64,000 nucleotides of DNA from Thermoplasmata archaeon (GTDB taxonomy: Archaea; Thermoplasmatota; Thermoplasmata; Lutacidiplasmatales; UBA184), in assembly GCA_021828195.1 (NCBI GenBank), contig JAKASQ010000002.1, positions 276,245 through 340,244 on the forward strand, in the 5' to 3' direction. The notes beneath the pieces were generated by a model. The model ran no database searches and was not told the origin of the DNA. It worked only from the letters and a program-made list of their open reading frames with translations. Positions 1-64,000 of the stretch are shown here, one piece after another. Numbering within the stretch: position 1 is the first letter of the stretch; every line of letters starts with the position of its first letter. The position numbers and the translations under genes were made by a program.

Positions 1-3
1 CGT

Positions 4-861
4 ATGGCGAACTATGCACACCCGGACGTCTTGGTCGACACGGAATGGGTGCTCGCGCACCACAAGGACCCGAACGTCCGCGTCGCGGAGGTCGATTACG
101 ACCCGTCGGCGAACTACGAACAGGGGCACGTCCCCGGCGCGGTCCTCTTCGACTGGCGCAAGGACATCAACGACCCCGTAGCGCGCGACATCCTCTCCCC
201 GCAGGCCCTGACGGAGTTGTTCCGTCGGGCGGGGATCGACGACGACACGACGATCGTCCTGTACGGGGACTTCAACAACTGGTTCGCCGCGTTCGCCTTC
301 TGGGTGTTCGCCTACTACGGGACGAAGCACATCAAGATCCTGAACGGCGGCCGCAAGAAGTGGATCGCGGAGGACAAACCGCTCAGCAAGGACCTCCCGA
401 AGCACCCCGCGGGTCACTTCACGGCGGCGGCGCCGAACCCGAAGCTGCGTGCCTACATGGACGATGTCCGCACGTCGCTGCCCGAGGTCAAGGCGGGGAA
501 GTTCATCCTCGTCGACGTGCGGGGACCGAAGGAGTTCTCCGGGGAGATCACCGCGCCGCCGGAGTACCCGACGGAGCACGCGCAGCGCGGGGGCCACATC
601 CCCGGCGCGAAGAACATCCCGTGGGCCCAGGCGGTCAACGAGGACGGCACGTTCAAGTCCCGCGAGCAGCTCGAGGAGCTCTACGTCTCGAAGGGCGTCA
701 AGTCCGGGACCCCCGTGGTCACGTACTGCCGGATCGGCGAGCGGTCGAGCCACACCTGGTTCGTCCTGACCTACCTGCTCGGGTACCCGAACGTGCGGAA
801 CTACGACGGCTCGTGGACCGAGTGGGGCAATCTCATCCGAACGCCGATCGAGAAGCCGTAA
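4..861 (+). CDS. Two-domain rhodanese (thiosulfate/3-mercaptopyruvate sulfurtransferase)
   Basis: Tandem rhodanese domains; C-terminal active-site loop CRIGERSS followed by NYDGSWTEWG, typical of SseA/TST enzymes. Confidence 0.85.
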   Translation: MANYAHPDVLVDTEWVLAHHKDPNVRVAEVDYDPSANYEQGHVPGAVLFDWRKDINDPVARDILSPQALTELFRRAGIDDDTTIVLYGDFNNWFAAFAFWVFAYYGTKHIKILNGGRKKWIAEDKPLSKDLPKHPAGHFTAAAPNPKLRAYMDDVRTSLPEVKAGKFILVDVRGPKEFSGEITAPPEYPTEHAQRGGHIPGAKNIPWAQAVNEDGTFKSREQLEELYVSKGVKSGTPVVTYCRIGERSSHTWFVLTYLLGYPNVRNYDGSWTEWGNLIRTPIEKP

Positions 862-865
862 GGCG

Positions 866-1558
866 CTAGCCGCGCCGGGGCACCCGGGGGACCGGGTGCG
901 CCTCCTTCCGGACGAGGAACTGGTGGAGATCCCCCTCACGTCGGCGGGCGAGCAGCCCATGACCCGTCTGATCGGACCAGCGCTCCATCTCGATCGGGCT
1001 GGTCGGATCGTCCGTCACGAGGAGGATCGCCGTGCCCGACGGCCGGGCGGCGAGCTCTTCGTTGAGCTTGGTCAGGATCGCGGAGCATTCGATCCCGATC
1101 TCGAACATCTCGAGATCTGGCGTCGCCGGCCAGCAGCGGATGCGCTGGGCGTGGATCCGCTCGAGGAGCCTCTCCCGGATCGCGTGCGCGCTCTCCAGAG
1201 GGGGTCCGTCCACGCGTTCGGGACGGAAGCGCACGATCCACCCCGCGTCGTACGGGGAGTCATTGACGAGCCGCGGCCGCTGGAAGAGCGCCGGGTTGAG
1301 CTCCGTGACGGTCCCGTCGACGGGCAGGCGAACGGCTCCGGTGTAGCGGACGGTTTCGATCATGCCGACGCTGCGGCCTGCGGCGATCGGGCCCGGGATG
1401 GGCCGGTAGGTCACGGCGGTGACGGGCCCGATGAACGCGGCGAAGGCCGAGATAATCCCGATCTTCGCCGAGGCGCCGCCCGGCCCGACGAGCATCCAGA
1501 CGTTGTTCTCGAGGTCGTAGAGCCGATCCTCGGGCAGTGGGCAGCCTTCGAGATCCAC
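866..1558 (-). CDS. GcvH-like (glycine-cleavage H fold, non-lipoylatable) fused to TusA-like sulfur-carrier domain
   Basis: N-terminal half aligns to GcvH (RLYDLENNVWML..., IETVRYTG where ESVKA is expected, LVNDSPYDAGWIVRF). C-terminal half matches TusA (RCWPATP ... ILLVTDDPTSPIEMERWSDQTGHGLL). Probable GTG start at 1558 with GGAG upstream; the listed ORF extends to 1720 with a low-complexity N-terminus. Confidence 0.6.
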   Translation of the reverse strand: MDLEGCPLPEDRLYDLENNVWMLVGPGGASAKIGIISAFAAFIGPVTAVTYRPIPGPIAAGRSVGMIETVRYTGAVRLPVDGTVTELNPALFQRPRLVNDSPYDAGWIVRFRPERVDGPPLESAHAIRERLLERIHAQRIRCWPATPDLEMFEIGIECSAILTKLNEELAARPSGTAILLVTDDPTSPIEMERWSDQTGHGLLARRREGDLHQFLVRKEAHPVPRVPRRG

Positions 1559-1844
1559 CTGAAGGGGAGCGCTCCCCGGCCCTTTACCGCTTCGTGGGGT
1601 CCCCGAGACGGAACCTTTTTCGCGGGTCGAGTCCCTCGCTCCGCGATGCCGGCGTCGACCCATGCTTCCCGCTCGCCGCGCCGGTTCCGCTGCCGCTGCG
1701 GCCACCTGCTCACGAACCACCTGCAGGTCGAGGGGATTCCGGGCTCGGCCAGTTTCCGTCTCGAGCCGACGGGGCCATGCGCCCTCTGTGGAGAAGGGAT
1801 CTGCCGGAAGTTCTCGCCGGGGACCGCGTGAGACGGCCGCGCGC

Positions 1845-2303
1845 TCAGCCGTAGGCCGTGCGCAAGAGGTATTCCTTGAACTGGCGCAGGCGCTCGTCCC
1901 AGAAGTGGAAGTGCCAGGACCGGGCCGCCTCCCACGCTTCCCCGGCTCCCCAGCCGGTGTGCTCGAGGGTCACGTCGATCCCTTCGGGGGACTCTTGCAG
2001 GCGGATGTAGACGGACGTGCGCGCCTTGGGCTCGTTCATCCGGCGGCCGAACTCGGCCGGTCCGGTCCAGGAAAACTGCAGATCGACGTCGGGGTGGATC
2101 GTCTCGATCACGCCGGCGCTGGTGAATCCTTTGGGATCCTTCCAGGTGAGCACGTACTCGCCGCCTACCTCGGGCGTGACGCGCGCAGAATCGCACAGCC
2201 AGCTCTCCAGCGCCTTGGGCTCGAGCAACGCCGAAAAGACCATGGGGACCGGAAGCGGGATCGTGACCTGGATCAGGATCGGGTCCAGCGCTTCCTCGAC
2301 CAT
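1845..2303 (-). CDS. SRPBCC/AHSA1-like (polyketide cyclase fold) domain protein
   Basis: 152 aa; beta-grip-like pattern (VLTWKDPKGFTSAGVIETIHP ... SVYIRLQESPEGIDVTLEHTGW) typical of the Aha1/START-like SRPBCC superfamily. Confidence 0.55.
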   Translation of the reverse strand: MVEEALDPILIQVTIPLPVPMVFSALLEPKALESWLCDSARVTPEVGGEYVLTWKDPKGFTSAGVIETIHPDVDLQFSWTGPAEFGRRMNEPKARTSVYIRLQESPEGIDVTLEHTGWGAGEAWEAARSWHFHFWDERLRQFKEYLLRTAYG

Positions 2304-2366
2304 AGGACACGGTTCGCATCGGCGCGTAAAGGGTTTGCGCAGTTCCGCGATGGTCGTTCGACACCG

Positions 2367-5300
2367 ATGGAGAGACGGACCGACGGCTCGCCCGTTCTAG
2401 CCCTATATTCCAGTGGGCCCCATGGCCACGCCGTGCAGCATGGATCGACGAACCTCGGGCCCCGACGTGCGTTCGCCGTCGGGCTCGTCCTCCTGCTCGT
2501 GCTGCTCGGCGCCGAGTGCGTGGTCCCCACGTCGACCGGGCACGGATCTGGGGCGGCCGCGCGCTCGACGCCGGCGCTCTCCGATCTGGCGGCGGGTCCG
2601 CGCGTCGCCGTTTCCCTCGCGGGCAAACTGCCGTCGATCCCCGTGTCGGGCACGCCGTACGTGGGCTCGGTCTCGGTCTTCGTGACGCTGAGCCTGCAGA
2701 ATCAGAGCCGGCTCGCGGCGCTCCTCACCGGGCTTTCCGACCCATCGAGCCCCGAGTACCACCAGTACCTGTCCGCCCGCGAGTTCACGGCGGAGTTCTC
2801 GCCTTCCGCATCGGCCTACCAGCTCGCGATCACCTACTTCCGCGGAGCCCTGGGAGTCCGCTTGATGTCCTACCCGAACCGCATCGGCCTCCTGCTCGAG
2901 GGTCCGGGACCGGCGGTCGGTGCGCTGTTCGGGATATCGTTCGAGCAAGGCGGCGCGCCGACGAGCTCGTACTATTCTCCGGTGGGCACACCGACCCTCC
3001 CGGCGCGCCTCGCCGCAGAGATCGTGTCGGTGGATGGCCTTTCGAGCTACGGAACGGCGACCCCGGCGACGACCCGTATGGTCGCGAGCGGACCGGCCGC
3101 CGTTGCGACGTCGGCGGGCTATCCGACGCCAACTCCGTGCGGGTCGGGTGGAGAGCAGTGTGTCTGGGGCTCGGATCTCCAGGTCGCGTACAACGAGCAG
3201 TCCCTGCTGTCGATCACGTACCCGACCCACGAGGTGGTCGCGACCATCCTCTGGGCCGGGCAGAACAGTCAAGGGCAGCCCGTCGGCCCGTACGTCCCGA
3301 ACGACATCTACGATTACTTCAACCTCACGCTACCGGCGGGTGAGCCTCACTCGACGGTGGTCCCCGTCCCCTACGACGGCGCTCCGATGCCCGGTATCTC
3401 CGCGAGCAACGATACGACGGGGTCGACCGGGGAGAACACGCTCGACCTCGAGATGGTCGGAAGCACCGCGCCCGGAGCGTCGATCTACAATGTCTACGGG
3501 AACGGTCCGGGGAGCGCCGAGACCGACGGCGCGCTGGCCTTCATCCTGAGCCCGACCGGTTATCCCGGCCTCGCGAACGTCAGCGTGATCTCCAACTCCT
3601 GGGGCTCGCTGGACTCGAACGATTCGTCGTGGGTCCCGATGCTGCAAGAGGCCCAGGCGCGGGGGATCACGGTCCTCGCCGCGACCGGGGACGCCGGGAG
3701 CAACCCCTCCAGCAACTACTCGGTGGGCTCGCAGGTCGAATTCCCATCCGTAATGGCCTACAACTCCTTCGGAGTGACGGCGGTGGGAGGCACCGCCCTC
3801 TCCCTGAACGCCGACCCGAGCTCTTCCGCATTCCTATCGATCGTCTCCCAGCCGGCATGGTACGAGCCCCAATCGGGAAGCGGCCCCATCGGCAGTTCCG
3901 GAGGAGTGAGCAAGTACTTCGCCGAGCCATCCTGGCAGCGCACCTCCGAGGCGAGCGCGGTGATCGCGGCTACGGGCTCGAGTGGGCGGGGAGTGCCGGA
4001 CGTTGCGGCCATCGCGCAGGACATGTTCGTGCTCGCGACGACCTCGGGGACCCAACTGACGTACCGCGACTTCGGGACCTCGGTGGCGACGCCGGTGGTC
4101 GCGGGGCTCGTCGCGGAGGCCGATGCGGTCCTCGTGCGATACCACCAGCCGAACCTGGGATTCCTCAACCCCGCGGTCTACGCGTGGGCCGACCGGATGG
4201 TCCAACCGCCTCCGGCCGGTTCGGAGAACGGCTCGGTCGTGTACGGCACGTACGACTCGTCGCTCCCGATGCTCCCATTCTACGACGTGACTCGGGGCGG
4301 GAACTACGCGTACCCGGCGCGGCCCGGCTACGACCTCGTCACCGGCTGGGGCTCGCTCAACGACTACAACTTCACGGCGTTCGTCCTCTCCTTCGACTAC
4401 GCGGGTTCCTCCTTCGCGCTCGATGGGGTGAAGGACGTGGTGAACCTGAGCGCGCTCACGGCGACCTCCGTGTTCCAGAACTCCACGGTGAACACCCAGT
4501 ACAACGCGTCGATCGAGCAAACGCTCTTCCTCGCCAACAGTCTCGGGTCCCCGATCTACTGGGTCCAGAACGCGGTTTCCCTCCAGCGCACCTCGTCGTC
4601 CGCGTGGCAGATCACCGAGACGGGTTCCATCTACTACCCGTTCTACGGGCTGTACCCGGGCCAGACGATCTGGGTTTACCGGACCTCGAGCGGTGGATCC
4701 ACCACGCTTCCCGCCACCTGGACGATCGCCACGAGCCTCCTGCGACCGACCGGCTCCTCTCCGGAGATCGTATTCGATGTGAACGGGCGGGCGGTCTCGA
4801 CGCCCGTCCCCGGGGCCGAGTTCATCATCGGCGGCTCGGGATACCGGTACTTCTGGCAGGGAGTCGAGTACACGGACGGCCCGTACCCGAACACCCCCGT
4901 CCCGAGCGGTCTTGCGCCCCAGTTCGGGATCCTGGGAGGTCCGTCCGGCAGCGCGGGCGTCTTCGCCGCACCCACCTCGGCGGCCGTCACTCCGACGTAT
5001 CTCCCCACGGGTGGGAGCGCCTACGTGGCCCCCGTCGGGGGCGGGGTCGTCCGCACCCCGATCGCCCAGGCGCCGGAATCCGCCCAGAACCTCCGATGGA
5101 CTCCGTCCGGCGGGAGTTGGAAGGCCGCGGTCGTGAGCGGGAGCGTCGATCAGGGATTCTTCGTGTATTCGACCGCCGACGCGGGCAACCCTGTCAACTT
5201 CCAGCTGGTCACGTTCGCCGTGGTGTTCCACGAGACCGGGCTCGGGAGCGGAGCGGTCTGGTCGGTGACGCTCGGCGGGATCACCGAGAGCTCGTCGGCC

Positions 5301-5642
5301 ACGACGATCACCTTCGAGATGCTCAACGGGACCTACGCCTTCTCCGTCCCATCGGTCGCCGGTTCGGACCCTTCGCCTGGATCGGGGAGCGTGGCCGTGC
5401 TCGGGAACTCGTCGTACGTCGCGCTCTCCTTCACGGCTTCCTGCATGGGGCTCAATTGCGCCTACGCGTACATCCCGGGCGGGTGGGAGATCTACGCGAT
5501 CCTCACGCTCGTTGCGGTCGCGGTCATCGCGTTGATCGCGCTCGTGGCCGTTCGACGGCCGCGTCGGCCGGTCTCGACTCCTGGCCCGGACGGCACCCGC
5601 GGGCCGGTCGAGCCGATGGTGCCCCCGTACAATCCGCGCTAG
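2367..5642 (+). CDS. Sedolisin (S53) family serine peptidase with pro-kumamolisin activation domain, long C-terminal beta-rich extension and C-terminal TM anchor
   Basis: Signal/TM segment AFAVGLVLLLVLLGA; propeptide motif SPEYHQYLSAREFTAEFSPS; catalytic motifs GENTLDLEM, ATGDAGS, FGTSVATP; many N-x-S/T sequons; C-terminal TM ILTLVAVAVIALIALVAV. The first ATG in the long ORF that precedes the signal segment is at 2367; upstream part of the 1662..5642 ORF overlaps minus-strand genes. Confidence 0.8.
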   Translation: MERRTDGSPVLALYSSGPHGHAVQHGSTNLGPRRAFAVGLVLLLVLLGAECVVPTSTGHGSGAAARSTPALSDLAAGPRVAVSLAGKLPSIPVSGTPYVGSVSVFVTLSLQNQSRLAALLTGLSDPSSPEYHQYLSAREFTAEFSPSASAYQLAITYFRGALGVRLMSYPNRIGLLLEGPGPAVGALFGISFEQGGAPTSSYYSPVGTPTLPARLAAEIVSVDGLSSYGTATPATTRMVASGPAAVATSAGYPTPTPCGSGGEQCVWGSDLQVAYNEQSLLSITYPTHEVVATILWAGQNSQGQPVGPYVPNDIYDYFNLTLPAGEPHSTVVPVPYDGAPMPGISASNDTTGSTGENTLDLEMVGSTAPGASIYNVYGNGPGSAETDGALAFILSPTGYPGLANVSVISNSWGSLDSNDSSWVPMLQEAQARGITVLAATGDAGSNPSSNYSVGSQVEFPSVMAYNSFGVTAVGGTALSLNADPSSSAFLSIVSQPAWYEPQSGSGPIGSSGGVSKYFAEPSWQRTSEASAVIAATGSSGRGVPDVAAIAQDMFVLATTSGTQLTYRDFGTSVATPVVAGLVAEADAVLVRYHQPNLGFLNPAVYAWADRMVQPPPAGSENGSVVYGTYDSSLPMLPFYDVTRGGNYAYPARPGYDLVTGWGSLNDYNFTAFVLSFDYAGSSFALDGVKDVVNLSALTATSVFQNSTVNTQYNASIEQTLFLANSLGSPIYWVQNAVSLQRTSSSAWQITETGSIYYPFYGLYPGQTIWVYRTSSGGSTTLPATWTIATSLLRPTGSSPEIVFDVNGRAVSTPVPGAEFIIGGSGYRYFWQGVEYTDGPYPNTPVPSGLAPQFGILGGPSGSAGVFAAPTSAAVTPTYLPTGGSAYVAPVGGGVVRTPIAQAPESAQNLRWTPSGGSWKAAVVSGSVDQGFFVYSTADAGNPVNFQLVTFAVVFHETGLGSGAVWSVTLGGITESSSATTITFEMLNGTYAFSVPSVAGSDPSPGSGSVAVLGNSSYVALSFTASCMGLNCAYAYIPGGWEIYAILTLVAVAVIALIALVAVRRPRRPVSTPGPDGTRGPVEPMVPPYNPR

Positions 5643-5677
5643 GCCCGATTGGGATCGGCCCGACCCGAGGGCGGAAG

Positions 5678-5751
5678 TGGACTGGTCGGGATTTGAACCC
5701 GAGGCCTCCGGTTTGCAAAACCGGCGATCTTCCGAGCTGATCTACCAGCCC
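5678..5751 (-). tRNA. tRNA-Ala (anticodon TGC)
   Basis: Reverse complement folds as GGGCTGG/CCAGTCC acceptor with G3:U70; D-arm GATC/GATC; anticodon loop TTTGCAA; T-loop TTCAAAT; discriminator A; CCA not encoded. Confidence 0.85.
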
Positions 5752-5849
5752 TCGGCCGTGGAGGGACGCTCCGGATTCATAGCCTTTCGTCTGGAGCGCG
5801 CGGCGGGCCGGGATAAGGAAATCTACTCCTGACGCACACCCCGAGTCGC

Positions 5850-6851
5850 ATGCGGCTGAGCGCGTTTTCGATCGTCGACGGCTTCGGTCCGTTCCAGAGC
5901 GAAGATCGGGATCGCCACCGCGAGGTGGTCGCGCTCGCGGAGGCGGCGGAAGCGGGTGGGCTGGACGCGATCTGGATCGCCGAGCACCACTTCCAGGGGG
6001 GCGGCGTGTGTCCCTCTCCGCCAATCCTCCTGGCGGCGGTCGCCGAGCGGGCGCGTCGCCTCCGGCTCGGATCGATGGTCGCCGTTCTGCCCTTCCACGA
6101 ACCGGTCGCCCTCGCGGAGGAGTACGCGCTCCTCGACCGGCTCAGCGGCGGCCGCCTGAACCTCGGGGTGGGCAGCGGCTACCTTGCAAGCGAGTTCGAG
6201 GGCTTCGGCATCGACCCGGCGGACAAGCGCGAACGGTTCGACCGTGCGCTCGCCACCCTGCTCCGGGCCTTCGCGGGCGAAGAGGTGACCGTGGACCGCC
6301 CCGGGTCGCGACCGGTGCGGCTCAGCGTACGACCCCTCCAGCATCCCCATCCTCCCATTTGGATCGCGGTCCAACGCCGGGAGGCCCTGCCGTTCGTCGC
6401 GGCGCGTGGAGTGTCGGCGGCGTTGATCCCTTACGCGACGGTCGGTGGGATCGAGGAGCTCCGGACCCAGATCGCCGACTACCGCGCCCACCTCCCGCCG
6501 AGGAGCCGCGCCGGGGTCTCGGTGGCCCTCCACGTCTATGCCGGCGATCGGCCCGATCTCGCGCGCGCGGCCCTGCAGCGCTATCTCGATAGCCGGCTCG
6601 CGACCCAGAGCACGTTCTACGCGGAGAAGGTACGACGCCATCCCGAGCACGCGAGCGCGGAGTCGATCGAGCGCAGCGGGTTCGCCCTCTTCGGCACCCC
6701 GCGGGAGGTCGCCGAACGACTCGAGCGGTTCCGCGAGATCGGAGTCGATGAAGTCCTCGGGATCTTCGATTTCGGTGGGCTGGAGGCGAGAGAAGCGCAG
6801 TCTTCCGCTCGGGCCCTGGGAAGCGCGCGCGCGCCGTTCGCGACGGCGTAG
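5850..6851 (+). CDS. LLM-class flavin (possibly F420)-dependent oxidoreductase, luciferase-like monooxygenase family
   Basis: TIM-barrel LLM signature (DAIWIAEHHF, LRLGSMVAVLPFHEPVALAEE, RLNLGVGSGY, GTPREVAERLERFREIGVDEV). Confidence 0.75.
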   Translation: MRLSAFSIVDGFGPFQSEDRDRHREVVALAEAAEAGGLDAIWIAEHHFQGGGVCPSPPILLAAVAERARRLRLGSMVAVLPFHEPVALAEEYALLDRLSGGRLNLGVGSGYLASEFEGFGIDPADKRERFDRALATLLRAFAGEEVTVDRPGSRPVRLSVRPLQHPHPPIWIAVQRREALPFVAARGVSAALIPYATVGGIEELRTQIADYRAHLPPRSRAGVSVALHVYAGDRPDLARAALQRYLDSRLATQSTFYAEKVRRHPEHASAESIERSGFALFGTPREVAERLERFREIGVDEVLGIFDFGGLEAREAQSSARALGSARAPFATA

Positions 6852-6906
6852 GGCGCTCGGGGCTCCTCCCTGCACCCCTATGTAGAACCGGATTCATGGA
6901 TGGCCG

Positions 6907-7680
6907 ATGAAGGTCGGGCGGCGGCCGGGACCGAAGCCGAAGCATCTCTACGTCCGGGTCGTGCGCGCCGGGAGCGAAGACGACGTCGACTTTCCGACGC
7001 CGGGGATCGTTCGCCCCTTCCTCGAGCACCTCGAGCACGTGGGGCGTCTCGTGGCCCACGGTGCGCTGCGAACCCCCACGGGCGATCTGCTCATCTTTCG
7101 CGCGACGGACCTCGCCGAGGCCCGACGCGTGCTGCGCACCGACCCTTTCGCAGGGATCCATCGAACGTCCTACGAGTTCCTCGAATGGTCCCCGGCCGAA
7201 CGGGGGAGCGGGGTCAATCTCGACCCGCCACCGCCGCGGGGCTCCGGTCGCCTGACGTCCCTGCAGCGGGTGGCGGTCGTGGTCCGGGACCAGAAGCGGG
7301 CCATCGCATGGTACCAGAACATCCTCGGTCTCGCGATCCGTTCCCAGGACCCGGACACCGGGTACGTCGAGCTCGCGCTCGGTCTGGGCACGAGCGCGAT
7401 CTCGCTCATCGCGCCCCACGCGGATTGGGGGGAGCCGTACTACTCGGAGGCCCTCGACCGCATCGGGGCCGCGACGGGGATCGTATTCCAGACCGATAGC
7501 GTTCGCGCCCTCGAGCTGCGGTTGCGCAATGCGCACGCCACCGTCACGCAGTCCGTGCGGGAGGAGCCGTGGGGCGGAAGCACGATCCGCTTCGCCGATC
7601 CGGACGGCAACGAGTTCCTGGCCTTCGAGACCCTCTTTCCGAGGAGTCGAACCGCCGTGCCTGCTCGCCGCCGCTCCTGA
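6907..7680 (+). CDS. Fusion protein: N-terminal YciI-like domain + C-terminal VOC/glyoxalase domain
   Basis: N-terminal region (HGALRTPTGDLLIFRATDLAEARRVLRTDPFAGIH ... EFLEW) is YciI-like; C-terminal region (LQRVAVVVRDQKRAIAWYQNILGL ... FADPDGNEFLAFE) is glyoxalase/bleomycin-resistance fold. Confidence 0.55.
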   Translation: MKVGRRPGPKPKHLYVRVVRAGSEDDVDFPTPGIVRPFLEHLEHVGRLVAHGALRTPTGDLLIFRATDLAEARRVLRTDPFAGIHRTSYEFLEWSPAERGSGVNLDPPPPRGSGRLTSLQRVAVVVRDQKRAIAWYQNILGLAIRSQDPDTGYVELALGLGTSAISLIAPHADWGEPYYSEALDRIGAATGIVFQTDSVRALELRLRNAHATVTQSVREEPWGGSTIRFADPDGNEFLAFETLFPRSRTAVPARRRS

Positions 7681-7759
7681 GGGCGGGCTTTGGATCGGGC
7701 CCGCGCTCGGGCGCGACGAGCTTTATCCCGCGAGGTCTGCGGGACCCCGGAGAACCCCC

Positions 7760-8428
7760 ATGGTCGAGATACTGCCGGGAGTGCACCTCGTGGACAACAT
7801 CGACCCCTCCCCGGACTTCACCACCCACGTCTACCTCTTGAAGGACCGCGGGAACACCTGGACCCTGATCGATTCCGGGCTCCCGGGCTCGGACGTGGCG
7901 ATCGGCGCCTACCTGGCCCACGTGAAGATCCCGCCCACCTCCATCAAGAGAATCCTCATCACCCATCTTCACCGCGATCACGTCGGCGGTCTCGCGCGGA
8001 TGATCGAACGGACGAAGGCCCGGACGTTCTCCCATTGGATCGAGGCGGCCTACATCAATTGCAAGCCCGCCTACGACGGACCCGGCGCGCCTCCGGCCGA
8101 GCCCGTGGTGATCGACGAAGTGCTCAAGGATGGTGACTCGGTCGACGCCGCAGGGGGCCTCGTCGCCTACCACACCCCAGGGCACACCCCGGGACACATG
8201 GCCTACTACCAGCCCGAGCGCAAGCTGCTGTTCAGCGGGGATCTGTTCTTCGGCGAGAAGGACGGGCTCATCCTCACGGTGCCGGACTTTACCCACCACA
8301 CACCCACCGCACGGATCTCGGCGCATCGGATGTCCCAACTCTCGGTCGAGTCGGTCCTCTCCTATCACGGGGGGCCCGTGCTCAAGAACGGCGCGAGCGC
8401 GCTCCGAAAGTTCGCCCGGCTCGACTGA
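7760..8428 (+). CDS. MBL-fold metallo-hydrolase
   Basis: HxHxDH motif (ITHLHRDHVGG) and TPGHTPGH; first ATG (MVEILPG) at 7760; the listed ORF start 7529 lies inside the preceding gene. Confidence 0.75.
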   Translation: MVEILPGVHLVDNIDPSPDFTTHVYLLKDRGNTWTLIDSGLPGSDVAIGAYLAHVKIPPTSIKRILITHLHRDHVGGLARMIERTKARTFSHWIEAAYINCKPAYDGPGAPPAEPVVIDEVLKDGDSVDAAGGLVAYHTPGHTPGHMAYYQPERKLLFSGDLFFGEKDGLILTVPDFTHHTPTARISAHRMSQLSVESVLSYHGGPVLKNGASALRKFARLD

Positions 8429-8469
8429 TCCGGCGCGGTGTCCTTCCGGGCCGGGAAACCGCGGCCGAG

Positions 8470-8544
8470 TGGGACTGGCCAGATTTGAACTGGCGTCTCG
8501 GAGTCCCGAACCCCGAAGGATGGACCAAGCTACCCCACAGTCCC
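8470..8544 (-). tRNA. tRNA-Pro (anticodon CGG)
   Basis: Reverse complement: acceptor GGGACTG/CAGTCCC; anticodon stem CGGGG/CTCCG with loop TTCGGGA (U33, CGG, G37); T-arm GCCAG-TTCAAAT-CTGGC; discriminator A; no encoded CCA. Confidence 0.75.
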
Positions 8545-8691
8545 ACGTTGACGGGTTGCGAGGCGGCCACGAGCGCGCGATATATGAGAGGGAGGGCGAA
8601 GGGGTCCGAGTACCCGGCTCGGGACGCTCTCCCGTGAGCGTTTCGTGATCCCTCCCTCCTCTTTCTAATCCCCAGCCCCCTTTCCTATCCC

Positions 8692-10014
8692 GTGCCCGCC
8701 CTGGGAGAGCCTCCGCCCTTTCCCTTGCCAGGGGACCCCACTCCCGGCTCACTTACCTACACCATCCCCGGACTTCGAGATGACCCGACATTGTGCCTGC
8801 GGTGCCGCTCGGCCCAGTTGCTCTGCGGGAAGCCGATCTGCCCCATCCTCGTGCGGTACGGAGGTCTCTCGCGGACCCTGCCGATGGTGCAAGGCTCCGA
8901 ACTCTCGGGTTCCTCGCCCCCGGGAGTCTTCGTGGGCCGGTTCGGTTACCCGAAGGTATCGGTGGGACCCCTCCTCAGTCCCATCCACGGGGACACGATG
9001 CTCTACGACACTCCGGAGGAGTGGGTCGGACGTTCGGTCCAGGAGGTCGTCGGCTTCCGGACGGGTCTCGTCCGGGGTACCCGATCGATGCGGGTCACCG
9101 AAGCGGACCGTCCCGCGGGCCTCCTGGAGGATCTCCAGCTCCTGTCGCTTTCGGCCGAATCGCCCGAGGCCGAGGCAACGTTCCGCCGCCCGCCCCGGGG
9201 GCACCTCGCGCTGTCGGACTCCTCACCTCCCTTCGGCCCCACCGCCGCGATCGAGGGCTTCCGACTCGACGTCCGCCGGGTCGACCAGCATCTGGACCGG
9301 CTCGCATCCGACACTGATGCCAACGCCCGGACCGCCGTCGACGAGCTGTACCACCGGGGCGTGCGGGTCAGCCGGATCCAGCGCGCGTTCAGCGTCGGCA
9401 CCCTGGGCCGCCGGGGCCGCCGCAAGCTCGTGCCGACGCGGTGGAGCATCACCGCGGTGGACGACCTGCTCTCGAAAGGCAATCTTGCCAAGCTCCGCCA
9501 TCTCCCCGAGCTCTCCGAGATCCTCCTCTACCGGTACACGGCCCTCGACAACCGTTGGTTCCTCGCCTTCCTTCCGGGAACCTATCGGTACGAATCCATC
9601 GAAACGTGGTACCCCAACACGCTGTGGAACCCCAACACCGAGCGGGTCGTCATGATCGGGGACCACGAGGGATTCCACGGCCGCACGACGTACGCATCGA
9701 TCGGGGGCTGCTACTACGCGGCCCGGCTCGCGACCTCGGAGGCGTTGCTTCGCCTGCAACGCCAGGCCGGAGTGCTCGTGTTCCGGGAGGTCCACCCCGG
9801 AGAGATTCTGCCGCTCGGCGTCTGGAACGTCCGCGAGCACGTCCGAGATGCGCTCGCCCACCCCCCCGAGCATCTCGCCTCCCTCGGCGAACTCACCGCC
9901 CGGATGGGCGAGACCTTCGCCATCCCGGTCGAGCGCTGGCTGCGGCAGAGCGCGGTGCTCCACGACGTGAGGACCCAGCGTCGGCTCGAGGAGTTCGACC
10001 GCGCGGCATCGTGA
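8692..10014 (+). CDS. nreA: DNA repair protein NreA (Nre family, C4 zinc finger)
   Basis: N-terminal zinc finger LCLRCRSAQLLCGKPICPIL and conserved Nre N/C domains; no ATG near the conserved N-terminus, probable TTG start at 8791 (in frame). Confidence 0.7.
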   Translation: MPALGEPPPFPLPGDPTPGSLTYTIPGLRDDPTLCLRCRSAQLLCGKPICPILVRYGGLSRTLPMVQGSELSGSSPPGVFVGRFGYPKVSVGPLLSPIHGDTMLYDTPEEWVGRSVQEVVGFRTGLVRGTRSMRVTEADRPAGLLEDLQLLSLSAESPEAEATFRRPPRGHLALSDSSPPFGPTAAIEGFRLDVRRVDQHLDRLASDTDANARTAVDELYHRGVRVSRIQRAFSVGTLGRRGRRKLVPTRWSITAVDDLLSKGNLAKLRHLPELSEILLYRYTALDNRWFLAFLPGTYRYESIETWYPNTLWNPNTERVVMIGDHEGFHGRTTYASIGGCYYAARLATSEALLRLQRQAGVLVFREVHPGEILPLGVWNVREHVRDALAHPPEHLASLGELTARMGETFAIPVERWLRQSAVLHDVRTQRRLEEFDRAAS

Positions 10015-10048
10015 GGCACTGCGCGCAGGGACCCTGCGGAAGGTCGCC

Positions 10049-11245
10049 CTAGAAGACGGTGATCTTCCCGGTCAGGAGCTTCTGGGGGATCGACGGGATC
10101 TCGTCGAACCAGTGCTGGGCGACCGCCTCGGCCTTGCCCTTGACCTGGGCGAGCTTGACCCCATCCGCCGGCAGTATCTGCAGGCTCGCGACCTGGGGCT
10201 CATCGACCGGCTTGCCGATCTGGGAGAGGATCCGCACGTGGACCTCCTTGACGTTGCCGCCGGTCTCCCGGATGATGTCGTTCGCGATCTGGTTGCCCAC
10301 GATGTTGTAGATCTTCCCGACGTGGTTGATCGGGTTCTTCCCGGCGGACGCCTCAAGGCTCATCGGCCGGCACGGCGTGATGAGGCCGTTCGCGCGGTTG
10401 CCGCGCCCGACGGATCCGTCGTCCCCGGCTTCCATCGATAGGCCCGTGCAGGTGAGGTAGAACCGGCCCAACTCGGGATCGTCGGCCGTGTTGACGTCGA
10501 TGATGACTTCGCGACGGGTCAGCTTCGTGGCCTGGTCCATGAGCTTGTCGCGGATCTGTGCGCAGACGTTCGCGTACTCGTCCGCATCATCGACCTCCGA
10601 GTCGACCAGCGCGGCCGCCACCGTGAGCCGGATCTTGTCGCCCGAGCGGAATCCCATCACCTTGACGTCCTCGCCGAGCGCTGGGAGCTTCCGCTTGAGC
10701 TTGAGCGTGAGGAACTTCTCGCTTTCCAGGACGAGCCTCTCGGTGTCGGAGAACGGAGCGAAGCCGACCCCGAAGCTGGTGTCGTTGGAGAGGACCGACT
10801 TCTGGTCGAAGACGCCCCTCAGATCGATCGACCCCTGGCCGATCTTGCAGTCAAACTCGACGTCCTTGTCGACATCGAGGTGCGCGGCGATTGAGCCGAC
10901 GTACTTCTTCCCGGCATCGATCGCGGTCTGGCGGAACGGGAGCTTCTCCCCGTTGACCTCGGTCGTGGCGCGTCCAACCAGGAGGATGTAGATCGGGCTC
11001 GTGACCCGCCCGCCGCCGAACTTCGGTTCCGACCCCCCGCCGACGATCTGGGTCTCGTCGGTGTTGTGGTGGAGGATGCGGTTGTACTCATCGAGGTACA
11101 TCCGGCAGAGCGCTTGACTGACGGACTCGGAGATCCCATCGGCCATCGAGTCCGGGTGGCCGAGACCCTTGCGCTCGACCAGCTCGACCGTCTGGTCCTC
11201 GATGTGCATCGTCCGCAGCGGTTCCACCTGGATGTTCCGGGCCAT
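10049..11245 (-). CDS. mat: Archaeal-type S-adenosylmethionine synthetase
   Basis: Full-length match to archaeal MAT (MARNIQVEPL ... GLGHPDSMADGISESV ... typical 398 aa). Confidence 0.95.
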   Translation of the reverse strand: MARNIQVEPLRTMHIEDQTVELVERKGLGHPDSMADGISESVSQALCRMYLDEYNRILHHNTDETQIVGGGSEPKFGGGRVTSPIYILLVGRATTEVNGEKLPFRQTAIDAGKKYVGSIAAHLDVDKDVEFDCKIGQGSIDLRGVFDQKSVLSNDTSFGVGFAPFSDTERLVLESEKFLTLKLKRKLPALGEDVKVMGFRSGDKIRLTVAAALVDSEVDDADEYANVCAQIRDKLMDQATKLTRREVIIDVNTADDPELGRFYLTCTGLSMEAGDDGSVGRGNRANGLITPCRPMSLEASAGKNPINHVGKIYNIVGNQIANDIIRETGGNVKEVHVRILSQIGKPVDEPQVASLQILPADGVKLAQVKGKAEAVAQHWFDEIPSIPQKLLTGKITVF

Positions 11246-11310
11246 GGGGGTTCACTCGGGGTCGGCGGAGTCGGGGGTCGGTTTAAGGGTTGCGACGCGG
11301 AGGGTTGACG

Positions 11311-12873
11311 CTAGGCGTTGCGTCCGGCGAAAAGCGCCTTCCTCAGGTGGGAACCGGCACGAACGTACCCCTGGGCGCGGTAGTACGGGCGGGTCCCGAC
11401 GGCGCTGGTGACGTAGATGCCGCCGAACCCGGCTTCCTCGGCCCTTGCTTCCGCGCGCTCGAGCAGCGCGCGGCCGAGCCCCCGATGCTGGTAGTCGGAC
11501 CGGCCGGCACCGGGCGCCCCGACCGCCACCTCCGTTCCCAGGACCTTCAACTCCCGGATCACCGGTTCGGCGAGCGTCCCTTCGAACGTCTCGGAGGGGA
11601 TGCGGAGCCTCAGGAACCCGGCGACGGCGTCGGAGCGTGGGTCCTCCCACGATAGGAACAGTTCCTTGCCGCCGGTCGTGGCGTACTCCGTCTCGGTCAG
11701 GGCGAGGTCGTGGATCGGCGGGGTCGCCCGCCGCCCCACCTCGCGGCAACGGAGGCAGCGGCAAGGGGTCCCGCTCTCCGCGAGCCGAGCGAGCGCGCGC
11801 TCTCTCAAGTTGCTGAGCCGGACGCCGTCCGCGATCAGCCGTGCCGGGATGTCACGCTGGATGCGCTGGATCCGGACCCACGGAGGCAGGGAGCCCTTGA
11901 TGCGCGCCAGCACCTCGATCGCGGTGGGGGTGTCGTAGGGGACGAACCGACCGGCCCTCCAGTCGTCGTACAGCGGGGTCCCGGGAATCACGAGGGTAGG
12001 GTAGATCTTCAGCATGTCCGGCCGCAACGCGGGATCATCAAGCACGCGGAGGGCGTCGCGGTAATCCTCCTCGGGGGTCATTCCCGGAAGCCCGAGCATC
12101 AGATGGTAGCAGATCTTCAGGCCTTGGCCGCGAGCGGCGGTGGTGGCCCGGCGGACGTCCTCCGTTCCATGGGCCCTTCCGACCGCGCGCAGAACCTCCT
12201 CGTGCAGGCATTCGACGCCGATCTCGATGCGCGTGACCCCCGCCCCGAGGAGGAAGGGAAGGACGCGCGCGTCGCACCAGTCCGGTCGAGTTTCGACCGT
12301 GAGCCCGACCATTCGGCGTGCTGCCGATTCGTTCGCGATTTGCGCCTCCACGAGCGAAGTTGCCGACGCACCGTTGAGCCCCTCGTACACCCCGCGGAGC
12401 ACGCCCTCCTGGTACGAGACCGGCCGCGACGGGAACGTCCCCCCCATCACGATCACCTCCACCTTGGAGGTCGGGTGCCCCGTCGCTTCGAGGGAGGCCA
12501 GGCGCTCGGTAGCGATCCGGCGGGAGTCCCAGTGGAACTGGGCTCCCCGCAGAGCGGAGGGCTCCTCCCCCGTGTAACTCTGAGGGCTGTGGTTCTCGAC
12601 CCCGCCGGGGCAGTACGTGCACCGGCCGTGGGGACAGCGCGCCGGCGCGGTCATCACGGCAACCACCGCGACTCCGGAGAGGGTTCGAGAAGGCCTTCGC
12701 CGGATCGCTCCGGCAAAGCGCGCCCGCTCCTCGGGAGGTAGGCTGGCGAGCCAGTCGACGTTCGAAGGAAGGGTGCGGGCTCCGCTGGCCCGCACCTGGT
12801 CGAGCTTGATCCGGTGGATCTCCTCCGGCCCCATGGGGCCGGGAGCCGCCGTCCGTCTCAGCGCTGGAGCCAC
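11311..12873 (-). CDS. elp3: Elp3-like tRNA uridine(34) carboxymethyltransferase/acetyltransferase (radical SAM + GNAT)
   Basis: Radical-SAM cysteine cluster (CPHGRCTYCPGG) plus C-terminal GNAT (HRGLGRALLERAE); length 520 aa. Confidence 0.9.
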   Translation of the reverse strand: MAPALRRTAAPGPMGPEEIHRIKLDQVRASGARTLPSNVDWLASLPPEERARFAGAIRRRPSRTLSGVAVVAVMTAPARCPHGRCTYCPGGVENHSPQSYTGEEPSALRGAQFHWDSRRIATERLASLEATGHPTSKVEVIVMGGTFPSRPVSYQEGVLRGVYEGLNGASATSLVEAQIANESAARRMVGLTVETRPDWCDARVLPFLLGAGVTRIEIGVECLHEEVLRAVGRAHGTEDVRRATTAARGQGLKICYHLMLGLPGMTPEEDYRDALRVLDDPALRPDMLKIYPTLVIPGTPLYDDWRAGRFVPYDTPTAIEVLARIKGSLPPWVRIQRIQRDIPARLIADGVRLSNLRERALARLAESGTPCRCLRCREVGRRATPPIHDLALTETEYATTGGKELFLSWEDPRSDAVAGFLRLRIPSETFEGTLAEPVIRELKVLGTEVAVGAPGAGRSDYQHRGLGRALLERAEARAEEAGFGGIYVTSAVGTRPYYRAQGYVRAGSHLRKALFAGRNA

Positions 12874-13973
12874 GCCCGGGTCTCTCCCGTCACGACGTAC
12901 GGGGCCCTCTGCAGGTCCGCGACCGTGCGCGATCCCGTCAGGAACATCGCGACCCGGACCTCGTGGATGATCTGTTCGAGCTCGCGCCGCGTCTCCTCGT
13001 AGCTCGAGGCAGCGACCCGCAGCACGCCGCCGGCGATCCCGGCGGCCGTCGCTCCCAACGCGACGGCCCGCGCGACGTCGAGGCCCGAGCGGACTCCGCC
13101 GCTCGCGACCACGGGCAGGCCGACCGGGAGGACCTCTCGAACGGCCGCGGGCGATGGGATCCCCCAGTCCCAGAAGGTCCGTCCCAGCCGAGCCTCGCGC
13201 TCGGCGCCCTGGTCAACGGCCCTCCAGTGCTCGACCGCGGCGAACGAAGTCCCACCGGTCCCACTCACATCCAGCGCCCGCACCCCGTGATCGCGCAGCC
13301 GCTCGGCGACCGAGCGCGAGAGTCCGGCCCCCGTCTCCTTCACGAGCACCGGGAAGGTGGCCGCGAGCTCTCCGATGCGCGCGAGAGCGCCTCGGGCCCG
13401 CCGGTCGCCTTCGGGCTGGACCATCTCCTGGAGGAAGTTCAGATGGATCGCGAGGGCGTCGGCCCCGATCAGCCCCATCGCCGCCCGGGCATCGTCGGCC
13501 GTGATGATCCGATCGCCGGGGGACTGCGCGATGATCTGCGGGGCGCCGATGTTCGCGAACTTGAGTGGAACCGGGTGCCGGGCGACGACCGAGTAGCTGT
13601 CAGGGTACTGGCCCTTGAGGATCGCGGCGCGCTCGCTCCCGACGCCCATCGCGATCCCGACGTCCGCGGCGGCGTGCGCGAGATTCTCGTTGATCTTCGC
13701 CGCGTCCGGGAATCCCCCGGTCATCCCCGTGATCATGAGCGGGGCCCGGAGCTTCTTACCGAGCAGGGTCGTCGACGCATCGACCTCCTCGAAGTCGATC
13801 TCGGGGAGCGCGTTGTGGACGAGCTGGATGTCGTTCCAGTAGCGGTAGCGCCCTTCGACCTCCCGGCCGAGGACGACCTTGACGTGCTCGGCCTTGCGGT
13901 GGCTCAAGTCCAGCCCATCCACGCCGGGGTCCTTAGCGTCCCGCGGCTCGCGCCCAGCTCCCGTAGCCGACAT
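12858..13973 (-). CDS. fni: Isopentenyl-diphosphate delta-isomerase type 2 (FMN-dependent)
   Basis: IDI-2 motifs (KAEHVKV, MITGMTGG, VVASGGVRSGLDVARAVALGA); start taken at MSATGAG (13973); the upstream part of the 527-aa ORF overlaps the IPK gene. Confidence 0.85.
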   Translation of the reverse strand: MSATGAGREPRDAKDPGVDGLDLSHRKAEHVKVVLGREVEGRYRYWNDIQLVHNALPEIDFEEVDASTTLLGKKLRAPLMITGMTGGFPDAAKINENLAHAAADVGIAMGVGSERAAILKGQYPDSYSVVARHPVPLKFANIGAPQIIAQSPGDRIITADDARAAMGLIGADALAIHLNFLQEMVQPEGDRRARGALARIGELAATFPVLVKETGAGLSRSVAERLRDHGVRALDVSGTGGTSFAAVEHWRAVDQGAEREARLGRTFWDWGIPSPAAVREVLPVGLPVVASGGVRSGLDVARAVALGATAAGIAGGVLRVAASSYEETRRELEQIIHEVRVAMFLTGSRTVADLQRAPYVVTGETRAWLQR

Positions 13974-14760
13974 TCGTGTGGATCGCTCCCGAAAGCGCCC
14001 CATCTCGGAGTCCGCTAATAATCCCTGCGTCGGATCCGGCCTCGGCGATTTGGAGCGCAACGCTCGACTTGGCCCGGATCCCCCCGGTGACGTCCGGAGC
14101 TCCCGAGGGAGGAGCGAGGGTCGCGATCGACTCCGAGGTGATGGCCGGGAGGACCGTCCGTCGTCCCCCATGCATCGGGCTGAGGATCCCCTCGACGTCG
14201 CTGACGAAGACCACCCGTTCCGGGTGGATCGCTCGCGCGAGCTCGAGGGCGATCGTGTCGGCCGACAAGATGGAGAACCCCCACGCCGAATCGGGTACGA
14301 CGTCGCCGAACGAGACGGGCATGTGGCCCCGGGCGAGGGTGGCCGCGAACGGAGCGAGGTCCACCTGCTCCACACGACCCTCGTGCTGCAGCACGTGGTG
14401 GGCGATCGGGGTCGACCACGGGGACGCACCCGCCTCCACAAGCGCTCGCAGGACGGCGAGGTGGAGGCGTCGTACCTCGGCGCTCACGATGGCGGCTCCG
14501 CGCGCCCGCTCCCGGGGCGCGACACCGGGGGCCGGCGACCGGTTCAACCCGAACCGCGCTGCGGTCCGGTGGCCGAACCCTCCGGCTCCGTGCAAGACGA
14601 TCAGGCGCCGGTCGGGGATCGACGCGAGCTCGACGGCGAGCCGGGCCAGCACTTTCGCCCGCAGCTTCTCGATCTCGCGCTTGCGCGTGATGACGCTCCC
14701 GCCCAGCTTCACGACGACGATCGGCGGCGGCGCTGGGGTCTCGGGAGGCGGGACGGCCAT
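13933..14760 (-). CDS. ipk: Isopentenyl phosphate kinase (amino-acid kinase family)
   Basis: VVKLGGSVIT N-terminus, HGAGGFGH, C-terminal TGGI motif; archaeal mevalonate-pathway context with fni directly downstream. Confidence 0.8.
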   Translation of the reverse strand: MAVPPPETPAPPPIVVVKLGGSVITRKREIEKLRAKVLARLAVELASIPDRRLIVLHGAGGFGHRTAARFGLNRSPAPGVAPRERARGAAIVSAEVRRLHLAVLRALVEAGASPWSTPIAHHVLQHEGRVEQVDLAPFAATLARGHMPVSFGDVVPDSAWGFSILSADTIALELARAIHPERVVFVSDVEGILSPMHGGRRTVLPAITSESIATLAPPSGAPDVTGGIRAKSSVALQIAEAGSDAGIISGLRDGALSGAIHTNVGYGSWARAAGR

Positions 14761-14774
14761 CGCTCGACCCCCCC

Positions 14775-15008
14775 TCAGGCGCGGTCGAGCCCCGTCCGAC
14801 GATTGAACAGCAGGAACGCTCCCGCGAGCACGAAGGCTACTCCGGAGAACGCCGGCCAGTCAAAGAAGATGAGCCAGTAGATGAGCAGAAAGATCCCGAG
14901 GCCGCACAGCACTGCCGCTAGTACCACCCACGGGACGGAGACGTGCGAAATCTCCGCGGTGGAGAGCTCGCTCCCCTCTCCTAGATGTTCGTGCCCGTTG
15001 CCCGACAT
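14775..15008 (-). CDS. Small membrane protein (2 predicted TM helices), hypothetical
   Basis: MSGNGHEHL... followed by two hydrophobic segments; immediately upstream of ipk on the same strand. Confidence 0.35.
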   Translation of the reverse strand: MSGNGHEHLGEGSELSTAEISHVSVPWVVLAAVLCGLGIFLLIYWLIFFDWPAFSGVAFVLAGAFLLFNRRTGLDRA

Positions 15009-15257
15009 CGAGACCGTCACGATGTCCCCCCCTAAATCGGTTCGGTGCGAAGCGCGAGGACCCGGCCGTGGAAGAACCATCTCGACCCGGTCCTCGCCCT
15101 GCGCGTTCGAGGCGGCCGGACCGAGGAGGGCGGGCCGTGCGAGGGGCCCGGGCCGCGGGATCGGCCAAAACGACGAGAAGCTCCCCGGCGGAGGGAAAAG
15201 GTAGATATGGCTCGCTCCCCTCCGACGCCCTGCCCGAGGCCCGGGTAGGCGTGAACG

Positions 15258-16700
15258 GTGCCATCACTCACACCCGACAGTCGGCCGGCGGAAACGCCGA
15301 GCCGACCCTCCAGTAGCCATATCGCCAACGAGGCGGTCTCGCAGGTCCGGGACCCGCCTCGAGGTGGGCCCGCTGCGCCGGCCCCCACGGCCGAGAGGGA
15401 GGTCCCCGCGCCGACCCCACCATTGCCGAGCGATGCGGCGGCCGTCTTCGATTCGCTGCTCGAGGTCAAAGGCGAGCTCTTCAAGGGCCGGCGCGAGGTC
15501 CTGCGGGACTCCTACATCCCGAGCCGGCTACCGCACCGCGAGCACCAGATCCACCAGGTCGCCGAGGTGCTCGCCCCGGCGTTGCGCGGAGACCTCCCGT
15601 CCAACCTGTTGATCTACGGCAAGATCGGTACGGGCAAGACGGCCGTCGTGGCCCAGGTCCGTCGGGATATCGAGCGGCGCGACGAGAACTCCGATCACAT
15701 CAAGTTCATCTACATCAACTGCGGGAACATCGACACTCCTTACAGCCTGCTGCAGATGGCCGGCAACACCTTCGCTGCCAAGGAGTCCGATCGGATCCCG
15801 ACCGGCTGGTCCCTCGACCGGGTGCAGATGGGGATGCGCCGCCTCATGGATACCAAGGCGCGCACGGTGATTCTCGTTCTGGACGAGATCGACCGACTCG
15901 TCGTCCGGAGCGGGGACGGCGTCCTCTACACGTTGAGCCAGATCAACACGGAGCTCGCGAACGCGCGTCTCGTGATCGTGGGGATCTCCAACGATCTCAA
16001 GTTCACCAACAACCTCGACGCCCGCGTCCGTAGCCGCCTCAACGAGGAGAAGATCCTCTTCCCACCGTACGACGCCCTCCAGCTCCAGGACATCCTGCGC
16101 GAACGTGCCAAGGAGGCGTTCCGTGACGGGGTCGTCGATCCGGGGGTCATCGAGCGGTGCGCGGCGTACGCGGCCCTCGAGCACGGGGACGCTCGCCGGG
16201 CGCTCGCGCTCCTGCGCCTCGGCGCCGAGATGGCCGAGCGCGATCGCGCGAAGCGGATCACACCGGACCATATCGTCAAAGCGAAGAACCGACTCGAGCA
16301 GGACGTCATCATCGATTGCTGCCGAACGCTCCCGACGCACTGCAAGATCCTCCTCTATGCGATCCTGCAGGCCTACGAGCGGCGGAGGACGGGGGTCCTC
16401 ACCGGGGACGTCTACGAGGGGTATGCCAAGCTCGCTCAGAAGCTCGGCCTGCAGCCGTTGCACGCCCGTAGCGTATCGAACCATCTCTCGGACCTCGAAG
16501 CGCTGGGGCTGATCCGCGCCACGATTGTCTCGCGGGGCCGCGGCGGACGAACCCGGGAGATCATCGTCGATGTGCCGATCGCCGAGACCCTCCCCGCCCT
16601 CGAAGAGGACCCGCTGCTCGCCCCGCTCGGCCGACCCCGCAACCGCGGGCAGCTGCTGCTGACGAACTTCGACAACCCGGCGCGGACGACCCCTTACTGA
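15258..16700 (+). CDS. cdc6: Orc1/Cdc6 replication initiator (AAA+ plus winged helix)
   Basis: Walker A GKIGTGKT, Walker B VLDEID, sensor and C-terminal wH domain; N-terminal ~55 aa is P/S/A-rich with no conserved features; an in-frame TTG at 15423 gives a typical Orc1 N-terminus (MPSDAAAVFDSLLEV). Confidence 0.9.
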   Translation: MPSLTPDSRPAETPSRPSSSHIANEAVSQVRDPPRGGPAAPAPTAEREVPAPTPPLPSDAAAVFDSLLEVKGELFKGRREVLRDSYIPSRLPHREHQIHQVAEVLAPALRGDLPSNLLIYGKIGTGKTAVVAQVRRDIERRDENSDHIKFIYINCGNIDTPYSLLQMAGNTFAAKESDRIPTGWSLDRVQMGMRRLMDTKARTVILVLDEIDRLVVRSGDGVLYTLSQINTELANARLVIVGISNDLKFTNNLDARVRSRLNEEKILFPPYDALQLQDILRERAKEAFRDGVVDPGVIERCAAYAALEHGDARRALALLRLGAEMAERDRAKRITPDHIVKAKNRLEQDVIIDCCRTLPTHCKILLYAILQAYERRRTGVLTGDVYEGYAKLAQKLGLQPLHARSVSNHLSDLEALGLIRATIVSRGRGGRTREIIVDVPIAETLPALEEDPLLAPLGRPRNRGQLLLTNFDNPARTTPY

Positions 16701-16906
16701 GTCGACTCGATCGCCGTCCGTTCGGCCTCGCTTGCGAGTTCGCCCGCGTTCGCGCGACGCCGCGCGCGCTCCCGCCGCATCTCGGAGAGGTCCCGGTCGA
16801 GATCTCGCATCTCGCGCGCGTAGCGGCGCAGGCGCACGCGCGAGATCGCCTCGAGCGTGGCGATCTCCCGGTCGAGGGTGTCGTCCGAGGCCCGGTAGCG
16901 GCTCAT
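16694..16906 (-). CDS. Small coiled-coil protein, hypothetical
   Basis: 70-aa charged/coiled-coil ORF between orc1 and the aldehyde dehydrogenase; may be spurious. Confidence 0.25.
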   Translation of the reverse strand: MSRYRASDDTLDREIATLEAISRVRLRRYAREMRDLDRDLSEMRRERARRRANAGELASEAERTAIESTQ

Positions 16907-18399
16907 GGGGACGGGCCGACGTCGATCTGGGCCTTCTGGAGCTTGGAGGAGAAGTCGACGAAGACCGTCTTGATTTCGGTGAACTCCTCGATCGCGGCGC
17001 TGCCGGCTTCGCGTCCGCCGTTGCCCGTGTTCTTCACTCCTCCGAACGGGAGCTGGACCTCGGCGCCGATCGTCGGGGCATTGATGTAGGTAATCCCGGC
17101 CTCGAGCTCCTGCATCGCTCGGAAGGCGCGGTTCACGTCCCGCGTGTAGATCGACGAGGACAGCCCGTAGCTGACATCGTTCGCCACGCGCACCGCCTCC
17201 TCATAGTCGCGCACCCGCAGGACCGACAGGACGGGCCCGAAGATCTCCTCCCGGGAGATCCGGGTCCCATGGGCCGTCTCGAAGATCGTGGGCTCGATGA
17301 AGAACCCGCGATCGTACTCGCCGCCGTGGAGCTTCCGACCCCCGATCCGAAGCTTCGCCTCCTTCTTGCCGATCTCGATGAACTCGAGGATCTTGCGTTC
17401 CTGGTCCTCGGAGGCGACCGGGCCCATCTCGACCTTCGCATCGAGCGGATTGCCGACGGGGAAGTGCGTCAGTCGTTCGAGCAGCATGCCGAGGAACGCG
17501 TCGTAGATCTTCTCGTGCAGGATGAGCCGGCTCGTGGCGGTGCAGCGCTGGCCGGAGGTGCCGAACGCGCCGAAGAGGACGCCGTCGAGCGCGAGGGAGA
17601 GGTCCGCGTCCTCCATCAGGATGACGGGGTTCTTTCCCCCGAGCTCGAGGTGGACCATCTTCAGGCCCTGCGCGCCCTTGACATAGACATCGCGACCGGC
17701 GTCGACCCCACCCGTGAAGGAGATCGTGCGGATCCGAGGCTCGGCCACGAGGGCGCTACCGACGACCCCGCCGGATCCGGTGACGAGATTGAGGACTCCC
17801 GGGGGGAGCCCCGCCTCCTCGTAGGCCTTCACGACCTCCGCCGCGCAACCGGCGGTGTTCGAGGCCGGCTTGAAGACGATCGTGTTGCCCGAGATCAGAG
17901 CCGCCGCGATCTTCCAGTTCGGGATCGCAGTCGGAAAGTTCCACGGCGTGATGCATGCGACGATCCCCTTCGGCTGGCGGATCGTCATGCAGAACTTCGA
18001 GCGCAGCTCGGACGGAACGGTCTCGCCGGCCAGCCGACGGCCCTCGCCCGCCATGTACTCCACGAAATCGATCGACTCTTGCACGTCGCCTCGGCCCTCG
18101 GCGATGACCTTCCCCATCTCCCGGGTCACGATCCGACCGAGCTCCTCCTTGCGTCGCTTGAGGACCTCGGCGACCCGGAGCAGGAGGTTCCCCCGGTGCG
18201 GAGCCGGAGTGTCGCGCCACTTCGGGAACGCCGCGTGCGCGGCGTCGATCGCCGCCGCGACGTCCTGCGTGGTTCCCGAGATGAACGAGCCGACCGGCTC
18301 TCGGGTGGCTGGGTTGATCGTCTGGAATCGGGTCCGTCCCGCCGGCGAAACCCACTTCCCGCCGATGAAGAGTCCGTATTCCGGAGCCCGCGCCGCCAT
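16903..18399 (-). CDS. NAD(P)-dependent aldehyde dehydrogenase
   Basis: ALDH motifs ELGGKNP and GQRCTA, length 498 aa. Confidence 0.9.
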
Positions 18400-18464
18400 G
18401 TTTTCGTCCCTCGATCTGCCGACACGACCCGGGTCTTTAAGGGTACCCGGAGGACGCCGGAACG

Positions 18465-19811
18465 TCAGCGCGGCGAGGACTCGGTCCCGGTCCGTTTGGG
18501 GTGCTTGCCCTGCGAGAGCGCCTTCTCGCCGATGAACGGCAGCGGACGTAGGTGACGCGCTCCTCCCATCTCCTCGCGGAGCGCCTCAGGGATCTCGATG
18601 CGGCCGTCCGGCCCTTGGTAGTTCTCGAGGATCGCGATCACCAGCCGGGGGAGCGCCACTCCGGAGCCATTCAAGGTGTGCAGGTACTCCGGCTTCTGAG
18701 CCTGGGCCCGACGAAGGCGGATGTTCGTCCGGACGGACTGGTACGCCTCGAAGTTGGAGACCGAGCTCACCTCGAGCCAACGGGAGACCCCGGGGGCCCA
18801 GAGTTCGAGGTCGTAGCACTTGGCGGCCTTCTCGGGGAGGTCGCCGGCGCACAGGTTGAGGACGCGATACGGCAGGTCGAGTCCCCGAAGGACCGCCTCC
18901 GCTTCGCCCCGGAGCGTCTCGAGTTGCGCGTAGGAGTCCTCGGGCGTGCTGAAGTTGACGAGCTCGACCTTGTCGAACTGATGGACCCGGGCGATCCCTC
19001 GGGTCTCGACGCCGTGGCCCCCCGCCTCTCGGCGGAAGCACGGTGTATACGCCATGACCTTGTACGGTAGATCCTCCGGGAGCAGCACTTCGTCCCGGAA
19101 CAGGTTCGTGACCGGGACCTCCGCGGTCGGGGCCAACCACAGGTCATCGAGTTGGACCTGATAGGAGTCCTCGGCGAACTTCGGCAGCTGCCCCGTCCCC
19201 TGCATCGAGGTCGAGTTGATCAGAATGGGCGGGACGACCTCGACGTACCCGTGGGAGAGGTGGAGCTGGCGCATGTAGCGGATGAGCGCGTGTTCGAGGC
19301 GCGCGAGATCGCCCCAGAGGACGTAGAACCCTTCCCCGGCGACCTTGACCCCTCGTTGCTCGTCCAGGAGGTTGAGCTCGTGGCCCACATCGAAGTGCGG
19401 GCGCGGGGCCGAGGGAGCCGCACGACGCATCGCATGCTCCGCGACGACGACGTTCTCCGTCGCGTCCCGGCCCGGCGGGACCGAGGAGTGGGGGATCTGA
19501 GGAAGTCCGAGCAGGCCGGTTCGAAGGCGCTCTTCCAGGGACTCGCTCTTCGTTTCGAGTTCCCGGATCCGTTCCCGCAGTTGCCCGAACTCGGCGCGTC
19601 CGGCTTCCGCGACGTTCGCGGGGGCCGCGGGGGCCGGCCGGTGAGCCGCCGTGTTTCGTTGCGCGCGGAGGCGGTTGATGTCCTCTCCGAGCGATCGTCG
19701 CTCCCGGTCGAGTTCGAGCAAACGGTCGATCTCGCCGGGATCTCGGCCCCGGGCAACCAAACCGGCACGCAGCAGGTCCGGGTGTTCGCGGACGTAGGCC
19801 ATCGGGTACAT
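18465..19811 (-). CDS. serS: Seryl-tRNA synthetase
   Basis: N-terminal coiled-coil arm and class II core (motif 2 FRREAG, motif 3 GSGVALPR); start at MYPMAYVREHPDLL; the remaining 1034-aa ORF upstream is a shadow over the hef gene. Confidence 0.9.
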   Translation of the reverse strand: MYPMAYVREHPDLLRAGLVARGRDPGEIDRLLELDRERRSLGEDINRLRAQRNTAAHRPAPAAPANVAEAGRAEFGQLRERIRELETKSESLEERLRTGLLGLPQIPHSSVPPGRDATENVVVAEHAMRRAAPSAPRPHFDVGHELNLLDEQRGVKVAGEGFYVLWGDLARLEHALIRYMRQLHLSHGYVEVVPPILINSTSMQGTGQLPKFAEDSYQVQLDDLWLAPTAEVPVTNLFRDEVLLPEDLPYKVMAYTPCFRREAGGHGVETRGIARVHQFDKVELVNFSTPEDSYAQLETLRGEAEAVLRGLDLPYRVLNLCAGDLPEKAAKCYDLELWAPGVSRWLEVSSVSNFEAYQSVRTNIRLRRAQAQKPEYLHTLNGSGVALPRLVIAILENYQGPDGRIEIPEALREEMGGARHLRPLPFIGEKALSQGKHPKRTGTESSPR

Positions 19812-20051
19812 CGGTTCCACCCCGGTGAGCCCCGGAGCGATTAACGGTTGTCGTCGACCCGAGCCCCACGATGCGCTCGCACCGTCCTGGCGCCGATGTC
19901 GATTCTCGGCCGGAGCGAAGGCGCCGGGCGCGAGAGGCACCACCGCTATCTGAATGGGGCCCGTCCCGATCGTTGGGTCCCACGCGTGAGCCGCCAACGA
20001 TCGCTGGAGGAGTTCCGTACCGGGCCGGGGCCGCTCGTCCCTCCGGTGGCG

Positions 20052-21722
20052 ATGCGACGGCCCAAGTACGAGGGGTATCCCGAGATCTGGCCAGTCGAGA
20101 ACGGGAACATCGTCCACCCCTTCGTCCGATCCGGCACCCTTCGCGCGTTGCCCTTCCAGATCGATCTCGCGCGGATCGGACTCGAGGAAGACCTCCTGGT
20201 CGTGCTTCCGACCGGGCTCGGCAAGACCGTGATCGCCGCCTTGATCGCCTCCGAGGTCCTCCGGCGGACGGACGGCAAGGTTCTCTTTCTCGCCCCGACC
20301 CGTCCGCTCGTCCAACAGCACGCGGACTCCTTTGGGCGGTGGCTGGGCGAGACCCGACGCGCCCGATTCACGGGTACGGTCAAGCGTCCGATCCGCGAAG
20401 GCGCGTGGGAGAATAGCGACCTGGTCTTCGCGACACCCGAGATCATCCAGAACGACCTTGCGGCCGGCCGGTACGATCTCTCGGACGTCCAGCTGCTCGT
20501 CTTCGACGAGGCCCACCACGCAGTCGGCAAGTACGTCTACGTCCCGATCGCGGAGCGGTACCGGAAGGAACGCCCGAAGGGAGGCCGCGTCCTCGGTCTG
20601 ACCGCGTCCCCCGGGGGCAAGGACGAGCGGATCGAGGAGGTCGTCGCCGCTCTCGGGGTCGCAAGGATCGAGGCCCGCAGCCGAGAGGACGACGGGGTCC
20701 GCGAGTACGTGCAGGAGATCGACGTCGAGTACCGTTGGGTCGACCTGACACCGGAGGTTCGCGAGATCCGAGATCGCCTCCGGGACGCCTCCCACGAGAC
20801 GGCGCGACGACTGCAACGACTCGGGTACCTTCGCCAGAAGCCGATCCCTTCGTTGACCGTCAAGGATCTGATCGCCCTGCGGGCCGAGATCTTCGCCCGC
20901 CCGGGGCCGATGGTGCGCAAGTTCGGCCCGCTCTATCACCAGCTCATCCTCCTCCACCTCTTTCACGCCGAAGAGCGACTCGAGACCCAGGGCGTGGAAC
21001 CGTTCCTCCAGTACCTCGACCGCCTCGCGGCGAAAGAGAAGCCGAGTCGAGGCGACCGTGCGGTGCTGGCACTCCCCGGCATCGCGGAGGCCCGCCGGCG
21101 GGCCGAGGACTACCTGCGGAGTGGGTGCGAAGCGTCCCACCCCAAGCTCGACGCGCTCGTCGAGCTCGTCCGCGAACAACTGGCTCGTCCTCAGGAGCAT
21201 CGACCCCGCATCCTCATCTTTGCCCAATACCGCGACACGATCCAAGGGGTCCAGTCGATCCTGGAGGCCCAGAGCTGGAAGGTAGGCCGGTTCGTGGGCC
21301 AGGCCACGCGGGACGCGTCGGACCCGGGGATGAACCAGGTCGAGCAGGCCCAGATCCTGGGCGCGTTCCGGGCCGGAGCGTTCCCGATCATGGTCGCCAG
21401 CAGTGTCGCGGAAGAAGGGCTGGACGTCCCCGACGTCGATCTCGTCGTGTTCTTCGAGTCGATCCCGAGCGAGATCCGGGCGATCCAGCGCCGAGGGCGA
21501 ACGGGACGCACTTCGACCGGGCGCGTCGTGGTCCTCCTCACGCGAGACACCCGAGACGTCCGACATCAAGCCGCCGAGGTCCGCCGCGAGCGATCGATGC
21601 GCCGGATCGTCCGCAAGCTTTCCGCTGCCTCAAAGATGCGGGGCGCGGCGGGGTTGGCCGAGCAGGCGCGCACGCGCCGGGCCCCTCGCCGAAAACGGGC
21701 GCGCACGCCGCCCGCCTCTTAA
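20052..21722 (+). CDS. hef: Hef/FANCM-like SF2 helicase (helicase core only)
   Basis: Walker A PTGLGKT, DEAH box (FDEAHHAV), motif VI QRRGRTGR; no ERCC4/XPF nuclease or HhH2 domain at C-terminus; start taken at MRRPKYEGYPEIW. Confidence 0.8.
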   Translation: MRRPKYEGYPEIWPVENGNIVHPFVRSGTLRALPFQIDLARIGLEEDLLVVLPTGLGKTVIAALIASEVLRRTDGKVLFLAPTRPLVQQHADSFGRWLGETRRARFTGTVKRPIREGAWENSDLVFATPEIIQNDLAAGRYDLSDVQLLVFDEAHHAVGKYVYVPIAERYRKERPKGGRVLGLTASPGGKDERIEEVVAALGVARIEARSREDDGVREYVQEIDVEYRWVDLTPEVREIRDRLRDASHETARRLQRLGYLRQKPIPSLTVKDLIALRAEIFARPGPMVRKFGPLYHQLILLHLFHAEERLETQGVEPFLQYLDRLAAKEKPSRGDRAVLALPGIAEARRRAEDYLRSGCEASHPKLDALVELVREQLARPQEHRPRILIFAQYRDTIQGVQSILEAQSWKVGRFVGQATRDASDPGMNQVEQAQILGAFRAGAFPIMVASSVAEEGLDVPDVDLVVFFESIPSEIRAIQRRGRTGRTSTGRVVVLLTRDTRDVRHQAAEVRRERSMRRIVRKLSAASKMRGAAGLAEQARTRRAPRRKRARTPPAS

Positions 21723-21752
21723 GCTAGGGCCCGAGGCCGGTCGAGTGCTGAA

Positions 21753-21759
21753 TTTATAT
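21753..21759 (+). promoter_or_regulatory. TATA-box-like element (TTTATAT) upstream of kdpF
   Basis: Isolated AT-rich heptamer in GC-rich DNA, ~36-42 nt upstream of the kdpF ATG. Confidence 0.4.
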
Positions 21760-21794
21760 CGCGCGCCCGGGGTTCCTCGTCCCGGTTGGCGCTC

Positions 21795-21908
21795 ATGGAC
21801 CTGCTCGGCGATATCACCGCCAATCTCGGCATGGTGGTATTCACGGGCCTCTCGTTCCTGCTCATCGCCTATCTCGTCCTCTGGATGATCCATCCAGAGT
21901 CGGACTGA
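21795..21908 (+). CDS. kdpF: K+-transporting ATPase subunit F (small single-TM peptide)
   Basis: 37-aa ORF MDLLGDITANLGMVVFTGLSFLLIAYLVLWMIHPESD ending 10 nt before kdpA; absent from the ORF track because <60 aa. Confidence 0.55.
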   Translation: MDLLGDITANLGMVVFTGLSFLLIAYLVLWMIHPESD

Positions 21909-21918
21909 TCGGAGTACC

Positions 21919-23625
21919 GTGTTCGATCCGCGGAGTCTGATTGACGTAGTCCTGGTACTCGTAGTCGTCCTCCTGATGGCGCCGTTCTTCGGGCGCTATC
22001 TGGGGCGGGTGTTCACCGATCGACCTGCGTTCGGGGACCGGTTCTGGAACCCGATCGAGCATCAGCTCTTCCGGCTCATCGGTACCAATCCTCGGCACTC
22101 GATGCGGTTCAAGGAGTACACGCTCGCCCTCCTCGTCACGAGCGCGGCGATCGTGCTGTGGATCTTCGCACTGATGGTCTTCCAATCCTCCCTGCCTTGG
22201 AACCCCAACGGGATCCCGGGGATGTCGTGGGATCTCGCCCTTCATACGGCCTCCTCCTTCACTACCAACACCGACTTCACCCATTTTGTCGCGGAATCGC
22301 AACTGAGCCTCGGTGGTGCGATCCTGGGACTCCAGATCGCGCTGTTCCTCTCCGCCGGGACCGGCCTCGCGGTGGTGGTCGCGTTCATCCGGGGGTTCAC
22401 GCGCCAGGACGGCACGCTCGGCAACTTCTACGTCGATCTCGTTCGCGCCGTCACGCGGGTCCTGCTCCCGATGGCGATCCTCGGCGCGCTCGTTCTGGTC
22501 GCGATGGGGCTCCCCCAGACGTTCACGAGCTCCGTCACGGCGTATCCCATGACGGGCGGCGTCCAGACGATCTACCTCGGTCCGGTCGCCTCCTGGACAT
22601 CGATCGAGATGCTGGGCACGAACGGGGGAGGATGGTACGCGGCCAATGCCGCGAACCAGCTCGCCAACCCGACGGTCCTCTCGATGCTCTTCCAGACGGG
22701 GCTGATGCTCCTCATCCCGTTCTCGCTCCCGTTCATGTTCGGCCAGATGGTCCGCAAGCCGAACGAAGCGAACCCGTACATCGCAACGATCCTGATCGTT
22801 TTCCTGGTCGCGCTCGGGCTGTTCATGTACTTCCAGTATATCGGGAACCCCGCGCTCGGCGCGCTCCCGGGAGTGACGATTTCGGGGAACTACCCGATCG
22901 GGCAACAGTCGCTGGGAACCTTACCGGAGACCTCGTTCTTCCAGGTCTCTTCGATCTATGCCAACGTGGGCGCTCAGGAGATGGCCCTCGGGTCGATCAC
23001 GCCGGGCGCCCAGATGGTGTCGTTCTTCGGCATGTTCACGCAGAGCACCCCCGGCGGGGTGGGGACCGGATTCGGAGTTCTCCTCGTATTCTCCCTGGTC
23101 GCGGTGTTCATCGGCGGCCTGATGGTGGGCCGGACCCCGGAATACCTCGGCAAGAGGGTCGGCAAGGACCAGATGCGTTGGTCGGCGTTCCTCCTCATCA
23201 GTCACCCGGCGGTGATCCTCGTGCCCGTCGTGGTCGTGTTCTTGGCCGGGCTCTCGATCCCGGCGCTCGGAGCGGTCCGGCCCAACCTGCAGGTGAACGC
23301 CCACCAGTTCTCGATCCTGCTGTACGAGTTCACGAGCGAGGGCGCGAACAACGGCAGCGCGATGGGCCCGATCCTCGACAATACGATGTTCTTCAATCTC
23401 GCCGGCGCGGCGGTCATGCTCGTCGGCCGGTTCTTCCCTATGATCGCGATGCTCGCGATCGGGTCGCTGTTCTCCCGCGAGGAGCCAATCCCCGCTTCGA
23501 CGGGAACGCTCCAGACGAACAGCTTCACGTTCACCCTGTACCTCACGATGCTGCTGATCATCGTATCCGGGCTGCTGTTCCTGCCTGTGATCGCGCTCGG
23601 ACCGCTCTCCCAGGTCGGAGGCTAG
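21919..23625 (+). CDS. kdpA: Potassium-transporting ATPase subunit A
   Basis: Full-length KdpA, 10-TM pattern with selectivity-filter-like GTNGGG; GTG start. Confidence 0.95.
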   Translation: MFDPRSLIDVVLVLVVVLLMAPFFGRYLGRVFTDRPAFGDRFWNPIEHQLFRLIGTNPRHSMRFKEYTLALLVTSAAIVLWIFALMVFQSSLPWNPNGIPGMSWDLALHTASSFTTNTDFTHFVAESQLSLGGAILGLQIALFLSAGTGLAVVVAFIRGFTRQDGTLGNFYVDLVRAVTRVLLPMAILGALVLVAMGLPQTFTSSVTAYPMTGGVQTIYLGPVASWTSIEMLGTNGGGWYAANAANQLANPTVLSMLFQTGLMLLIPFSLPFMFGQMVRKPNEANPYIATILIVFLVALGLFMYFQYIGNPALGALPGVTISGNYPIGQQSLGTLPETSFFQVSSIYANVGAQEMALGSITPGAQMVSFFGMFTQSTPGGVGTGFGVLLVFSLVAVFIGGLMVGRTPEYLGKRVGKDQMRWSAFLLISHPAVILVPVVVVFLAGLSIPALGAVRPNLQVNAHQFSILLYEFTSEGANNGSAMGPILDNTMFFNLAGAAVMLVGRFFPMIAMLAIGSLFSREEPIPASTGTLQTNSFTFTLYLTMLLIIVSGLLFLPVIALGPLSQVGG

Positions 23626-23626
23626 C

Positions 23627-25780
23627 ATGATCGAGCCCACGATGGAGGAGATCGCAGCGAGCTCCGCCACCGCCGCTGCCCCGGCGGCCCGGAGAGCCCC
23701 CCACACCTCCTGGCGCCGCGTGCTGAGCGACTCGTTCCGCTACTTCGATCCCCGACGCGAGATCCGCCACCCGGTCATGTTCGTCGTCTGGGTGTTCTTC
23801 GTCTTCCTCGCGATCCTCACGGCCTTCCCGCGAGCGTTCCCGGACGTGGCGGCGACCTACAGCGCGGGCTACTACTTCGCTCTGACCGTCATCCTGTTCC
23901 TCACGCTCTGGTTCGGTCACCTCGCCGAAGCGATCGCCGAGGCGCGCGGCCGCGCCCAGGCGGAGAGCCTGCGCCAGATCCGCAGTGGCATGCGCGCGCG
24001 CCAGCTCCTCCCGGACCAAACGACCCGCTGGGTGCCCTCCGACGCGCTCCACATCGGGGACTTGGTCGTCATCGAGGCCTCCGAGGTCGTCCCCCTGGAC
24101 GGTGACGTGGTCCGTGGCGCCGCGCTCATCGACGAATCGATGATGACGGGCGAATCGGCGCCCGCAATCCGAGAGAGCGGAGGCGACCGGACGAGCGTGC
24201 TCGGCGGGACTCGCATCGTTCAGGGCACCGTGACCGTCCGCATCTCGGCCAGCGTCGGGCACTCCTTCCTCGACCGCTTGATCGGGCTGGTCGAGAACGC
24301 CGGGCGCGAACCGACCCCGAACGAGCTCGCGCTCGGCGTCCTTCTCGCCTCGCTCACCGCCGTCCTGCTCGTGGTCATCGTGACATTCGCGGACCTGTCC
24401 GGGCCGTCCGGCGTCGTGACGATCAGCGTCGCGACGATCCTCGCGCTGTTCGTCGCGCTGATGCCCACCACGATCGGAGCGCTCCTGCCGGCCATCGGAA
24501 TCTCGGGGATCAACCGGGTCGCAAAGGCGAACGTGATCGCAAAGTCGGGAACGGCCATCGAGGCCGCCGGCGATCTCGACGTCCTGATCCTGGACAAGAC
24601 CGGGACAGTCACCGTCGGAAACCGACTCGCGGTCCAGTTCATCCCCGCTCCCGGGGTCGACCCGGGCGAACTGGCTTCCGCGGCGCTCCTCTCTTCGAGC
24701 CTCGACGACACCCCGGAGGGTCGCTCGATCGTGCGCCTCGCCGCGCGGCGCGGGGCGACGGCGCCCCGCCTCGAGCCCGGAAGCTACCAGGTATTGGTCT
24801 TCACGGCGGAACGCCGCATGAGCGGGCTCACCCTGAAGGGGGGCCAGGAGATCTTCAAGGGATCGATCGATTCGATGGAGGCCTACGGCGCGGTGATGCC
24901 GCCGGAGCTGCGCGATGCGGCCCGAGAACAGTCGCGCTTGGGAATGACCCCGCTCGTCATCTCGGAGAACCGTCGCCCGCTCGGGATCGTCGCGCTCAAG
25001 GACGTCGTCAAGCCCGGCATCAAGGACCGCATCCACGAGCTGAAGACGATGGGGATCCGCACGATCATGTGCACGGGCGACAACCGGATCACCGCCGCGG
25101 CGATCGCCCGAGAGAGCGGGGTCGATGAGTTCATCGCCGAAGCGAAGCCCGAGACAAAGCTCCAGATCATCGAACGGGAGAAGGCCCAGGGTCGCCTGGT
25201 GGCGATGAGCGGGGACGGCTCGAACGATGCTCCGGCGCTCGCGCGGGCCGACGTGGGCCTCGCGATGAACAGCGGGACGAGCGCGGCGAAGGAGGCCGGC
25301 AACATGGTCGACCTCGACAACGATCCGACGAAGCTCATCGAGATCGTGTCGATCGGCAAGCAGCTCCTGATCACCCGCGGCGCCCTAACGACCTTCACGA
25401 TCACCAACGACGTCGCGAAGTACTTCGCGATCCTGCCCGCGATCTTCGTGACCGCGTCCGGAGCCGCGATCGCCGGGGTGGCGTCGCTCAACGTCCTCGG
25501 CCTCACCAACCCGGGCATCGCCGTGATCGCGACGCTGTTCTTCAACGCGATCGTGATTCCCTTGCTGATCCCGCTCGCGCTGTTCGGCGTGGGGTTCCGG
25601 CCGCGCCCGGCCATCGACCTCCTGCGCCGGAACCTGCTCATCTACGGCCTCGGGGGCCTCGTGAGCGCGTTCGCGGGGATCTGGCTCGTCTACCAGCTCT
25701 TCATCTGGGCCGCCGCCACCCCGCTCGTCGGCGGGATCGGCGCCACGCTCTCCCACATCCTACCGCTCGGAGGTCTGTAG
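23627..25780 (+). CDS. kdpB: Potassium-transporting ATPase subunit B (P-type ATPase)
   Basis: DKTGTVT phosphorylation motif, TGDN, GDGSNDAPAL. Confidence 0.95.
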   Translation: MIEPTMEEIAASSATAAAPAARRAPHTSWRRVLSDSFRYFDPRREIRHPVMFVVWVFFVFLAILTAFPRAFPDVAATYSAGYYFALTVILFLTLWFGHLAEAIAEARGRAQAESLRQIRSGMRARQLLPDQTTRWVPSDALHIGDLVVIEASEVVPLDGDVVRGAALIDESMMTGESAPAIRESGGDRTSVLGGTRIVQGTVTVRISASVGHSFLDRLIGLVENAGREPTPNELALGVLLASLTAVLLVVIVTFADLSGPSGVVTISVATILALFVALMPTTIGALLPAIGISGINRVAKANVIAKSGTAIEAAGDLDVLILDKTGTVTVGNRLAVQFIPAPGVDPGELASAALLSSSLDDTPEGRSIVRLAARRGATAPRLEPGSYQVLVFTAERRMSGLTLKGGQEIFKGSIDSMEAYGAVMPPELRDAAREQSRLGMTPLVISENRRPLGIVALKDVVKPGIKDRIHELKTMGIRTIMCTGDNRITAAAIARESGVDEFIAEAKPETKLQIIEREKAQGRLVAMSGDGSNDAPALARADVGLAMNSGTSAAKEAGNMVDLDNDPTKLIEIVSIGKQLLITRGALTTFTITNDVAKYFAILPAIFVTASGAAIAGVASLNVLGLTNPGIAVIATLFFNAIVIPLLIPLALFGVGFRPRPAIDLLRRNLLIYGLGGLVSAFAGIWLVYQLFIWAAATPLVGGIGATLSHILPLGGL

Positions 25781-25783
25781 ACC

Positions 25784-26458
25784 ATGTCCGGAGCGCTCGG
25801 GCCGCCCGCGCGATCGAGCGAACCCGCCTCCCCGAGCCGCGGGGCGAGCGCGTCCCCGGCCGATGCGCCCCAGCGGATGCGCTCGCACGTTCGAGCGGCG
25901 GTGGTGATCGTCGTCCTCGCCGTCGTGGTCGTGGGGCTCGGCTACCCGGCGCTGTTGACGGGGGTCGCGGACCTCATTTCCCCCGGGACTGCCGGGGGAT
26001 CGCTCTTGCACGCCACGAACGGGACCGTCGTCGGCTCGTCGCTCGTTGGCCAGAACTTCAGCCGTCCGTACCTGTTCTGGGACCGGCCCTCGACAAACGA
26101 TTACAGTACGACCCTGGGGTACGAGACCCCACCCGGGCCGACCGACCCGGCGCTCCGCGCTTTGCTGAACGAAACTATTGCCTACATGAAGCAGTATGGG
26201 AACCTCACCGTGAACGCCTCGATCCCCCTCGTGCTGGTCAGCCCGTCGTACTCGGGCTTCGACCCGTACCTGACCCCCGAGGCGGTCCTGGTCCAGGTCC
26301 CCCGCGTCGCCAACGCGACGGGCGAGTCGATCGCGAGCGTGACCGCGTTCGTCAACTCCTACATCACCCCGCCGCTGTTCGGATTCATCGGACCGGCCTA
26401 TGTCAACGTCGTGAACCTCGACTACGCCCTCGTCGCCTGGACGGGAGTGGGACCCTAG
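25784..26458 (+). CDS. kdpC: Potassium-transporting ATPase subunit C
   Basis: Single N-terminal TM and the KdpC periplasmic domain (SSLVGQNFSRPYLFWDRPS). Confidence 0.9.
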   Translation: MSGALGPPARSSEPASPSRGASASPADAPQRMRSHVRAAVVIVVLAVVVVGLGYPALLTGVADLISPGTAGGSLLHATNGTVVGSSLVGQNFSRPYLFWDRPSTNDYSTTLGYETPPGPTDPALRALLNETIAYMKQYGNLTVNASIPLVLVSPSYSGFDPYLTPEAVLVQVPRVANATGESIASVTAFVNSYITPPLFGFIGPAYVNVVNLDYALVAWTGVGP

Positions 26459-26460
26459 CG

Positions 26461-27264
26461 ATGTACCGGCACATCCTCGTCCCCGTCCGTTCCCCGCCCG
26501 AGGTCGAGCCGATGATCCGCTTCGCGGCCTCGCTGTTGGATGCGGACGGAGAGATTCGCATGCTGCACGTCATCCCGACGACCACGATGCCGCAGGTGAC
26601 CCGGGAGTGGCGAGCCTCGGTCAACCTCGTGATCCCGGCCCACGAGACGGCGGCCTCGCTCGACGTCCGGGTCGAACCCGAGATCCGCGCCAGCGTGGAC
26701 GTACCGGCCGAGATTCTCGAGAGCGCCGAGGCGCACTCCGCCGACGCGATCCTGCTCAGCCTCGGCGGCGACCGGCGCAGCCGCAATCCGTTCGTGGGGC
26801 ACACCGCGAGCGCGATCCTGCACTATGCCTCCGCCGACATCCTCGTGATCAACCGGCTCGCCCTCGCCACGCCCAAGATCCCGAGGATCCTCGTGCCCAC
26901 GCTCGTCGGGCGCACTCCGCCCAAGGCGATGCGCCTCGCCGAGGAGATCTCGATCCACAACGGCGGCGTGCCCATCGTCACGCTCGACATCGGTCCGTCC
27001 TCGCGATCCGACGAGGGCGAAAGTGACCACACCGCCCGAGGGGTCCCGATCCTCCACCGTCATTCCACGGTCAGCGAGGCGCTCCTCGGACGCCGCAAGC
27101 ACACCGCCGAGCTGATCCTCCAGGGCGCCGCACGAGAGCGCTACGGCCTGTTGCTCGTGGGGGAAGATTCCCACAGCGTGAGCCACGCCCCGTTCCTGAC
27201 CCGACCGTTCCTCGAAGAGCTGTTCCGGTCGGCGCCGTGCCCCGTGGTGGCCATCCGCGGCTAG
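26461..27264 (+). CDS. Tandem universal stress protein (UspA-domain x2), KdpQ-like
   Basis: Two Usp-like halves (HILVPV ... ADAILLSLGG; RILVPT ... GLLLVGED); sits directly after kdpC where kdpD/kdpQ is usually found. Confidence 0.7.
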   Translation: MYRHILVPVRSPPEVEPMIRFAASLLDADGEIRMLHVIPTTTMPQVTREWRASVNLVIPAHETAASLDVRVEPEIRASVDVPAEILESAEAHSADAILLSLGGDRRSRNPFVGHTASAILHYASADILVINRLALATPKIPRILVPTLVGRTPPKAMRLAEEISIHNGGVPIVTLDIGPSSRSDEGESDHTARGVPILHRHSTVSEALLGRRKHTAELILQGAARERYGLLLVGEDSHSVSHAPFLTRPFLEELFRSAPCPVVAIRG

Positions 27265-27282
27265 CCTCCTGGGTCCCCGGCG

Positions 27283-28068
27283 ATGGCGGAGCTGTGGTTC
27301 GTCGGCCTCGGCCTCGGGGACGAGCGGGATCTCTCGCGTCGCGGCGCGGAAGCGCTGCGCCGGTGCGAGCGCATCTTCGCGGAGGAGTACACGGCCATCC
27401 TCGAAGCCGGAGCCCTCGATCGCCTCGCGCAGGAGATCGGCCACCGCATCGAGCGCCTCGGGCGGACGGACGTCGAATCCGAGCGCACGATCCTGGACGC
27501 CCTTGCCCGCTCCGAGCGGGTCGGGTTCGTGACGGCCGGCGATCCGTTCGCCGCCACGACGCACGTCGCGCTGCGCCTGGCCGCGGAGCGCGCCGGCCAC
27601 ACCTGGCGATACGTGCCCAACGCCTCCATCTTTACCGCGGCCCCGGGATTCCTCGGCCTGATGGCCTACCGGTTCGGCCGGACGGTCTCCCTGCCGTTCC
27701 CGGCCCCGGGGTTCGCGCCGACCTCGCCGGTGGCCGAGATCGGCAAGAATCGCTCGATCGGCGCGCACACGCTGGTGCTGCTGGATCTGCACCCGTCGGA
27801 GGGACGGTTCCTCGAGGCGGGCGAAGCGATCCGCATTCTCCTCGAGCGCGATCCGGAGCGCGTGGGAATCGCTGCGGACCGGGAGATCGCGGTCGTCGCG
27901 AGGATCGGAAGCGATACGGCCGACGCGTGGGTCGGGCCGGCGCTCGAGTTGGCCGGGACCGAGTTCGGCCCACCGCTGCACGCACTCGTGATCCTGGCGC
28001 CCGAGCTCCACTTCGCCGAGAACGAGGCCCTCGCCCGGTTCCGGCGCTCGGCCGCGGTGAGCTCGTAG
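27283..28068 (+). CDS. dph5: Diphthine synthase
   Basis: Tetrapyrrole-methylase fold with strong similarity to archaeal Dph5 (FVGLGLGDERDLS ... VTAGDPFAATTHVALRLAA ... AHTLVLLD). Confidence 0.85.
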   Translation: MAELWFVGLGLGDERDLSRRGAEALRRCERIFAEEYTAILEAGALDRLAQEIGHRIERLGRTDVESERTILDALARSERVGFVTAGDPFAATTHVALRLAAERAGHTWRYVPNASIFTAAPGFLGLMAYRFGRTVSLPFPAPGFAPTSPVAEIGKNRSIGAHTLVLLDLHPSEGRFLEAGEAIRILLERDPERVGIAADREIAVVARIGSDTADAWVGPALELAGTEFGPPLHALVILAPELHFAENEALARFRRSAAVSS

Positions 28069-28083
28069 GAGCGGCGGGCCCGG

Positions 28084-29631
28084 TCAGGCCGCTTCGCGCT
28101 CGCCCCAGTGGGCGACGCCTGCCGTGGAGAAGAGGTGGTCGAGCGCGGCGTGGTAATCTTCGGGGGAAGCGTGGAGGACGTCGCGCGCTTGGGCTTCGAG
28201 CGAGGCGCCGAACTCCTTCTCGGTGTTCGAGAACTGCCAGGAGTGCGCGGCCGCGCGCCCCAGCGCGAGCAGGATGCCGTAGGCAAGGCCGCGCTCCTTG
28301 CCCTCATGGGGGAGGGACTGGACCGCCGCCCGCTCGGCCGAGGGGATCCCTTGGCTGCGGAAGGCCCTCGCCACCGAGTCGACGTAGGCGGCCTCGCGCG
28401 TGAGGCGCGAATATCGGGGAAGCGCTCCGAGCACCTCCCGCTCCTCCGAGCGGCGCTGGGCCCGCTTCAACAGTTCCGCGATGCGGCCCGGGGCGCGCTG
28501 CCCTTCCTCCAGGTACTTCTGAGCTTCCTTCGGATCGGAGACGATCGAATGGACGATCGTGTCGGCGTGCCCGGCCCACAGGTGCTCGAGGGCTTTGCTC
28601 GCGGTCGCCTCCTCGATCTCGAACAGACCGCTCAACGCCCCGAGCGCCTCTTCGATGGCGCGGCGTTCGATCGGCGTCGCGTGGAGCGCGTTCAGGAACG
28701 CCTCGCGATCCGAGCCGTAGCATACCCCGCCGGCCACGAACGTCGGGGTCCGGGTCGCCTCGATCCGGGGCCGGATCTCGCTGAGATAGGTGGCGATGAG
28801 TTGCGCGTCCGAGAGCCGTCCCGCCTCGTACGCGCGTCGAGCGCCCCGGGAAAGCTCGGGGAGCGCGGCGTGAACGCACGTCTCTCCTCCGTGGCACGTG
28901 ACGTTCAGGGCGGCCTCGACGGGGAACTCTCCCTCCAGATCGGGCGTCACGATCCCCTGCGTGAGGGTCGCGAAGAGTTGCCGCTCGCCCTTCGCGCAGC
29001 GTCGGCACAGACGGAAGGTGGCGCGCGCCCCCGGCCATCCGACCTCCAGGTACGGGCGGGGCTCGCCGGAGCTGAGATGGACGCAGTCGTACCGGCCGCT
29101 CGGCACGTCGGCGATGAACCGGTACGGAAGCGCCGCGAGCTTCGCGGTCCGGAAGTCACCCGGGGGCTCGGGCGACCGGCCCGTGCACCACAGTCGGGTG
29201 GGTCCGGCGAAGAAGTGGAATCCCTTTCGGGCCCAGTCCTGGTACGCGAGGAGGAGCCGCTCGGGGTCCTCGAAGTGCTGGATGGCCACCTCGGCCTCCC
29301 GGGTCGCCCGGCTCAGCGGGGCGAAGGAGACCTGCTCGCCCCCCGGGACCGGGAACGCCACGACCGCCGGCATCTGGGGATCGTGGGAGAACTTCAGAAG
29401 CCCGGCATAGGCGCGGGGCAGCGGATCGCCCCAGTGGGACATCCGCTCGAGGCGGGACTCCTCGTCCCGGGCCTCGCGCACCTTCTCGAGGTCCTCCCGC
29501 ATCCGGTCGAAGCGATCGGTCGGGCACTCCGGGCCGAGCCGAGGGAGGAGCGGATCGACCGACTCCCGCAGCTTGCGCGCTCGCTCGAGCAGATCGTCCT
29601 TGCGCACCCCCGAGCCGTAACGCATCCGCAC
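28084..29631 (-). CDS. Hypothetical protein, 515 aa, several Cys pairs (CRRCAKGE, CHGGETCVH)
   Basis: Long ORF with no recognisable family; last gene of the overlapping ubiX-guaAA operon; codon usage consistent with neighbours. Confidence 0.5.
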   Translation of the reverse strand: MRMRYGSGVRKDDLLERARKLRESVDPLLPRLGPECPTDRFDRMREDLEKVREARDEESRLERMSHWGDPLPRAYAGLLKFSHDPQMPAVVAFPVPGGEQVSFAPLSRATREAEVAIQHFEDPERLLLAYQDWARKGFHFFAGPTRLWCTGRSPEPPGDFRTAKLAALPYRFIADVPSGRYDCVHLSSGEPRPYLEVGWPGARATFRLCRRCAKGERQLFATLTQGIVTPDLEGEFPVEAALNVTCHGGETCVHAALPELSRGARRAYEAGRLSDAQLIATYLSEIRPRIEATRTPTFVAGGVCYGSDREAFLNALHATPIERRAIEEALGALSGLFEIEEATASKALEHLWAGHADTIVHSIVSDPKEAQKYLEEGQRAPGRIAELLKRAQRRSEEREVLGALPRYSRLTREAAYVDSVARAFRSQGIPSAERAAVQSLPHEGKERGLAYGILLALGRAAAHSWQFSNTEKEFGASLEAQARDVLHASPEDYHAALDHLFSTAGVAHWGEREAA

Positions 29632-29664
29632 CGGAACACCGCCCTACGGAGCGAGGCCGGTTAC

Positions 29665-30246
29665 TTATCCCCGGCTCCTAACTTGCCGTCGGCACGCATC
29701 CAGGAAGTGGCGGAAGATCTCCCGGCCACCCTCGGTGTGCTCGACCTCGGGGTGGAACTGTACGCCCCAGATCGCCCGGCTCGGGTGGGCCATCGCCTGG
29801 ATGGGGCAGCTCGAGGAGTGGGCGATCGCGATCCATCCCGGTGGGGCCTCCACCACGTGGTCGTTGTGGCTCGACCAAGCCTGGAACTTCGGAGGCAGGC
29901 CGGCGAGGAGCGGGTGATCCGGTCGGTCGATCTCGATCTCCACCCGTCCGAACTCCGGAGCGCCGCGCACGACGCGCCCTCCGAAGTGACGGCCGAGGAA
30001 CTGATGGCCGACGCAGATCCCGAGGATCGGCACGTTCGCCCCGTCGATCCACTCGGCGACCTTCCCGAGCGGCGTGTCCGTTCCTTCCAGGCTCAACGCG
30101 CCGCCCGAGAGCACGATCCCATCTGCGCGCAACGCGTCCCACGACGTTGTGTTCGAGACGATCTCGCTCTCCGCCCCGAGCTCGCGCAGCACCCGCCACT
30201 CCCGGTGGGTCCACTGGCCCCCGTTGTCGATGACCGGGATCCTCAC
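29665..30246 (-). CDS. guaAA: GMP synthase, glutamine amidotransferase subunit (class I GATase)
   Basis: VIDNGGQWTHRE, ILGICVGHQFL (catalytic Cys), HPEVEH triad; GTG start overlapping upstream stop (GTGA). Confidence 0.85.
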   Translation of the reverse strand: MRIPVIDNGGQWTHREWRVLRELGAESEIVSNTTSWDALRADGIVLSGGALSLEGTDTPLGKVAEWIDGANVPILGICVGHQFLGRHFGGRVVRGAPEFGRVEIEIDRPDHPLLAGLPPKFQAWSSHNDHVVEAPPGWIAIAHSSSCPIQAMAHPSRAIWGVQFHPEVEHTEGGREIFRHFLDACRRQVRSRG

Positions 30247-30599
30247 GGCCGATCCTCCGGATCCCCGGGGGGTGGGGGAGGCGGTCGAAGTTGCTCGTGG
30301 AGCCTTTCCACCGACACCTTGAGGTCGCGCACGTCCCCCCGCATCTGGAGCATCTCCTCCTCGAACGAGGAGAACTGCCCGGTGCCGAGCCAACGTTCCG
30401 AGATATACAGGCCGATGAAGATCGCCCCGACGAGCGCGAGGATCGTCGTGAAGACGAGCGCGGAGATGAGGGAGATCGGGTTCGCGATGATCGACTGGAT
30501 CGGCAGCGTGAACAGTTGGGTGATCTCCGCGAGCTCGACGCCGAGCAGGACCGCGACCACGCCGACCCAGAAGATGAGCACCCAGCGCGACGCCTTCAT
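30243..30599 (-). CDS. Small membrane protein (2 TM) with C-terminal coiled coil and poly-Pro tail
   Basis: MKASRWVLIFWVGVVAVLLGV ... second TM ... EEEMLQMRGDVRDLKVSVERL...PPPPPPG; ATGA overlap with upstream gene and GTGA overlap with guaAA. Confidence 0.45.
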   Translation of the reverse strand: MKASRWVLIFWVGVVAVLLGVELAEITQLFTLPIQSIIANPISLISALVFTTILALVGAIFIGLYISERWLGTGQFSSFEEEMLQMRGDVRDLKVSVERLHEQLRPPPPPPGDPEDRP

Positions 30600-31147
30600 C
30601 GCGTGGCTCCGACGTCCGAGAGGAGGATGGCGACGGGTTGTTGGGAACCGGTGAGCTGGATGGAACGGGGAACGTCCACGCCGGTCGTGTAGGAGCGGAA
30701 GAACAAGGTGTTGCCGGAGACCTCGAACGCGATGATCGCCACGTACCACGCGCTCCCCACCTTCGCGGTCGTGTAGTACGCGGAAACGTTGATCGCGACC
30801 GGATTGCCGGCGTACGAGGTGCCGATCGCGACGAGGTTCGTCCCATTCGTCCAGTTCCCCCAGCGGAGCGATCCGACCGACGGTGGAGCGCTCCAGTTGT
30901 AGTTCTCGGCGATGCCGATGCTCAGGCTCGCGTAGCGGATGTTGCCGATCGCGTGGAGGTAGAGGTACGAGGTCATGTTCACCCCCGGGTAGTCGACGAT
31001 GATCTCCGCCTGAGTAAAGATCGTCCCCGCCGCCGGCACCCCCGAACCGATGAGGACCGGAGTGAGCACGATCAGTACGAGCAGGATCGCCGCGACCCCG
31101 ACGAGCGGGATGGGGAAGTAGCGTCGGGCGCCCCGCGCGGCCGTCAC
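30596..31147 (-). CDS. Signal-anchored extracytoplasmic protein, sequon-rich, hypothetical
   Basis: N-terminal TM (PIPLVGVAAILLVLIVLTPVLIG) followed by a beta-rich domain with many N-x-S/T sites; 4-nt overlaps on both sides. Confidence 0.45.
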   Translation of the reverse strand: MTAARGARRYFPIPLVGVAAILLVLIVLTPVLIGSGVPAAGTIFTQAEIIVDYPGVNMTSYLYLHAIGNIRYASLSIGIAENYNWSAPPSVGSLRWGNWTNGTNLVAIGTSYAGNPVAINVSAYYTTAKVGSAWYVAIIAFEVSGNTLFFRSYTTGVDVPRSIQLTGSQQPVAILLSDVGATR

Positions 31148-31716
31148 GTGCCTTCCTTCCAGCCGCGATACAAATGATGGGGCACGCCGAACTGATCGAG
31201 CAGCTTTCCCGCGAGATACTCGGCCGCCTCGCTGAGCCGCTCGATGCCGAGGTAGTAGGGGGGCGCAGCGTCCAGGACGACCACCCCGAGCTCGCTCAGG
31301 GTGGTCAGGTGGCGCAGATCGAGCGTGGACAGCGGGGTCTCCCGCGGAACGATGACGAGCGCACGCCGCTCCTTCAGGTGAACGTGCGCCGCGCGGGTCA
31401 GGAGATTGTCGCCGAGGCCGAGGGCGATGTGGGCCACGGTGTTCGACGAGCAGGGGACGATTGCCATCCCGCGCGTGGGTCGTGAGCCGCTCGCGATCGG
31501 AGCGGCGATGTCCGACTCGTCGTACGTGGCGGTCACGTACGGGGCGAGATCGGAGACGCGGAGCCCGGCTTCCTCCTTCAGGACCGCCTCCCCTCCCCGA
31601 GAGACGACCAGGAGGACCGAGACCTTCGCGGCATGCAGCGCCTGGAGCGCGGCCACGGCGATCGGTGCGCCGCTCGATCCAGAGATGCCGATGACCAGGG
31701 GCGCGTCTGAGTTCAC
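31144..31716 (-). CDS. ubiX: UbiX/PAD1-type flavin prenyltransferase (prenylated-FMN synthase)
   Basis: LVIGISGSSGAPIAV and the flavoprotein fold of UbiX; GTG start at 31716 chosen because the next ATG (31794) lies inside the divergent thiolase gene. Confidence 0.8.
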   Translation of the reverse strand: MNSDAPLVIGISGSSGAPIAVAALQALHAAKVSVLLVVSRGGEAVLKEEAGLRVSDLAPYVTATYDESDIAAPIASGSRPTRGMAIVPCSSNTVAHIALGLGDNLLTRAAHVHLKERRALVIVPRETPLSTLDLRHLTTLSELGVVVLDAAPPYYLGIERLSEAAEYLAGKLLDQFGVPHHLYRGWKEGT

Positions 31717-31782
31717 GTGGGTGGTCCTCCCTATGGGGCTAGCTTCTTGAACGATTCGGGCGATAAGACGATTCGGAGGCGG

Positions 31783-32949
31783 ATGGGCATGCATCGGGCG
31801 GCGATCATCGGGGCGGGACACACCCGCTTCGGCGTCCTCGAGGCCGGTCCGCGCGCGCTCCTCGGGACCGCCGTCGCCGAGTCCTTCGCTTCGGTCGACC
31901 GGAATCTCGAGCGGAACCAGGTCGCGGAGGCGTACCTCGCGACCCTCGGGTTCGGCGGATGGCAGATCGGGAACGCCTCTACGGTCCTCGCGGAAGAGGC
32001 GGGCCTCATCGGGATCCCCGTGACCCGGATCGAGAACGCATGCGCCTCGGGCGGGTTCGCCATCCGCGCCGCGGTCCGAGCGGTGGAGCGAGGAGACCGC
32101 GACGTGGTCCTGGTCGCGGGTCTCGAGAAGATGACGGACGTGCCGAACGCTCGCCGTCGATACTGGCTCGGCGTCTCGGGGGACACGGAGTGGGAGCGAC
32201 TCGCGGGGCTCACCTTCGCCGGCGTCTACGGGTTGCTCGCGTCGCGTTACCTCGCGGATCACCGCCTCGGACCCGAGGCCCTCGCGGAGGTGGCGGTCAA
32301 GAACCACGAGAACGGGCGACTCAATCCCAATGCTCAGTTCCGCAAGGCGCTCCACCGCGACGACGTACTGGGCGCCCCCCGCGTCGCGGATCCGCTCGGG
32401 CTCTACGATTGCTGCCCCGTTTCGGACGGCGCCGCGGCCCTGTTGATCGCACGGGGCGACATCGCCTCTCGGTTCACGGACACGCCGGTCTATGTTGACG
32501 GGACCGGCGCCGGATCCGACTATCTGGCCGTCCAGGAGCGCGAACGATTCACCCGTCTCGACGCGACCCGTCGGGCGGCCGAAGAGGCGTTCCGTGAGGC
32601 TCGGGCCGAACGGAAAGGGATCTCGCTGCTCGAGGTCCACGATTGCTTCACGATCGCCGAGCTCCTCGCCCTTGAAGACCTGGGCTTTGCCGGAAACGGT
32701 GAGGCCGCGGCGCTGACCCTATCGGGAGAGACCCGCCGGACCGGTCGACTTCCCGTGAATCCGGACGGAGGCTTGAAGGCCAAGGGCCACCCGATCGGTG
32801 CCACCGGAGTGAGCCAGGCCTACGAGGCGTTCGTCCAGCTTCGCCGCCAGGCCGGCGCGCGCCAGGTGCCCGGGGCCGAGCGCGCCCTGACGCACAACGT
32901 GGGGGGCTCCGGAGCGAGCGCCACCGTCACGTTGTTCTCGGTGGGGTGA
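31783..32949 (+). CDS. Thiolase-domain protein (archaeal acetoacetyl-CoA thiolase type)
   Basis: MGMHRAAIIGAGHTRFG N-terminus with GGAGG RBS; catalytic Cys in ENACASG; HDCF and NVGGSG C-terminal motifs. Confidence 0.85.
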   Translation: MGMHRAAIIGAGHTRFGVLEAGPRALLGTAVAESFASVDRNLERNQVAEAYLATLGFGGWQIGNASTVLAEEAGLIGIPVTRIENACASGGFAIRAAVRAVERGDRDVVLVAGLEKMTDVPNARRRYWLGVSGDTEWERLAGLTFAGVYGLLASRYLADHRLGPEALAEVAVKNHENGRLNPNAQFRKALHRDDVLGAPRVADPLGLYDCCPVSDGAAALLIARGDIASRFTDTPVYVDGTGAGSDYLAVQERERFTRLDATRRAAEEAFREARAERKGISLLEVHDCFTIAELLALEDLGFAGNGEAAALTLSGETRRTGRLPVNPDGGLKAKGHPIGATGVSQAYEAFVQLRRQAGARQVPGAERALTHNVGGSGASATVTLFSVG

Positions 32950-33136
32950 GACCATCCCGGCGATCCTGCGCGCATCGTGCGTCATCCCTCATTCCGAGTC
33001 GGGGGGGCTCCGCGGGTTTGCTCCCGATGAGGACGAGTTCACCATCGGCGTCGCCGCGCTCGAACGGCTCCTCGAGCGATCCGATCCTGCCCATGCGGTC
33101 GAGACCGCTCACCTCGTCGGCCAGTTCCCGGCTTCG

Positions 33137-34081
33137 GTGGATCGGTGGATCCCGGAGCTCCTGGGCCACCCGGTGACGATCGTCCGGCACGACGACCCGC
33201 CCGAAGGGCTCGTCGTGGCCGTACGGGCGGCCCTGAGCGAGCACCTCGGGGTCCACGCGATTCTCGCGGTCGATACACCGGCGAGCGGACCCGGGGCTCC
33301 CTCCGGTGCGGTCGCCGTTGGGCTACTGATCGGGAGCGGAACCGGGATCGAGATCGCGGGGTCACCGGGGTCCTCCTCCATGGCGCCGGAGATCCCTTCG
33401 GTGCGAGGTGTTGGCGTCCCCCGACGGACCGGACCGGCCTTTGCGCTTCACTCCCGGTTCGCAGGCGCCCGGGCCCCGGAAGCCCACCCGGGCGCCGCGG
33501 AGGCCGTCCGCTTCGACGGCATCGAGTTTCGAGCAACCGGGCCGATCAAGTGGGTGGGTGACTGGGCGGGCGGACCGGAACCCTCCTTCCCGTACGACGC
33601 CATACGACGCGCGGCCACCGGGAGGGATCGCCTGTTCGCGGTGTCCGAAGGCGCCTACGTTCCACGGCCGCGATACGTGGAGAACCTGCCCAGCCGGTGG
33701 CGTTTCGTCGCCGAGCGATGCGGTCACTGCCAGCGCATCACCTTCCCGGTCCGGGGGAGCTGCCGGGCCTGCCATCGAGCGGACCGGCTCGAACGGATCG
33801 CGCTCCCACTCCGCGGAGGAACGGTGCTCGCCAGCACGGTCGTGGCCCGAGGGGGACAGCCGACCGAGTTCGACCACCAGGTCGACGAAAGTGGCCCGTA
33901 CGGGGTCGTGCTCGTGGAGCTCGCCCCGATGGTCCGGGTGACGCTCCAGGTCGCCGATGCGCTCCCGGGTACCGTGCACATCGGCGATCGGGTGGAGACC
34001 CGGCTCCGGCGCCTCTACCCCATGGAGGGCGAGTGGCGCTATGGCCGAAAGGCGGTGCCCATGGCCCCCACGGGGCGTTAG
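33137..34081 (+). CDS. DUF35 (OB-fold + rubredoxin-like zinc ribbon) protein with ~190-aa N-terminal extension
   Basis: C-terminal CGHCQRITFPVRGSCRACH zinc ribbon followed by the OB-fold typical of the DUF35 partner of archaeal thiolase/HMGCS; GTG start; reading frame stays open upstream to 32891. Confidence 0.6.
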   Translation: MDRWIPELLGHPVTIVRHDDPPEGLVVAVRAALSEHLGVHAILAVDTPASGPGAPSGAVAVGLLIGSGTGIEIAGSPGSSSMAPEIPSVRGVGVPRRTGPAFALHSRFAGARAPEAHPGAAEAVRFDGIEFRATGPIKWVGDWAGGPEPSFPYDAIRRAATGRDRLFAVSEGAYVPRPRYVENLPSRWRFVAERCGHCQRITFPVRGSCRACHRADRLERIALPLRGGTVLASTVVARGGQPTEFDHQVDESGPYGVVLVELAPMVRVTLQVADALPGTVHIGDRVETRLRRLYPMEGEWRYGRKAVPMAPTGR

Positions 34082-34307
34082 CGCTTCCTCGTCTCCGGGG
34101 CCGGCGCGGCGGCTTCCCAGGGGACTCCGACCCAGGCGAGGTAGAATCCGGGGACTCAAGAGGGAAAGACGAGGTCGACGAGGGGCGCCGCTACGTCGCT
34201 CAGCTCGAGGGTGAACTTCCCCCGGTGCTCGCCCGAAGGGTCGGGTCCGACGCTATAGTGGATCTGCATGCTCTCTCCCTCAGGGTACCGGCCACGGGGG
34301 GCGGAGG

Positions 34308-34532
34308 TCAGCCGAACCCGGGAAGGTCACGGTCGCGCTCGGTCGTGGCGGTCCGTTTGGCGTACGGTTCCGACGCGATCCCGAGGTGGGTCGCTAGCTG
34401 TTTGAACGTCTGCGCGAGCTGCGCCACGGACCGCGCCATCGCGCGCTGCTCCGTCCGCAGATCGTTAAGCTCCTGTCGGAGGGCGTGAAGTTCGGTCTCC
34501 CAGCGCGTCGGGTCGGAAGCGGGGCTTGTCAT
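34308..34532 (-). CDS. Small coiled-coil protein, hypothetical
   Basis: 74-aa ORF with heptad-like pattern (LHALRQELNDLRTEQRAMARSVAQLAQTFKQL). Confidence 0.3.
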   Translation of the reverse strand: MTSPASDPTRWETELHALRQELNDLRTEQRAMARSVAQLAQTFKQLATHLGIASEPYAKRTATTERDRDLPGFG

Positions 34533-34593
34533 TTCGATGGCTCCGGGGAGCGCGATTCCGCACCGCTACATAGCGGCCGCGTAGGGGGCCGGC

Positions 34594-35160
34594 CTATCGC
34601 GTGCCGTCCGGGCCAAACGGACTCTCGCTGCGTCCGCGCTCCTCGAAGGCGATCCAGTCCCCGGCCCCCGGGGAGTAGTCGACCCGTTGGAGCTCGACCA
34701 CGAACTCCTTGAGGAGGTCGGAACGCGCGGGCCAGAACGAGAGACGGTAGACGTAGATGCCGAAACTCATGAACTCGACGATCCTTCTCAGGACCTCGAC
34801 GAGGTCCTCCCGGGGCACGGTGACCCGGAGTGACGTCTCTCCCAACATCTGGGCGAACTCATCGACATCGAAGGGGCGCTCGAGACTGATCAGGGAGATC
34901 GGGGCGGAAACTTCGGGCGCGCTCGGCTTCGATGGAGCGCTGGTGGCTGGGGTGCCCGGTGGGGCTGCCGGGATCGCCGCGCTGCTCGGGGGTCCTTTCA
35001 CGAGCGTGGCGGGGTCCTTGGCCGGGTACTTGTCTAGAACCAGGGAAGCGTCGCGACCCACGAACTTGGGGCCCGCAGGAGCCCGGGTGCGGGTAGGCGC
35101 GCTCTTGGGCGGTATCCTCGGCCCCTTGCGTCCCGGCTTTGCCTTTCGTTTTCCTACCAT
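34594..35160 (-). CDS. Hypothetical protein with basic N-terminus, P/A/S-rich linker and conserved-looking C-terminal domain
   Basis: MVGKRKAKPGRKGPR... then low-complexity linker, then globular C-terminal ~90 aa; start taken at internal Met. Confidence 0.4.
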   Translation of the reverse strand: MVGKRKAKPGRKGPRIPPKSAPTRTRAPAGPKFVGRDASLVLDKYPAKDPATLVKGPPSSAAIPAAPPGTPATSAPSKPSAPEVSAPISLISLERPFDVDEFAQMLGETSLRVTVPREDLVEVLRRIVEFMSFGIYVYRLSFWPARSDLLKEFVVELQRVDYSPGAGDWIAFEERGRSESPFGPDGTR

Positions 35161-35417
35161 ACTCGGTGCTGCTCCTCGGAGGGCACTAACCGCCAGGGGT
35201 ACGTAAAAGGTAGGGGGATCCTGGGAAGGGAGCGGGGGTTCCGGGGTGAGCTGCCTAGCCTGACATTGAGGGGTGTAGCGATGAAGGCCATGCGAAACTA
35301 CGTCACGGGAGCCCACTATTGTAGCGACCTTGACGACAACTGGATTAAGTAGGGTGGGGTTTCATCCCATCCTAGGTCGGCGGGGAAACCCTAGGACCGG
35401 AGGAAGAGGTAACGAAC

Positions 35418-37130
35418 ATGCCCGCACGTGTGATGAAGGAGTTCCAGGCGCCCCGAGGTCTGCCCCGGAAGACGGCGTCGGTCTGCCCGGAGTGTATCAA
35501 GGTTATTCCGGCGGTCGTCCGTGAGAAGGATGGCCGCGTGATCATGGAGAAGACGTGCCGCTCGCACGGGTACTTCTGGGACATCATCTCCAACGACGTC
35601 GACTTCTACCTGCGCATGGAAGTCTATGCGCACGACGGGGTCGGCTACGAGAACCCCTACTACGACAAGTTCCGGGGCTGCCCCACCACCTGCGGCATGT
35701 GCAGCCACCACAAGTCCCACACCGGTCTCGCCTTGATGGACCTGACCAACCGCTGCAATCTGAAATGCCCGGTCTGTTTCGCGAACGCGAACGCCGCGGG
35801 GTACGTCTACGAACCGACCCGCGAGCAGATCCACTTCATGCTGAAGACGCTCCGGGAGCAGAAGCCCGTGGGAGCAGTCGCCGTGCAGTTCAGCGGTGGA
35901 GAGCCGACGCTCAGCCCGCTGTTCCTGGATGCCGTTTCCATGGCGCGGGATGCCGGGTTCAAGCAGATCCAAGTCGCCACGAACGGGATCCGTTACGCGA
36001 ACGAACCCGGGTTCGCCCAGGCGTCGCGCGACGCGGGACTCCACACCCTGTACCTCCAGTTCGATGGCCTGGACGACGAGATCTACCGGAAGGTGCGTGG
36101 CGTTCCGCTGCTTAAGGTCAAGCAGAAGGTCATCCAGGCGGCGCGCGAGACGCACACCTCCCCCGCGGAGCTGGCCCAGGGCAAGCCGGACAAGCCCATC
36201 TCGGTCGTGCTCGTCCCGACGCTGGTCGGCGGGTTTAACGAGAAGGAGATCTGGCCGACCGTCAAGTTCGCGATCGACAACCTGGATGTCGTCCGGGGAG
36301 TCAACTTCCAGCCGGTGGCCCTCACCGCGCGGATTCCCGACAAGGACCGCTTCCAGATGCGGTTCACCCAGTCGGACCTGGTGCGGATCCTGTGCACGGA
36401 CGGGCCGTTCGAGAAGTCGGATTTCTTCCCCGTCCCGTCGGTCGCCCCGATCTCGGAGCTGGTCTCGATCATCCACGGAGAGGAAAAGATGACGCTGACC
36501 ACGCACCCCGGATGCGGGTGCGCGACGTTCGCGTTCATCTCGCAGGACGGTCAGAAGATCACACCGCTCCCGCGCTTCATGGATGTCGACGGCTTCTTCG
36601 AGAGCGTCGAGGGTATGATCGACAAGTACCGGGACGCCCGCTTCTCGCGGGTGCGCACGGCCGTCGCCGGCGCTCGCCTGCTCCACGATGTCGCGAAGTT
36701 CTTCGACTTCTCGCGGGCCCCGGAGGGCCTCAGCGAAAAGAACTGCGTGAAGGTCATCGCCTCGATCTTCACCGAGGGGAACAAGGAGGCCGTCGCAAAG
36801 TTCACCTGGCGGACCCTCTACATCGGGAACATGCACTTCCAGGACGCCTACGACTACGATATCCAGCGTCTGATGCGCTGCGACATCCACTACTCGGTCC
36901 CCGACGGGCGGATCATTCCGTTCTGCTCGTACAATTCCGGTCCGATCTACCGGACGGAGGTCGAGAAGAAGTTCTCGATCCCCATCCCGGACTGGCAGCG
37001 CGCGAAGACCCAGTCGGGTGCCACGCTGAAGACCATCGAGACGATGGGAGTCAACGGCGAGGTCATCGTCGACCCCGAGTACTACAAGATCCGGGCACTG
37101 AAGAGCGCCCCGGGGATGTCGTCGACGTAG
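35418..37130 (+). CDS. Radical SAM protein with N-terminal zinc ribbon and extra C-terminal Cys motifs (candidate tetraether-lipid-synthase-like enzyme)
   Basis: CNLKCPVCF (CxxxCxxC) radical-SAM motif; N-terminal CPECIKV...CRSHG ribbon; additional HPGCGCATF and CDIHY...FCSYN clusters; 570 aa; strong GGAGG RBS. Confidence 0.75.
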   Translation: MPARVMKEFQAPRGLPRKTASVCPECIKVIPAVVREKDGRVIMEKTCRSHGYFWDIISNDVDFYLRMEVYAHDGVGYENPYYDKFRGCPTTCGMCSHHKSHTGLALMDLTNRCNLKCPVCFANANAAGYVYEPTREQIHFMLKTLREQKPVGAVAVQFSGGEPTLSPLFLDAVSMARDAGFKQIQVATNGIRYANEPGFAQASRDAGLHTLYLQFDGLDDEIYRKVRGVPLLKVKQKVIQAARETHTSPAELAQGKPDKPISVVLVPTLVGGFNEKEIWPTVKFAIDNLDVVRGVNFQPVALTARIPDKDRFQMRFTQSDLVRILCTDGPFEKSDFFPVPSVAPISELVSIIHGEEKMTLTTHPGCGCATFAFISQDGQKITPLPRFMDVDGFFESVEGMIDKYRDARFSRVRTAVAGARLLHDVAKFFDFSRAPEGLSEKNCVKVIASIFTEGNKEAVAKFTWRTLYIGNMHFQDAYDYDIQRLMRCDIHYSVPDGRIIPFCSYNSGPIYRTEVEKKFSIPIPDWQRAKTQSGATLKTIETMGVNGEVIVDPEYYKIRALKSAPGMSST

Positions 37131-37172
37131 GGCGGCGCCCGGCGCGCACCGGTCCAACCCCTTCTTCTTTCC

Positions 37173-37661
37173 TTATCTTCCAGCGGCCGGGAGCTCCTCG
37201 GTGGACCCCCGTTCGAACAGCACAGCTCCCGGTGCCCGCAGCCGGAGCGCGATTGGGGCCGGGTCCGTCGCCTCCGCCTGCAGGCGGCGATCGATCTCGC
37301 GCCAGAGCGGGTCGGAGCGCGGCGGCCCTGCGGGTCCCCGGACCGCCTCCTTCGGATGGAAGTGGAGCCAACGGAGCCCCGCCTCGACATGCTTGCACGT
37401 GCCGAGACCGCGCCGAGCAAAATCGGCACAGGTGCACATCGCGCTCGACCGATCCGGGTACTCGGGCAGCATCACGAGGTAGTGGGTGTCGTGCATCGGG
37501 TTGCGGACCTCCAGCATGGGGTAGTACGAGCCCGGGTGCCGCCGGATGTCCAGTGGCTCCTCGAAGGCCCGTGCCCGGCGCTCGGCCATATCCTCCCGGT
37601 CATCGCGGGGAGGAGGTGCGCGCGCCGGAGGCCATGCATCCCGAGCCATCGATCGGTGCAA
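37173..37661 (-). CDS. SWIM zinc-finger domain protein, hypothetical
   Basis: CTCADFARRGLGTCKHVEA matches the SWIM CxC...CxH pattern. Confidence 0.45.
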   Translation of the reverse strand: MHRSMARDAWPPARAPPPRDDREDMAERRARAFEEPLDIRRHPGSYYPMLEVRNPMHDTHYLVMLPEYPDRSSAMCTCADFARRGLGTCKHVEAGLRWLHFHPKEAVRGPAGPPRSDPLWREIDRRLQAEATDPAPIALRLRAPGAVLFERGSTEELPAAGR

Positions 37662-37729
37662 CGTCGTCGGGCGTATTTGGCCCCCTCCCTCGTCGCGGTT
37701 ATCTCTCCGGCCCGCTGGTGGGTGCCCCG

Positions 37730-37951
37730 ATGCCGTCCGCGCCCCCCGCTCGTCGAACGCCCCGCCGTCGACTGAGCAAGAACGCCCGGGTCGGGATCGG
37801 CCTCCTGCTCACCTTCCTCGGACTCGTGTTCCTGGCGTCGCTCCTCCCGACGGGCTCCTCCGCCCTCTCGACCGCCCTTCCGCTCGCCGCCGCTGGCATC
37901 CTGGCGATCTGGCTCGGCGGGATCCTGCTCGGTCGCGCAAACGCGCCTTGA
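37730..37951 (+). CDS. Small membrane protein (2 TM), hypothetical
   Basis: 73-aa ORF (MPSAPPARR... GIGLLLTFLGLVFLASLL ... AAAGILAIWLGGILLG) ending 8 nt before the HAD gene. Confidence 0.35.
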   Translation: MPSAPPARRTPRRRLSKNARVGIGLLLTFLGLVFLASLLPTGSSALSTALPLAAAGILAIWLGGILLGRANAP

Positions 37952-37958
37952 TTGGACC

Positions 37959-38639
37959 ATGTTCGCAAGCCCCTGGCGTCTCGTCACGGTCGATATCGAC
38001 GGTACGCTGACCCTCATCCATGGCTGGAGGAGGATTGCCGAGCGGTTCGGCCGGGAGTCGGAGTATCGGAGCTCGAACGCCCGCTTCCAACGCAAGGAGA
38101 TCGGCGAGGATCCTCATCTAACGGACCTGTTGGGACTCGCCCGAGGACACACGCTGACCGAGGTCGAGTCGGTGCTCGAGGCGACGCCCCGGCTCGAGGG
38201 GATCGGGGAGGGGATCGACGAGTTGCATCGGGCGGGTTCCCGGGTGGCCCTGCTCACGCACAACCCACCGTACGTGGCCCGCTGGTACGCCCAGAAGTTC
38301 GGGTTCGACGACCTGGAAGGTACCCCTGTGCCGGAACCTGCCCCGGGCGGCCCCATCCCTCTCCCGGGGCTCGTCCATGCCGACAAGAAGGGAGGCCTGG
38401 AGCGCCTCATCGCACGGTTCGGAGTGTCCCCGTTGGAGACCGTTCACGTAGGGGACGGATGGTCGGACGCCGAGCTCTTCCCGCTCATCGGGGCCGGGGT
38501 CGCGGTCAACTCCTCCTACCCTGTAGTGGATGCCGCCGCGGACCTCGTGCTCCACGTACGGGACTTCCGCCCCGTCGCCCAGGGAATCCTCGGGCTCCGG
38601 CCGCGGGTGAAACCTGCCCCGCGCCCTCGTGAGGGTTGA
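37959..38639 (+). CDS. HAD-superfamily hydrolase (subfamily IB, phosphoserine-phosphatase-like)
   Basis: DIDGTLT motif I, LLTHNP, VGDGWSDAELF motif IV. Confidence 0.8.
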   Translation: MFASPWRLVTVDIDGTLTLIHGWRRIAERFGRESEYRSSNARFQRKEIGEDPHLTDLLGLARGHTLTEVESVLEATPRLEGIGEGIDELHRAGSRVALLTHNPPYVARWYAQKFGFDDLEGTPVPEPAPGGPIPLPGLVHADKKGGLERLIARFGVSPLETVHVGDGWSDAELFPLIGAGVAVNSSYPVVDAAADLVLHVRDFRPVAQGILGLRPRVKPAPRPREG

Positions 38640-38667
38640 TATATCACCGGGGTCGACTCCGGGTCGC

Positions 38668-39234
38668 ATGGCCTACGTCCTCCTGCGATCCGTCCATCCG
38701 ACCCGGCTGACGATGCAGCTGCCCCAGGAGGTGGCGGAGATGATCGGCCTCGACTCCGGCGCCCCCGGTAAAGGCACCGGTCACTCGATCTCCTTCCTCG
38801 CTCGTGGCCCCGGCATCGCCCGGGTCCTGGCCACGGCGTCGTTTCGAGAAGCCCTCGCGATCGAGGTCGTTCGCGATCGGTTCGTCGCCTCCACCCGACC
38901 GGGTGAGAGGTTCCTGTTCTCGGTTCCCGCGAGCCTCCTGCGCCATCTCGAGATCGAGATCGGGGTCCGCGGTCCCCAGCTCGGTCGGGGCACGGACGAC
39001 CGCATCCTGTTCCTCATGCCCGAGGACGAGTATCATGACGCATGCGCCTCCCGAAGCAGGGGGGTGGCCTGGGCCGGTCCTCTCGGGGGCAGCCGGGCCC
39101 ACATCTACGTGGTGAAGGCCGTCGCTCCGCTCCCCCGCGGCCTCGCGCAGCTGGCGGAACTGGAGCGCCGGATCGAGGAGGAAGAGTGGCGGCCGGGGGT
39201 CGCCGCCCTCCAAAAGGTCGGGCGCGCCCGGTGA
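38668..39234 (+). CDS. Hypothetical protein
   Basis: ORF with neighbour-like codon usage; start taken at MAYVLL; N-terminal RLTMQLPQEVAEMIGL loosely resembles a swapped-hairpin (AbrB/MazE-like) motif. Confidence 0.4.
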   Translation: MAYVLLRSVHPTRLTMQLPQEVAEMIGLDSGAPGKGTGHSISFLARGPGIARVLATASFREALAIEVVRDRFVASTRPGERFLFSVPASLLRHLEIEIGVRGPQLGRGTDDRILFLMPEDEYHDACASRSRGVAWAGPLGGSRAHIYVVKAVAPLPRGLAQLAELERRIEEEEWRPGVAALQKVGRAR

Positions 39235-39302
39235 AGCCGGGATGGGCAACGGTCCACCCTTCTTGGAAGGTGTTAATAGAGTCTGACGGGATGTAATCCT
39301 AG

Positions 39303-40055
39303 ATGAGCCGGTCCAACCGCGGCCACCGCCGCTCCGCTCGCTCTGCGACGGGTCCCGAATCTCGCGGGGGCGCCCACTCCACCCCCCACCCCAAGCCGCC
39401 GCGCGCGGCCCGTACCCCGAAGATCGCCCGGACCACCGGGTCGGTCGCCCCTCCCAGGGCCGGGGGACCCACGGCCACGGAGGATGCGCTCAACTCGGTC
39501 ATGGACGCGTTCTTCGGTCCGGTCGACCACGACTCCCTCGCGAAGGCGATTCGCCGATCGATCGGTCACGACGGGATGCGGCCGGAAGACGCCCGGACCA
39601 TCGCTTCGCACGTGCTGAACTTCTTCGGGTTCAACGCCCGCATCATCGATAACGTCCTGGAGCCGGACGACCGCGACACGTTCTACATGCTCGAGGACAG
39701 CGGAATCCTAGAGACCGAGCGGGACGAGACCACGCTCTACGACGGACGAGAGTGGCGCATCCATTACTGGATGTTCCGCAAGGAGCGCATCTTCGGCCTC
39801 GCCCGTGAGGAGACCGAGGCCATGGTCGCCGCGGGCGAGCAGGACGTGGTCTATTCGACGAACCTGAACCGCGCGATGGCCTTCCGGCTGCCCCACGGGG
39901 AGACGGGCACCGGGCTCGCGGCCCATGCGGTGTACCACGAGCTCGCGGACGACATCTGGATGGAGCGTCGGCAGAGCCCCGCCGTCACTCCCGAGGCGGA
40001 GGTCGAGGTCCCGCCTCCCCGCCGTCGCTCCAAGAAGGTCCTCGCCGCCGACTGA
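39303..40055 (+). CDS. Hypothetical protein with basic disordered N-terminus
   Basis: 250-aa ORF; globular region from ~aa 60 onward (FYMLEDSGILETERDETTLYDGREWRIHYWMFRKE); no family recognised. Confidence 0.45.
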   Translation: MSRSNRGHRRSARSATGPESRGGAHSTPHPKPPRAARTPKIARTTGSVAPPRAGGPTATEDALNSVMDAFFGPVDHDSLAKAIRRSIGHDGMRPEDARTIASHVLNFFGFNARIIDNVLEPDDRDTFYMLEDSGILETERDETTLYDGREWRIHYWMFRKERIFGLAREETEAMVAAGEQDVVYSTNLNRAMAFRLPHGETGTGLAAHAVYHELADDIWMERRQSPAVTPEAEVEVPPPRRRSKKVLAAD

Positions 40056-40097
40056 ATCTTCGTCTCCGGGGCCCGGCCAACCGTTAATCACCGGGTC

Positions 40098-40736
40098 GTG
40101 TCCCGGTCGGCGATGCGACGCTTCCTCCTCCTCACCCACCGCGTTCCCGTGCACGGGGAGTTCACGCTCAACGACCTCGCCGGAGGGGGAGGTCGAATCG
40201 ACGAGATCGCTCGCGTGGCATCTACCGCATTCACCCTATCGAACGACCTGCGTCGGGACACGGAGCTGACGATCGTGTTCCCGGCGGCCTCCCCTGCCGA
40301 AGCGCGACGCATCCGCCTCGTGGGCTCGCGCCTGCGCCATCTCAATCCGGACGAGCGATCCACCGCCGCTCTGCTCAAGAACGCGCTCGTGCGATCGATG
40401 GCGTTCCCTTCGGACTTCGAGTCCTCCCCGGGACTGATCGTGGCGGCGGCGGATCCGGTCGAAGAGCTCCGACGCTTCCTCCAGCTCCCGAACGTGGTCT
40501 GGCTCATCGAAGGAGGGGGACCGCTGCGGGAGTGGAAGGGGAACCCCGCGGAGTTCTCGGCGGTGCTCTGCGACCCCTACGACCCGACGGACGGAGAGCG
40601 GGAGGTGCTCGCCGCGAGCGGCGCGCTTCCGGTTTCCGTCGGACCGCGCTCGCTCCGGTCCTCCCAGGTGATGGACATTGTCCACAACGAGCTCGATTTG
40701 AGGGAAGCGACCGGGGAGCCCCCGACCGAGGGCTAG
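40098..40736 (+). CDS. SPOUT-class methyltransferase, TrmY-like (COG1901/DUF358; tRNA pseudouridine-54 N1-methyltransferase family)
   Basis: GRIDEIARVASTAF, LRHLNPDERS and overall ~210 aa length resemble TrmY; assignment from memory of family motifs. Confidence 0.5.
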   Translation: MSRSAMRRFLLLTHRVPVHGEFTLNDLAGGGGRIDEIARVASTAFTLSNDLRRDTELTIVFPAASPAEARRIRLVGSRLRHLNPDERSTAALLKNALVRSMAFPSDFESSPGLIVAAADPVEELRRFLQLPNVVWLIEGGGPLREWKGNPAEFSAVLCDPYDPTDGEREVLAASGALPVSVGPRSLRSSQVMDIVHNELDLREATGEPPTEG

Positions 40737-41755
40737 TGCGCGGGAAGCGCCTTCGAGGCCGAGGGCGGTCGGCCGAGGGCCTCCCGGATGGATTGCGGTT
40801 TGAGGCCCCCGATCACCGCGGTCAGCCGAACCACTTCGCGAGGCTCTTCGTGCGTCCGGGTGCCCACGACGATGTCCCTCGGATTGCCGAGCCTCCGTCG
40901 GAAGCTCTCCAGGAGCCGCTCGAACGTGTCGAGGGTCATGTTGGAACCCCCGTCCATGTGGATCAACGCCGAGGGCCGATCCGTCAGCTCGTAATCGAGC
41001 AGAGTCTCGCGCATCGCTTGCTCGACCAGACGCTCCGGCTCGGAGTGGTGGCGTTCTCCCCAGACGAGCGTGGAGAGTCCGGCGGCTCCGAGGTGGGTCT
41101 TGATGCTGGCGACGTCGACGTTCATCTGGGAAGGGTACTCGACCATGTCCACCAGGCACGAGACGAGGCCGTGGACGTAGGCGTTGCGTAGGTGGAGCAC
41201 GCGCGGGAACGGCAAGCCGCGGAATCTCAGCAGTTTCTCGTTGGAGAGCGCGAGGAGGAAGCCGCCCATCGCCTCGAGCTCCTCGAGGCTCTCCTCCACG
41301 TTCTCCCGCCGGCCGGGGCTCGCGAGCTCGTGGTGGAAGGGGAGGAAGGCGACCGGGACGGGCATCGCACCGGTCTTGCGTAGTTCCTGGGCGAGGTAGG
41401 GCAACAGCGCGCTGCCGGTGCCGCCACCGAGCCCGGCAAGGAGAAACACGATCTCGAACTCGGAGACACGCCGAAGGATCTCAGGGGCATTGTCCTCCAC
41501 CGCACGCCTCGCGGCGAGCCGGTTGCCTCCTGAGCCACGGCCCTTGAGCTCGCGCGCCCCGATCAGGATCCGTTGCGGGATGTCCATCCCATCGAGGTGG
41601 CGGGCGTCGGTGTTGATCGCGAACGATCGGACCCCGGGCAGCCCCAAGCCGAGGAGATCGCGGACGGCGTCGCCGCCGGCACCTCCGAGCCCGACGATCG
41701 CGAACGAGGGATCGGCGTGGAGGGCCGCCCAGGCGTCCGGGGAGCTATCGAGCAT
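40733..41755 (-). CDS. FtsZ/tubulin-superfamily GTPase (divergent, CetZ-like)
   Basis: G-box-like IVGLGGAGGDAV and tubulin signature AGLGGGTGSA; the rest is divergent from canonical FtsZ. Confidence 0.7.
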   Translation of the reverse strand: MLDSSPDAWAALHADPSFAIVGLGGAGGDAVRDLLGLGLPGVRSFAINTDARHLDGMDIPQRILIGARELKGRGSGGNRLAARRAVEDNAPEILRRVSEFEIVFLLAGLGGGTGSALLPYLAQELRKTGAMPVPVAFLPFHHELASPGRRENVEESLEELEAMGGFLLALSNEKLLRFRGLPFPRVLHLRNAYVHGLVSCLVDMVEYPSQMNVDVASIKTHLGAAGLSTLVWGERHHSEPERLVEQAMRETLLDYELTDRPSALIHMDGGSNMTLDTFERLLESFRRRLGNPRDIVVGTRTHEEPREVVRLTAVIGGLKPQSIREALGRPPSASKALPAH

Positions 41756-41767
41756 GGGCCTTCGCGC

Positions 41768-42130
41768 CTAGGTCGACGAACTTCCGCCGGCCGTCGCGCG
41801 CGCTTCGGAGCGGGGGACGCGCGCAGGTACGGGCGGGTGCTCGAGCCGCTGGCGGATGTATTCGCGGACCGCGGAGCGCACCGCGTCGTCGACCGACACC
41901 GAGTTCCCTTCGCGCACGAACTCTTCGAGCTCGCGGTTGTCTTGGCGAGATAGTTCAACGACCACCTTGCGCACGTTCGGCGGCGGGAGATGCATCTCTA
42001 CGTACCGCTCGAGACCTTCACGGATCGTGTCGGAGATTGTGGCCGTGCCGGTCGCCTTCTGGACCTGCTTGAGCTTCTCCACGAGACTCTGAGGGATGCG
42101 TACGGTCACCCGTTCTGACGTATCGGTCAT
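41768..42130 (-). CDS. Ribbon-helix-helix (CopG/Arc-like) DNA-binding protein
   Basis: VTVRIPQSLVEKLKQV N-terminal RHH strand-helix; 12 nt upstream of the FtsZ-like gene on the same strand. Confidence 0.5.
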   Translation of the reverse strand: MTDTSERVTVRIPQSLVEKLKQVQKATGTATISDTIREGLERYVEMHLPPPNVRKVVVELSRQDNRELEEFVREGNSVSVDDAVRSAVREYIRQRLEHPPVPARVPRSEARATAGGSSST

Positions 42131-42321
42131 GTTCGTCAGACACCATTGCTCCCTTTGTCAGACGAATGGCATATCCTTCCCGAGGCTTAAACGTTTGTTT
42201 GGACGCCGACCGCTCGACGGCTTCCCCCGAGGAGCGTGGGCGAGCGAGCCACGCTCGGGCCGAGGAGGAACGCGCTCTCGATTCGGTGGAAGGCCGGGCT
42301 CTTGCCCGAACGAACCCGATC

Positions 42322-43125
42322 TCAGCGTCCGTAGCGTCGTTGGCGGGTCTGGAACGTTCGGATCGCCCGGAGGAAATCGAGACGCGCGAGGCCCGGCCAC
42401 ATGACGTCGGAAAAGTACAGCTCGCTGTAGGCGGACTGCCACAGCAGGAAGTTGGAGATCCGTTCCTCCCCGCTCGTACGCAGAACGAGATCCGGATCGG
42501 GCAGGTCCGACGTATAGAGGTGGTCGGAGACCATCTTCGCATCGATGGTTTCCGGATCGATGCGTCCGGCCCGTACCTCCCGGGCTAGGGCCCGGATCGC
42601 CTCCACAATCTCGTCGCGGCCCCCGTAGGCGATCGCGACGTTGTACCGGTAGCCGTCGTAGTCCTTGGTCGCCCGTTCGGCCACCTCGATCGCGGCCTGG
42701 ACCCGGCGAGGTAGGATCTCCCGGTCTCCGATCGATCGGACCCGGATGCGATAGCGGTGGACGCGCTCATCCACCGCGATGTCACGGAAGCTCCTCTCGA
42801 ATAGATCCATGAGGTCGTCGACCTCTTCCGGGGAACGAGAGAGGTTCTCCGTGGAGAGCGCGAAGACCGTGAGGACCCGGATTCCCACCTCGAGGCACCA
42901 ATCGAGCAGCTCTTCGATCTTGTCCTTCCCCTTGACGTGACCTTCGGCGGTGAGCATCCCGTGCGCGGAGGCGAAGCGGCGGTTCCCGTCCATGATGATC
43001 GCGAGGTGCCGCGGGACCGGGCTCTTTCGAATGAGTTCCAGGAGCCGACGCTCGGTCGCCTCCCGCAGGGCCTCTCCGAAGAGGCCGGAGAGGGATTTCG
43101 AAGTCGGGGGGTCGGGCGCGGTCAC
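42322..43125 (-). CDS. uppS: cis-prenyltransferase (undecaprenyl-diphosphate synthase family; di-trans,poly-cis polyprenyl diphosphate synthase)
   Basis: HLAIIMDGNRRFA, conserved RTSGE..SNFLLWQ motifs. Confidence 0.9.
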   Translation of the reverse strand: MTAPDPPTSKSLSGLFGEALREATERRLLELIRKSPVPRHLAIIMDGNRRFASAHGMLTAEGHVKGKDKIEELLDWCLEVGIRVLTVFALSTENLSRSPEEVDDLMDLFERSFRDIAVDERVHRYRIRVRSIGDREILPRRVQAAIEVAERATKDYDGYRYNVAIAYGGRDEIVEAIRALAREVRAGRIDPETIDAKMVSDHLYTSDLPDPDLVLRTSGEERISNFLLWQSAYSELYFSDVMWPGLARLDFLRAIRTFQTRQRRYGR

Positions 43126-43182
43126 GCTAGGTGGAGGGAACTCGAGGAATAACGGTGCTGGGAGCGCCCGCGCCGGGGGGAG

Positions 43183-43286
43183 CGCCCTGGTCGGGAGTTT
43201 CGGCCCCGGGGGCGCACCCGCGGAGCCTTCGAACCCGAGTCCCAGGCTCGACAGACCTAGATCCTAGACCACTAGACTACCAGGGC
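43183..43286 (-). tRNA. tRNA-Asp (anticodon GTC) with a ~31-nt intron in the T-loop (between positions 59 and 60)
   Basis: Reverse complement: acceptor GCCCTGG/CCAGGGC with discriminator G73; D-arm GTCT-AGTGGTCTA-GGAT; anticodon stem TAGGT/GCCTG, loop CTGTCGA; T-stem TCGGG/CCCGA enclosing TTCGAA-[GGCTCCGCGGGTGCGCCCCCGGGGCCGAAAC]-T; removing the insert gives a canonical TTCGAAT loop and a 73-nt tRNA. Confidence 0.65.
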
Positions 43287-43435
43287 AGCGTGGGGGCGTA
43301 CTCGCACCATGCTATGAACCTTGCCACCGTCGGGGCCTCGAGCGCGTGCCCGGCCGGGTTCCTCGGGCGAGGCGTACCCCTCGAGCCCTTGCGTTATGTA
43401 TCGGCTCCGGCCCTTGATTTCAAGGGGAACGGACC

Positions 43436-43579
43436 ATGACGACCTTCACGGCGTGGCTGCTCGCCATTCTGGCGATCATTGCCCTGTTGCTCGCGCTCGA
43501 CCATCTCGGAGTCGACGTCGCGGGCTCGGTCTCCTCCGGCGTACACGCCGTGGAACACGTGCTCAACCGCCCGCTCTAA
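43436..43579 (+). CDS. Small single-TM peptide, hypothetical
   Basis: 47-aa ORF MTTFTAWLLAILAIIALLLALDHLGVDVAGSVSSGVHAVEHVLNRPL with TTATGTAT TATA-like element ~40 nt upstream; not in ORF track (<60 aa). Confidence 0.25.
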   Translation: MTTFTAWLLAILAIIALLLALDHLGVDVAGSVSSGVHAVEHVLNRPL

Positions 43580-43596
43580 GCGCCCGGCCCCTCGCC

Positions 43597-44187
43597 CTAC
43601 CCACGGGCGAGGACCCGCACGACCGCGTCCAGGAACGAGGAAGCGTGGATGTCCGGTTCGAGGTGATGGCCCGCCATCTCAGCGAGGACTTCCGCCTCGT
43701 GTCCAATCGGTGGAACCAGCGCGGTCAAGAGCCCGAGCCGCCGCCCGGCCTCGATATCGAGCCAGCGATCCCCGACGATCGCGCTCGCGGCGAGATCGAT
43801 GCCGCGCTCCGATCGAGCGCGCTCGAAGAGCTCCCCTTTCGGCTTCCGACACGGGCACCCGGCCTCGGGCGCGTGGGGGCAGTAGTAGAATGCATCGATC
43901 CGAGCGTTCGACAGGGCGAGCCGCTCGTTGAGCCGGTGGTGGATCGCCTCCACGATCTCGCGCGTGTACAGGCCTCGCTCGATCCCGGATTGGTTGGTGA
44001 CGCACAGGATCTGGTAGCCATGATCACGGGCGAGCCGTAGTGCCTCCCCGACCCCCCGGTACACCTCGAGACGCGCCGGATCCGCGAGGTAGTGAAAGTC
44101 GGGAACGAGCGTGCCGTCCCGGTCGACGAAGAGGGCCCGGGCCCGCCGAGGTTCGACCGGGCGCTGCGCCACCGACGGGACCGTCAT
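43597..44187 (-). CDS. gmhB: HAD-family D,D-heptose-1,7-bisphosphate phosphatase-like (GmhB/histidinol-phosphatase subfamily)
   Basis: ALFVDRDGTL, VTNQSG, zinc-binding CPHAPEAGCPCRKP, IVGDRWLD; start at MTVPSVAQ; upstream part of the 300-aa ORF is low-complexity. Confidence 0.75.
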   Translation of the reverse strand: MTVPSVAQRPVEPRRARALFVDRDGTLVPDFHYLADPARLEVYRGVGEALRLARDHGYQILCVTNQSGIERGLYTREIVEAIHHRLNERLALSNARIDAFYYCPHAPEAGCPCRKPKGELFERARSERGIDLAASAIVGDRWLDIEAGRRLGLLTALVPPIGHEAEVLAEMAGHHLEPDIHASSFLDAVVRVLARG

Positions 44188-44250
44188 CGGGGAAGAGAGT
44201 CCGACCCCCCATAAGGGTTCATCCCGTCGTGGCGCTGCCCGGCACTGCCC

Positions 44251-45015
44251 ATGCCGGCCGCACTCGTGGATCGAACGGCCGGGACCGGATTCGACTCCGC
44301 GTTCCCCCGAGCCGTCGCGCGACTCGCCGAGGACGGTCCGATCACCGTCCTGTTCTCGGGCGGGCTCGACTCCTCGCTCATCGCGTGGGAGCTGCGCGGG
44401 CGCGGGAAGACCGTACTGTGGTCCGTGGGCCAGGAAGGGAGCCCCGACCTCGATGCGGCTCGCTCGGCGGCCGAGGTGATGGACTTGACGTGGCAACATG
44501 CGACGCTGACCGGGGCCGACGTCGAGGCGGCGCTCGAGCGCTTCGCGGTGGAACTACGGGGCGCAGAGGGCCCTCCGCTTGACGTAGCCGTCGCATTCGC
44601 GCTGGCGTTGGATCGGGCCCCCACGACCCGGGTGCTGGCCGGGCAGGGGGCCGACGAGCTGTTCCTGGGGTACGCGCATTTTCGCGGTCTCACCGAGGAG
44701 CAAGCAGCCCGGCGCGCGGACGCGGACCTACGGCGGCTGCTCGACTCGGAGTGGCCCCGCGCACAGCGCATCGCGGAACGCGCGGGCCACCGCCTCGTCG
44801 CGCCGTTCTTGGAGCCGGAGGTGGTGCGCGCGGCCCTCGAGATCCCGCTCGCGGAGCGCATGCCGGGTGACGTCCCCAAGCAATGGCTGAGGGGCTGGGC
44901 GATCGCCCGCGGGCTCGCCCCGGAGATCGCGTGTCGCCCGAAGCGAGCGATCCAGTACGGCTCCCGGGTCCAGCGCCTCCTTCGAGAGCTTCGACCCCTA
45001 TCGCGAAGCCGTTAA
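44251..45015 (+). CDS. Asparagine-synthetase-like PP-loop ATPase domain protein (no glutaminase domain)
   Basis: PP-loop VLFSGGLDSS and AsnB C-domain-like layout, 254 aa. Confidence 0.6.
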   Translation: MPAALVDRTAGTGFDSAFPRAVARLAEDGPITVLFSGGLDSSLIAWELRGRGKTVLWSVGQEGSPDLDAARSAAEVMDLTWQHATLTGADVEAALERFAVELRGAEGPPLDVAVAFALALDRAPTTRVLAGQGADELFLGYAHFRGLTEEQAARRADADLRRLLDSEWPRAQRIAERAGHRLVAPFLEPEVVRAALEIPLAERMPGDVPKQWLRGWAIARGLAPEIACRPKRAIQYGSRVQRLLRELRPLSRSR

Positions 45016-45050
45016 GGTCCCGGCCCTGTCGGGGCTCCCGGGCGGTCGCG

Positions 45051-45809
45051 TTGCTCGGCACTCTTACCTCGATCATCGGCATCCTCGCCACGGTCGCTCT
45101 ATCGTGCGCGGCGGTGCTCCTCCGATCGCTGACGCCGGCGGCCGGCGCGGTCGCGGCCGTCTTCGGCTCCTTCATCGTTGTCGTCGGCGGGTTTGCCTTC
45201 CTCGCGCTCCTGATTCTCTTCGTCCTCGCCGGATCCCTCGCGACTCGGTACCATATCGCCGAGAAGACCCGGGACCACCTCCAGGAAGGGCAGCATGGCG
45301 AGCGAGGGATCTCCAACGTCCTCGCGCACATCGTCATCCCCACGATCCTGGTGGGAATCTACGGACTGTCGCCGGGCGCGCTTCCCGCGTCGGCCCTCGC
45401 GTTCCTGTACACCGCGGCGCTCGCCTTCGGCGCCGCCGACACCTTCGCGAGCGAGTTCGGAGTGCTGGCCGGCCACGCCCGAAGCATCCTCACGCTGCTC
45501 CCGGTGACCCCCGGTACGAACGGAGGCGTCTCGGCCCCCGGCGAGGCCTGGGCGTTCGTGGGCGCCACCACTACCGCCGCGATCGGATTCCTCCTCTTCT
45601 CCCTCTTCTCCGCTCCCACTCCGCCGGTGGCACTGTTCGTGGTCGGTACCACGCTCGCCGGATTCGTCGGCTGCCAGATCGATTCCGTCCTCGGGGAGAC
45701 CCTCGAGAACCGGGGCTACCTCACGAAGGGGTCGACGAACCTACTCGGGATGGTCTCGAGCGTGCTGATCGGTGGCGGCATCCTCGCTGCCGCGGGAGGG
45801 CGCCTCTGA
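45051..45809 (+). CDS. DUF92/TMEM19-family integral membrane protein
   Basis: Multi-TM protein with conserved GERGISNVLAH and GAADTFASEFG motifs; no in-frame ATG near the N-terminus, TTG at 45051 proposed. Confidence 0.5.
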   Translation: MLGTLTSIIGILATVALSCAAVLLRSLTPAAGAVAAVFGSFIVVVGGFAFLALLILFVLAGSLATRYHIAEKTRDHLQEGQHGERGISNVLAHIVIPTILVGIYGLSPGALPASALAFLYTAALAFGAADTFASEFGVLAGHARSILTLLPVTPGTNGGVSAPGEAWAFVGATTTAAIGFLLFSLFSAPTPPVALFVVGTTLAGFVGCQIDSVLGETLENRGYLTKGSTNLLGMVSSVLIGGGILAAAGGRL

Positions 45810-46513
45810 CGCGTGTTCGGCGGCCCCTTCGGGGAAGCGCGGTCCTGCTCTCGGGCGGCATGGACTCTGCGACGTGCCTCAGCCTGGCGGTCCAGGAATC
45901 CCCTCCGGTGCACGCCCTCACGGTCGTCTACGGTCAGCGCCACATGCGCGAGATCCGCTGCGCCCGGGCTCTCGCCCGGCACTACGGGATCGAGAAGCAC
46001 TCCGTGCTCGACATCCCGATCGGGCCGCTCCTCGACTCCGCCTTGACCGATCGTCGCCGGACGCTCCCTCGGGCCGGGACGAGAGGTCGAAGTGCCATCC
46101 CCTCGACATACGTCCCCGCCCGGAACACACTGCTGCTCGCGGTGGCTCTCGGTTATGCGGAGAGCCACCGGCTCGCGCGGATCTACCTCGGGGTGAACGC
46201 GGTCGATTACTCGGGCTACCCGGACTGTCGGCCGGAGTATCTCCGCGCGTTCGAGCGTCTCGCCCGGCTCGCCACCCGGGTGGGCGTTGAGGAGCACCGG
46301 TCGATCCACATCCGTGCGCCGCTCCTCCGAAAGTCCAAGGCCGACATCGTTCGCTGGGGGGAACGGCTCGGAGTCCCCTGGCGACTCACCTGGAGCTGCT
46401 ACGCGGGCGGCGCGGAACCCTGCGGGGTCTGCGACTCCTGCCGACTGCGCGCCCTTGGATTCCGGGAGGCTGGGGTGCGCGACCCCACCGTCCCTATGGG
46501 TCGAGCGGAGTGA
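45806..46513 (+). CDS. queC: 7-cyano-7-deazaguanine synthase
   Basis: PP-loop LLSGGMDSA and C-terminal zinc site CYAGGAEPCGVCDSC; no canonical start in frame, only CTG at 45806 overlapping the upstream stop. Confidence 0.75.
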   Translation: MTRVRRPLRGSAVLLSGGMDSATCLSLAVQESPPVHALTVVYGQRHMREIRCARALARHYGIEKHSVLDIPIGPLLDSALTDRRRTLPRAGTRGRSAIPSTYVPARNTLLLAVALGYAESHRLARIYLGVNAVDYSGYPDCRPEYLRAFERLARLATRVGVEEHRSIHIRAPLLRKSKADIVRWGERLGVPWRLTWSCYAGGAEPCGVCDSCRLRALGFREAGVRDPTVPMGRAE

Positions 46514-46916
46514 CCGTGGTTCCGCAGAACGCGCAGCGCTTCGCTCTGCGGTTGATCGTAGAGTAGCACTCGGGGCACTCCCGGGTCGTGGGCTTCGCCG
46601 CGGGGGCCCGGGCGGCCCGCCTACGCTCCATCCGCAACATCGGGTAGACGATGATCACGAAGACCACGCCGAGCACGATCAGGAAGTTGATCAGATCCTG
46701 GAAGAGGATCCCGAACGTGAAGGTACTTCCGCCCACCGTGACGTTCCCGACGTTGTTGAGATTCCCGTGGAAGACGAGTCCCACGGCGGGGCTGATCACG
46801 CTGCCGGTGATCCCGCCCACCACGGCCGTGACCGCGATGCCGACGACGATCCCCACGGCCATGTTGGCGAACGACGGGTTGCCGGCGAATTTCTTGAAGT
46901 CGGCCCACAGCCCCAT
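46494..46916 (-). CDS. mscL: Large-conductance mechanosensitive channel MscL with C-terminal zinc-ribbon extension
   Basis: MscL N-terminus and TM1/TM2 (MGLWADFKKFAGNPSFANMAVGIVVGIAV ... FLIVLGVVFVIIVYPM) followed by CPECYSTINRRAKRCAFCGTT. Confidence 0.8.
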   Translation of the reverse strand: MGLWADFKKFAGNPSFANMAVGIVVGIAVTAVVGGITGSVISPAVGLVFHGNLNNVGNVTVGGSTFTFGILFQDLINFLIVLGVVFVIIVYPMLRMERRRAARAPAAKPTTRECPECYSTINRRAKRCAFCGTTVTPLDP

Positions 46917-46994
46917 CGGATTCCTCGGGGGCCCGCCCCCTCCGCCGGACCCGAGGGCTGGATTATACACCCTTGGTTGTGACGCCGGGCTCGA

Positions 46995-48785
46995 TCACAT
47001 CGAGTCCAGCCGGGCGATGCCGAGGAGCTCGAGCGCGTTGCCGAGCGTCTGTCGGGTGGCGGCGACCAGGGCGAGCCGGCTCGGGCGATCCTCTCCCGAC
47101 GTGAGCACCGGCACGGCGTGGTAGAACCGGTTGAACTGATCGGCGAGCTCGTGGGCGTAGCCCGCGACGGAATGGACGTGACCGGTGCGCGCGACTTCGC
47201 GGACGACCCGCGGGAAGCGGGCCAAGATCCGGATGAGCGCCTGCTCCTCGACCCCGAGCAGCCGCTCGACCGAGTAGGTGCTTCCGGGGTGCGGCTCCTC
47301 CGAGCGCTCAAGGATGCTCGTCGCCCGCGCGAACGCGTACTGGATGAACGGGCCCGACCGGCCCTCGAAGGACAGCGCGTCCTCCCACTGGAAGATGACG
47401 GGTTTCTCCGGGGCGACCCGGACGATGTGGTAGCGGATGGCACCCGTGGCGACGGCTTCCGCGATCCGCTCCAGGTCGGCCCTTCCGAGGTCGGGTCGGC
47501 GGGCGACGACCTCAGCGCGAGCCCGTTGAACGGCCTCCTCGATGAGCTCGTGCAACCAGACCGCGGTCCCGCCTCGGGTCGACATCCGGCCCCCTCCGGG
47601 CACGGTGAGGTCCTGGTAGATTACGAACGTCGGACGTCGCGATTCGCCGATCTCGGCGAGGAGCGCATCGAGGGTCTTGGAGTGGAGCCGGTGATCCTGC
47701 CCGAGGACGTCGATCACGCGCTCGAAGCGGGCAAACTTGGACAGATGGTAGGCGATGTCCCGGGTGACGTAGAGGCTGGTGCCGTTGGCGCGGGTGTAGA
47801 CGACGGTCGCCGACTCCTTCGGGAGCCCGTACGCCGAGACATCGATCGCTCCGGCTCCGTTCGGTTGGCGGGCGGCATGGGGCGCTCGGTCCAATCGTTC
47901 GATCACCCCGTCGACCGAGTGATCGTGCAGGAAGGAGGACTCCCAGACGAACTCGTCGAACCGGATCCCGATCCGGTCCAGGCCCGCCAGCATTCCGGCG
48001 AGGATCTTCTCGATCAGCTCGCGGTGGAGCGGAGGAGGGGCTCCGGATTCGATCTGCTGGACGAGGGCCGCGACCTCGGCTTGGGCGTCGGGATGTTCCT
48101 TGAGGTACGCGCTCACGAATGGATACGGCCGTCCCAGCCGGGCGTCCTCGCTCATGCCCTCCGGGGGCGACGCGGCGGCTCCGACGGCAATCTCGACCGG
48201 CCACTCCGACGGCGGCTTCGACCAGATCCACGTGATCATCGCGGCCTGCCGTCCGAGATCGTCCACGTAGTACTGGGTCGTCAGCGGAGCGCCCGAGGCG
48301 CGCAAGACCCGAGCGAGCGTATCTCCCACGATGCCGTTGCGCACGCGGCCGATGTGCAACGGGCCGGTGGGATTCGCGCTCGTGTGCTCTACGCACGTCA
48401 TCGTGGAGGTCGGTTCACCGTGGCCGTAGCGCTCGGCGCGCGCGAACACCCGGGAGAGGGTCTCGGTCGCCAGGAGCGCGGGGTCCACCCGGAGGTTCAC
48501 GAAGGCGCCGGTGGAGGATACCGAGACGACCCCCGGGATCGGAGCGAGGTGCCCGACGAGCGATCCCGCGAACTCTTCGGGAACCTGCCGGAGGGTCTTC
48601 GCGAAGCGATGGGTCGGAAGCGCGATGTCGCCTTCCGCGCTCCCATCCAGATCGAGCATGGTCCGAAGTGCCTCGGGAGTGGTAGTGGCCCCGGCGTCAC
48701 GGCAGCCTTGGACGAGCCCGTCCACGATGCGGTCGAGCAGCGCCGACCACGGGTCGGGCGAGAGTTCGTTCGTCGGCGGTGACAT
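46995..48785 (-). CDS. argS: Arginyl-tRNA synthetase
   Basis: Class I HIGH-like PTGPLHIGRVRNG, anticodon-binding DALR domain, C-terminal Met. Confidence 0.9.
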   Translation of the reverse strand: MSPPTNELSPDPWSALLDRIVDGLVQGCRDAGATTTPEALRTMLDLDGSAEGDIALPTHRFAKTLRQVPEEFAGSLVGHLAPIPGVVSVSSTGAFVNLRVDPALLATETLSRVFARAERYGHGEPTSTMTCVEHTSANPTGPLHIGRVRNGIVGDTLARVLRASGAPLTTQYYVDDLGRQAAMITWIWSKPPSEWPVEIAVGAAASPPEGMSEDARLGRPYPFVSAYLKEHPDAQAEVAALVQQIESGAPPPLHRELIEKILAGMLAGLDRIGIRFDEFVWESSFLHDHSVDGVIERLDRAPHAARQPNGAGAIDVSAYGLPKESATVVYTRANGTSLYVTRDIAYHLSKFARFERVIDVLGQDHRLHSKTLDALLAEIGESRRPTFVIYQDLTVPGGGRMSTRGGTAVWLHELIEEAVQRARAEVVARRPDLGRADLERIAEAVATGAIRYHIVRVAPEKPVIFQWEDALSFEGRSGPFIQYAFARATSILERSEEPHPGSTYSVERLLGVEEQALIRILARFPRVVREVARTGHVHSVAGYAHELADQFNRFYHAVPVLTSGEDRPSRLALVAATRQTLGNALELLGIARLDSM

Positions 48786-48841
48786 TGCTTCGCGCTCGCG
48801 GGGAGAACGCTTTAGCGGAAGGTTCGCCTTAACGATTCTCC

Positions 48842-49741
48842 ATGGCGGGGCTTCTGCTCGTTCGGTACGGCGAGCTCGGCCTCAAATCTCCGCCGGTGCG
48901 CCGGCAGTTCGAGCGCCAGCTGCGCCGCAACGTGCTCGACCAGTTCGTTGCGGAGGGGATCACGGGGCGATTGCGCTCCGACCGGGGGCACCTCTACGTC
49001 GAGGTCGACGATCCGGCGCGCGCGCTCCGGGTGCTCCGTCGCGTCTTCGGAGTCACCAGCGCCAGCGTGGTACACGAGGTGCCGACGGAGCGCACCGTCA
49101 TCCGAGACCGTCTCCTTGAGCTCGCCGATCCGCTCCTGACCCCGGGCATCTCCTTCGCCGTGCGGGCGCGACGGACCGGAACCCATCCGTTCACCAGTCA
49201 GGAGCTCGCTCGAGACCTGGGCGCCGATCTCATCGATCGTTTCGGCGACCGAGGTCTCAAGGTGAACCTGGATCATCCCGAACTCGAGTTGTTCGTGGAG
49301 GTGCGCGGACCTCGGACCTATCTGTACCTCGGACGCGAATCCGGGCCCGGCGGACTTCCGTTGGGCGTTGCCGGCCACGTCGTCGCGCTCGTCGACGGTC
49401 CCCGAGGTGCGCTCGGAGCGTACCTTCTGATGAAGCGCGGCTGCCGAGCGGCGATCGTGGAGACCCCGTCGGGCGCGGAACCCGTCGAGCGCGTGCTCCG
49501 GGTCTTCGACCCCCACCTGCGCGTCGAGCGATCGGCCGCCGATCCGGGGTCCTGGGAGCCGGCGCTCGCCCGGCTCGCGGAGGAATCCGATGCCGATGGG
49601 GTGGTGTTGCCGATCGATGTGGCGGGGTACGTCCCGGCCCGCGAGCGCTGGGGCGAGCGCGTCCTGTTCTCGCCGACCGTGGGATGGACGGAAGGGGAGG
49701 TGGCGGATCGATGGGAGCGGATCACGGCACTCCTCGCGTGA
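48842..49741 (+). CDS. THUMP-domain ThiI-like protein with degenerate PP-loop
   Basis: N-terminal ferredoxin-like/THUMP region (LLLVRYGELGLKSPPVRRQFERQLRRNV) and C-terminal Rossmann-like domain where SGGxDS is replaced by LVDGPRGALG. Confidence 0.55.
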   Translation: MAGLLLVRYGELGLKSPPVRRQFERQLRRNVLDQFVAEGITGRLRSDRGHLYVEVDDPARALRVLRRVFGVTSASVVHEVPTERTVIRDRLLELADPLLTPGISFAVRARRTGTHPFTSQELARDLGADLIDRFGDRGLKVNLDHPELELFVEVRGPRTYLYLGRESGPGGLPLGVAGHVVALVDGPRGALGAYLLMKRGCRAAIVETPSGAEPVERVLRVFDPHLRVERSAADPGSWEPALARLAEESDADGVVLPIDVAGYVPARERWGERVLFSPTVGWTEGEVADRWERITALLA

Positions 49742-50046
49742 GTCAGCATCGCCTGGACGGCTCGCCGCCGAAGGATCCACCCTCCACCGGATCCCTTCCG
49801 GCGGAGCGAGCGCTTCTCGCCCCGAGCGCTCCCGGGGCCACCGAGTCGATGGCTCCCGGTGGGGATGACACGGCGCTCGTCGAGCGCCGCCGTCAATGGG
49901 CGATCGAACGAGCGCGTTTCGAAGCGGCCCATCCTCCGCCCCGAACCGAGGCGCCCGAGATCGACTGAGCGCGCGCCTCGGACCTCCGCAACACGATGGG
50001 CTAGCCTAATAGGCACCGAGGGTGGTCGATTCTCCACCCCCCTTCC

Positions 50047-50235
50047 ATGCCGATGTACACCATTTCGGGCCGGTTCTATGCGCGCCGGGACGACTGGCAA
50101 GTGTTCCACAAGCAGCACGACGCCCCCACGCCCGACCAGGCACGGGAGTGGGCGCTCAGCGAGATCGGAGGTTGCCATGGGATCCAGCGGCGGAACATCC
50201 GTATCGACACCATCGCCGAGGTACTGCCCGAATGA
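50047..50235 (+). CDS. rplX: Ribosomal protein LX (eL20 family)
   Basis: 62 aa, MPMYTISGRFYARRDDWQVFHKQ...LSEIGGCHGIQRRNIRIDTI matches archaeal LX; located before pfdA-ftsY as in many archaea. Confidence 0.75.
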   Translation: MPMYTISGRFYARRDDWQVFHKQHDAPTPDQAREWALSEIGGCHGIQRRNIRIDTIAEVLPE

Positions 50236-50708
50236 GCGCCGGGTCGCGCGAGGTCGTGACCGAGGAGCAGGTCCAAGAGGAGCTGATGCGCCTCGAGGCG
50301 TACCGCAACCAGCTCAACGCGCTCCTCCAGCAACACCAGCTGCTGGGCTCTTCGCGGATCGAGCACGACCGCGCCCGTGAGACGCTCGAGGCGCTCGACC
50401 GGCTGAGCACGGACAGCGAGATCGTCATCCCACTCGGCGGGGACGCCTACGTGCGCGGCAGTGCCGCGCGCGGCACCCAGGTCCTTCTCGGCATCGGCAG
50501 CGGGGTGGTCGTCGAGATGGAACGCCCTCAAGTCGTCGAGATCCTGGCCCAGCGACTCACCCGGATCGATCAGGCCGCCCAGGAGATGGGCGAGCAGATC
50601 CATACGCTCGAGGAGCGCGTCGAACTGATCTCGCAGCGCCTGGACTCGCTCTCTCGCGCACCGTCCCCCGCGGGTGGGACGGGAGCCTCCGATGTGGGCG
50701 GCGCTTAA
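50232..50708 (+). CDS. pfdA: Prefoldin alpha subunit
   Basis: Coiled-coil/beta-hairpin/coiled-coil layout; ATGA overlap with rplX stop. Confidence 0.8.
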   Translation: MSAGSREVVTEEQVQEELMRLEAYRNQLNALLQQHQLLGSSRIEHDRARETLEALDRLSTDSEIVIPLGGDAYVRGSAARGTQVLLGIGSGVVVEMERPQVVEILAQRLTRIDQAAQEMGEQIHTLEERVELISQRLDSLSRAPSPAGGTGASDVGGA

Positions 50709-51753
50709 GGCGCGCCTGCGACGCTCCGCCGGCCCGGACCCCTCGTCCGAGCCTGCGACCTTCGTGACTCCCCCCGGTCCCGAACCCTCGGGCTCGCCGG
50801 CGCATCCGAGCCGCCCCGGCCCTTCGGCTCCCGCGAGAGCCACCCCGTCCTCTGCGCCCCCTACGGAGGAGATGTTCTCGGAAGGAGTGCTCGGCCGGAG
50901 ACTGCGCGAGGCGACCTTGGACGAGATCTTCCAGGATCTCGAACTCGTTCTATTGCAGGCGGACGTTGCACTGCCCGTGATCGAGCGCATGGAGGCCGAT
51001 TTGCGCAAGGAGCTCACCGGGCGCAAGCTGCGCTGGGGAGTGGACGTCGAGATGGCCGTCCGGGGTTGTCTCGAACGGTCCGCGCGGGCGATCCTCGCCC
51101 AGCCGGCGATCGACGTGGCGGGCGCGGCCCGGGCGCAGGACCCGAAGCCGTACATCATTCTCTTCTTGGGGGTGAACGGGACCGGGAAGACGACCACGGT
51201 CGCGAAGATCGCGGGCTGGCTGCGCGAGCGAGGGCTCACGAGCGTGATCGCGGCCGGGGACACCTTCCGGGCCGGAGCGATCGACCAGCTGCTCATCCAC
51301 GGCGAAAACCTCGGCATCCGAGTGGTGCGTCAGCAGGAGGGCAGCGACCCGGCGGCGGTTGCGTTCGACGCCATCGCGCATGCCCGCGCGAAGAAGGTCG
51401 ATGTCGTCCTCATCGATACCGCCGGTCGCCAGAACACCAACGACAACCTGATCCAAGAGGCGAAGAAGATCCGCCGGATCGCGAACCCGAACCTCACTCT
51501 GTTCGTCGGGGACGCCCTCAGCGGTAACGATGTGGCCACGCAAGCCCAGCTGTTCAAGGAGGCGCTCGGCATCGATGGGATCGTCCTGACCAAGCTGGAC
51601 GCCGATGTCCGCGGCGGGGCGGCCCTCAGCGTCGCCTACGTCGTCCACAAGCCGATCGTGTTCGTGGGCGTCGGTCAGAGCTACTCGGATCTCGCCGCGT
51701 TCGACCCGGATTGGCTCGTGCGGCGCCTGTTCTCCGAGGAGGGAGCCGGGTGA
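50692..51753 (+). CDS. ftsY: Signal-recognition-particle receptor FtsY
   Basis: NG domain with GVNGTGKTTT, DTAGR, TKLD motifs. Confidence 0.9.
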   Translation: MWAALKARLRRSAGPDPSSEPATFVTPPGPEPSGSPAHPSRPGPSAPARATPSSAPPTEEMFSEGVLGRRLREATLDEIFQDLELVLLQADVALPVIERMEADLRKELTGRKLRWGVDVEMAVRGCLERSARAILAQPAIDVAGAARAQDPKPYIILFLGVNGTGKTTTVAKIAGWLRERGLTSVIAAGDTFRAGAIDQLLIHGENLGIRVVRQQEGSDPAAVAFDAIAHARAKKVDVVLIDTAGRQNTNDNLIQEAKKIRRIANPNLTLFVGDALSGNDVATQAQLFKEALGIDGIVLTKLDADVRGGAALSVAYVVHKPIVFVGVGQSYSDLAAFDPDWLVRRLFSEEGAG

Positions 51754-52478
51754 CGGCCCCGATCGATGTGGTCCTCGTCCGACCCAAAGAGGACGGCAAC
51801 GTCGGCGCGGTGGCCCGGGCCGCCAAGAACTTCGGCGCGGAGCGTCTCATCTTCGTCGCCCCACGCGCGAAGCTCGGAGTCGAGGCCCGTCGCCGGTCGA
51901 TGGCCGGTCTCCCGCTCCTGAAAGCCGCGCACACCTACTCCACGCTCGACAAGGCCGTGGCCAGCGCGGACCTCGTGGTCGGAACGACGGACCTGTCCAC
52001 CGGTCGGTCGACCGGCTACCTGCGCCGCTCGGTGAGCCCCGAGCGGTTGGGGGACGTTCTCGACTCCCTCGTGGGGCGCGTCGCGATCGTCTTCGGGCCC
52101 GAGGACAACGGCCTCTCCCGGGCGGAGCTCTTGAGATGCGATCTGCTCGTCCACATCCCCGCACGCCGCGAGTTCCCCACCCTCAACCTCTCCCACGCGG
52201 CCGCGATCGTGCTCTACGCGATGCATCGCTCGCGCCGCGGGCAGGCCTCCGAGAGCACGCCCGCTCCCGAGGAGCTCGAGATTAACGGCCCCGAGAAGGA
52301 GCTCCTCCTTCGGCGGCTCGGGGAGCTCATGGAGCGGACCGGCTACCCCGGGCACAAGCGACGGGGTTTAATCCTCCTCTTCCGTCGCGTCTTCGGCCGA
52401 GCCACCCCCACCGAGGCGGAATTCCGCATGATGCTCGGTTTCGTCAAGGGGGTGGAGCGGTCGCTTCCCCGAAAGTAG
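51750..52478 (+). CDS. SPOUT (SpoU/TrmH) family RNA 2'-O-methyltransferase, TrmJ-like
   Basis: VVLVRPKEDGNVGAVARAAKNFG and downstream SpoU motifs; GTG start overlapping ftsY stop (GTGA). Confidence 0.7.
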   Translation: MTAPIDVVLVRPKEDGNVGAVARAAKNFGAERLIFVAPRAKLGVEARRRSMAGLPLLKAAHTYSTLDKAVASADLVVGTTDLSTGRSTGYLRRSVSPERLGDVLDSLVGRVAIVFGPEDNGLSRAELLRCDLLVHIPARREFPTLNLSHAAAIVLYAMHRSRRGQASESTPAPEELEINGPEKELLLRRLGELMERTGYPGHKRRGLILLFRRVFGRATPTEAEFRMMLGFVKGVERSLPRK

Positions 52479-52479
52479 C

Positions 52480-52890
52480 ATGTCCGAGAACGTAGATTGG
52501 CTCCGGGCCCGCGGTATTGGCCGAGAACGCTTCGCCGGATACATCATCGAGTACCTGGGCACCCTCGGCTATACGATCGAGCGCACCGAGACCACCGAGC
52601 CGATGGAGAGCCACCTCACCGCCCACCTGAACAAACAGAATCCTTCGATCCCGCCGTCGGCGAGTGACCTCGTGTTCCGACTGTACCCAACGAGCGGCGG
52701 GGCCGCCCTGATCTGGGAGGCCCCTCGGGCCGTCGCCCCGGAGGACCGTGCCGGGATGGATCGGTTCGTCCGCGAGATCTCGCTGCACCTCGAGCGCTCA
52801 ATCGCGACCGAGAGCCACGCCACGGCGAAGGTCGTCCGGCCGGCCGAATCACGCCTCCCGTGGATCGCCCCCTCCGCCGCTCCTCCCTGA
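52480..52890 (+). CDS. Hypothetical protein
   Basis: 136-aa ORF starting 2 nt after the preceding gene; no family recognised. Confidence 0.35.
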   Translation: MSENVDWLRARGIGRERFAGYIIEYLGTLGYTIERTETTEPMESHLTAHLNKQNPSIPPSASDLVFRLYPTSGGAALIWEAPRAVAPEDRAGMDRFVREISLHLERSIATESHATAKVVRPAESRLPWIAPSAAPP

Positions 52891-52945
52891 GCCGCCATCG
52901 CGCGGACCCGGGCCCGACCCTCGGGATCACGGACGGACCACCGGC

Positions 52946-53884
52946 TCAATGCGCCCCGGGCTCGGACGCCGCTTCCGCGACGAGCCGGGCCTCTCCCGGC
53001 GGTCCGGGACTCCTTCGACCGAGCCCGACCACGAGCTGCACCCCGACCAAGATCAGGGCGAGGCCCGCGATGGTCCCTGGGCCGATGGGCTCTCCGAGCA
53101 ACAGGTGACCCCACAACACCCCGAAGATCGGCATCAAGAAAGTGACGCTGAGGGCCTGGGTCGGTCCGGCCACCTGGAGGATGTGGAAGTACAGCAGATA
53201 CGCCAACACCGTCGAGAGCAGGGCAAGACCGAGCATCGCTTCGACCGCGAGCGGCGTGAACCGAGCGCTCGGGACCTCGACGAGGGCGAAGGGAAGGAGC
53301 ATCGCTCCCGCCGCGAGCTGCTGGCCCATCGAGATGGTGATCGGCGGAACGTTACGGAACTCGCGGTGGAGATAGAGCGCCGCGATCCCGTAGGAGCCGG
53401 CCGCCAGGAGCGAGAGGACGACCGATATCAGGATCCCGGTCGTCAGCGGGAACGGAGCAACGCCCACCGCGATACCCACGCCGACGATTCCCAGGAGAAG
53501 GCCGAGGGAGGTGCGGCGAGAGAGCGCCGCGCTCAGGAAGGAGACCGCGAGAACGGTCGAGAAGATCGGTGCGGTGGAGTTGAGCAGCGCGGCGTACGAC
53601 GCGGGCAGCTCGAGCTCGCTGATCGCGATCAGTGTGAACGGGAGGGCTGCATTCAGCGCTCCGAGGATGAAGTAGGCCCTCCAGCGGCTTCGAAGATCGG
53701 GAAACCGCGTGCGCCACTGGCCCGATGCTGCGATGTAGGCCAGCACCACGCCGGCGGCGACGAGAACCCGAAGGTCGATGAGCAGTGCCGGCCCGAGGAG
53801 GGGGGAGGCGACTTGAATGAAGACGTAGGAAAGCCCCCAGATGGCGCTGAGCACGACAAGATAGACGTACTCCCGAGCGTGCAT
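52946..53884 (-). CDS. DMT-superfamily (EamA-like) transporter
   Basis: Ten hydrophobic segments in two EamA repeats; start taken at [11 protein letters not shown]. Confidence 0.8.
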
Positions 53885-54036
53885 CGTGGACTCGACGGTC
53901 GTCCGAGGGAGGGCGCTCGGTGGAAAGCGATTATCACACCGGACGGCTCGCCTCGCCGTCGGTCCCGATCCCGACAAGGAAGGGATCGGCGCGGGACCGT
54001 CCCTCTCCCGAAGACACCCCTTCGAGGATAAGTCAG

Positions 54037-54045
54037 TATTAAATA
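54037..54045 (+). promoter_or_regulatory. TATA-box-like element (TATTAAATA) upstream of thermosome gene
   Basis: Isolated AT-rich element ~55 nt upstream of the ATG, with GGAGG RBS at ~54078. Confidence 0.4.
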
Positions 54046-54100
54046 CAACCGCAATTCTACTTGATCGGACCACCTAGAGGATTCTCGGAGGAAAAAGTCG

Positions 54101-55783
54101 ATGATGTCTGGACAAACGCCGATTCTGGTGCTGCGGGAAGGAACGAAGCGAGAGAAGGGCCGGGGCGCCCTCGCGAACAACATCGCGGCGGCCAAGGCGA
54201 TTGCGGACTCCGTCCGCTCGACGCTCGGGCCGCGCGGTCTCGACAAGATGCTGGTCGATTCGATGGGCGACGTAGTCGTCACGAACGACGGTGTCACCAT
54301 CCTGAAGGAGATGGACGTCGAGCATCCGGCCGCGAAGATGCTGGTCGAGGTGGCCAAGACCCAGGACCAGGAAGCCGGGGACGGGACGACCACCGCGGTC
54401 GTGCTGACCGGAGAGCTCCTGAAGCGGGCCGAGGGCCTCATCGAGCAGGACATCCACCCCACGCTGATCAGCCAGGGCTACCGCCTGGCCTCGACCAAGG
54501 CGCTGGAGATCCTCAACCAGATCGGTCAGCCGATCAAGATCGAGGACCACGCGATGCTCGCCACGATCGCGACGACCGCGATGGCGTCGAAGGCCGTCTC
54601 CTTCAACCGCAACGCGCTCTCCGAGATCTCGGTGAACGCGGTGACCGCCGTAGCGGAGAAGAAGAGCGCGGGCTACTCGGTCGATCTCGACAACATCCAG
54701 CTGATCAAGAAGCAGGGAGGCGCGATGACCGACACCGAGCTCATCGAAGGGGTCATCGTGGACAAGGAGAAGGTGCACACGGGCATGCCGACGAGCGTCA
54801 AGAACCCGAAGATCGCCCTCCTCGATGCCGCCCTCGAGATCAAGAAGACCGAGATCGATGCCAAGATCGAGATCAACGAACCGTCGCAGCTCAACGCCTT
54901 CCTCCAAGAGGAGGAGAGCATGCTCCGCCGGATGGTCGACCAGGTCAAGAAGTCCGGTGCGAACGTCGTCTTCTGCCAGAAGGGGATCGACGACCTCGCG
55001 CAGCACTACCTCGCGAAGGAAGGGATTTACGCGGTCCGTCGCGTCAAGAAGTCCGATATGGAGAAGCTCTCGAAGGCGACGGGCGCGAACGTCGTGTCGA
55101 AGATCTCCGAGCTCGCGGCCGACGACGTCGGCACGGCCGGTCTAGTCGAGGAGCGCAAGATCGGAGACGACTCCCTCACGTTCGTGACGGGCTGCAAGAA
55201 GGCCCGCGCGGTGAGCATCCTGATCCGCGGCGGCACGGAGCACGTGCTTGATGAGATCGAGCGCTCGCTCGACGACGCGCTCAACGTGGTCGCGGTGGCC
55301 ATCGAGGACGGGAAGTACGTCTACGGCGGCGGGGCGACGGCCAGTGAGCTCGCGCTGCAGCTCCGGGACGAGGCTGCGAAGATCGGGGGCCGTGAACAGA
55401 TGGCCTACGAGAGCTTCGCGGAGTCGCTCGAGGCGATCCCACGCACCCTCGCCGAGAATGCCGGGCTCGATCCGATCGACATCCTGATCGAGCTGCGCAA
55501 GGCCCACAAGTCCGGCAACAAGCCGGCCGGGGTCAACGTTCACGCGGGCAAGGTCGACGACATGGGCAAGCTCCACATCATCGAGCCGATCCGGGTCGGG
55601 CGCCAGGCGATTCAGAGCGCCACGGATGCCGCGGTCATGATCCTGAGGATCGACGACGTCATCGCCTCCAAGTCGAGCCCCCCTCCCGCCGGTGGTGGCG
55701 GCGGTGGCGGCGGCATGGGTGGGATGGGCGGCATGGGCGGTATGGGTGGCATGGGCGGCATGGACGGCGGCGACTTCGACTAG
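54101..55783 (+). CDS. ths: Thermosome subunit (group II chaperonin)
   Basis: Full-length group II chaperonin incl. GDGTTT ATP motif and C-terminal GGM repeat tail. Confidence 0.95.
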
Positions 55784-55866
55784 ATCGAAGACCGACCGTC
55801 CACCGAGCTTCAACATTTTCCGAACGGCCCCGGGGCGAACCCCGGGGTCGGACGTTTCTCAAACCG

Positions 55867-56466
55867 TTACGCAGCGCTTCGCTTGCGCCGGGGTCTGCGC
55901 GTTCGACCCCGAGCGTCCAGTGAGGCGAGCAACTGACCCGCGGCGCGTAAGGCCTGCGAGCGGTGGGAAAGCTCGTTCTTCTCGGCGACGGGGATCTGGG
56001 CGAACGTCCGGGTGCGGCCCTCGGGGACAAAGATCGGATCGTATCCGAAGCCGTTCTTCCCCGCGGCTCGAGGAGCGATCTTCCCTCGCACTTCGCCGGG
56101 GAACAGCCAGATCCGCCGGCCCAGCCGCAATCCCGCTACCGCCCGGAAGCTCGCGGCGCGTGGGCGGCGCTTCAGCAGCTCGAAGAGCGGCCCGAACCCC
56201 CAGATGTCGAGGATGTGGGCGGAATAGACCCCCGGAAATCCGTTGAGGCTTGGGATGAACAGGCCGGAATCTTCGACCAGGACCCAGCCGGTCACGTCCC
56301 GGACCGCATTCAACTTGGAACGCACGACCTCCTCGATGTTCGCCGTCTGGGGTTCGGGGAGCTTGCGTCGCTTCCAGCGCACCTGGATCCCGAACGGGCG
56401 GAGGAGCGCGCGGACCTCGCGATACTTACCCGAGTTGGTGCTCACGAAGGTAACGGTGAGCACCAC
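55867..56466 (-). CDS. Non-canonical purine NTP pyrophosphatase (Ham1/RdgB, dITP/XTPase)
   Basis: FVSTNSGKYRE and GFGYDPIF motifs. Confidence 0.85.
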   Translation of the reverse strand: MVLTVTFVSTNSGKYREVRALLRPFGIQVRWKRRKLPEPQTANIEEVVRSKLNAVRDVTGWVLVEDSGLFIPSLNGFPGVYSAHILDIWGFGPLFELLKRRPRAASFRAVAGLRLGRRIWLFPGEVRGKIAPRAAGKNGFGYDPIFVPEGRTRTFAQIPVAEKNELSHRSQALRAAGQLLASLDARGRTRRPRRKRSAA

Positions 56467-56469
56467 GGC

Positions 56470-57015
56470 TCACCACGGATAGGAGTCGTAGGCGATGACC
56501 TCGTCCGGGCTCTTGCGACCCTCGACATCGGGGGCCGGAGACGCGAGGTGCCCGTTGTTCTCGGCCGGGAACCCGATGGGGATGATCGCGATCGGATGGA
56601 TCCCTTCGGGGACCTTGAGGACATTGCGCACCTTCTCGGTGTTGAAATCAATCAGCCAGTTCGTTCCGAGCCCTTCGGCGGTCGCGGCGAGCCGTAGCGT
56701 GTGGATCGCCACCGCGACGTCGAGCGGGTAGGCCGAGATGAACCCCCCGATCGTGACCGCGAGGTCCTCCTCGACGGAGAAGGCGACGATGACCGCCGGC
56801 GCCTCTCCGACGATCTTGCCCCGGACGCATGCCTGCGCGAGGAGGCGCTTCTGCTCATCATCGCGGACGACGACGAACCGCCACGGTTGCAGATTGTGTT
56901 GGGAGGGAGCGAGGCGGGCGGCGGAGAGGACCGTCTTCAGGAGCTCCGGCGGGACGGGCCGAGACTGGTACTGGGTGCAGGGTCGGTACGACCGGATCGC
57001 GTCGATGACGTCCAT
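56470..57015 (-). CDS. Nitroreductase-family protein
   Basis: RPCTQYQSRPVP ... LAPSQHNLQPWRF signature of the NADH oxidase/flavin reductase fold. Confidence 0.8.
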   Translation of the reverse strand: MDVIDAIRSYRPCTQYQSRPVPPELLKTVLSAARLAPSQHNLQPWRFVVVRDDEQKRLLAQACVRGKIVGEAPAVIVAFSVEEDLAVTIGGFISAYPLDVAVAIHTLRLAATAEGLGTNWLIDFNTEKVRNVLKVPEGIHPIAIIPIGFPAENNGHLASPAPDVEGRKSPDEVIAYDSYPW

Positions 57016-57290
57016 GGATTCAATCGGCGAAAAGTTCAGAATCCCAGCGTGAGCCGGGACGGCCTCGGTCTTGAGAGACGTGCCATTCTACCCCTCCTAC
57101 CCCTCGAGGGTATTAATAGCGTTTGCGAGCAGGTGGCGACGCATCTCGAGTGCGGCCGGTCGGAAGATGGAGTCGGATCGCTCGGAGTCGCGATGATCGC
57201 GGAGGTCCTCGCGCGGAGAGACCAAGTCGGATCGGAACGACCAAGGCGCGGGGGCCTTCAATTGGCGGGTCCATCGAGCGAGAGCGTTCG

Positions 57291-58412
57291 TTACGAATCG
57301 GCCCGTTCCGAGCGACGGAACCGAGCCAAGAACGACGATCGCATCGACAGGCCCATAGCGCGCAGTGCGGGGGCATAGGTCAGCGTGAGAAGCCCGCCGG
57401 TGCCGGGCGGGAATGGCCGGAATCCAAGCTCTCGGCGCGATCCTCGGAGCTGAGTGCGGCTCCCGAAGTGTGCGAGGTTCTCCATCGCCGACGGGAGCTC
57501 GTCGAGATCGTTGTGATAGTACACGCCCTCCAAGGTTGCTCCGGAGCGCTTCAGGAGTCGGGAGAGCGCCGGTGGGGTGTAGTGATAGCGATGGCGAGGG
57601 ATCTCCAGAAGGGGCCACGCGGCACCGAAGAATCGGCGGCCGGGCGAGTCGAAGTTGCACAGCGCGATCGCCATCACTCCGCCCAGCTTCAAGGCCCCGA
57701 GCGAGCGCTTGATCACGACCTGGGGGCGATCGCAGTGCTCGAGGGAGTGGTACATCGTGACGAGATCGAAGGTGTTCGATGGATAGTCGGCTTCCTCGGC
57801 CGGTGAGGTCTGAACCGTGAATCCCTGCTGTCGAGCGACAGCGGCGGCGGACTTCGACGGCTCGATGCCCTCCACTCGCCAACCGAGCTCGGCGAAGCGT
57901 TGGAGGTACCGACCCGCGCCGCAACCGATGTCGAGCACCGTTCCCGGTTTCGACCCTAGTTCATCGAGGTCGGCAAACCTCGGGTCGCACCAGCGCCAGT
58001 AACCGAGGCTCCCAGTGGCCCGGGCGATACGGTGCGAGGCGGTTCGAGAGGTTCCGCGAGTGTCCGACCCAGAGGATTCGTGATAGACGTAGTTCGATGG
58101 GTAAATCGCGGCGAGATCGGGAACCTCCCCCTCGTAGTCGGTCCGACCGAGTCCGCACTCCGTGCACTCGACCACCGGGTAGAGCCGCTCGGAAGTTTGG
58201 TGGCGAGTATCCGGCGCATCGAACACCGGACGCCACTGGTCCCGGTCGCAGACCGGGCACGGCGCTCCGCGCTCCGGAGCCGGATCGGGCGCTCCCGGGC
58301 CGGCGGCGGCACTCGCTTCCACGGCGAGTTCGAGGGAACGCGACCGATAAGCCGTTCGGACACCGGAACCGGAACCTTCTTGACCCGAAAGGGCGTGAAT
58401 CTGCGAGCGCAC
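57291..58412 (-). CDS. Class I SAM-dependent methyltransferase with N-terminal zinc ribbon
   Basis: CPVCD...CTECG ribbon followed by VLDIGCGAGRY (motif I) and Methyltransf_23-like core. Confidence 0.7.
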   Translation of the reverse strand: MRSQIHALSGQEGSGSGVRTAYRSRSLELAVEASAAAGPGAPDPAPERGAPCPVCDRDQWRPVFDAPDTRHQTSERLYPVVECTECGLGRTDYEGEVPDLAAIYPSNYVYHESSGSDTRGTSRTASHRIARATGSLGYWRWCDPRFADLDELGSKPGTVLDIGCGAGRYLQRFAELGWRVEGIEPSKSAAAVARQQGFTVQTSPAEEADYPSNTFDLVTMYHSLEHCDRPQVVIKRSLGALKLGGVMAIALCNFDSPGRRFFGAAWPLLEIPRHRYHYTPPALSRLLKRSGATLEGVYYHNDLDELPSAMENLAHFGSRTQLRGSRRELGFRPFPPGTGGLLTLTYAPALRAMGLSMRSSFLARFRRSERADS

Positions 58413-58974
58413 CCGAGAGCGCCGAACTCCTCCTATGTCCCGTTCGATGACTCTTCGCGGCCTCTCGCGAGTCGCCTTCGAAGCGCGACAAATCGGAGCT
58501 TAGGCCCAGTCACTCCGACAGTTCGTCCAGTCGGTACGCGCAGTAGCACGCACCAATCCCGCCTTCATACAACACGAAGACGCCTGTCCCCAAGAGGGAG
58601 CCATCCATCCGTTGCGACCAGCGCTGCGAGTACTCTTCCAAAGGTGAGGATCACGATCCCCGCGTGCTATCCAACCTCGACCCATTTCGCACGTCGCTCG
58701 GAAGGCGTCGAAGTCTCTCATTGACCCGTGGACATGATTGCTCCAGGGGCTGGAGGGCCCCCACTCGACAGTCAATCTGCCGTCGAGGCAAACGGAGCGC
58801 CCGGATGGCCCAGCACGACGGCCGGACGCCGTTCGGTGCCCGGTCCCCCAAGACTCTTCGGTTCCCAGGCGCCTGGGGCACCCCGTTCGTTAGCCCGGCA
58901 GCCACGCCGGCGGATGACCGCTCTAGCCGATTCATGACCCGACGTGTAACACCTTCGGAGCGGCTATAGAAATG

Positions 58975-59004
58975 ACCCGCTAGCGCAACAGTACCTTTCG
59001 GGCC
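58975..59004. repeat. 30-bp direct repeat (copy 1 of 2; copy 2 at 61066..61095) = IS right-end fragment plus 9-bp target sequence
   Basis: ACCCGCTAGCGCAACAGTACCTTTCGGGCC identical at both sites. Confidence 0.8.
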
Positions 59005-59036
59005 GGTACTGTTGTATGTCGGGGGATGAAATGTCC

Positions 59037-59306
59037 CTAGTCACCTCCGTTGCTTTTCGGGTGATGGGGGGAGGGCTTGCCCTCGGCAGCCCTTACCTCG
59101 ATTCTGGACCCGTGAACGATGTAGGTAATTCTCTCGGGGCGGGAGAGGCGATCCACGATGGGCTTGGGGATCGTGGTGAGGGTGCCTCGCGTCTCATGGT
59201 AGCTGACGCTCACAGTGAACTCCTTGGCGCCGGCCTTCCACTTCGGCATCGGAACCTCCCAAGTTATCCACATATATACGGGCATCGGGCAGTCGTCGAT
59301 ATCCAC
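59037..59306 (-). CDS. Small AbrB/SpoVT-like (swapped-hairpin) protein, hypothetical, inside IS left arm
   Basis: 89-aa ORF with TIPKPIVDRL-type motif; antisense to the IS upstream region. Confidence 0.3.
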   Translation of the reverse strand: MDIDDCPMPVYMWITWEVPMPKWKAGAKEFTVSVSYHETRGTLTTIPKPIVDRLSRPERITYIVHGSRIEVRAAEGKPSPHHPKSNGGD

Positions 59307-59339
59307 GTGGACGCACTATCGTTATATATCCACTTGGAT

Positions 59340-60503
59340 ATGCCCTATGCGATGACGGCGATGTGGCAGGACGCGAGGACCCCGGCGCTAGCGATTGTGG
59401 CACGCGGGGACCAAATCGAGACGGTGAACCCGACTGAGTATGTCGTTCGTTCCCAAAGCAAGTTGGACGCAAAGTACCATGTGACGGTAAGCAGGGATCG
59501 GTGGGATTGCGACTGCCCATTCTACGCCGAGACGAAGGTGGCGTGTATTCACATCTACGCAGTCCGGTTCCGAGCTGGATTCCGGCAGGCGAGCGGCAAG
59601 GAGAGTGTCGAACCATGCTCACGGTGCGGTTCGGGTCTTGTCGTTCGGGACGGGAAGCGACACAACCGGAGCGGTATGATCGCACGGTACGTCTGCCGTG
59701 CATGTGGCTATCGGTTCACCGGGCATGATGGTTTCCAGCGCCGCCGATCCGACCCGGAGAAGATCGCGCTCGCGCTCGACCTCTATTTCCGAGGCATGAG
59801 CGTACGCAAAGTCTCGGAGCATTTCGTTCAGGTTCACGGCCTCAAGATCGACCACACCACCGTCTATCGTTGGGTGGTGAGTTACTCCAAGCTGGCCTCC
59901 GAGTGGATGGACCGGCAGGGCGCGAGGACAGGGGAGCGGTGGCATGTGGATGAAACGGTCGTGTCGGTGAACGGCGACCCGAAGTACGTCTGGAATGTCA
60001 TGGACGGCGAGACTCGTTTCCTGATGGCGACCCACGTTAGCGCCGGGCGGGGGATGGACGACACCCGGGCTCCTCTCCGAAAGGCAAAGGCCGTCACCCC
60101 GGACCGGCCGATGGAGGTATTCACGGACGGGATGAACGCCTACCCTCGCGCGGTTCGGAAGGAACTCTCGTTCCGAGTTGGGGACCGCGTTATCAGCCCG
60201 CACCACCGAGTGCCGAGCATCCGCGCGCCCGAGTCGAACAACCGGATCGAACGGCTCCACGGTTCGGAGAAGGAGAGAATCAAGGTGATGCGCGGGTTCG
60301 ACACGGACAAGGGAACGGCGGCCCTGATGGAAGGGTTCCGGACGCACTACAACCTGATTCGGACCCATCAGGCACTTGGGACCACGCCGGCGGTCGCGGC
60401 GGGGTTCCCGGAGCTTCCCGGGTTCAAGTGGCACGAACTCCTCAAGCGGGCCGCGCCACAGCCGAAGCCAGGTTACTCCGAGATCGAGATCATTCCGAAC
60501 TAG
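59340..60503 (+). CDS. IS6-family DDE transposase with N-terminal zinc-finger region
   Basis: DDE triad context WHVDETVV, VFTDGMNAY, NNRIERLHGSEKERIK; N-terminal SWIM-like CDCPFYAETKVACIH and ribbon CSRCG...CRACG; start taken at MPYAMTAMW (listed ORF begins at 59016). Confidence 0.75.
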   Translation: MPYAMTAMWQDARTPALAIVARGDQIETVNPTEYVVRSQSKLDAKYHVTVSRDRWDCDCPFYAETKVACIHIYAVRFRAGFRQASGKESVEPCSRCGSGLVVRDGKRHNRSGMIARYVCRACGYRFTGHDGFQRRRSDPEKIALALDLYFRGMSVRKVSEHFVQVHGLKIDHTTVYRWVVSYSKLASEWMDRQGARTGERWHVDETVVSVNGDPKYVWNVMDGETRFLMATHVSAGRGMDDTRAPLRKAKAVTPDRPMEVFTDGMNAYPRAVRKELSFRVGDRVISPHHRVPSIRAPESNNRIERLHGSEKERIKVMRGFDTDKGTAALMEGFRTHYNLIRTHQALGTTPAVAAGFPELPGFKWHELLKRAAPQPKPGYSEIEIIPN

Positions 60504-60513
60504 GGGTGGAGAT

Positions 60514-60720
60514 ATGGAGAGTCACACCAAAGGGGGACTCGAAGATCATCGGCGGTCAAGCCGGGTCCTATTGCTCTCTTCTCTAATGATCTTGTTCGCG
60601 GCGGTGGTCGTTACACTGAGCAGGGCGCCCGAGGCCGCCGTGGTGGTCACGTGGGCGTTCGCGGGTTACTTCATCGGGGGGTTCACCCTCGCACAGTCGG
60701 GGCATCGTGACGCGAAATGA
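60514..60720 (+). CDS. Small 2-TM membrane protein, hypothetical (IS passenger)
   Basis: 68-aa ORF MESHTKGG...LLLSSLMILFAAVVVTL...VTWAFAGYFIGGFTLA. Confidence 0.3.
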   Translation: MESHTKGGLEDHRRSSRVLLLSSLMILFAAVVVTLSRAPEAAVVVTWAFAGYFIGGFTLAQSGHRDAK

Positions 60721-60728
60721 GTGGAGTT

Positions 60729-60989
60729 CTAATGGACGAGCGGAGCGATTACGGCCCAAAGAATTCCGGCGACGATGAGGCCAAGGCCCCCCGAAACGGT
60801 GAAATGCCAAAACCGAATCTCTGCCGGTGTAAAAATCAGGACCGCGAAGCCGAAAAAGATGAACATGCCGGGGATCGAACCGAGCACGAGCGCGATGATC
60901 CCACCTATGAACACGATAAACCCGAACAGAATCGGGGCCTTCTTCGGGTTGAAGAGACTTTCGAGTATGAATCCCACGGTTACATTCAC
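60729..60989 (-). CDS. Small 3-TM membrane protein, hypothetical (IS passenger)
   Basis: 86-aa hydrophobic ORF with lower GC than flanking chromosome. Confidence 0.35.
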   Translation of the reverse strand: MNVTVGFILESLFNPKKAPILFGFIVFIGGIIALVLGSIPGMFIFFGFAVLIFTPAEIRFWHFTVSGGLGLIVAGILWAVIAPLVH

Positions 60990-61203
60990 CCCTTGGCCGA
61001 AGTTACTGATGCTACGAACGCACCGTCACCCGACTTCCAACGTCCAGAATCCACGATGGCTTATCACCCGCTAGCGCAACAGTACCTTTCGGGCCCAACG
61101 ATTAAATATGGCTGACAGGGCTCCCTAACGGCTGCTGACAACTGTCTGACAAACGGCCAGGCAACAGCAACGGTGGAAGGTTCCGGGAGCCGGTGAACAG
61201 TCG

Positions 61204-64000
61204 ATGCATCTCAAGAAGTTGAAACTGAGGAACTTCAAGTCATTCGCCGGCGCGGTAGAGATCCCATTCGAGCCGGGTTACACGGGCGTTGCGGGTCCGA
61301 ACGGGATGGGCAAGTCCAACATCTCCGATGGGATTCTGTTCGTTCTCGGGCCGAAGAGCTCGAAGGCCCTCCGTGCCGATCGATTGACGCACCTCTTCTT
61401 CAACGGCGGGGCCTCGAAGAAACCCGCCACGGAGTGCGAGGTCTCACTGGTCTTCGACAACGTCGATCGTCTGCTACCGGTGGAGTCGGACGAAGTGGAG
61501 GTCACGCGATACGTCAAGCTCGCTCCGAGCGATCCCGACGGATACTATTCCTACTTCTACGTCAACGGCAAGCGGACCACTCAGACCGACATCGACAGCA
61601 TCCTCTCCCACGCGGGGCTCTCCGGCGACGGGTACAACCTCGTCCAGCAGGGGGACGTGAACAACATCGTCACGATGGGGCCGGTGCCGCGCCGAGGTCT
61701 GCTCGAGCGCCTCGCCGGGATCGCCCAGTTTGACGACGAGCTCGGACGGGCGGAGACCAAGCGAACGGACCTCGATGCCAATCTGGATCGGATCCGAACA
61801 CTTCTCGGCGAAATCAAGAGCCGGCTCGGCTCTCTCGAATCCCAGCGGCTAGAGGCCATCCAGTACCGGCAACTCGAGGAGGAGAAACACCGAACCGAGG
61901 CGCGTCTCGCGCGCGCGGGCCACATGATGGCCCAACAGGAGTTTGACACCTGTCAAGAGCAGGTGGAGACGCTCCAGCAAGAGATCCAGAAGCTCGACGC
62001 GGAACGATCCCGGCTCGTCCACGAACGGGACGAGCTTGTCGCCCAGATCGACACCGTGGATCGAGAGATCGCGAAGGCGGGCGGAGAGGCGGCCGAGAAG
62101 TTCCGGACCGAACTGGGCGAGAAGCGGCTCGCGCTCGCGACCCTCCAGATGAACCTCGACCACCAGAAAGAAGCCCTCCAAACCCTGGAGAGCCGAGTCC
62201 AGGAGCTCAACGGACTATCGAGCTCGGACGAGAAGGAGAGCACTCGACTCCGCGCCGAGGAGACCCGGCTCGCCCAGCAGCTTGCCGAAGTCTCCAAGCG
62301 GAGTGACGAGATCGGTGCGCACCTCGCCGAAGCGACGGGCGGATCCGAACATTCGCAGGGAAAGCTCGCCGGCGCGAAGAAGCAGGTCCTCGAGCTCCAG
62401 CGCCGCCAGACCGAACGCGAAAAGGCATGGCAGGCGGGGGTCCAGCAACGTGAATCGCTCAAGGCCCAGGTCGAGAGCGCCGAGCGCGCCCGCGCCCAGG
62501 CCGAAGATAGCCGCCGGGAGCGGGAGGTCGAGGTCCGGGACCTCGAGCTCCGGATCAAGGAAGCGAACCCGGACGGCACCAACAAGGGCGGAGCTACCGG
62601 GGATCTCCAGAAGGAGCTCTTCCAGCTCAAGAACAGGGAAAAGAGCCTCACCGAGGAGGCCGAACGTATCGGGCGGGAAGTCACCGAACTGAACCGGCGC
62701 TACATGGCCCTCGAGGCCCGCCTCAAGGCGCGCAGCGAATCCGGAAGCCGCGGCGGCGCGCTCGCCGCGGTGGACTTCCTGCTATCGCAGCGGAATCTCG
62801 GCAAGGTCAAGGGGATTCGAGGAACGATCTCCGAGCTCATCCAGTTCGACAACAAGCACCGCCTTGGGCTCGAGATCGCCGGAGGTTCTCGGTTCCACGC
62901 CCTCGTGGTCGAGACCGACGCGGTCGCGGAGGAGTGCATCCGCACCCTGCGCGCGGAGAAGCGAGGACGGGCTACCTTCCTCCCCCTCAACAAGATGCTT
63001 CCCGCCCGACCGAAGGGCAAGAGCCTGATCGCCGCCCAATCGTCGGGGGCGGTGGGATTCGCCATCGATCTAGTCAAGTTCGACGAGTCGCTGCGGCCGG
63101 CGATCTCCTACGTGTTCGGCGAGACGGTCGTGATGGACGATCTCGCCCACGCACGCGCGCAGATGGGAGGCGTCCGCCTCGTCACCCTGACGGGCGATCT
63201 GATCGAGGCGACGGGGGCGATCTCCGGTGGGTACCTCGACGCGGCCGGCAAGAGCGTGGACAGCGCCTCCGAGCTCAAGCAGATCGGCGAGGAGCTCCGA
63301 GAGAAGAGCGGAGCCGACGCCGCCGCGCGCACCGAGCTCGGCAAGGTGTCGACCCGGATCCGCGAGGTGAGCGAGGAACTCGCGAAGCGTTCGATCCGTG
63401 CCGACGCGCATCAGTCTACTCGCCAGATCCTCGATAAGGAGCTCTCCGCGGCTCGCCAACGCCTCCAAGAGATGGTCGGGCAGATCCGCGCCTCTCAGAA
63501 GGAGCAGGAACACGCGAGCGAGGAGCTCTCCACCCTCGAGGCGAGCGTAGCGAAGCTCGCGGAGGAGATCGCCGGCCTCAAAGCCGAGATCGCGAAGTCC
63601 CAGGAGCAGTATCTCGGACAGCTTCCCGGCGCCCTCTCCCTGCGGGTCCGACAATGGCAGCAGGACGCTCAGGAGACGAGCGACGCCCGCGTGAAGCTGA
63701 ACGGAGAGCTTCAGTCGATCCGGACGAATCTCACGGCGCTCACCGAGCGCCTAGCGGCCCGGAGGAAGGAGGTCGCGACCGCGCAACAGGAGCTCGCGGC
63801 CAAGCGCAAGGAGATCGCCACGAGCGAGCACGCGCTCGTCCAGTCAAAGGCGGCGCTCGACGCGATGAAGGGCGTAGAAGAACAGCAAGGAGCGAACTTC
63901 CGCGTGCAGGCCGAGAAGAAGAAGAAGCTCGCGGACGCGAGGCTCACGGTGACCGAGTCGCTCGCGAAGGCCGAGGTGACGGTCACGAGCCGGCAGACGA
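61204..64000 (+). CDS. smc: Chromosome segregation protein SMC (partial, continues past window end)
   Basis: N-terminal Walker A GPNGMGKSN, long coiled coil, hinge (GVKGIRGTISELIQFD...GGSRFHALVVE); no stop before 64000. Confidence 0.9.
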   Translation, partial: MHLKKLKLRNFKSFAGAVEIPFEPGYTGVAGPNGMGKSNISDGILFVLGPKSSKALRADRLTHLFFNGGASKKPATECEVSLVFDNVDRLLPVESDEVEVTRYVKLAPSDPDGYYSYFYVNGKRTTQTDIDSILSHAGLSGDGYNLVQQGDVNNIVTMGPVPRRGLLERLAGIAQFDDELGRAETKRTDLDANLDRIRTLLGEIKSRLGSLESQRLEAIQYRQLEEEKHRTEARLARAGHMMAQQEFDTCQEQVETLQQEIQKLDAERSRLVHERDELVAQIDTVDREIAKAGGEAAEKFRTELGEKRLALATLQMNLDHQKEALQTLESRVQELNGLSSSDEKESTRLRAEETRLAQQLAEVSKRSDEIGAHLAEATGGSEHSQGKLAGAKKQVLELQRRQTEREKAWQAGVQQRESLKAQVESAERARAQAEDSRREREVEVRDLELRIKEANPDGTNKGGATGDLQKELFQLKNREKSLTEEAERIGREVTELNRRYMALEARLKARSESGSRGGALAAVDFLLSQRNLGKVKGIRGTISELIQFDNKHRLGLEIAGGSRFHALVVETDAVAEECIRTLRAEKRGRATFLPLNKMLPARPKGKSLIAAQSSGAVGFAIDLVKFDESLRPAISYVFGETVVMDDLAHARAQMGGVRLVTLTGDLIEATGAISGGYLDAAGKSVDSASELKQIGEELREKSGADAAARTELGKVSTRIREVSEELAKRSIRADAHQSTRQILDKELSAARQRLQEMVGQIRASQKEQEHASEELSTLEASVAKLAEEIAGLKAEIAKSQEQYLGQLPGALSLRVRQWQQDAQETSDARVKLNGELQSIRTNLTALTERLAARRKEVATAQQELAAKRKEIATSEHALVQSKAALDAMKGVEEQQGANFRVQAEKKKKLADARLTVTESLAKAEVTVTSRQT

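What the first reader, a model, noticed from the sequence alone, without database searches (positions are those of the whole stretch)
28084..31716. Overlapping five-gene operon: ubiX - signal-anchored sequon-rich protein - 2-TM coiled-coil protein - guaAA - 515-aa unknown
Five minus-strand genes are packed with 4-nt overlaps (ATGA, ATGA, GTGA) and a single 33-nt gap, which argues for co-translation. The mix is odd: a prenylated-FMN synthase, two small membrane/extracytoplasmic proteins with no recognised family, the glutaminase subunit of GMP synthase, and a large Cys-containing protein (CRRCAKGE, CHGGETCVH) with no recognisable domains. The UbiX partner (UbiD-type decarboxylase) is absent from the operon. 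The 515-aa protein and the two membrane proteins are candidates for an undescribed function attached to prFMN or purine metabolism.
Basis: partly seen in the sequence, partly recalled or inferred. Interest (0 to 1): 0.65.

Follow-up and report, generated by a model that had tools for sequence, protein, structure and literature searches.

The report
Mixed housekeeping operon with unknown proteins
Five tightly packed genes in a soil Thermoplasmata archaeon form a real, clade-conserved operon, but they look like unrelated housekeeping genes travelling together; the large unknown protein belongs to an undescribed, cysteine-rich family found only in Thermoplasmatota.

Summary
Five minus-strand genes lie at 28084-31716: ubiX, a 183-aa signal-anchored protein, a 118-aa two-TM protein, guaAA and a 515-aa protein ("X515"). 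The junctions are GTGA, ATGA and GTGA overlaps and a 33-nt gap.

The gene order recurs in about 70 species-level Thermoplasmata genomes. The NTGA overlaps of the first four genes are kept in 58/68, 59/69 and 69/71 loci.

The proposed functional link is not supported.
- X515 has no Pfam, NCBIfam or PDB match. Its AlphaFold2 model is confident (pLDDT 90) but has no significant Foldseek match.
- X515 belongs to a family of about 270 clusters, named only from Thermoplasmatota, including Methanomassiliicoccus luminyensis.
- Outside the window's clade, none of the fetched loci that I tested by tblastn or read as called genes has ubiX or guaAA near it, and in the wider set it is usually a separate transcription unit. 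Six genomes of the same clade have also moved it away.
- UbiX is explained by the archaeal mevalonate pathway. Its decarboxylase (AMPD) needs prFMN, and ubiX sits head-to-head with acetoacetyl-CoA thiolase.
- guaAA is the ordinary glutaminase subunit of the two-subunit GMP synthase.
- The two membrane proteins were found only in this clade.

Verdict: a real but ordinary mixed operon. X515 is a new, uncharacterised, probably metal-binding family. Interest is moderate to low.

The parts
31144..31716 (-). ubiX: UbiX-family flavin prenyltransferase (prFMN synthase), 190 aa, GTG start preceded by GGGAGG
   Evidence: Pfam PF02441 2.7e-33. TIGR00421 165.7 bits against cut-off 108.9; NF004685 185.8 against 188. 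Sequence read.
30596..31147 (-). p183: N-terminal membrane anchor plus an extracytoplasmic beta-sandwich domain with 5 N-glycosylation sequons. Homologues found only in this clade. GTGA overlap with the ubiX stop codon.
   Evidence: No Pfam or NCBIfam hit. Only 15 close homologues in the word-index search. Orthologues at 30-48% identity in most same-clade loci outside the window's nearest relatives. AF2 pLDDT 76.6, one helix followed by 11 strands. Best Foldseek PDB E-value 0.02. Sequon enrichment P = 0.011.
30243..30599 (-). p118: small membrane protein with two hydrophobic helices, a charged helical C-terminal part and a Pro-rich tail. ATGA overlap with the p183 stop codon.
   Evidence: No Pfam or NCBIfam hit. 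Hydropathy. Orthologues at 41-65% identity in most same-clade loci.
29665..30246 (-). guaAA: glutamine amidotransferase subunit of the two-subunit GMP synthase, 193 aa. GTGA overlap with the p118 stop codon.
   Evidence: PF00117 2.5e-37. NF001975 209.7 against 198; TIGR00888 173.3 against 172.15. The catalytic Cys (GICVGHQ) and His-x-Glu (FHPEVE) are visible in the translation.
29632..29664 (-). 33-nt spacer between guaAA and X515, with a GGCGGTG (partial Shine-Dalgarno-like) element 5 nt before the GTG start
   Evidence: Sequence. In 77 orthologous loci this junction is always a gap of 1-67 nt and never an overlap.
28084..29631 (-). X515: 515-aa soluble, Cys-rich protein of an undescribed family seen only in Thermoplasmatota. 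Conserved residues are C149, C183-x-H185, C209-xx-C212, C246, C252 and C304.
   Evidence: No Pfam, NCBIfam or PDB sequence hit for the single sequence or the profile. 347 close homologues and 272 cluster representatives at 50% identity. AF2 pLDDT 90.2. No Foldseek hit in PDB or BFVD. Cys conservation.
27283..28068 (+). Context: diphthine synthase-like (dph5) gene, convergent with X515, 15-nt gap between the stop codons
   Evidence: PF00590 1.8e-24. Syntenic in the clade. The name dph5 is my reading of the family and the N-terminal motif; it was not tested further.
31717..34081 (+). Context: acetoacetyl-CoA thiolase (true start probably near 31780) and a DUF35/ChsH2-type OB-fold protein, divergent from ubiX. 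This is the first step of the mevalonate pathway.
   Evidence: Thiolase_C_1 1.6e-43 and Thiolase_N 2.1e-22; OB_ChsH2_C and zf-ChsH2. The L001 orthologue is 390 aa.

Best explanation
This is a real, clade-conserved polycistronic unit, but it is a mosaic of unrelated housekeeping genes and not a pathway.

(1) UbiX makes prenylated FMN for the UbiD-family anhydromevalonate-phosphate decarboxylase of the archaeal mevalonate pathway. That enzyme would be encoded elsewhere in the genome. This explains why ubiX sits head-to-head with acetoacetyl-CoA thiolase/DUF35.

(2) GuaAA is the glutaminase subunit of the two-subunit archaeal GMP synthase.

(3) p183 and p118 are fast-evolving membrane or surface proteins found only in this clade. 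They are carried between the two enzymes and are translationally coupled to them through NTGA overlaps.

(4) X515 is a soluble protein with two or three predicted Cys/His metal sites (Zn or Fe-S). It belongs to a family seen only in Thermoplasmatota, and its role does not depend on the other four genes. It was appended downstream of guaAA only in this clade.

Shown: gene identities, overlaps, synteny, the family's distribution, and the absence of any known family or fold match.

Inferred: co-transcription, metal binding, and the mevalonate role of UbiX.

The biochemical function of X515 is not established. My best guess is a metal-stabilised binding or scaffold protein in RNA or translation-related housekeeping. 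It has few invariant polar residues, a conserved basic N-terminus, and a recurrent tail-to-tail Trm5/TYW2 neighbour.
For: Gene identities.

Overlaps and spacer. They are conserved in 58/68, 59/69 and 69/71 species loci, while guaAA|X515 is always a gap.

The order thiolase / ubiX-p183-p118-guaAA-X515 / dph5 / usp is kept in about 70 of 80 species loci.

X515 moved away from the cluster in six genomes of the same clade.

Neighbours of X515 in nine distant contexts are all different: DUF835/Trm5, UbiA, a 236-aa unknown, DMRL synthase, PS decarboxylase plus CDP-alcohol transferase, NAD kinase, and TrmB/TmcA. None is ubiX or guaAA.

In 67 further loci with enough flank, 42 have only a divergent ORF upstream and 5 have a same-strand ORF.

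Every X515 relative that carries an organism name is from Thermoplasmata, Methanomassiliicoccales or Thermoplasmatota, except one labelled Candidatus Altiarchaeales and two labelled only Euryarchaeota.

Other isoprenoid genes lie in the window: IPK, IDI2, a Tes-like radical SAM enzyme and a cis-prenyltransferase.

AMPD requires prFMN made by a UbiX-type synthase (PMC12547664). The archaeal MVA pathway is described as probably conserved in most archaea, with the Thermoplasma-type variant used by Thermoplasmatales (PMC9385802). GMP synthase is split into two separately encoded subunits in many archaea (PMC10526850).

Compact packing of unrelated genes is usual in this window, for example 16694-16906 / 16903-18399, and 1-3 nt gaps between kdpA, kdpB, kdpC and usp.
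Against: - NTGA coupling of ubiX-p183-p118-guaAA persists even where p183 has drifted to 30-40% identity. That could reflect selection for stoichiometric co-expression, as expected for a complex.
A wider ubiX/p118/p183/guaAA association is therefore not excluded.
- No UbiD/AMPD, phosphomevalonate dehydratase or guaAB gene was seen in the 64-kb window, so the assigned roles of UbiX and GuaAA rest on family membership only.
- GuaAA passes its NCBIfam cut-offs only narrowly.
- The function of X515 is unknown, so independence from the other genes is argued only from gene context.
Confidence: 0.6

Rival explanations
1. ubiX-p183-p118-guaAA is a functional module. The two membrane proteins would tether or regulate UbiX and/or the glutaminase at the membrane, for example by delivering prFMN or ammonia to a membrane-associated isoprenoid-lipid step. 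The conserved translational coupling would then set subunit stoichiometry.
For: NTGA overlaps at all three junctions are kept in 85-97% of about 70 species loci, although p183 has diverged to 30-48% identity. ubiX lies next to mevalonate-pathway genes, and several lipid genes are in the window.
Against: The whole 7-kb region is syntenic in the clade, so the overlaps may simply be inherited. 4-nt overlaps and 1-3 nt gaps between unrelated genes are common in this compact high-GC genome. p183 and p118 were found only in this clade and evolve fast, which is unlike subunits of a core enzyme. In ten loci the ubiX|p183 junction is not an NTGA overlap, and in three of them it has opened to 63-97 nt. 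GuaAA scores as an orthodox GMP synthase subunit A.
Confidence: 0.15
2. X515 is a new synthase or acceptor subunit that uses ammonia from the upstream class-I glutaminase. The 'guaAA' would then be a glutaminase recruited by X515, perhaps for amidation of a translation factor or tRNA, given the convergent dph5.
For: guaAA directly precedes X515 with a gap of 1-67 nt in all 77 clade loci that hold both genes. GuaAA passes its equivalog cut-offs only narrowly. dph5 is the convergent neighbour.
Against: X515 has no PP-loop or other nucleotide-binding signature, and few invariant polar residues across the family. None of the eight distant loci whose called genes were read has a GATase near X515, and no neighbour cluster annotated in the 88 distant loci is one. 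Six genomes of the same clade separate the two genes. The junction is never translationally coupled.
Confidence: 0.05
3. X515 is a tRNA or translation-apparatus modification or maturation factor, for example an accessory protein of the wyosine/m1G37 pathway. Its place in this operon would be incidental.
For: The only neighbour that recurs across deep X515 lineages is a tail-to-tail Trm5/TYW2 methyltransferase. It appears in 15 loci, in 3 of 11 lineages at 45% identity, with a median distance of 9 nt and overlapping stop regions in L004 and L091. Other convergent neighbours are TmcA and dph5. The family has a conserved basic N-terminus. About two thirds of family representatives carry an N-terminal Cx3-4Cx2C motif.
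Against: Convergent neighbours are not co-transcribed. The theme was chosen after the fact among many neighbours, and lipid genes recur about as often (UbiA, PS synthase, GGR). No Trm5/TYW2 gene is in the window or in the clade loci. There is no RNA-binding or Radical_SAM domain hit. The Cx3Cx2C motif is lost in the window clade.
Confidence: 0.12

Closest known systems
prFMN synthase (UbiX/PFS) serving anhydromevalonate-phosphate decarboxylase in the archaeal mevalonate pathway
   Same: The ubiX product passes the UbiX-family model. It lies head-to-head with the thiolase/DUF35 genes of the upper mevalonate pathway and shares the window with IPK and IDI2. AMPD needs prFMN (PMC12547664).
   Different: No AMPD/UbiD or phosphomevalonate dehydratase gene is in the window. 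ubiX is translationally coupled to two membrane-protein genes and guaAA, not to pathway genes.
Two-subunit archaeal GMP synthase (GATase subunit GuaAA plus ATP-pyrophosphatase subunit GuaAB, as in M. jannaschii and P. horikoshii)
   Same: The 193-aa class-I GATase has a Cys-His-Glu triad and scores above the NF001975 and TIGR00888 cut-offs. The subunits are separately encoded in many archaea (PMC10526850).
   Different: guaAB is not adjacent and not in the window. The scores are only just above the cut-offs.
Compact mixed-function archaeal operons with NTGA start/stop overlaps (my background knowledge, not a curated family)
   Same: Co-directional genes of unrelated function, 4-nt overlaps, internal Shine-Dalgarno-like elements, and conservation within a lineage only.
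   Different: Three of the five products have no family assignment at all.
Radical SAM enzymes (CxxxCxxC), considered for X515 because many relatives carry that motif
   Same: About two thirds of distant X515 representatives have an N-terminal Cx3-4Cx2C motif plus further conserved Cys.
   Different: The window protein keeps only one of the three Cys (C36). No Radical_SAM Pfam hit in any of 66 members. The predicted fold has no significant Foldseek match in PDB of any kind.

Membership tests
UbiX family flavin prenyltransferase | Scores above the curated cut-off of the family model, with the flavoprotein (PF02441) fold | tested here: met
   TIGR00421 165.7 bits against 108.9; PF02441 2.7e-33, covering residues 7-173. 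NF004685 is 185.8 against 188, just under its cut-off.
UbiX family flavin prenyltransferase | Makes prFMN for a UbiD-family partner encoded in the same genome | not testable with these tools
   No UbiD-type ORF among the window ORFs scanned. The rest of the genome is not available.
GMP synthase subunit A (class-I glutamine amidotransferase) | Scores above the equivalog cut-off | tested here: met
   NF001975 209.7 against 198; TIGR00888 173.3 against 172.15; PF00117 2.5e-37. The margins are narrow.
GMP synthase subunit A (class-I glutamine amidotransferase) | Catalytic Cys-His-Glu triad | tested here: met
   GICVGHQ and FHPEVE are present in the translation. This was read by eye against the known motif positions, not by structural superposition.
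GMP synthase subunit A (class-I glutamine amidotransferase) | An ATP-pyrophosphatase partner (GuaAB) is present | not testable with these tools
   Not found in the window. The genome is not available.
Any curated protein family or solved structure (for X515) | Significant sequence-profile or fold match | tested here: not met
Radical SAM superfamily (for X515) | CxxxCxxC cluster motif and a Radical_SAM domain | tested here: not met
   The window protein has only C36 at that site. The whole clade lacks the triad. No PF04055 hit.
Functionally linked gene cluster (X515 with ubiX/guaAA) | The adjacency persists across distantly related lineages, beyond general synteny | tested here: not met
   Kept only within one clade, where the flanks are syntenic too. 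Lost in six genomes of that clade. Absent in the distant loci tested by tblastn or read as called genes, and no ubiX or guaAA among the neighbour clusters annotated in the wider set.
Operon (single transcription unit) | Co-directional genes with overlapping or very short junctions | tested here: met
   GTGA/ATGA/GTGA overlaps and a 33-nt spacer, conserved across species. No Rfam element in the region.
Operon (single transcription unit) | One transcript spans all five genes | not testable with these tools
   Needs RNA-seq or RT-PCR. An internal promoter for X515 inside the 3' end of guaAA cannot be excluded.

The most novel reading that the evidence does not exclude
X515 founds a metalloprotein family, seen only in Thermoplasmatota, with a fold not yet represented in the PDB. 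It would carry out a lineage-specific housekeeping step, for example in tRNA G37/wyosine modification or in membrane-lipid synthesis. Alternatively, or in addition, p183 and p118 physically couple UbiX and the glutaminase to the membrane in this soil clade.
Probability: 0.2. Interest if true: 0.6.

Novelty: new member of a known kind. Interest (0 to 1): 0.3.

Why it matters
The operon itself is ordinary. It shows again that tight packing and translational coupling in compact archaeal genomes do not imply a shared function.

The useful by-product is a clearly delimited, phylum-restricted protein family. It has about 270 clusters at 50% identity, a uniform length of about 500-530 aa, conserved Cys/His sites and a confident predicted structure, and it has no Pfam entry or structural neighbour. 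One member is in a cultured organism, Methanomassiliicoccus luminyensis, so it can be studied experimentally.

If X515 proves to be an enzyme or an essential factor, it would fill a lineage-specific gap in Thermoplasmatota biology. If not, it is one more domain of unknown function.

Tried and rejected
- A genome scan with the broad alignment A2 failed because no stretch was conserved enough. I used the close alignment A1 instead and a Methanomassiliicoccales-type alignment A4 on metagenomes.
- Radical-SAM idea for X515: rejected. The motif is lost in the window clade, and there is no domain or fold match.
- PP-loop/ATP-grasp-type synthase partnering GuaAA: rejected. There is no such motif and no recurrent GATase neighbour.
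- Nucleic-acid binding inferred from charge: inconclusive. The family pI ranges from 4.6 to 9.8, and only the N-terminal 35 residues are consistently basic.
- Lipid-related theme in X515 neighbourhoods (UbiA, PS synthase/decarboxylase, GGR, and the mevalonate genes here): noted, but not distinguishable from post-hoc coincidence.
- The nitroreductase neighbour (41 loci) is confined to one lineage.
- The p183 fold is a generic beta-sandwich. The best hits (LPMO/CBP21, reeler domain) have E 0.02-0.05 and TM about 0.3, which is not informative.
- Rfam scan of 26000-34500: nothing.
- A literature search for a description of the X515 family found nothing relevant.


Full report
**1. What is in the sequence**

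The window is 68% G+C. On the minus strand between 28084 and 31716 there are five ORFs:

| Gene | Coordinates | Length |
|---|---|---|
| ubiX | 31144-31716 | 190 aa; GTG start with GGGAGG 8 nt upstream |
| p183 | 30596-31147 | 183 aa |
| p118 | 30243-30599 | 118 aa |
| guaAA | 29665-30246 | 193 aa |
| X515 | 28084-29631 | 515 aa |

The junctions are GTGA, ATGA and GTGA overlaps, then a 33-nt spacer.

- UbiX passes TIGR00421 (165.7 bits against 108.9).
- GuaAA passes NF001975 'GMP synthase subunit A' (209.7 against 198) and shows the Cys/His/Glu motifs.
- p183, p118 and X515 have no Pfam or NCBIfam hit.
- p183 has one N-terminal anchor and five sequons, enriched over shuffles (P = 0.011). p118 has two hydrophobic helices, a charged helical tail and a Pro-rich end.
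- No Rfam family lies in the region.

**2. Surroundings**

- On one side X515 is convergent with a diphthine-synthase-like gene (27283-28068). Beyond it lie usp and kdpABC.
- On the other side ubiX is divergent from acetoacetyl-CoA thiolase and a DUF35/ChsH2-type protein. A radical SAM gene with an HMPTM-type zinc ribbon follows.
- Elsewhere the window carries isopentenyl-phosphate kinase, an FMN-dependent IDI2-type gene and a cis-prenyltransferase.
- No UbiD-type gene was found in the ORFs scanned.

**3. Is the cluster conserved?**

A scan of one genome per GTDB species returned 80 loci, nearly all labelled Thermoplasmata archaeon MAGs, many of them soil or peat isolates by their names. X515 identity in these loci is 49-95%.

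tblastn with the window's proteins shows the order thiolase / ubiX-p183-p118-guaAA-X515 / dph5 / usp in about 70 of them. NTGA start/stop overlaps are possible at:
- ubiX|p183 in 58 of 68 loci;
- p183|p118 in 59 of 69;
- p118|guaAA in 69 of 71.

The guaAA|X515 junction is always a gap of 1-67 nt, in 77 loci. So the first four genes are a conserved translationally coupled block, and X515 follows it.

The flanks are equally syntenic, so this conservation is largely shared ancestry.

Six genomes of the same clade (L066, L067, L068, L072, L078, L084; X515 55-58% identical) have X515 with none of these neighbours within 8 kb. In the three of them that I annotated (L066, L072, L078) it sits beside a divergent membrane protein of about 1018 aa.

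**4. What is X515?**

- It has 347 close homologues, all annotated 'hypothetical'.
- A profile search of 1.84 billion cluster representatives finds 272 members. The full-length members are mostly about 480-560 aa; some representatives are fragments.
- Apart from one protein labelled Candidatus Altiarchaeales and two labelled only Euryarchaeota, every member that carries an organism name is from Thermoplasmata, Methanomassiliicoccales (including cultured Methanomassiliicoccus luminyensis) or Thermoplasmatota.
- None of 66 diverse members has a consistent Pfam hit.
- Sequence and profile searches of PDB are negative.
- The AlphaFold2 model is confident (pLDDT 90.2, pTM 0.69). It has an N-terminal helical part, a central alpha/beta region that carries the Cys residues, and a C-terminal helical region of about 170 residues.

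Conserved residues across the family are C149, C183-x-H185, C209-xx-C212, C246, C252 and C304. About two thirds of distant members also have an N-terminal Cx3-4Cx2C motif, which in the window's clade has decayed to the single C36.

Few polar residues are invariant (Q118, Y268, E322, E471, Y493). The N-terminal 35 residues are consistently basic.

I infer a soluble protein with two or three structural or redox metal sites. It is not a radical SAM enzyme.

**5. Gene context of X515 elsewhere**

Nine separately fetched distant contexts all differ:
- DUF835 and Trm5/TYW2 in Methanomassiliicoccaceae;
- a divergent UbiA;
- a 236-aa unknown;
- DMRL synthase upstream with convergent Trm5/TYW2;
- PS decarboxylase plus a CDP-alcohol phosphatidyltransferase upstream;
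- NAD kinase;
- TrmB, with TmcA nearby.

A metagenome scan added 80 loci. Unbiased clustering of flanking ORFs gave these results:
- In 42 of 67 loci with enough flank, the only ORF within 200 nt upstream is on the opposite strand. Five have a same-strand ORF.
- The commonest neighbour, a nitroreductase in 41 loci, belongs to a single lineage.
- The only neighbour that recurs in several deep lineages is a tail-to-tail Trm5/TYW2 gene (15 loci, 3 of 11 lineages).

No ubiX or guaAA lies near X515 in the three distant loci tested by tblastn (L004-L006) or in the called genes of the eight loci read. The 80 metagenome loci were not tested with the window's proteins; none of the neighbour clusters I annotated there is ubiX or guaAA. 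There is also no Trm5/TYW2 gene in the window.

X515 therefore behaves as an independent, usually monocistronic housekeeping gene. It became attached downstream of guaAA only in this clade.

**6. The two small proteins**

- p183 has detectable homologues only in the clade and evolves fast (30-48% identity in most loci outside the window's nearest relatives).
- Its model is a TM helix plus a beta-sandwich with no informative PDB neighbour.
- p118 is better conserved (41-65% in most loci) but has no recognisable features.
- Their function is unknown. The sequon-rich ectodomain of p183 suggests a glycosylated surface protein.

**7. Explanation**

The simplest reading is a mosaic operon.
- UbiX supplies prFMN to the UbiD-family anhydromevalonate-phosphate decarboxylase of the archaeal mevalonate pathway (PMC12547664; PMC9385802). 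This fits its head-to-head position with the thiolase.
- GuaAA is the glutaminase of the two-subunit GMP synthase, whose subunits are separately encoded in many archaea (PMC10526850).
- p183 and p118 were found only in this clade and look like lineage-specific passengers.
- X515 is unrelated to the other four genes.

I give this reading 0.6. The rivals are:
- a genuine UbiX/p183/p118/GuaAA membrane module (0.15), which is the one thing the persistent overlaps could be pointing to;
- X515 as an acceptor subunit for the glutaminase (0.05);
- X515 as a tRNA or translation-related factor (0.12), which is compatible with the mosaic-operon reading.

**8. Novelty and score**

The operon is an ordinary example of compact archaeal gene packing.

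What remains is an undescribed protein family, seen only in Thermoplasmatota, with a confident model and no known fold neighbour in the searches I could run. That is worth a domain-of-unknown-function entry and a follow-up in M. luminyensis, but it is not surprising in itself. Interest 0.3.

Noticed in passing
window 35418-37130 (+): A 570-aa radical SAM protein with an N-terminal HMPTM-type zinc ribbon (PF23545 + PF04055). From memory, this architecture matches the tetraether lipid synthase (Tes/GDGT-MAS) group. It is syntenic in L001 and L003.
   Followed up: no
window 12858-14760 (-): Isopentenyl-phosphate-kinase-like gene (AA_kinase, 13933-14760) directly upstream of an FMN_dh/IDI2-type gene. 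The listed ORF 12858-14441 is over-extended; the domain covers residues 363-513. Together with the thiolase/DUF35 pair, ubiX and a cis-prenyltransferase (42322-43125), the window is rich in isoprenoid genes.
   Followed up: partly
A2 alignment; X515 residues 32-39 (window about 29515-29538): About two thirds of distant X515 relatives carry an N-terminal Cx3-4Cx2C motif. The window's whole clade keeps only one Cys (C36). A metal site seems to have been lost in this lineage.
   Followed up: partly
L004 8527-9549, L091 6515-7534, L087 7731-8840, L131 7509-8804: A Trm5/TYW2 methyltransferase lies tail-to-tail with the X515 homologue, and the stop regions overlap by 4 nt in L004 and L091. This occurs in 3 of 11 deep X515 lineages and is the only recurrent cross-lineage neighbour.
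   Followed up: partly
L066, L067, L068, L072, L078, L084 (X515 at about 8001-9545): A sub-group of the same Thermoplasmata clade has X515 relocated away from ubiX/guaAA/dph5. In the three loci annotated (L066, L072, L078) it lies next to a divergent membrane protein of about 1018 aa.
   Followed up: partly
L003 9762-10127 and most clade loci: Most relatives have an extra gene of about 120 aa, without a Pfam hit, between X515 and dph5. The window and its closest relatives lack it (15-nt gap).
   Followed up: no
window 59016-60503 (+): A DDE transposase (IS240-type domain with a SWIM zinc finger) lies in the lower-GC stretch at 58-62 kb (GC 0.61-0.62 against about 0.68 elsewhere). This is probably an insertion sequence.
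   Followed up: no
window 11311-12873 (-), 8692-10014 (+), 15258-16700 (+): An ELP3-like radical SAM/GNAT gene, an archaeal Nre gene and an Orc1/Cdc6 gene lie upstream in the window. The Orc1/Cdc6 gene may mark a replication origin nearby.
   Followed up: no
L003 11748-14558: KdpB and KdpC are fused into one 936-aa product in this relative. They are separate genes in the window (23627-25780 and 25784-26458).
   Followed up: no
window 18465-21569 (-): The listed 1034-aa ORF carries seryl-tRNA synthetase domains only in residues 591-984. The long N-terminal extension is probably an artefact of taking the longest ORF in a high-GC genome.
   Followed up: no

Follow-up and report, generated by a model that had tools for sequence, protein, structure and literature searches.

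The boundary between tRNA positions 59 and 60, in the T-loop, is listed among the recurrent non-canonical sites of tRNA intron insertion (PMC4090602), and introns at this site are known from ARMAN-2 and from the Crenarchaeota/Thermoproteales (PMC4090602, PMC3239211). In ARMAN-2, the 59/60 intron of pre-tRNA-Cys(GCA) has a relaxed splicing motif and is cleaved in vitro by archaeal EndA, and that of pre-tRNA-Pro(GGG) has a strict hBHBh′ motif (PMC3239211). Reviews place euryarchaeal tRNA introns at position 37/38 only (PMC4090602), and they associate introns at other positions with the (αβ)2 and ε2 endonucleases, whose specificity is broad (PMC4090602, PMC5829648). In the Thermoplasmatales, α′2 enzymes have been described, and the strict α4 and α′2 enzymes need a 3-4-3 motif, that is, two 3-nucleotide bulges separated by a 4-base-pair helix (PMC5829648, PMC3239211).

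Here we describe an interrupted tRNA-Asp gene within a stretch of DNA of 64,000 nucleotides, which we call the window. We read this locus, with a probability of roughly 0.9, as a functional tRNA-Asp(GUC) gene from an uncultured, high-GC soil member of the Thermoplasmata, carrying a 31-nt bulge-helix-bulge (BHB) intron at position 59/60. A search of the accessible literature returned no report of a 59/60 tRNA intron in the Thermoplasmata.

The GC content of the window is ~68%, and the closest source-named relatives of its UppS protein come from MAGs labeled “Thermoplasmata archaeon”. The candidate order Ca. Lutacidiplasmatales, previously known as the Terrestrial Miscellaneous Euryarchaeota Group, is described as having ~69% GC and ~2.1 Mb genomes (PMC9287336). 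Judged by these sequence relationships, assignment of the host to the class Thermoplasmata is secure and assignment to the order Ca. Lutacidiplasmatales is probable. The genes that surround the tRNA are archaeal. On one side lie those for TrmY (40098-40736), an FtsZ-family protein (40733-41755), a CdrS-like ribbon-helix-helix protein (41768-42130) and UppS (42322-43125), and on the other those for a HAD-IIIA phosphatase (~43597-44190) and QueC (~45800-46513); the flanking genes are conserved housekeeping genes. TrmY is the pseudouridine-54 methyltransferase, and its gene lies 2.5 kb from that of tRNA-Asp.

Gene anatomy, predicted spliced product and detection

The complete gene occupies 43183..43286 on the minus strand and encodes a pre-tRNA body of 104 nt; these are exactly the boundaries given by the original prediction, which was made from the letters of the window. 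Like all of its homologs, the gene lacks an encoded CCA. Parsed into exons and intron, the gene begins with a 59-nt 5′ exon (43228..43286, minus strand; tRNA positions 1-59) that holds the 5′ strand of the acceptor stem, the D-arm, the anticodon arm, the variable loop, the 5′ strand of the T-stem and the T-loop nucleotides U54-A59. It is followed by the 31-nt intron, GGCUCCGCGGGUGCGCCCCCGGGGCCGAAAC, between tRNA positions 59 and 60 (43197..43227, minus strand), and by a 14-nt 3′ exon (43183..43196, minus strand; tRNA positions 60-73) that supplies U60, the 3′ strands of the T-stem and acceptor stem, and G73. The intron is 84% GC, compared to 62% for the exons.

Read from 43286 to 43183, the gene starts with GCCCUGG-UA-GUCU-AGUGGUCUA-GGAU-C-UAGGU-CUGUCGA-GCCUG-GGAC and continues with UCGGG-UUCGAA-(31 nt)-U-CCCGA-CCAGGGC-G. 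From this reading of the minus strand, the acceptor stem is GCCCUGG/CCAGGGC (43286-43280 with 43190-43184), the discriminator is G73 (43183), the GUC anticodon (43252-43250) sits inside the 7-nt loop CUGUCGA, and the T-stem is the 5-bp helix UCGGG/CCCGA (43238-43234 with 43195-43191, spanning 43191..43238). Together with the D-arm and the split T-loop, these are the tRNA parts that had been claimed for this strand, and all of them are present. The tRNA also has a G10·U25 pair, an identity element of yeast tRNA-Asp.

Upstream of the gene, a TATA-like A/T-rich box, AAGGTTCATA, lies at 43313..43322 on the minus strand, about -36 to -27 from the tRNA 5′ end. An A/T-rich patch at -37 to -28 is common to 82 homologous upstream regions, despite the high GC content of the genomes, and in the same 82 regions GCT is conserved at -3 to -1. 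This box is likely an archaeal promoter with a short leader.

When the intron is removed in silico, the resulting 73-mer folds in ARAGORN as a flawless tRNA-Asp(GUC) cloverleaf in which every stem position is paired. It is identical at 69 of 73 positions to the intronless tRNA-Asp of two other Thermoplasmata MAGs (L011 and L020), and from the T-stem through G73, the predicted junction included, the match to both is complete. The proposal that excision of the insert would leave a TTCGAAT T-loop and a 73-nt tRNA is therefore confirmed by the ARAGORN fold and by the identical junction of the intronless homologs.

Standard detectors handle the unspliced gene poorly. In a permissive local scan, the Rfam tRNA model scores it at 21.6 bits, where the cutoff is 29, and places non-standard pairs in the acceptor stem; in a scan of the whole window the gene stays under the cutoff; the permissive Rfam scan turned up no other sub-threshold tRNA-like gene anywhere in the window. 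The intronless homolog L011 scores 58.5 bits with the same model, and therefore the intron alone accounts for the poor score of the window gene. ARAGORN calls a 78-nt “tRNA-Asp” at 43210-43287 with mismatched acceptor and T stems, and it finds only 44 tRNA-Asp genes among ~150 related loci. Its intron mode offered introns of 194-2567 nt only, which are implausible and were discarded as false positives. It had been suggested that standard scans might miss this tRNA, and they do; detectors that model 37/38 introns only fail on it. tRNAscan-SE 2.0 seeks non-canonical introns by default, with models whose training sets were mostly crenarchaeal and thaumarchaeal (PMC8450103). In the description of Ca. 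Lutacidiplasmatales, for which tRNAscan-SE was run in its archaeal mode, introns are not mentioned (PMC9287336). As a result of missed or wrong calls by common detectors, a tRNA-Asp can seem to be absent from genomes of this abundant soil lineage, with consequences for tRNA counts and for estimates of completeness.

The ARAGORN call could be taken at face value, as an uninterrupted 78-nt tRNA-Asp at 43210-43287, and the Rfam alignment at 21.6 bits is similar to it. However, the acceptor stem of this model has C·U and G·G mismatches, its T-stem is poor, its T-loop departs from the standard form, and its score is under the Rfam cutoff. In addition, the sequence covered by its 3′ half is not conserved among the homologs, and ARAGORN fails at most homologous loci. 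The comparative data refute the model, and we give it almost no chance of being correct.

The predicted bulge-helix-bulge motif

If the locus is a functional tRNA gene with an intron, its exon-intron junctions should be recognizable to a splicing endonuclease, and a BHB at the junctions had been named as the test of the original prediction. In a constrained fold, the junctions form a strict hBHBh′ motif consisting of a 5-bp helix h, a 3-nt bulge, a 4-bp helix H, a second 3-nt bulge and a 6-bp helix h′. The T-stem serves as the outer helix h. Stacked on it is the central helix H, in which U54, U55, C56 and G57 of the 5′ exon (43230..43233, minus strand) pair with CGAA of the intron (43199..43202, minus strand). 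The 5′ bulge comprises A58, A59 and the first intron nucleotide, G1 (43227..43229, minus strand), and the 3′ bulge comprises intron nucleotides A30 and C31 followed by U60 (43196..43198, minus strand); the two bulges sit on opposite strands, 4 bp apart. Within the intron, GCUCCG (43226-43221) pairs with CGGGGC (43208-43203) to form h′ (43203..43226, minus strand), which encloses a small apical hairpin. The window intron has the 3-4-3 motif that the strict enzymes need.

Cuts are predicted after the second base of each bulge, between 43228 and 43227 at the 5′ junction and between 43197 and 43196 at the 3′ junction. Cleavage at these points would take out exactly 31 nt and leave the T-loop UUCGAAU, with an exon-exon junction in which ...GGGUUCGAA is joined to UCCCGACC.... 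An intron shifted by one position, in a 58/59 register, would instead yield UUCGACU, and the intronless relatives read UUCGAAU; we rejected this register, and on the sequence evidence the intron position is 59/60 of the T-loop. A self-splicing group I or group II intron was also rejected, as the insert is 31 nt long and a ribozyme core needs at least ~200 nt. In a permissive scan of 43000-43500, no Rfam intron model matched, the sub-threshold tRNA match aside.

In an unconstrained minimum free energy fold, the tRNA stems and the intron hairpin are kept and the 4-bp helix H is absent, because the energy model penalizes two 3-nt bulges; this is usual for BHB motifs. Thermodynamic prediction alone thus gives the BHB motif no support, and it is the comparative data that we call decisive. 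These show the motif, present in strict form in the window, to be conserved with covariation in 115 distinct introns.

Conservation and retention in related loci

Contigs with UppS homologs at 71-95% identity have a tRNA-Asp gene directly upstream of uppS, in which the exons are unchanged and the inserts differ in sequence but lie at the same site. To this set we added a scan of 185,579 species-representative genomes for the 5′-exon pattern, in which an intron was not required. The scan returned 83 stretches, nearly all from soil, peat or sediment Thermoplasmata MAGs, and among the matches are Ca. Lutacidiplasma silvani AcS3-62 (L085), whose UppS is 66% identical to that of the window, and a Lutacidiplasmatales MAG (L059), both with the same interrupted gene. 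Genome-scan stretches, syntenic loci and the window together gave 89 parsed genes, and in 84 of these an insert of 28-33 nt follows UUCGAA. The five genes that have no insert differ in the D-arm and come from other lineages, in one case from a DPANN archaeon; their T-loop is UUCGAAU. The same split gene was found on 61 metagenome contigs, again with introns that are all 28-33 nt long; a control scan of the metagenomes with the same exons allowed a free gap of 10-40 nt. Pooling the 84 genome-locus genes with the 61 metagenome copies gives 145 genes with 115 distinct introns. Linkage of tRNA-Asp to uppS is seen in 110 loci, whose UppS proteins are 62-95% identical to that of the window (median 69%).

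Covariation was examined in an alignment of the 77 distinct precursors of the genome set. The 5′ exon is invariant in these homologs, save for U16/C16, one U20a/C and two compensated pairs in the anticodon stem, and the 3′ exon is invariant in all homologs. The GUC anticodon, the 7-nt anticodon loop and G73 do not vary. One of the two anticodon-stem pairs changes from G-C to A-U in 15 sequences and to U-A in one, the other changes from G-C to C-G in eight, and pairing remains at 100%; the T-stem has no changes and is likewise 100% paired. Such an invariant, compensated tRNA body indicates that the tRNA is under purifying selection. The conservation pattern, as read from these alignments, is that of a functional tRNA and not of a pseudogene.

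The intron varies within the limits of the motif. With the motif imposed, all 77 distinct introns of the genome set fold as a BHB plus a hairpin. Helix H is paired in 77/77, with substitutions (U·A↔U·G) on the intron side only because the exon side is fixed. Among the 115 distinct introns, H has all four pairs in 113 and three of four in the other two, and its intron strand is found as CGAA, CGGA, CGAG or CGGG, each able to pair with UUCG. The 5′ bulge is AA plus any nucleotide in 115/115, and the 3′ bulge is ACU in 95/115 and AUU, AAU, UUU or GCU in the remainder. The first pair of the intron is G-C in 75/77. In the hairpin, nine of ten pairs have changed on both sides across the homologs. 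The covariation score is 0.175, compared to 0.077 ± 0.004 for shuffled alignments (0/500 shuffles reach 0.175) and 0.03-0.11 for slid controls in which partners were moved by 1-3 columns. Apart from the features needed for the BHB, the intron shows no conservation.

The inner helix h′ varies in form. It has at least two contiguous pairs in 61 of the 115 distinct introns; in 52 (~45%) a single pair is separated from a long stem by a 1-nt bulge, and two introns are without a pair there. The window has the continuous form. In the commoner variant among its relatives, a single G-C pair is followed by the 1-nt bulge and a stem of up to 9 bp. We regard this bulge, as predicted from sequence, as a mild relaxation; many of the relatives would therefore be slightly relaxed and not strict, and a strictly specific enzyme might cleave these less well.

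These data bear on whether the locus is a working gene at all. The poor scores from standard detectors could point to a pseudogene, that is, a tRNA-Asp inactivated by a 31-nt insertion or integration scar while a working tRNA-Asp is encoded elsewhere, and such a pseudogene with a canonical copy elsewhere was the counter-scenario set out in the original prediction. It is contradicted by the invariance of the exons across 77 distinct homologs, in contrast to a freely varying insert and UppS identities of 62 to 95%, and by anticodon-stem changes that are fully compensated. Moreover, the insert always holds the BHB geometry, no part of the gene is duplicated within the window as an att repeat would be, synteny is conserved, no integrase adjoins the tRNA-Asp gene, and the metagenome collection has no intronless version with the D-arm of this clade. 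A stretch at 37796 (minus strand) that agrees with the 3′ exon at 13/14 positions lies in coding-like sequence without tRNA features and was set aside as a chance match. We consider a pseudogene very improbable.

The stable GC-rich hairpin formed by the insert raises the alternative that the insert is kept, giving a mature tRNA with an extra hairpin in an enlarged T-loop. In that case one would not expect selection to act as it does, holding the features that an endonuclease would read (the 4-bp helix on U54-G57, the two 3-nt bulges and their register) while the sequence and length of the hairpin drift. Intronless relatives have a normal 7-nt T-loop. Permanent pairing of U54-G57 would destroy the T-loop, abolishing its universal fold and its contact with the D-loop. 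Retention of the insert in the mature tRNA is thus also very unlikely, and a spliced BHB intron in a functional tRNA-Asp gene remains our preferred reading.

The intron is fixed in the sampled members of this clade. All 145 of the 145 genes with the D-arm of the clade are interrupted at the same site, and a scan of 241 million metagenome records for the exon-exon junction together with this D-arm found no intronless or spliced copy. No sampled member of the clade has lost the intron. As the intron is found in all loci with UppS identities down to ~62%, it predates a deep radiation. Across ~1 Mb of DNA from the clade, we looked for over-long tRNA genes in which the T-arm and acceptor stem are intact, and no other interrupted tRNA came up; with only ~5 other tRNA genes in this DNA, the search has little power.

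Processing, persistence and comparison with known introns

We propose that processing follows the established archaeal pathway. In the precursor, U54-G57 would pair with CGAA of the intron in a helix stacked on the T-stem, and the rest of the intron would form a GC-rich hairpin. EndA would cleave each bulge 3′ of its second base, and an RtcB-type ligase would join the exons to give the UUCGAAU T-loop of a 73-nt tRNA; the same type of ligase would probably circularize the intron. A CCA-adding enzyme would then finish the 3′ end, a step placed after transcription because CCA is not encoded. Since the precursor would hold U54 and U55 in base pairs, folding of the T-loop and its modification (pseudouridine-54, then methylation by TrmY) would be expected only after splicing. 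A tblastn search with M. jannaschii EndA, a query sequence that we checked against PDB 1a79, found no EndA homolog, either in the window plus 92 loci or across all ~1 Mb of DNA from related loci.

Why the intron has been retained is a separate matter. A real, spliced BHB intron could in addition be selected for a function of its own, for example by interrupting a T-arm site at which viruses or plasmids integrate, or by making splicing a checkpoint before T-loop modification. Its complete retention (145/145 genes, with UppS diverged to ~62% identity) and the TrmY gene 2.5 kb away fit this idea, and protection against integration has been proposed for tRNA introns, with fuselloviruses using tRNA-Asp(GUC) among their attB sites (PMC4090602). 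However, the intron is not conserved beyond the needs of the BHB, precise loss of such an intron may just be an uncommon event, neither integrases nor proviruses were seen at these loci, and the proximity of TrmY may be coincidence. We therefore think a dedicated function unlikely. Similarly doubtful, in our view, is the broader proposal that the intron is ancient and selectively maintained throughout an order-level clade, in a lineage whose endonuclease should be of a strict type (α4 or α′2), and that it persists by doing something. If that were true, the textbook tie of endonuclease type to intron position would need revision, and one intron with 115 variants would be a clean natural system for asking why tRNA introns persist.

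The preferred reading, a functional tRNA-Asp gene with a spliced 59/60 intron, does not reveal a new mechanism. Its 115 natural variants outline the range of introns that splicing in this lineage can accept, and they offer a simple system for testing ideas about intron maintenance, such as protection from integration and the order of maturation steps. The original prediction had called a T-loop intron notable. This holds for the host, which belongs to the Thermoplasmata and is thus traditionally euryarchaeal, but less so for the site, as 59/60 introns were already published and are recurrent (PMC4090602, PMC3239211). The type and position of the intron are already known; it is the lineage and the complete, clade-wide retention that are noteworthy. 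As judged from the loci sampled, the clade is an exception to the textbook rule on the position of euryarchaeal introns.

The 59/60 introns of ARMAN-2 and the Crenarchaeota share the insertion site and the splicing motif of the window intron. They differ in that their hosts are DPANN archaea and Crenarchaeota and that they interrupt other isoacceptors with other sequences, whereas the window intron is in a tRNA-Asp of the Thermoplasmata. In addition, those introns are among many in a heavily disrupted tRNA set, and the window intron appears as a single one, fixed across its clade. Another non-canonical intron in a euryarchaeon is that of Methanopyrus kandleri pre-tRNA-Glu(UUC) (PMC5829648), which lies in the D-loop, has a relaxed HBh′ motif and goes with an (αβ)2-type EndA; in contrast, that of the window lies in the T-loop and is strict. 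The closest geometric likeness is to the canonical 37/38 hBHBh′ intron, in which the geometry is identical. There, too, H is formed by loop bases 1-4 and the 3′ end of the intron, and in both cases a 5-bp stem closes a 7-nt loop and the intron comes directly after the sixth loop base. Both could presumably be processed by one and the same set of enzymes, EndA and RtcB. The difference is one of place: a 37/38 intron affects the structure of the anticodon loop, whereas the window intron is in the T-arm, where it would block folding of the T-loop until it is removed.

Conserved wobble pairs and detection of tRNA-Asp

Four base pairs in the body of the window's tRNA-Asp (43183-43286, minus strand) are G·U wobbles, namely G10·U25, U13·G22, U27·G43 and U31·G39, and all four are invariant in the aligned intron-bearing precursors (77/77 homologs), which is unusual for a host genome of 68% GC. 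The first of these, G10·U25, serves as an identity element in yeast tRNA-Asp.

ARAGORN modelled an uninterrupted 78-nt tRNA-Asp at 43210-43287 (minus strand), which is a false call. Across the roughly 150 window and related loci scanned, the program called no more than 44 tRNA-Asp genes; genomes of this clade, the high-GC soil Thermoplasmata that share the gene's D-arm, may therefore seem to lack a tRNA-Asp or to carry an odd one. A short segment at 37783-37796 (minus strand) matches the tRNA-Asp 3′ exon (TCCCGACCCGGGCG) at 13 of 14 positions; because it lies inside coding-like sequence and is not preceded by tRNA features, we rejected it as an exon copy and regard the match as chance.

tRNA-Asp genes in other genomes

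Two different intron-bearing tRNA-Asp genes occur in the MAG AcS4-93, at L019 and L066 (contigs JAKIWD010000017.1 and JAKIWD010000160.1); their introns are 32 and 29 nt long, respectively, and their anticodon stems differ. The intron of L066 is identical to that of L089, a locus in another MAG, AcS5-58. The AcS4-93 pair suggests either two paralogs or two strains mixed in the bin. A tRNA-Asp without an intron is found in a DPANN genome (Candidatus Iainarchaeum MAG, PULY01000028.1). Its anticodon loop, its variable region and the 5′ strand of its T-arm agree with those of the Thermoplasmata genes, but its acceptor and D stems do not; overall it is identical to the window's spliced tRNA at 60 of 73 positions.

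Other features of the window

Farther along, a thermosome (group II chaperonin) subunit is encoded at 54101-55783 (plus strand; Pfam Cpn60_TCP1, E = 7.5e-189) and a DDE transposase at 59016-60503 (plus strand; Pfam DDE_Tnp_IS240, E = 8e-23). The transposase lies in a region, 56-64 kb, where GC drops to ~64% and AT skew climbs to 0.22, and several long ORFs near it gave no Pfam matches. An insertion sequence or acquired DNA is the probable explanation.

Genes neighbouring tRNA-Asp

The gene order of tRNA-Asp with uppS directly downstream (42322-43286, minus strand) is conserved, being kept in 110 related loci with UppS identities of 62-95%; where other lineages have an intronless tRNA-Asp, uppS is not its neighbour. 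At a distance of 2.5 kb from the T-loop-interrupted tRNA-Asp is a gene for TrmY, the tRNA pseudouridine-54 N1-methyltransferase (40098-40736, plus strand; E = 1.4e-38). Their nearness may be coincidence. U54 is base-paired in the precursor, and thus modification by TrmY would come only after splicing. Between 40733 and 42130 (minus strand), an FtsZ-family gene is immediately preceded by a gene for a CdrS-like ribbon-helix-helix protein. The pair adjoins uppS in the closest relatives (L001-L003) as well, and it resembles the haloarchaeal cdrS-ftsZ2 cell-division pair.

Follow-up and report, generated by a model that had tools for sequence, protein, structure and literature searches.

A 2,082-bp segment (positions 59005-61086) of the genome of a Thermoplasmata archaeon is, judging from its sequence, a real insertion sequence that belongs to an undescribed Thermoplasmata branch related to the IS6 family; the window referred to below is the whole 64-kb stretch of DNA that was analysed. 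We consider it highly probable that an intact IS6-related element has inserted just upstream of the TATA-like box of smc, a gene for chromosome segregation, and that the solo end beside it is a remnant. The element is single-copy, and is identical or 99.84% identical in three assemblies.

Ends, target duplication and genes of the element

Both ends start GGTACTG and then reach a conserved CGGG block, and they show the GG start and the G at position 7 that are IS6 traits. The perfect match between them spans just 10 nt (10/10 identical), and the two are offset by a 1-nt indel, because of which a naive inverted-repeat finder missed them; a regular expression derived from actual ends located them. 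In the 64 kb there are exactly three occurrences of the 10-mer GGTACTGTTG, at 59005(+), 61086(-) and 58995(-), and with one mismatch tolerated there are 5 matches against 0.5 expected. Its presence at both termini agrees with the IS26/IS6-like ends proposed in a preliminary description, made from the sequence, which also gave the element's size correctly as 2.08 kb and placed all sequence features exactly or to within 3 nt. The left terminal repeat fits the clade end consensus, GGTWCTGKN..CGGGTG.

The target duplication had been described as 9 bp rather than 8 bp, and TTTCGGGCC does flank both ends. This length is the rule of the clade: the duplication is exactly 9 bp, never 8, in 10/10 clade elements with matching flanks (those of the window, L001, L015, L037, L009, L057, L071, L072, L070-E1 and L079), and the 8-bp duplication of IS6 is thus absent from the window element and its relatives. 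The single-ORF, ~0.8-kb layout of IS6 is likewise not found, the 2,082 bp holding four ORFs; related elements span 0.36-5.9 kb (362 bp to 5,923 bp) and differ in their cargo. Features are collected in Table 1.

Table 1. Features of the element and its flanks, in window coordinates
Feature	Position	Strand	Remarks
Segment of 322 bp between conserved host flank and solo end	58650..58971	.	Possible decayed interior of an older element
Solo copy of right terminal inverted repeat	58972..58995	+	23/24 nt identical to 61063-61086
Target duplication, left copy	58996..59004	.	TTTCGGGCC; spacer between solo end and IRL
Left terminal inverted repeat	59005..59028	+	GGTACTGTTG, then CGGGGGAT block
Small gene, 70 aa	59037..59249	-	Divergent from transposase gene; kept in L001, L013, L014, L072
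Divergent control region	59264..59341	.	TATA-like ATATATA/TTATATAT; palindromes ATCCACGTGGAC, ATATCCACTTGGATAT
Transposase, 387 aa	59340..60503	+	ATG at 59340; Pfam/NCBIfam matches
Hydrophobic ORF, 68 aa	60514..60720	+	Two likely membrane helices; GC1/2/3 0.61/0.48/0.72
Strongly hydrophobic ORF, 86 aa	60729..60989	-	GC1/2/3 0.55/0.37/0.68
Right terminal inverted repeat	61063..61086	-	Reverse complement GGTACTGTTGCGCTAGCGGGTGAT
Target duplication, right copy	61087..61095	.	TTTCGGGCC; perfect match to left copy
Spacer CAACGAT (7 nt), then TATA-like TAAATAT (61103-61109)	61096..61109	+	smc promoter side
Three CTGACA repeats ending in TGTCTGACAAACGG (61143-61156)	61112..61156	+	smc 5' region
smc gene	61204..64000	+	Extends past window end

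The transposase matches PF13610 (4e-23, 82.4 bits; cut-off 27) and, over model positions 1-202 of 202, NF033587 transpos_IS6 (133.7 bits; cut-off 125), in keeping with its earlier designation as an IS6-type enzyme; an ISC774-type model reaches 23.9 bits only (cut-off 200). The IS6-type HTH and DDE core lie at aa 132-341. Ahead of them are the SWIM finger and zinc ribbon that had been noticed at the N-terminus, the former as a PF04434 match (23.2 bits; cut-off 19.6) at aa 45-74, WDCDCPFYAETKVACIHIY, and the latter as a CxxC..CxxC arrangement at aa ~93-128. There are 437 homologues from Thermoplasmata, mostly of ~385 aa, identity to bacterial IS6 transposases is 26-34%, and no solved structure is close to the protein. 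The real start is the ATG at 59340; a 495-aa ORF from 59016 overlaps the antisense gene and is an artefact of read-through.

That antisense gene had been described as AbrB-like and as an extra passenger ORF. It is extra, but not casual: in the closest relatives it is a conserved partner that adjoins the transposase gene. Its product has 93 representative homologues, 4/61 of which match PF04014 at E about 0.04, and Pfam, NCBIfam and PDB sequence searches with the window protein returned nothing significant. An AF2 model (pLDDT 84) finds MazE, VapB and AbrB-N as its top Foldseek matches, all weak, the best at E 0.8 and probability 0.89 with a TM of about 0.5. The predicted fold thus best, though weakly, resembles MazE/VapB/AbrB; the 70-aa ORF stands, and the name AbrB-like comes from weak fold matches only. 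Between the two divergent genes the palindromes ATCCACGTGGAC (59301-59312) and ATATCCACTTGGATAT (59326-59341, overlapping the transposase ATG) are putative operators, and ATCCA-N-TGGAT palindromes are found at the equivalent position in L013 and L072. The small divergent protein probably binds them and controls transposase expression.

In the right arm, the 68-aa ORF begins 11 nt past the transposase stop and is called by both the NCBI and ENA gene callers, and is absent from the relatives compared. A homology search with the 86-aa ORF returned only a self-match; over the same region (60729-60989) NCBI annotates a + strand ORF with GC1/2/3 of 0.65/0.41/0.53. The GC3 pattern of both hydrophobic ORFs is coding-like and they look coding, so the two small membrane proteins of the preliminary description survive as ORFs, but they are without homologues: a search with the right-arm interior found nothing, and this arm is variable among relatives. 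The arms beyond the two-gene core hold variable cargo, represented here by these ORFs. Cargo is frequent in the clade, is sometimes large, and includes restriction-modification genes.

The solo right end and its neighbours

The solo right end abuts the left duplication, as had been reported, and its likeness to the right arm does not extend inward beyond the 24-nt repeat. Together with the 9-bp duplication it forms a direct repeat of 33 nt, whose copies at 58972-59004 and 61063-61095 differ only at position 3; the repeat had been given as 30 bp, and is real and slightly longer. Its 21-nt core occurs 2 times against 0 expected from shuffles. Long direct repeats bounding a 2.1-kb segment whose GC content is below that of its surroundings could suggest an integrative element with attL and attR, mobilised by a site-specific recombinase, a reading to which we give almost no credence: there is no integrase gene, the repeat divides cleanly into a transposon end and a 9-bp duplication, and an inverted copy lies at the other element end. 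Scans for tRNA and Rfam genes around the element found nothing, and for that reason an att-site or non-coding RNA explanation was dropped. Conservation of the repeat in the absence of the insertion sequence would have spoken against the preliminary description; the IS-free smc promoter of L069 lacks the 33-nt sequence.

Junctions of the form end-9 bp-end occur at six loci (window, L013, L009, L038, L072 and L070). Since their spacer equals the duplication in length and they recur, they might be taken for active tandem-dimer or excised-circle junctions, as in the copy-out-paste-in elements IS30, IS911 and IS256. This is very improbable, however, because they are found in any orientation (left-to-left in L070, with mixed end types in L013) and the partner is mostly a decayed or different element, and we rejected it on the ground of orientation. 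Moreover, the IS6-type core is linked to cointegrate formation in characterised members (PMC7986276). Where both neighbour flanks are available (window, L009, L070 and L072, and also L013, with a match at 7/9 positions), a duplication-matched element adjoins a decayed, shortened or unmatched neighbour. On the far side of the neighbouring elements in L072 and L070 the same 9-mer is absent.

Given junctions at several loci, the best reading of the lone right end is that an earlier insertion at this spot left it behind. The preliminary description offered two origins, insertion next to a pre-existing end and IS26-style targeted or cointegrate events, and the same junction in five related loci supports the first. 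Under this account, the 24-nt copy would be what is left of an earlier occupant beside which the present element inserted, which would explain the 33-nt repeat. Nucleotide homology to L013 (92%) ends at 58649, exactly at the L013 element end; the two loci share the flank and the 9-mer, with the element inverted and an additional 899-bp element in L013. An older element may have left the 322-bp segment that follows as its decayed interior. Within 58645-58672 lies an IR-like piece in inverted orientation, CGATCCCCGCG, and no homologue of 58650-58971 was found in any of the fetched loci.

Position relative to promoters and mobility among relatives

Between the element and a downstream TAAATAT box, which would be part of the smc promoter, lie 9+7 nt, a fixed distance that the preliminary description had not noted, and the spacer and box lie at an equal distance from smc in L001, L025(rc), L067, L068 and L069. 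Comparison of this site among related strains, which had been suggested as a check, shows that its occupancy varies: the insertion sequence is in the same orientation as in the window in L001 and in the opposite orientation, with equal spacing, in L025 and L021, just a right-end remnant is present in L067, and there is no IS end in L068 and L069. Within any one genome the 9-bp duplications match perfectly, and from genome to genome they differ (TTTCGGGCC, CCTTGGACC, GATACGAGC), and a 5.9-kb relative with an identical transposase in its copies has at least three different flanks, with the 9-bp duplication reconstructable at two.

These observations bear on whether the transposase gene is instead an old, domesticated resident, inherited vertically beside cell-division genes with the repeats as relics. 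Most contexts have a single copy per genome, all P0099 and P0093 contexts have the gene directly upstream of ftsZ, L040 has a right end only and L047 a degenerate right-end-like sequence, and the transposases of the window and L001 are more alike (76% identity) than the SMC proteins (59%). A motif common to three cell-division promoters points the same way: within the window, TGTC[TA]GAC[AG]AA is confined to the smc 5' region and the upstream side of a cdrS-like gene, and it also precedes ftsZ in L040. Perfect, genome-specific duplications are nevertheless not expected from neutral drift after one ancient event, and both orientations at one site, empty sites in closer relatives and an identical element at several sites all make long-term residence improbable. 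Pure vertical inheritance, prompted by the same-site element of L001, was rejected on the opposite orientation, the empty sites and the duplications.

The 9+7 spacing is found in both orientations at smc and at a cdrS-like/ftsZ-like operon (L005-type and L079, with L072 opposite), and also at ftsZ (L040), thermosome (L057) and PAC2 (L085) genes. Among 24 hand-curated ends, AT-rich heptamers peak 14-17 nt outside the ends (11, 10, 7 and 6 of 24), most other offsets scoring 0-2. We infer promoter-side targeting by the clade from this pattern, and hold evenly balanced the more specific proposal that the SWIM and zinc-ribbon clade picks its target by position relative to the archaeal core promoter. 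Random insertion, with the promoter-side position owed to survival, an insertion directly ahead of a core promoter doing no harm, or to a plain preference for AT-rich DNA, seems to us a less likely, though not a slight, competitor. The mobile 5.9-kb relative, L015 and L070 are also at sites where no TATA-like box was found, and TATA boxes are among the few AT-rich islands in genomes of 60-67% GC; for the L079-type element there is no such box on either side of site B, nor on the left flank, the sole one known, of its other extra sites. Selection alone, however, would allow any distance upstream of a promoter, whereas the 9+7 distance does not vary by a single nucleotide across no fewer than seven independent sites, whichever the orientation; the AT-rich peak is sharp, and an AT-rich preference at a fixed offset is itself a kind of targeting. 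Promoters as mimics of the element's own end sequence were also considered and rejected, AT-richness at positions 8-14 being all they have in common.

If core promoters are read, the cut would fall where the BRE/TATA region begins, on 9 bp separated from the TATA box by 5-7 bp on its upstream side, and the cue could be AT-rich or bent DNA itself or a bound TBP/TFB complex. Stacks of elements before genes such as smc, ftsZ and the cdrS-like operon would result from repeated use of these 9 bp.

We propose that the transposase is a DDE enzyme in which a SWIM finger and zinc ribbon have been added in front of the IS6-type HTH and catalytic core. It would recognise ends of ~24 nt (GGTWCTGTT, 6-7 variable nt, CGGGTG), and it joins them to target DNA cut with a 9-bp stagger, as the 9-bp duplications show; clade members would prefer a position 7 nt upstream of a TATA-like box, and here the 9 bp would be those lying 7 nt upstream of the smc box. 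An insertion leaves the distance between that box and the duplicated 9-mer unchanged, so this 9-mer would remain open to a new insertion, giving rise to end-9 bp-end junctions.

Relationship to IS6 and implications

The closest described parallel to the core and tips is the IS6/IS26 family (IS26, IS257, IS6100), in which the DDE core and preceding HTH fit the same two models and the ends likewise open with GG and have a G at position 7. The IS26 end is GGCACTGTTGCAAA, from which GGTACTGTTG differs at one position in the first 10 nt. New copies of IS30 and IS911 insert beside resident ends, and yeast Ty3 and Tf1 show promoter-directed integration; these are analogies of behaviour only, with unrelated enzymes, and the evidence for the window element is comparative. 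The window element departs from IS6/IS26 in its duplication (9 against 8 bp), its size (2.1 kb, and 0.36-5.9 kb in the clade, against ~0.8 kb) and its transposase (387 aa with two extra N-terminal zinc modules against 213-254 aa) (PMC7986276), as well as in its second conserved gene and cargo, its archaeal host and its 26-34% identity to bacterial members.

An N-terminal zinc-finger extension is shared with the long clostridial IS6 members (clades h and i of Varani et al.; VII/VIII of Harmer and Hall), and among bacterial matches Clostridium copies give the best E-values, in alignments that open at the zinc ribbon or just ahead of it. Of the IS6 members listed, ISDsp3 alone has a passenger gene (PMC7986276). 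Unlike these, the window element has an additional SWIM finger, an archaeal host, a 9-bp duplication, a conserved partner gene and, in its clade, frequent large cargo. Archaeal hosts, the same DDE superfamily and inverted repeats of >14 bp are shared with the IS6-labelled archaeal elements of ISfinder (halobacterial, Sulfolobus and Pyrococcus clades), although the zinc-finger extension is described only for long bacterial members and not for these; for archaeal clades Ai and Aii the review gives 700-750 (PMC7986276). There are no experimental data for archaeal IS6 members, and Harmer and Hall question the IS6 membership of the long bacterial ones (PMC6807381).

An archaeal clade with hundreds of transposases thus keeps the IS6 catalytic core and IS26-like tips while departing from the IS6 hallmarks of an 8-bp duplication and a single-gene layout of 0.8 kb, and bears on whether archaeal and 'long' members belong in IS6. 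In practical terms, the 33-nt repeat and the element break assemblies at the smc start. If the 9+7 spacing reflects target choice, promoter-directed integration in archaea becomes open to direct test; the element would be the first transposon of this behaviour described there, a functional parallel to Ty3 and Tf1, and its position would allow mobile DNA to settle before essential cell-division genes without harm, or with an effect on their regulation.

Structure of the element and its transposase

The insertion sequence just upstream of the smc promoter is bounded by GGTACTGTTG, which on direct reading of the region begins at 59005 and whose reverse complement ends at 61086, confirming the IS26-like inverted ends of the preliminary description, which was correct in its account of the element. 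The solo right-end fragment reported directly upstream includes a third copy of GGTACTGTTG, oriented as a right end and ending at 58995; these three are the only exact copies in the 64 kb, and allowing one mismatch gives 5 matches against 0.5 expected. The 9-bp target duplication is also present, with TTTCGGGCC at 58996-59004 and 61087-61095 flanking the element. The direct repeat is real, with its length revised from 30 bp to 33 nt with one mismatch (58972-59004 and 61063-61095, by repeat finder); two occurrences of its 21-nt core compare with none expected. The GC content of the element (0.53-0.62) is lower than that of its surroundings (0.65-0.68), and tRNA and Rfam scans identified no tRNA or Rfam family near it. 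GCA_027378275.1 contains the locus unchanged and GCA_027378235.1 at 99.84% identity; a public unitig, L077, matches 58975-61095 at 100% identity, a span bounded by the two direct-repeat copies.

The transposase ORF starts at the ATG at 59340 and encodes 387 aa. A 495-aa ORF from 59016, which runs antisense through a small gene, is an artefact; homologues are ∼385 aa and the NCBI annotation is 387 aa. The IS6-type assignment of the transposase holds, with a match to PF13610 (E 4e-23) and whole-model coverage of NCBIfam transpos_IS6 at aa 132-341 (133.7 bits, cut-off 125). The proposed SWIM-like finger is recovered (PF04434, 23.2 bits, cut-off 19.6), and the proposed zinc ribbon corresponds to an IS1/IS1595-type zinc-binding module at aa 93-128 that scores slightly below cut-off. 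Identity to bacterial IS6 transposases is 26-34%, the best E-values being to Clostridium copies in alignments that start at the zinc ribbon or shortly before; a structure search found no close solved structure. The 437 homologues are nearly all from Thermoplasmata metagenome bins.

As published, IS6 elements are ∼0.8 kb with one ORF, an 8-bp duplication and 14-bp ends; a single listed member has a passenger gene, and zinc-finger extensions are described only in long clostridial clades (PMC7986276). Harmer and Hall doubt the family membership of archaeal and long members (PMC6807381). The window element works like a member and its protein is recognized as one, but it has neither the duplication of 8 bp nor the one-gene, 0.8-kb organization, and it is therefore a variant of the IS6 type and not a plain member.

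Passenger genes and related elements

The antisense ORF described as AbrB-like is present, and the label itself is plausible, not proven. The 70-aa product has no match in Pfam or NCBIfam; an exhaustive search gave 93 representative homologues, 54-90 aa long and with the consensus MPKWKKDAxEFxVxV...RGxQxxIPKPxxExLGxPxxIxFxIxGxxVEV, a few of which touch MazE or PrlF models (E about 0.03), and the best matches of its AlphaFold model (pLDDT 84) are MazE, VapB, the AbrB N-domain and C68, all weak. The gene accompanies the transposase in the window, L001, L013, L014 and L072, which are all the sampled elements with a transposase at least 73% identical to that of the window. L071 and L079 (transposase 65%) have a short predicted antisense ORF at that position, and tblastn found no homologue of the 70-aa gene in elements of the 53-63% group. 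The intergenic stretch that separates the 70-aa gene from the transposase gene contains TATA-like sequences and two palindromes, ATCCACGTGGAC and ATATCCACTTGGATAT; ATATCCACTTGGATAT overlaps the transposase ATG. L013 and L072 share this arrangement.

The two small membrane-type ORFs noticed in the right arm (68 and 86 aa) are hydrophobic, with coding-like codon-position GC. The 86-aa ORF has no homologue by homology search, and the arm is not conserved in the relatives compared. NCBI annotates a 127-aa ORF at 60732-61115 (+) (L075 3719-4102) that reads through the right-hand inverted repeat and the duplicated 9-mer into host sequence. It is probably spurious, as the 86-aa ORF of the other strand has the more coding-like codon-position GC.

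The clade shares the end pattern GGTWCTG(G/T), 5-10 variable nt, CGGGTG, and in ten elements the flanking repeats are exact and 9 bp long, never 8 bp. The L079-type element (L079 and L080-L084), its transposase identical throughout, is seen beside three or more different flanking sequences, with the 9-bp duplication reconstructable at two; the clade is therefore mobile.

Several relatives carry cargo. The L079-type element encodes a 1,009-aa MmeI-like restriction-modification protein and two further ORFs; restriction or methylase genes adjoin the transposase in L040, L047 and L085, and also the smc-site remnant in L067. The L009 element has a ∼380-aa cargo gene and only a C-terminal remnant of the transposase, and an 899-bp non-autonomous relative in L013 (2550-3448) has the same ends and a 227-aa SAM-methyltransferase-like ORF.

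Features in the window and related elements at other database loci (coordinates within each locus)
Feature	Coordinates	Length	Strand	Remarks
Window element	59005-61086	2,082 bp		exact 9-bp flanking repeats
70-aa ORF	59037-59249	70 aa	antisense to transposase	
ftsZ-like gene	40733-41755		minus	follows cdrS-like gene in operon
cdrS-like gene	41768-42130		minus	tandem ribbon-helix-helix
L001 element		2,094 bp		exact 9-bp flanking repeats
L009 element	4276-6292	2,017 bp		non-autonomous, cargo; exact 9-bp flanking repeats
L015 element		2,552 bp		exact 9-bp flanking repeats
L037 element	2960-3321	362 bp		miniature, non-autonomous derivative; exact 9-bp flanking repeats
L057 element		3,645 bp		exact 9-bp flanking repeats
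L070-E1 element		2,520 bp		exact 9-bp flanking repeats
L071 element		4,086 bp		exact 9-bp flanking repeats
L072 element		2,297 bp		exact 9-bp flanking repeats
L079 element	501-6423	5,923 bp		exact 9-bp flanking repeats

Occupancy of the smc site and end-to-end junctions

To the right of the window element lie the 9-mer, CAACGAT, TAAATAT (61103), three CTGACA repeats ending in TGTCTGACAAACGG, and the smc ATG at 61204. In L001 (transposase 76% and SMC 59% identical to the window) a related element occupies the equivalent site in the same orientation and is flanked by a duplication of its own, CCTTGGACC. In L025 and L021 an element beside smc is in the opposite orientation with identical spacing (end, CGAGCGGCG, GTTGGGT, TAAATAG), and L067 (SMC 86%) retains only a right-end remnant (...GAACAGTTCC, GATACGAGC, CAACGGT, TAAATAT). 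The empty-site comparison is supplied by L068 (SMC 82%) and L069 (79%), whose smc promoters have no element end; that of L069 has no copy of the direct repeat. Together these states indicate that occupancy is polymorphic and that at least two insertions at this site are independent. We note that the SMC homologues in the protein database include many 'partial' entries; in L067-L069 smc is called in several pieces on long contigs, suggesting frameshift errors, and others sit on short contigs.

The proposal that the element inserted next to a pre-existing end is supported by end-9 bp-end junctions at six loci (window, L013, L009, L038, L072 and L070). The window junction is at 58995/59005, L013 has the same 9-mer, TTTCGGGCC, and in L070 two left ends face each other. 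The junction element has a perfect 9-bp duplication in the window, L009, L070 and L072, where both neighbour flanks are available, and a 7/9 match in L013; the L038 contig ends too soon to judge. The neighbour is variously a remnant, a shorter element or one whose flanks do not match; in L072 and L070 the 9-mer is not repeated on its far side. A circle or tandem-dimer junction is disfavoured because the junctions occur in any orientation, and the most economical interpretation is that a new copy inserted into the 9 bp directly next to a resident end. Beside a promoter this is to be expected: the same position could be hit again, since the TATA-like box stays 7 nt from the duplicated 9-mer.

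Homology between the window and L013 stops at 58649, a point that coincides exactly with an element end in L013. At 58645-58672 lies an inverted piece similar to the inner portion of such an end (CGATCCCCGCG; L013 counterpart GGCGGGGATCG), followed by ∼300 bp (58650-58971) with no homologue in any fetched locus, and the older occupant could not be reconstructed.

Insertion beside putative promoters and cell-division genes

The same spacing, in which 9 bp of duplicated target and 7 nt separate the element end from a TATA-like box, recurs before the pair formed by a ∼104-aa tandem ribbon-helix-helix gene and a downstream ftsZ-like gene, with full elements or remnants in about 20 loci (L005-type, L079; opposite orientation in L072), and before ftsZ (L040), a thermosome gene (L057) and a PAC2 gene (L085). 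Over 24 non-redundant ends curated by hand, heptamers with at least six A/T are most frequent at offsets of 14-17 nt beyond the end (11, 10, 7 and 6 ends), and occur in 0-2 ends at most other offsets. No TATA-like box is present on either side in L015, L070 or site B of the L079-type element, nor on the left flank, the sole flank known, of its other extra sites.

The ribbon-helix-helix/ftsZ-like operon of the window contains no element. Upstream of its cdrS-like gene (region 40733-42200, minus) are GTCTGACAAAG and TGTCTGACGAAC, a motif found elsewhere in the window only before smc (61143-61156) and preceding ftsZ in L040; it appears to be an operator common to a cell-division regulon. Such a regulon is plausible in this lineage because Haloferax CdrS controls ftsZ1, ftsZ2, sepF and a homologue of smc (PMC8406309). 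The spacing is not accounted for by a shared regulon. Within the left arm of the L057 element (1063-1140), an internal sequence resembling an element end precedes GTTTGTCGGAC; this is the reverse complement of GTCCGACAAAC, the motif at the cell-division promoters, and the right ends of several elements have TGTCGGACG about 30 nt from the tip. In L040-L056, representing two transposase clusters, an intact transposase gene lies directly upstream of ftsZ in every context. In L040 (2501-4189) the right end overlaps the stop codon and no left end was found, and L047 has only a degenerate sequence similar to a right end. The copy is conserved in several assemblies and looks stranded or possibly co-opted.

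A literature search found no paper describing such promoter-side targeting or this clade. We infer that the preferred sites often precede cell-division genes sharing a GTCTGAC motif, and that the clade would preferentially insert with a constant spacing upstream of TATA-like boxes, a clade-wide behaviour that we regard as the most interesting result of this analysis.
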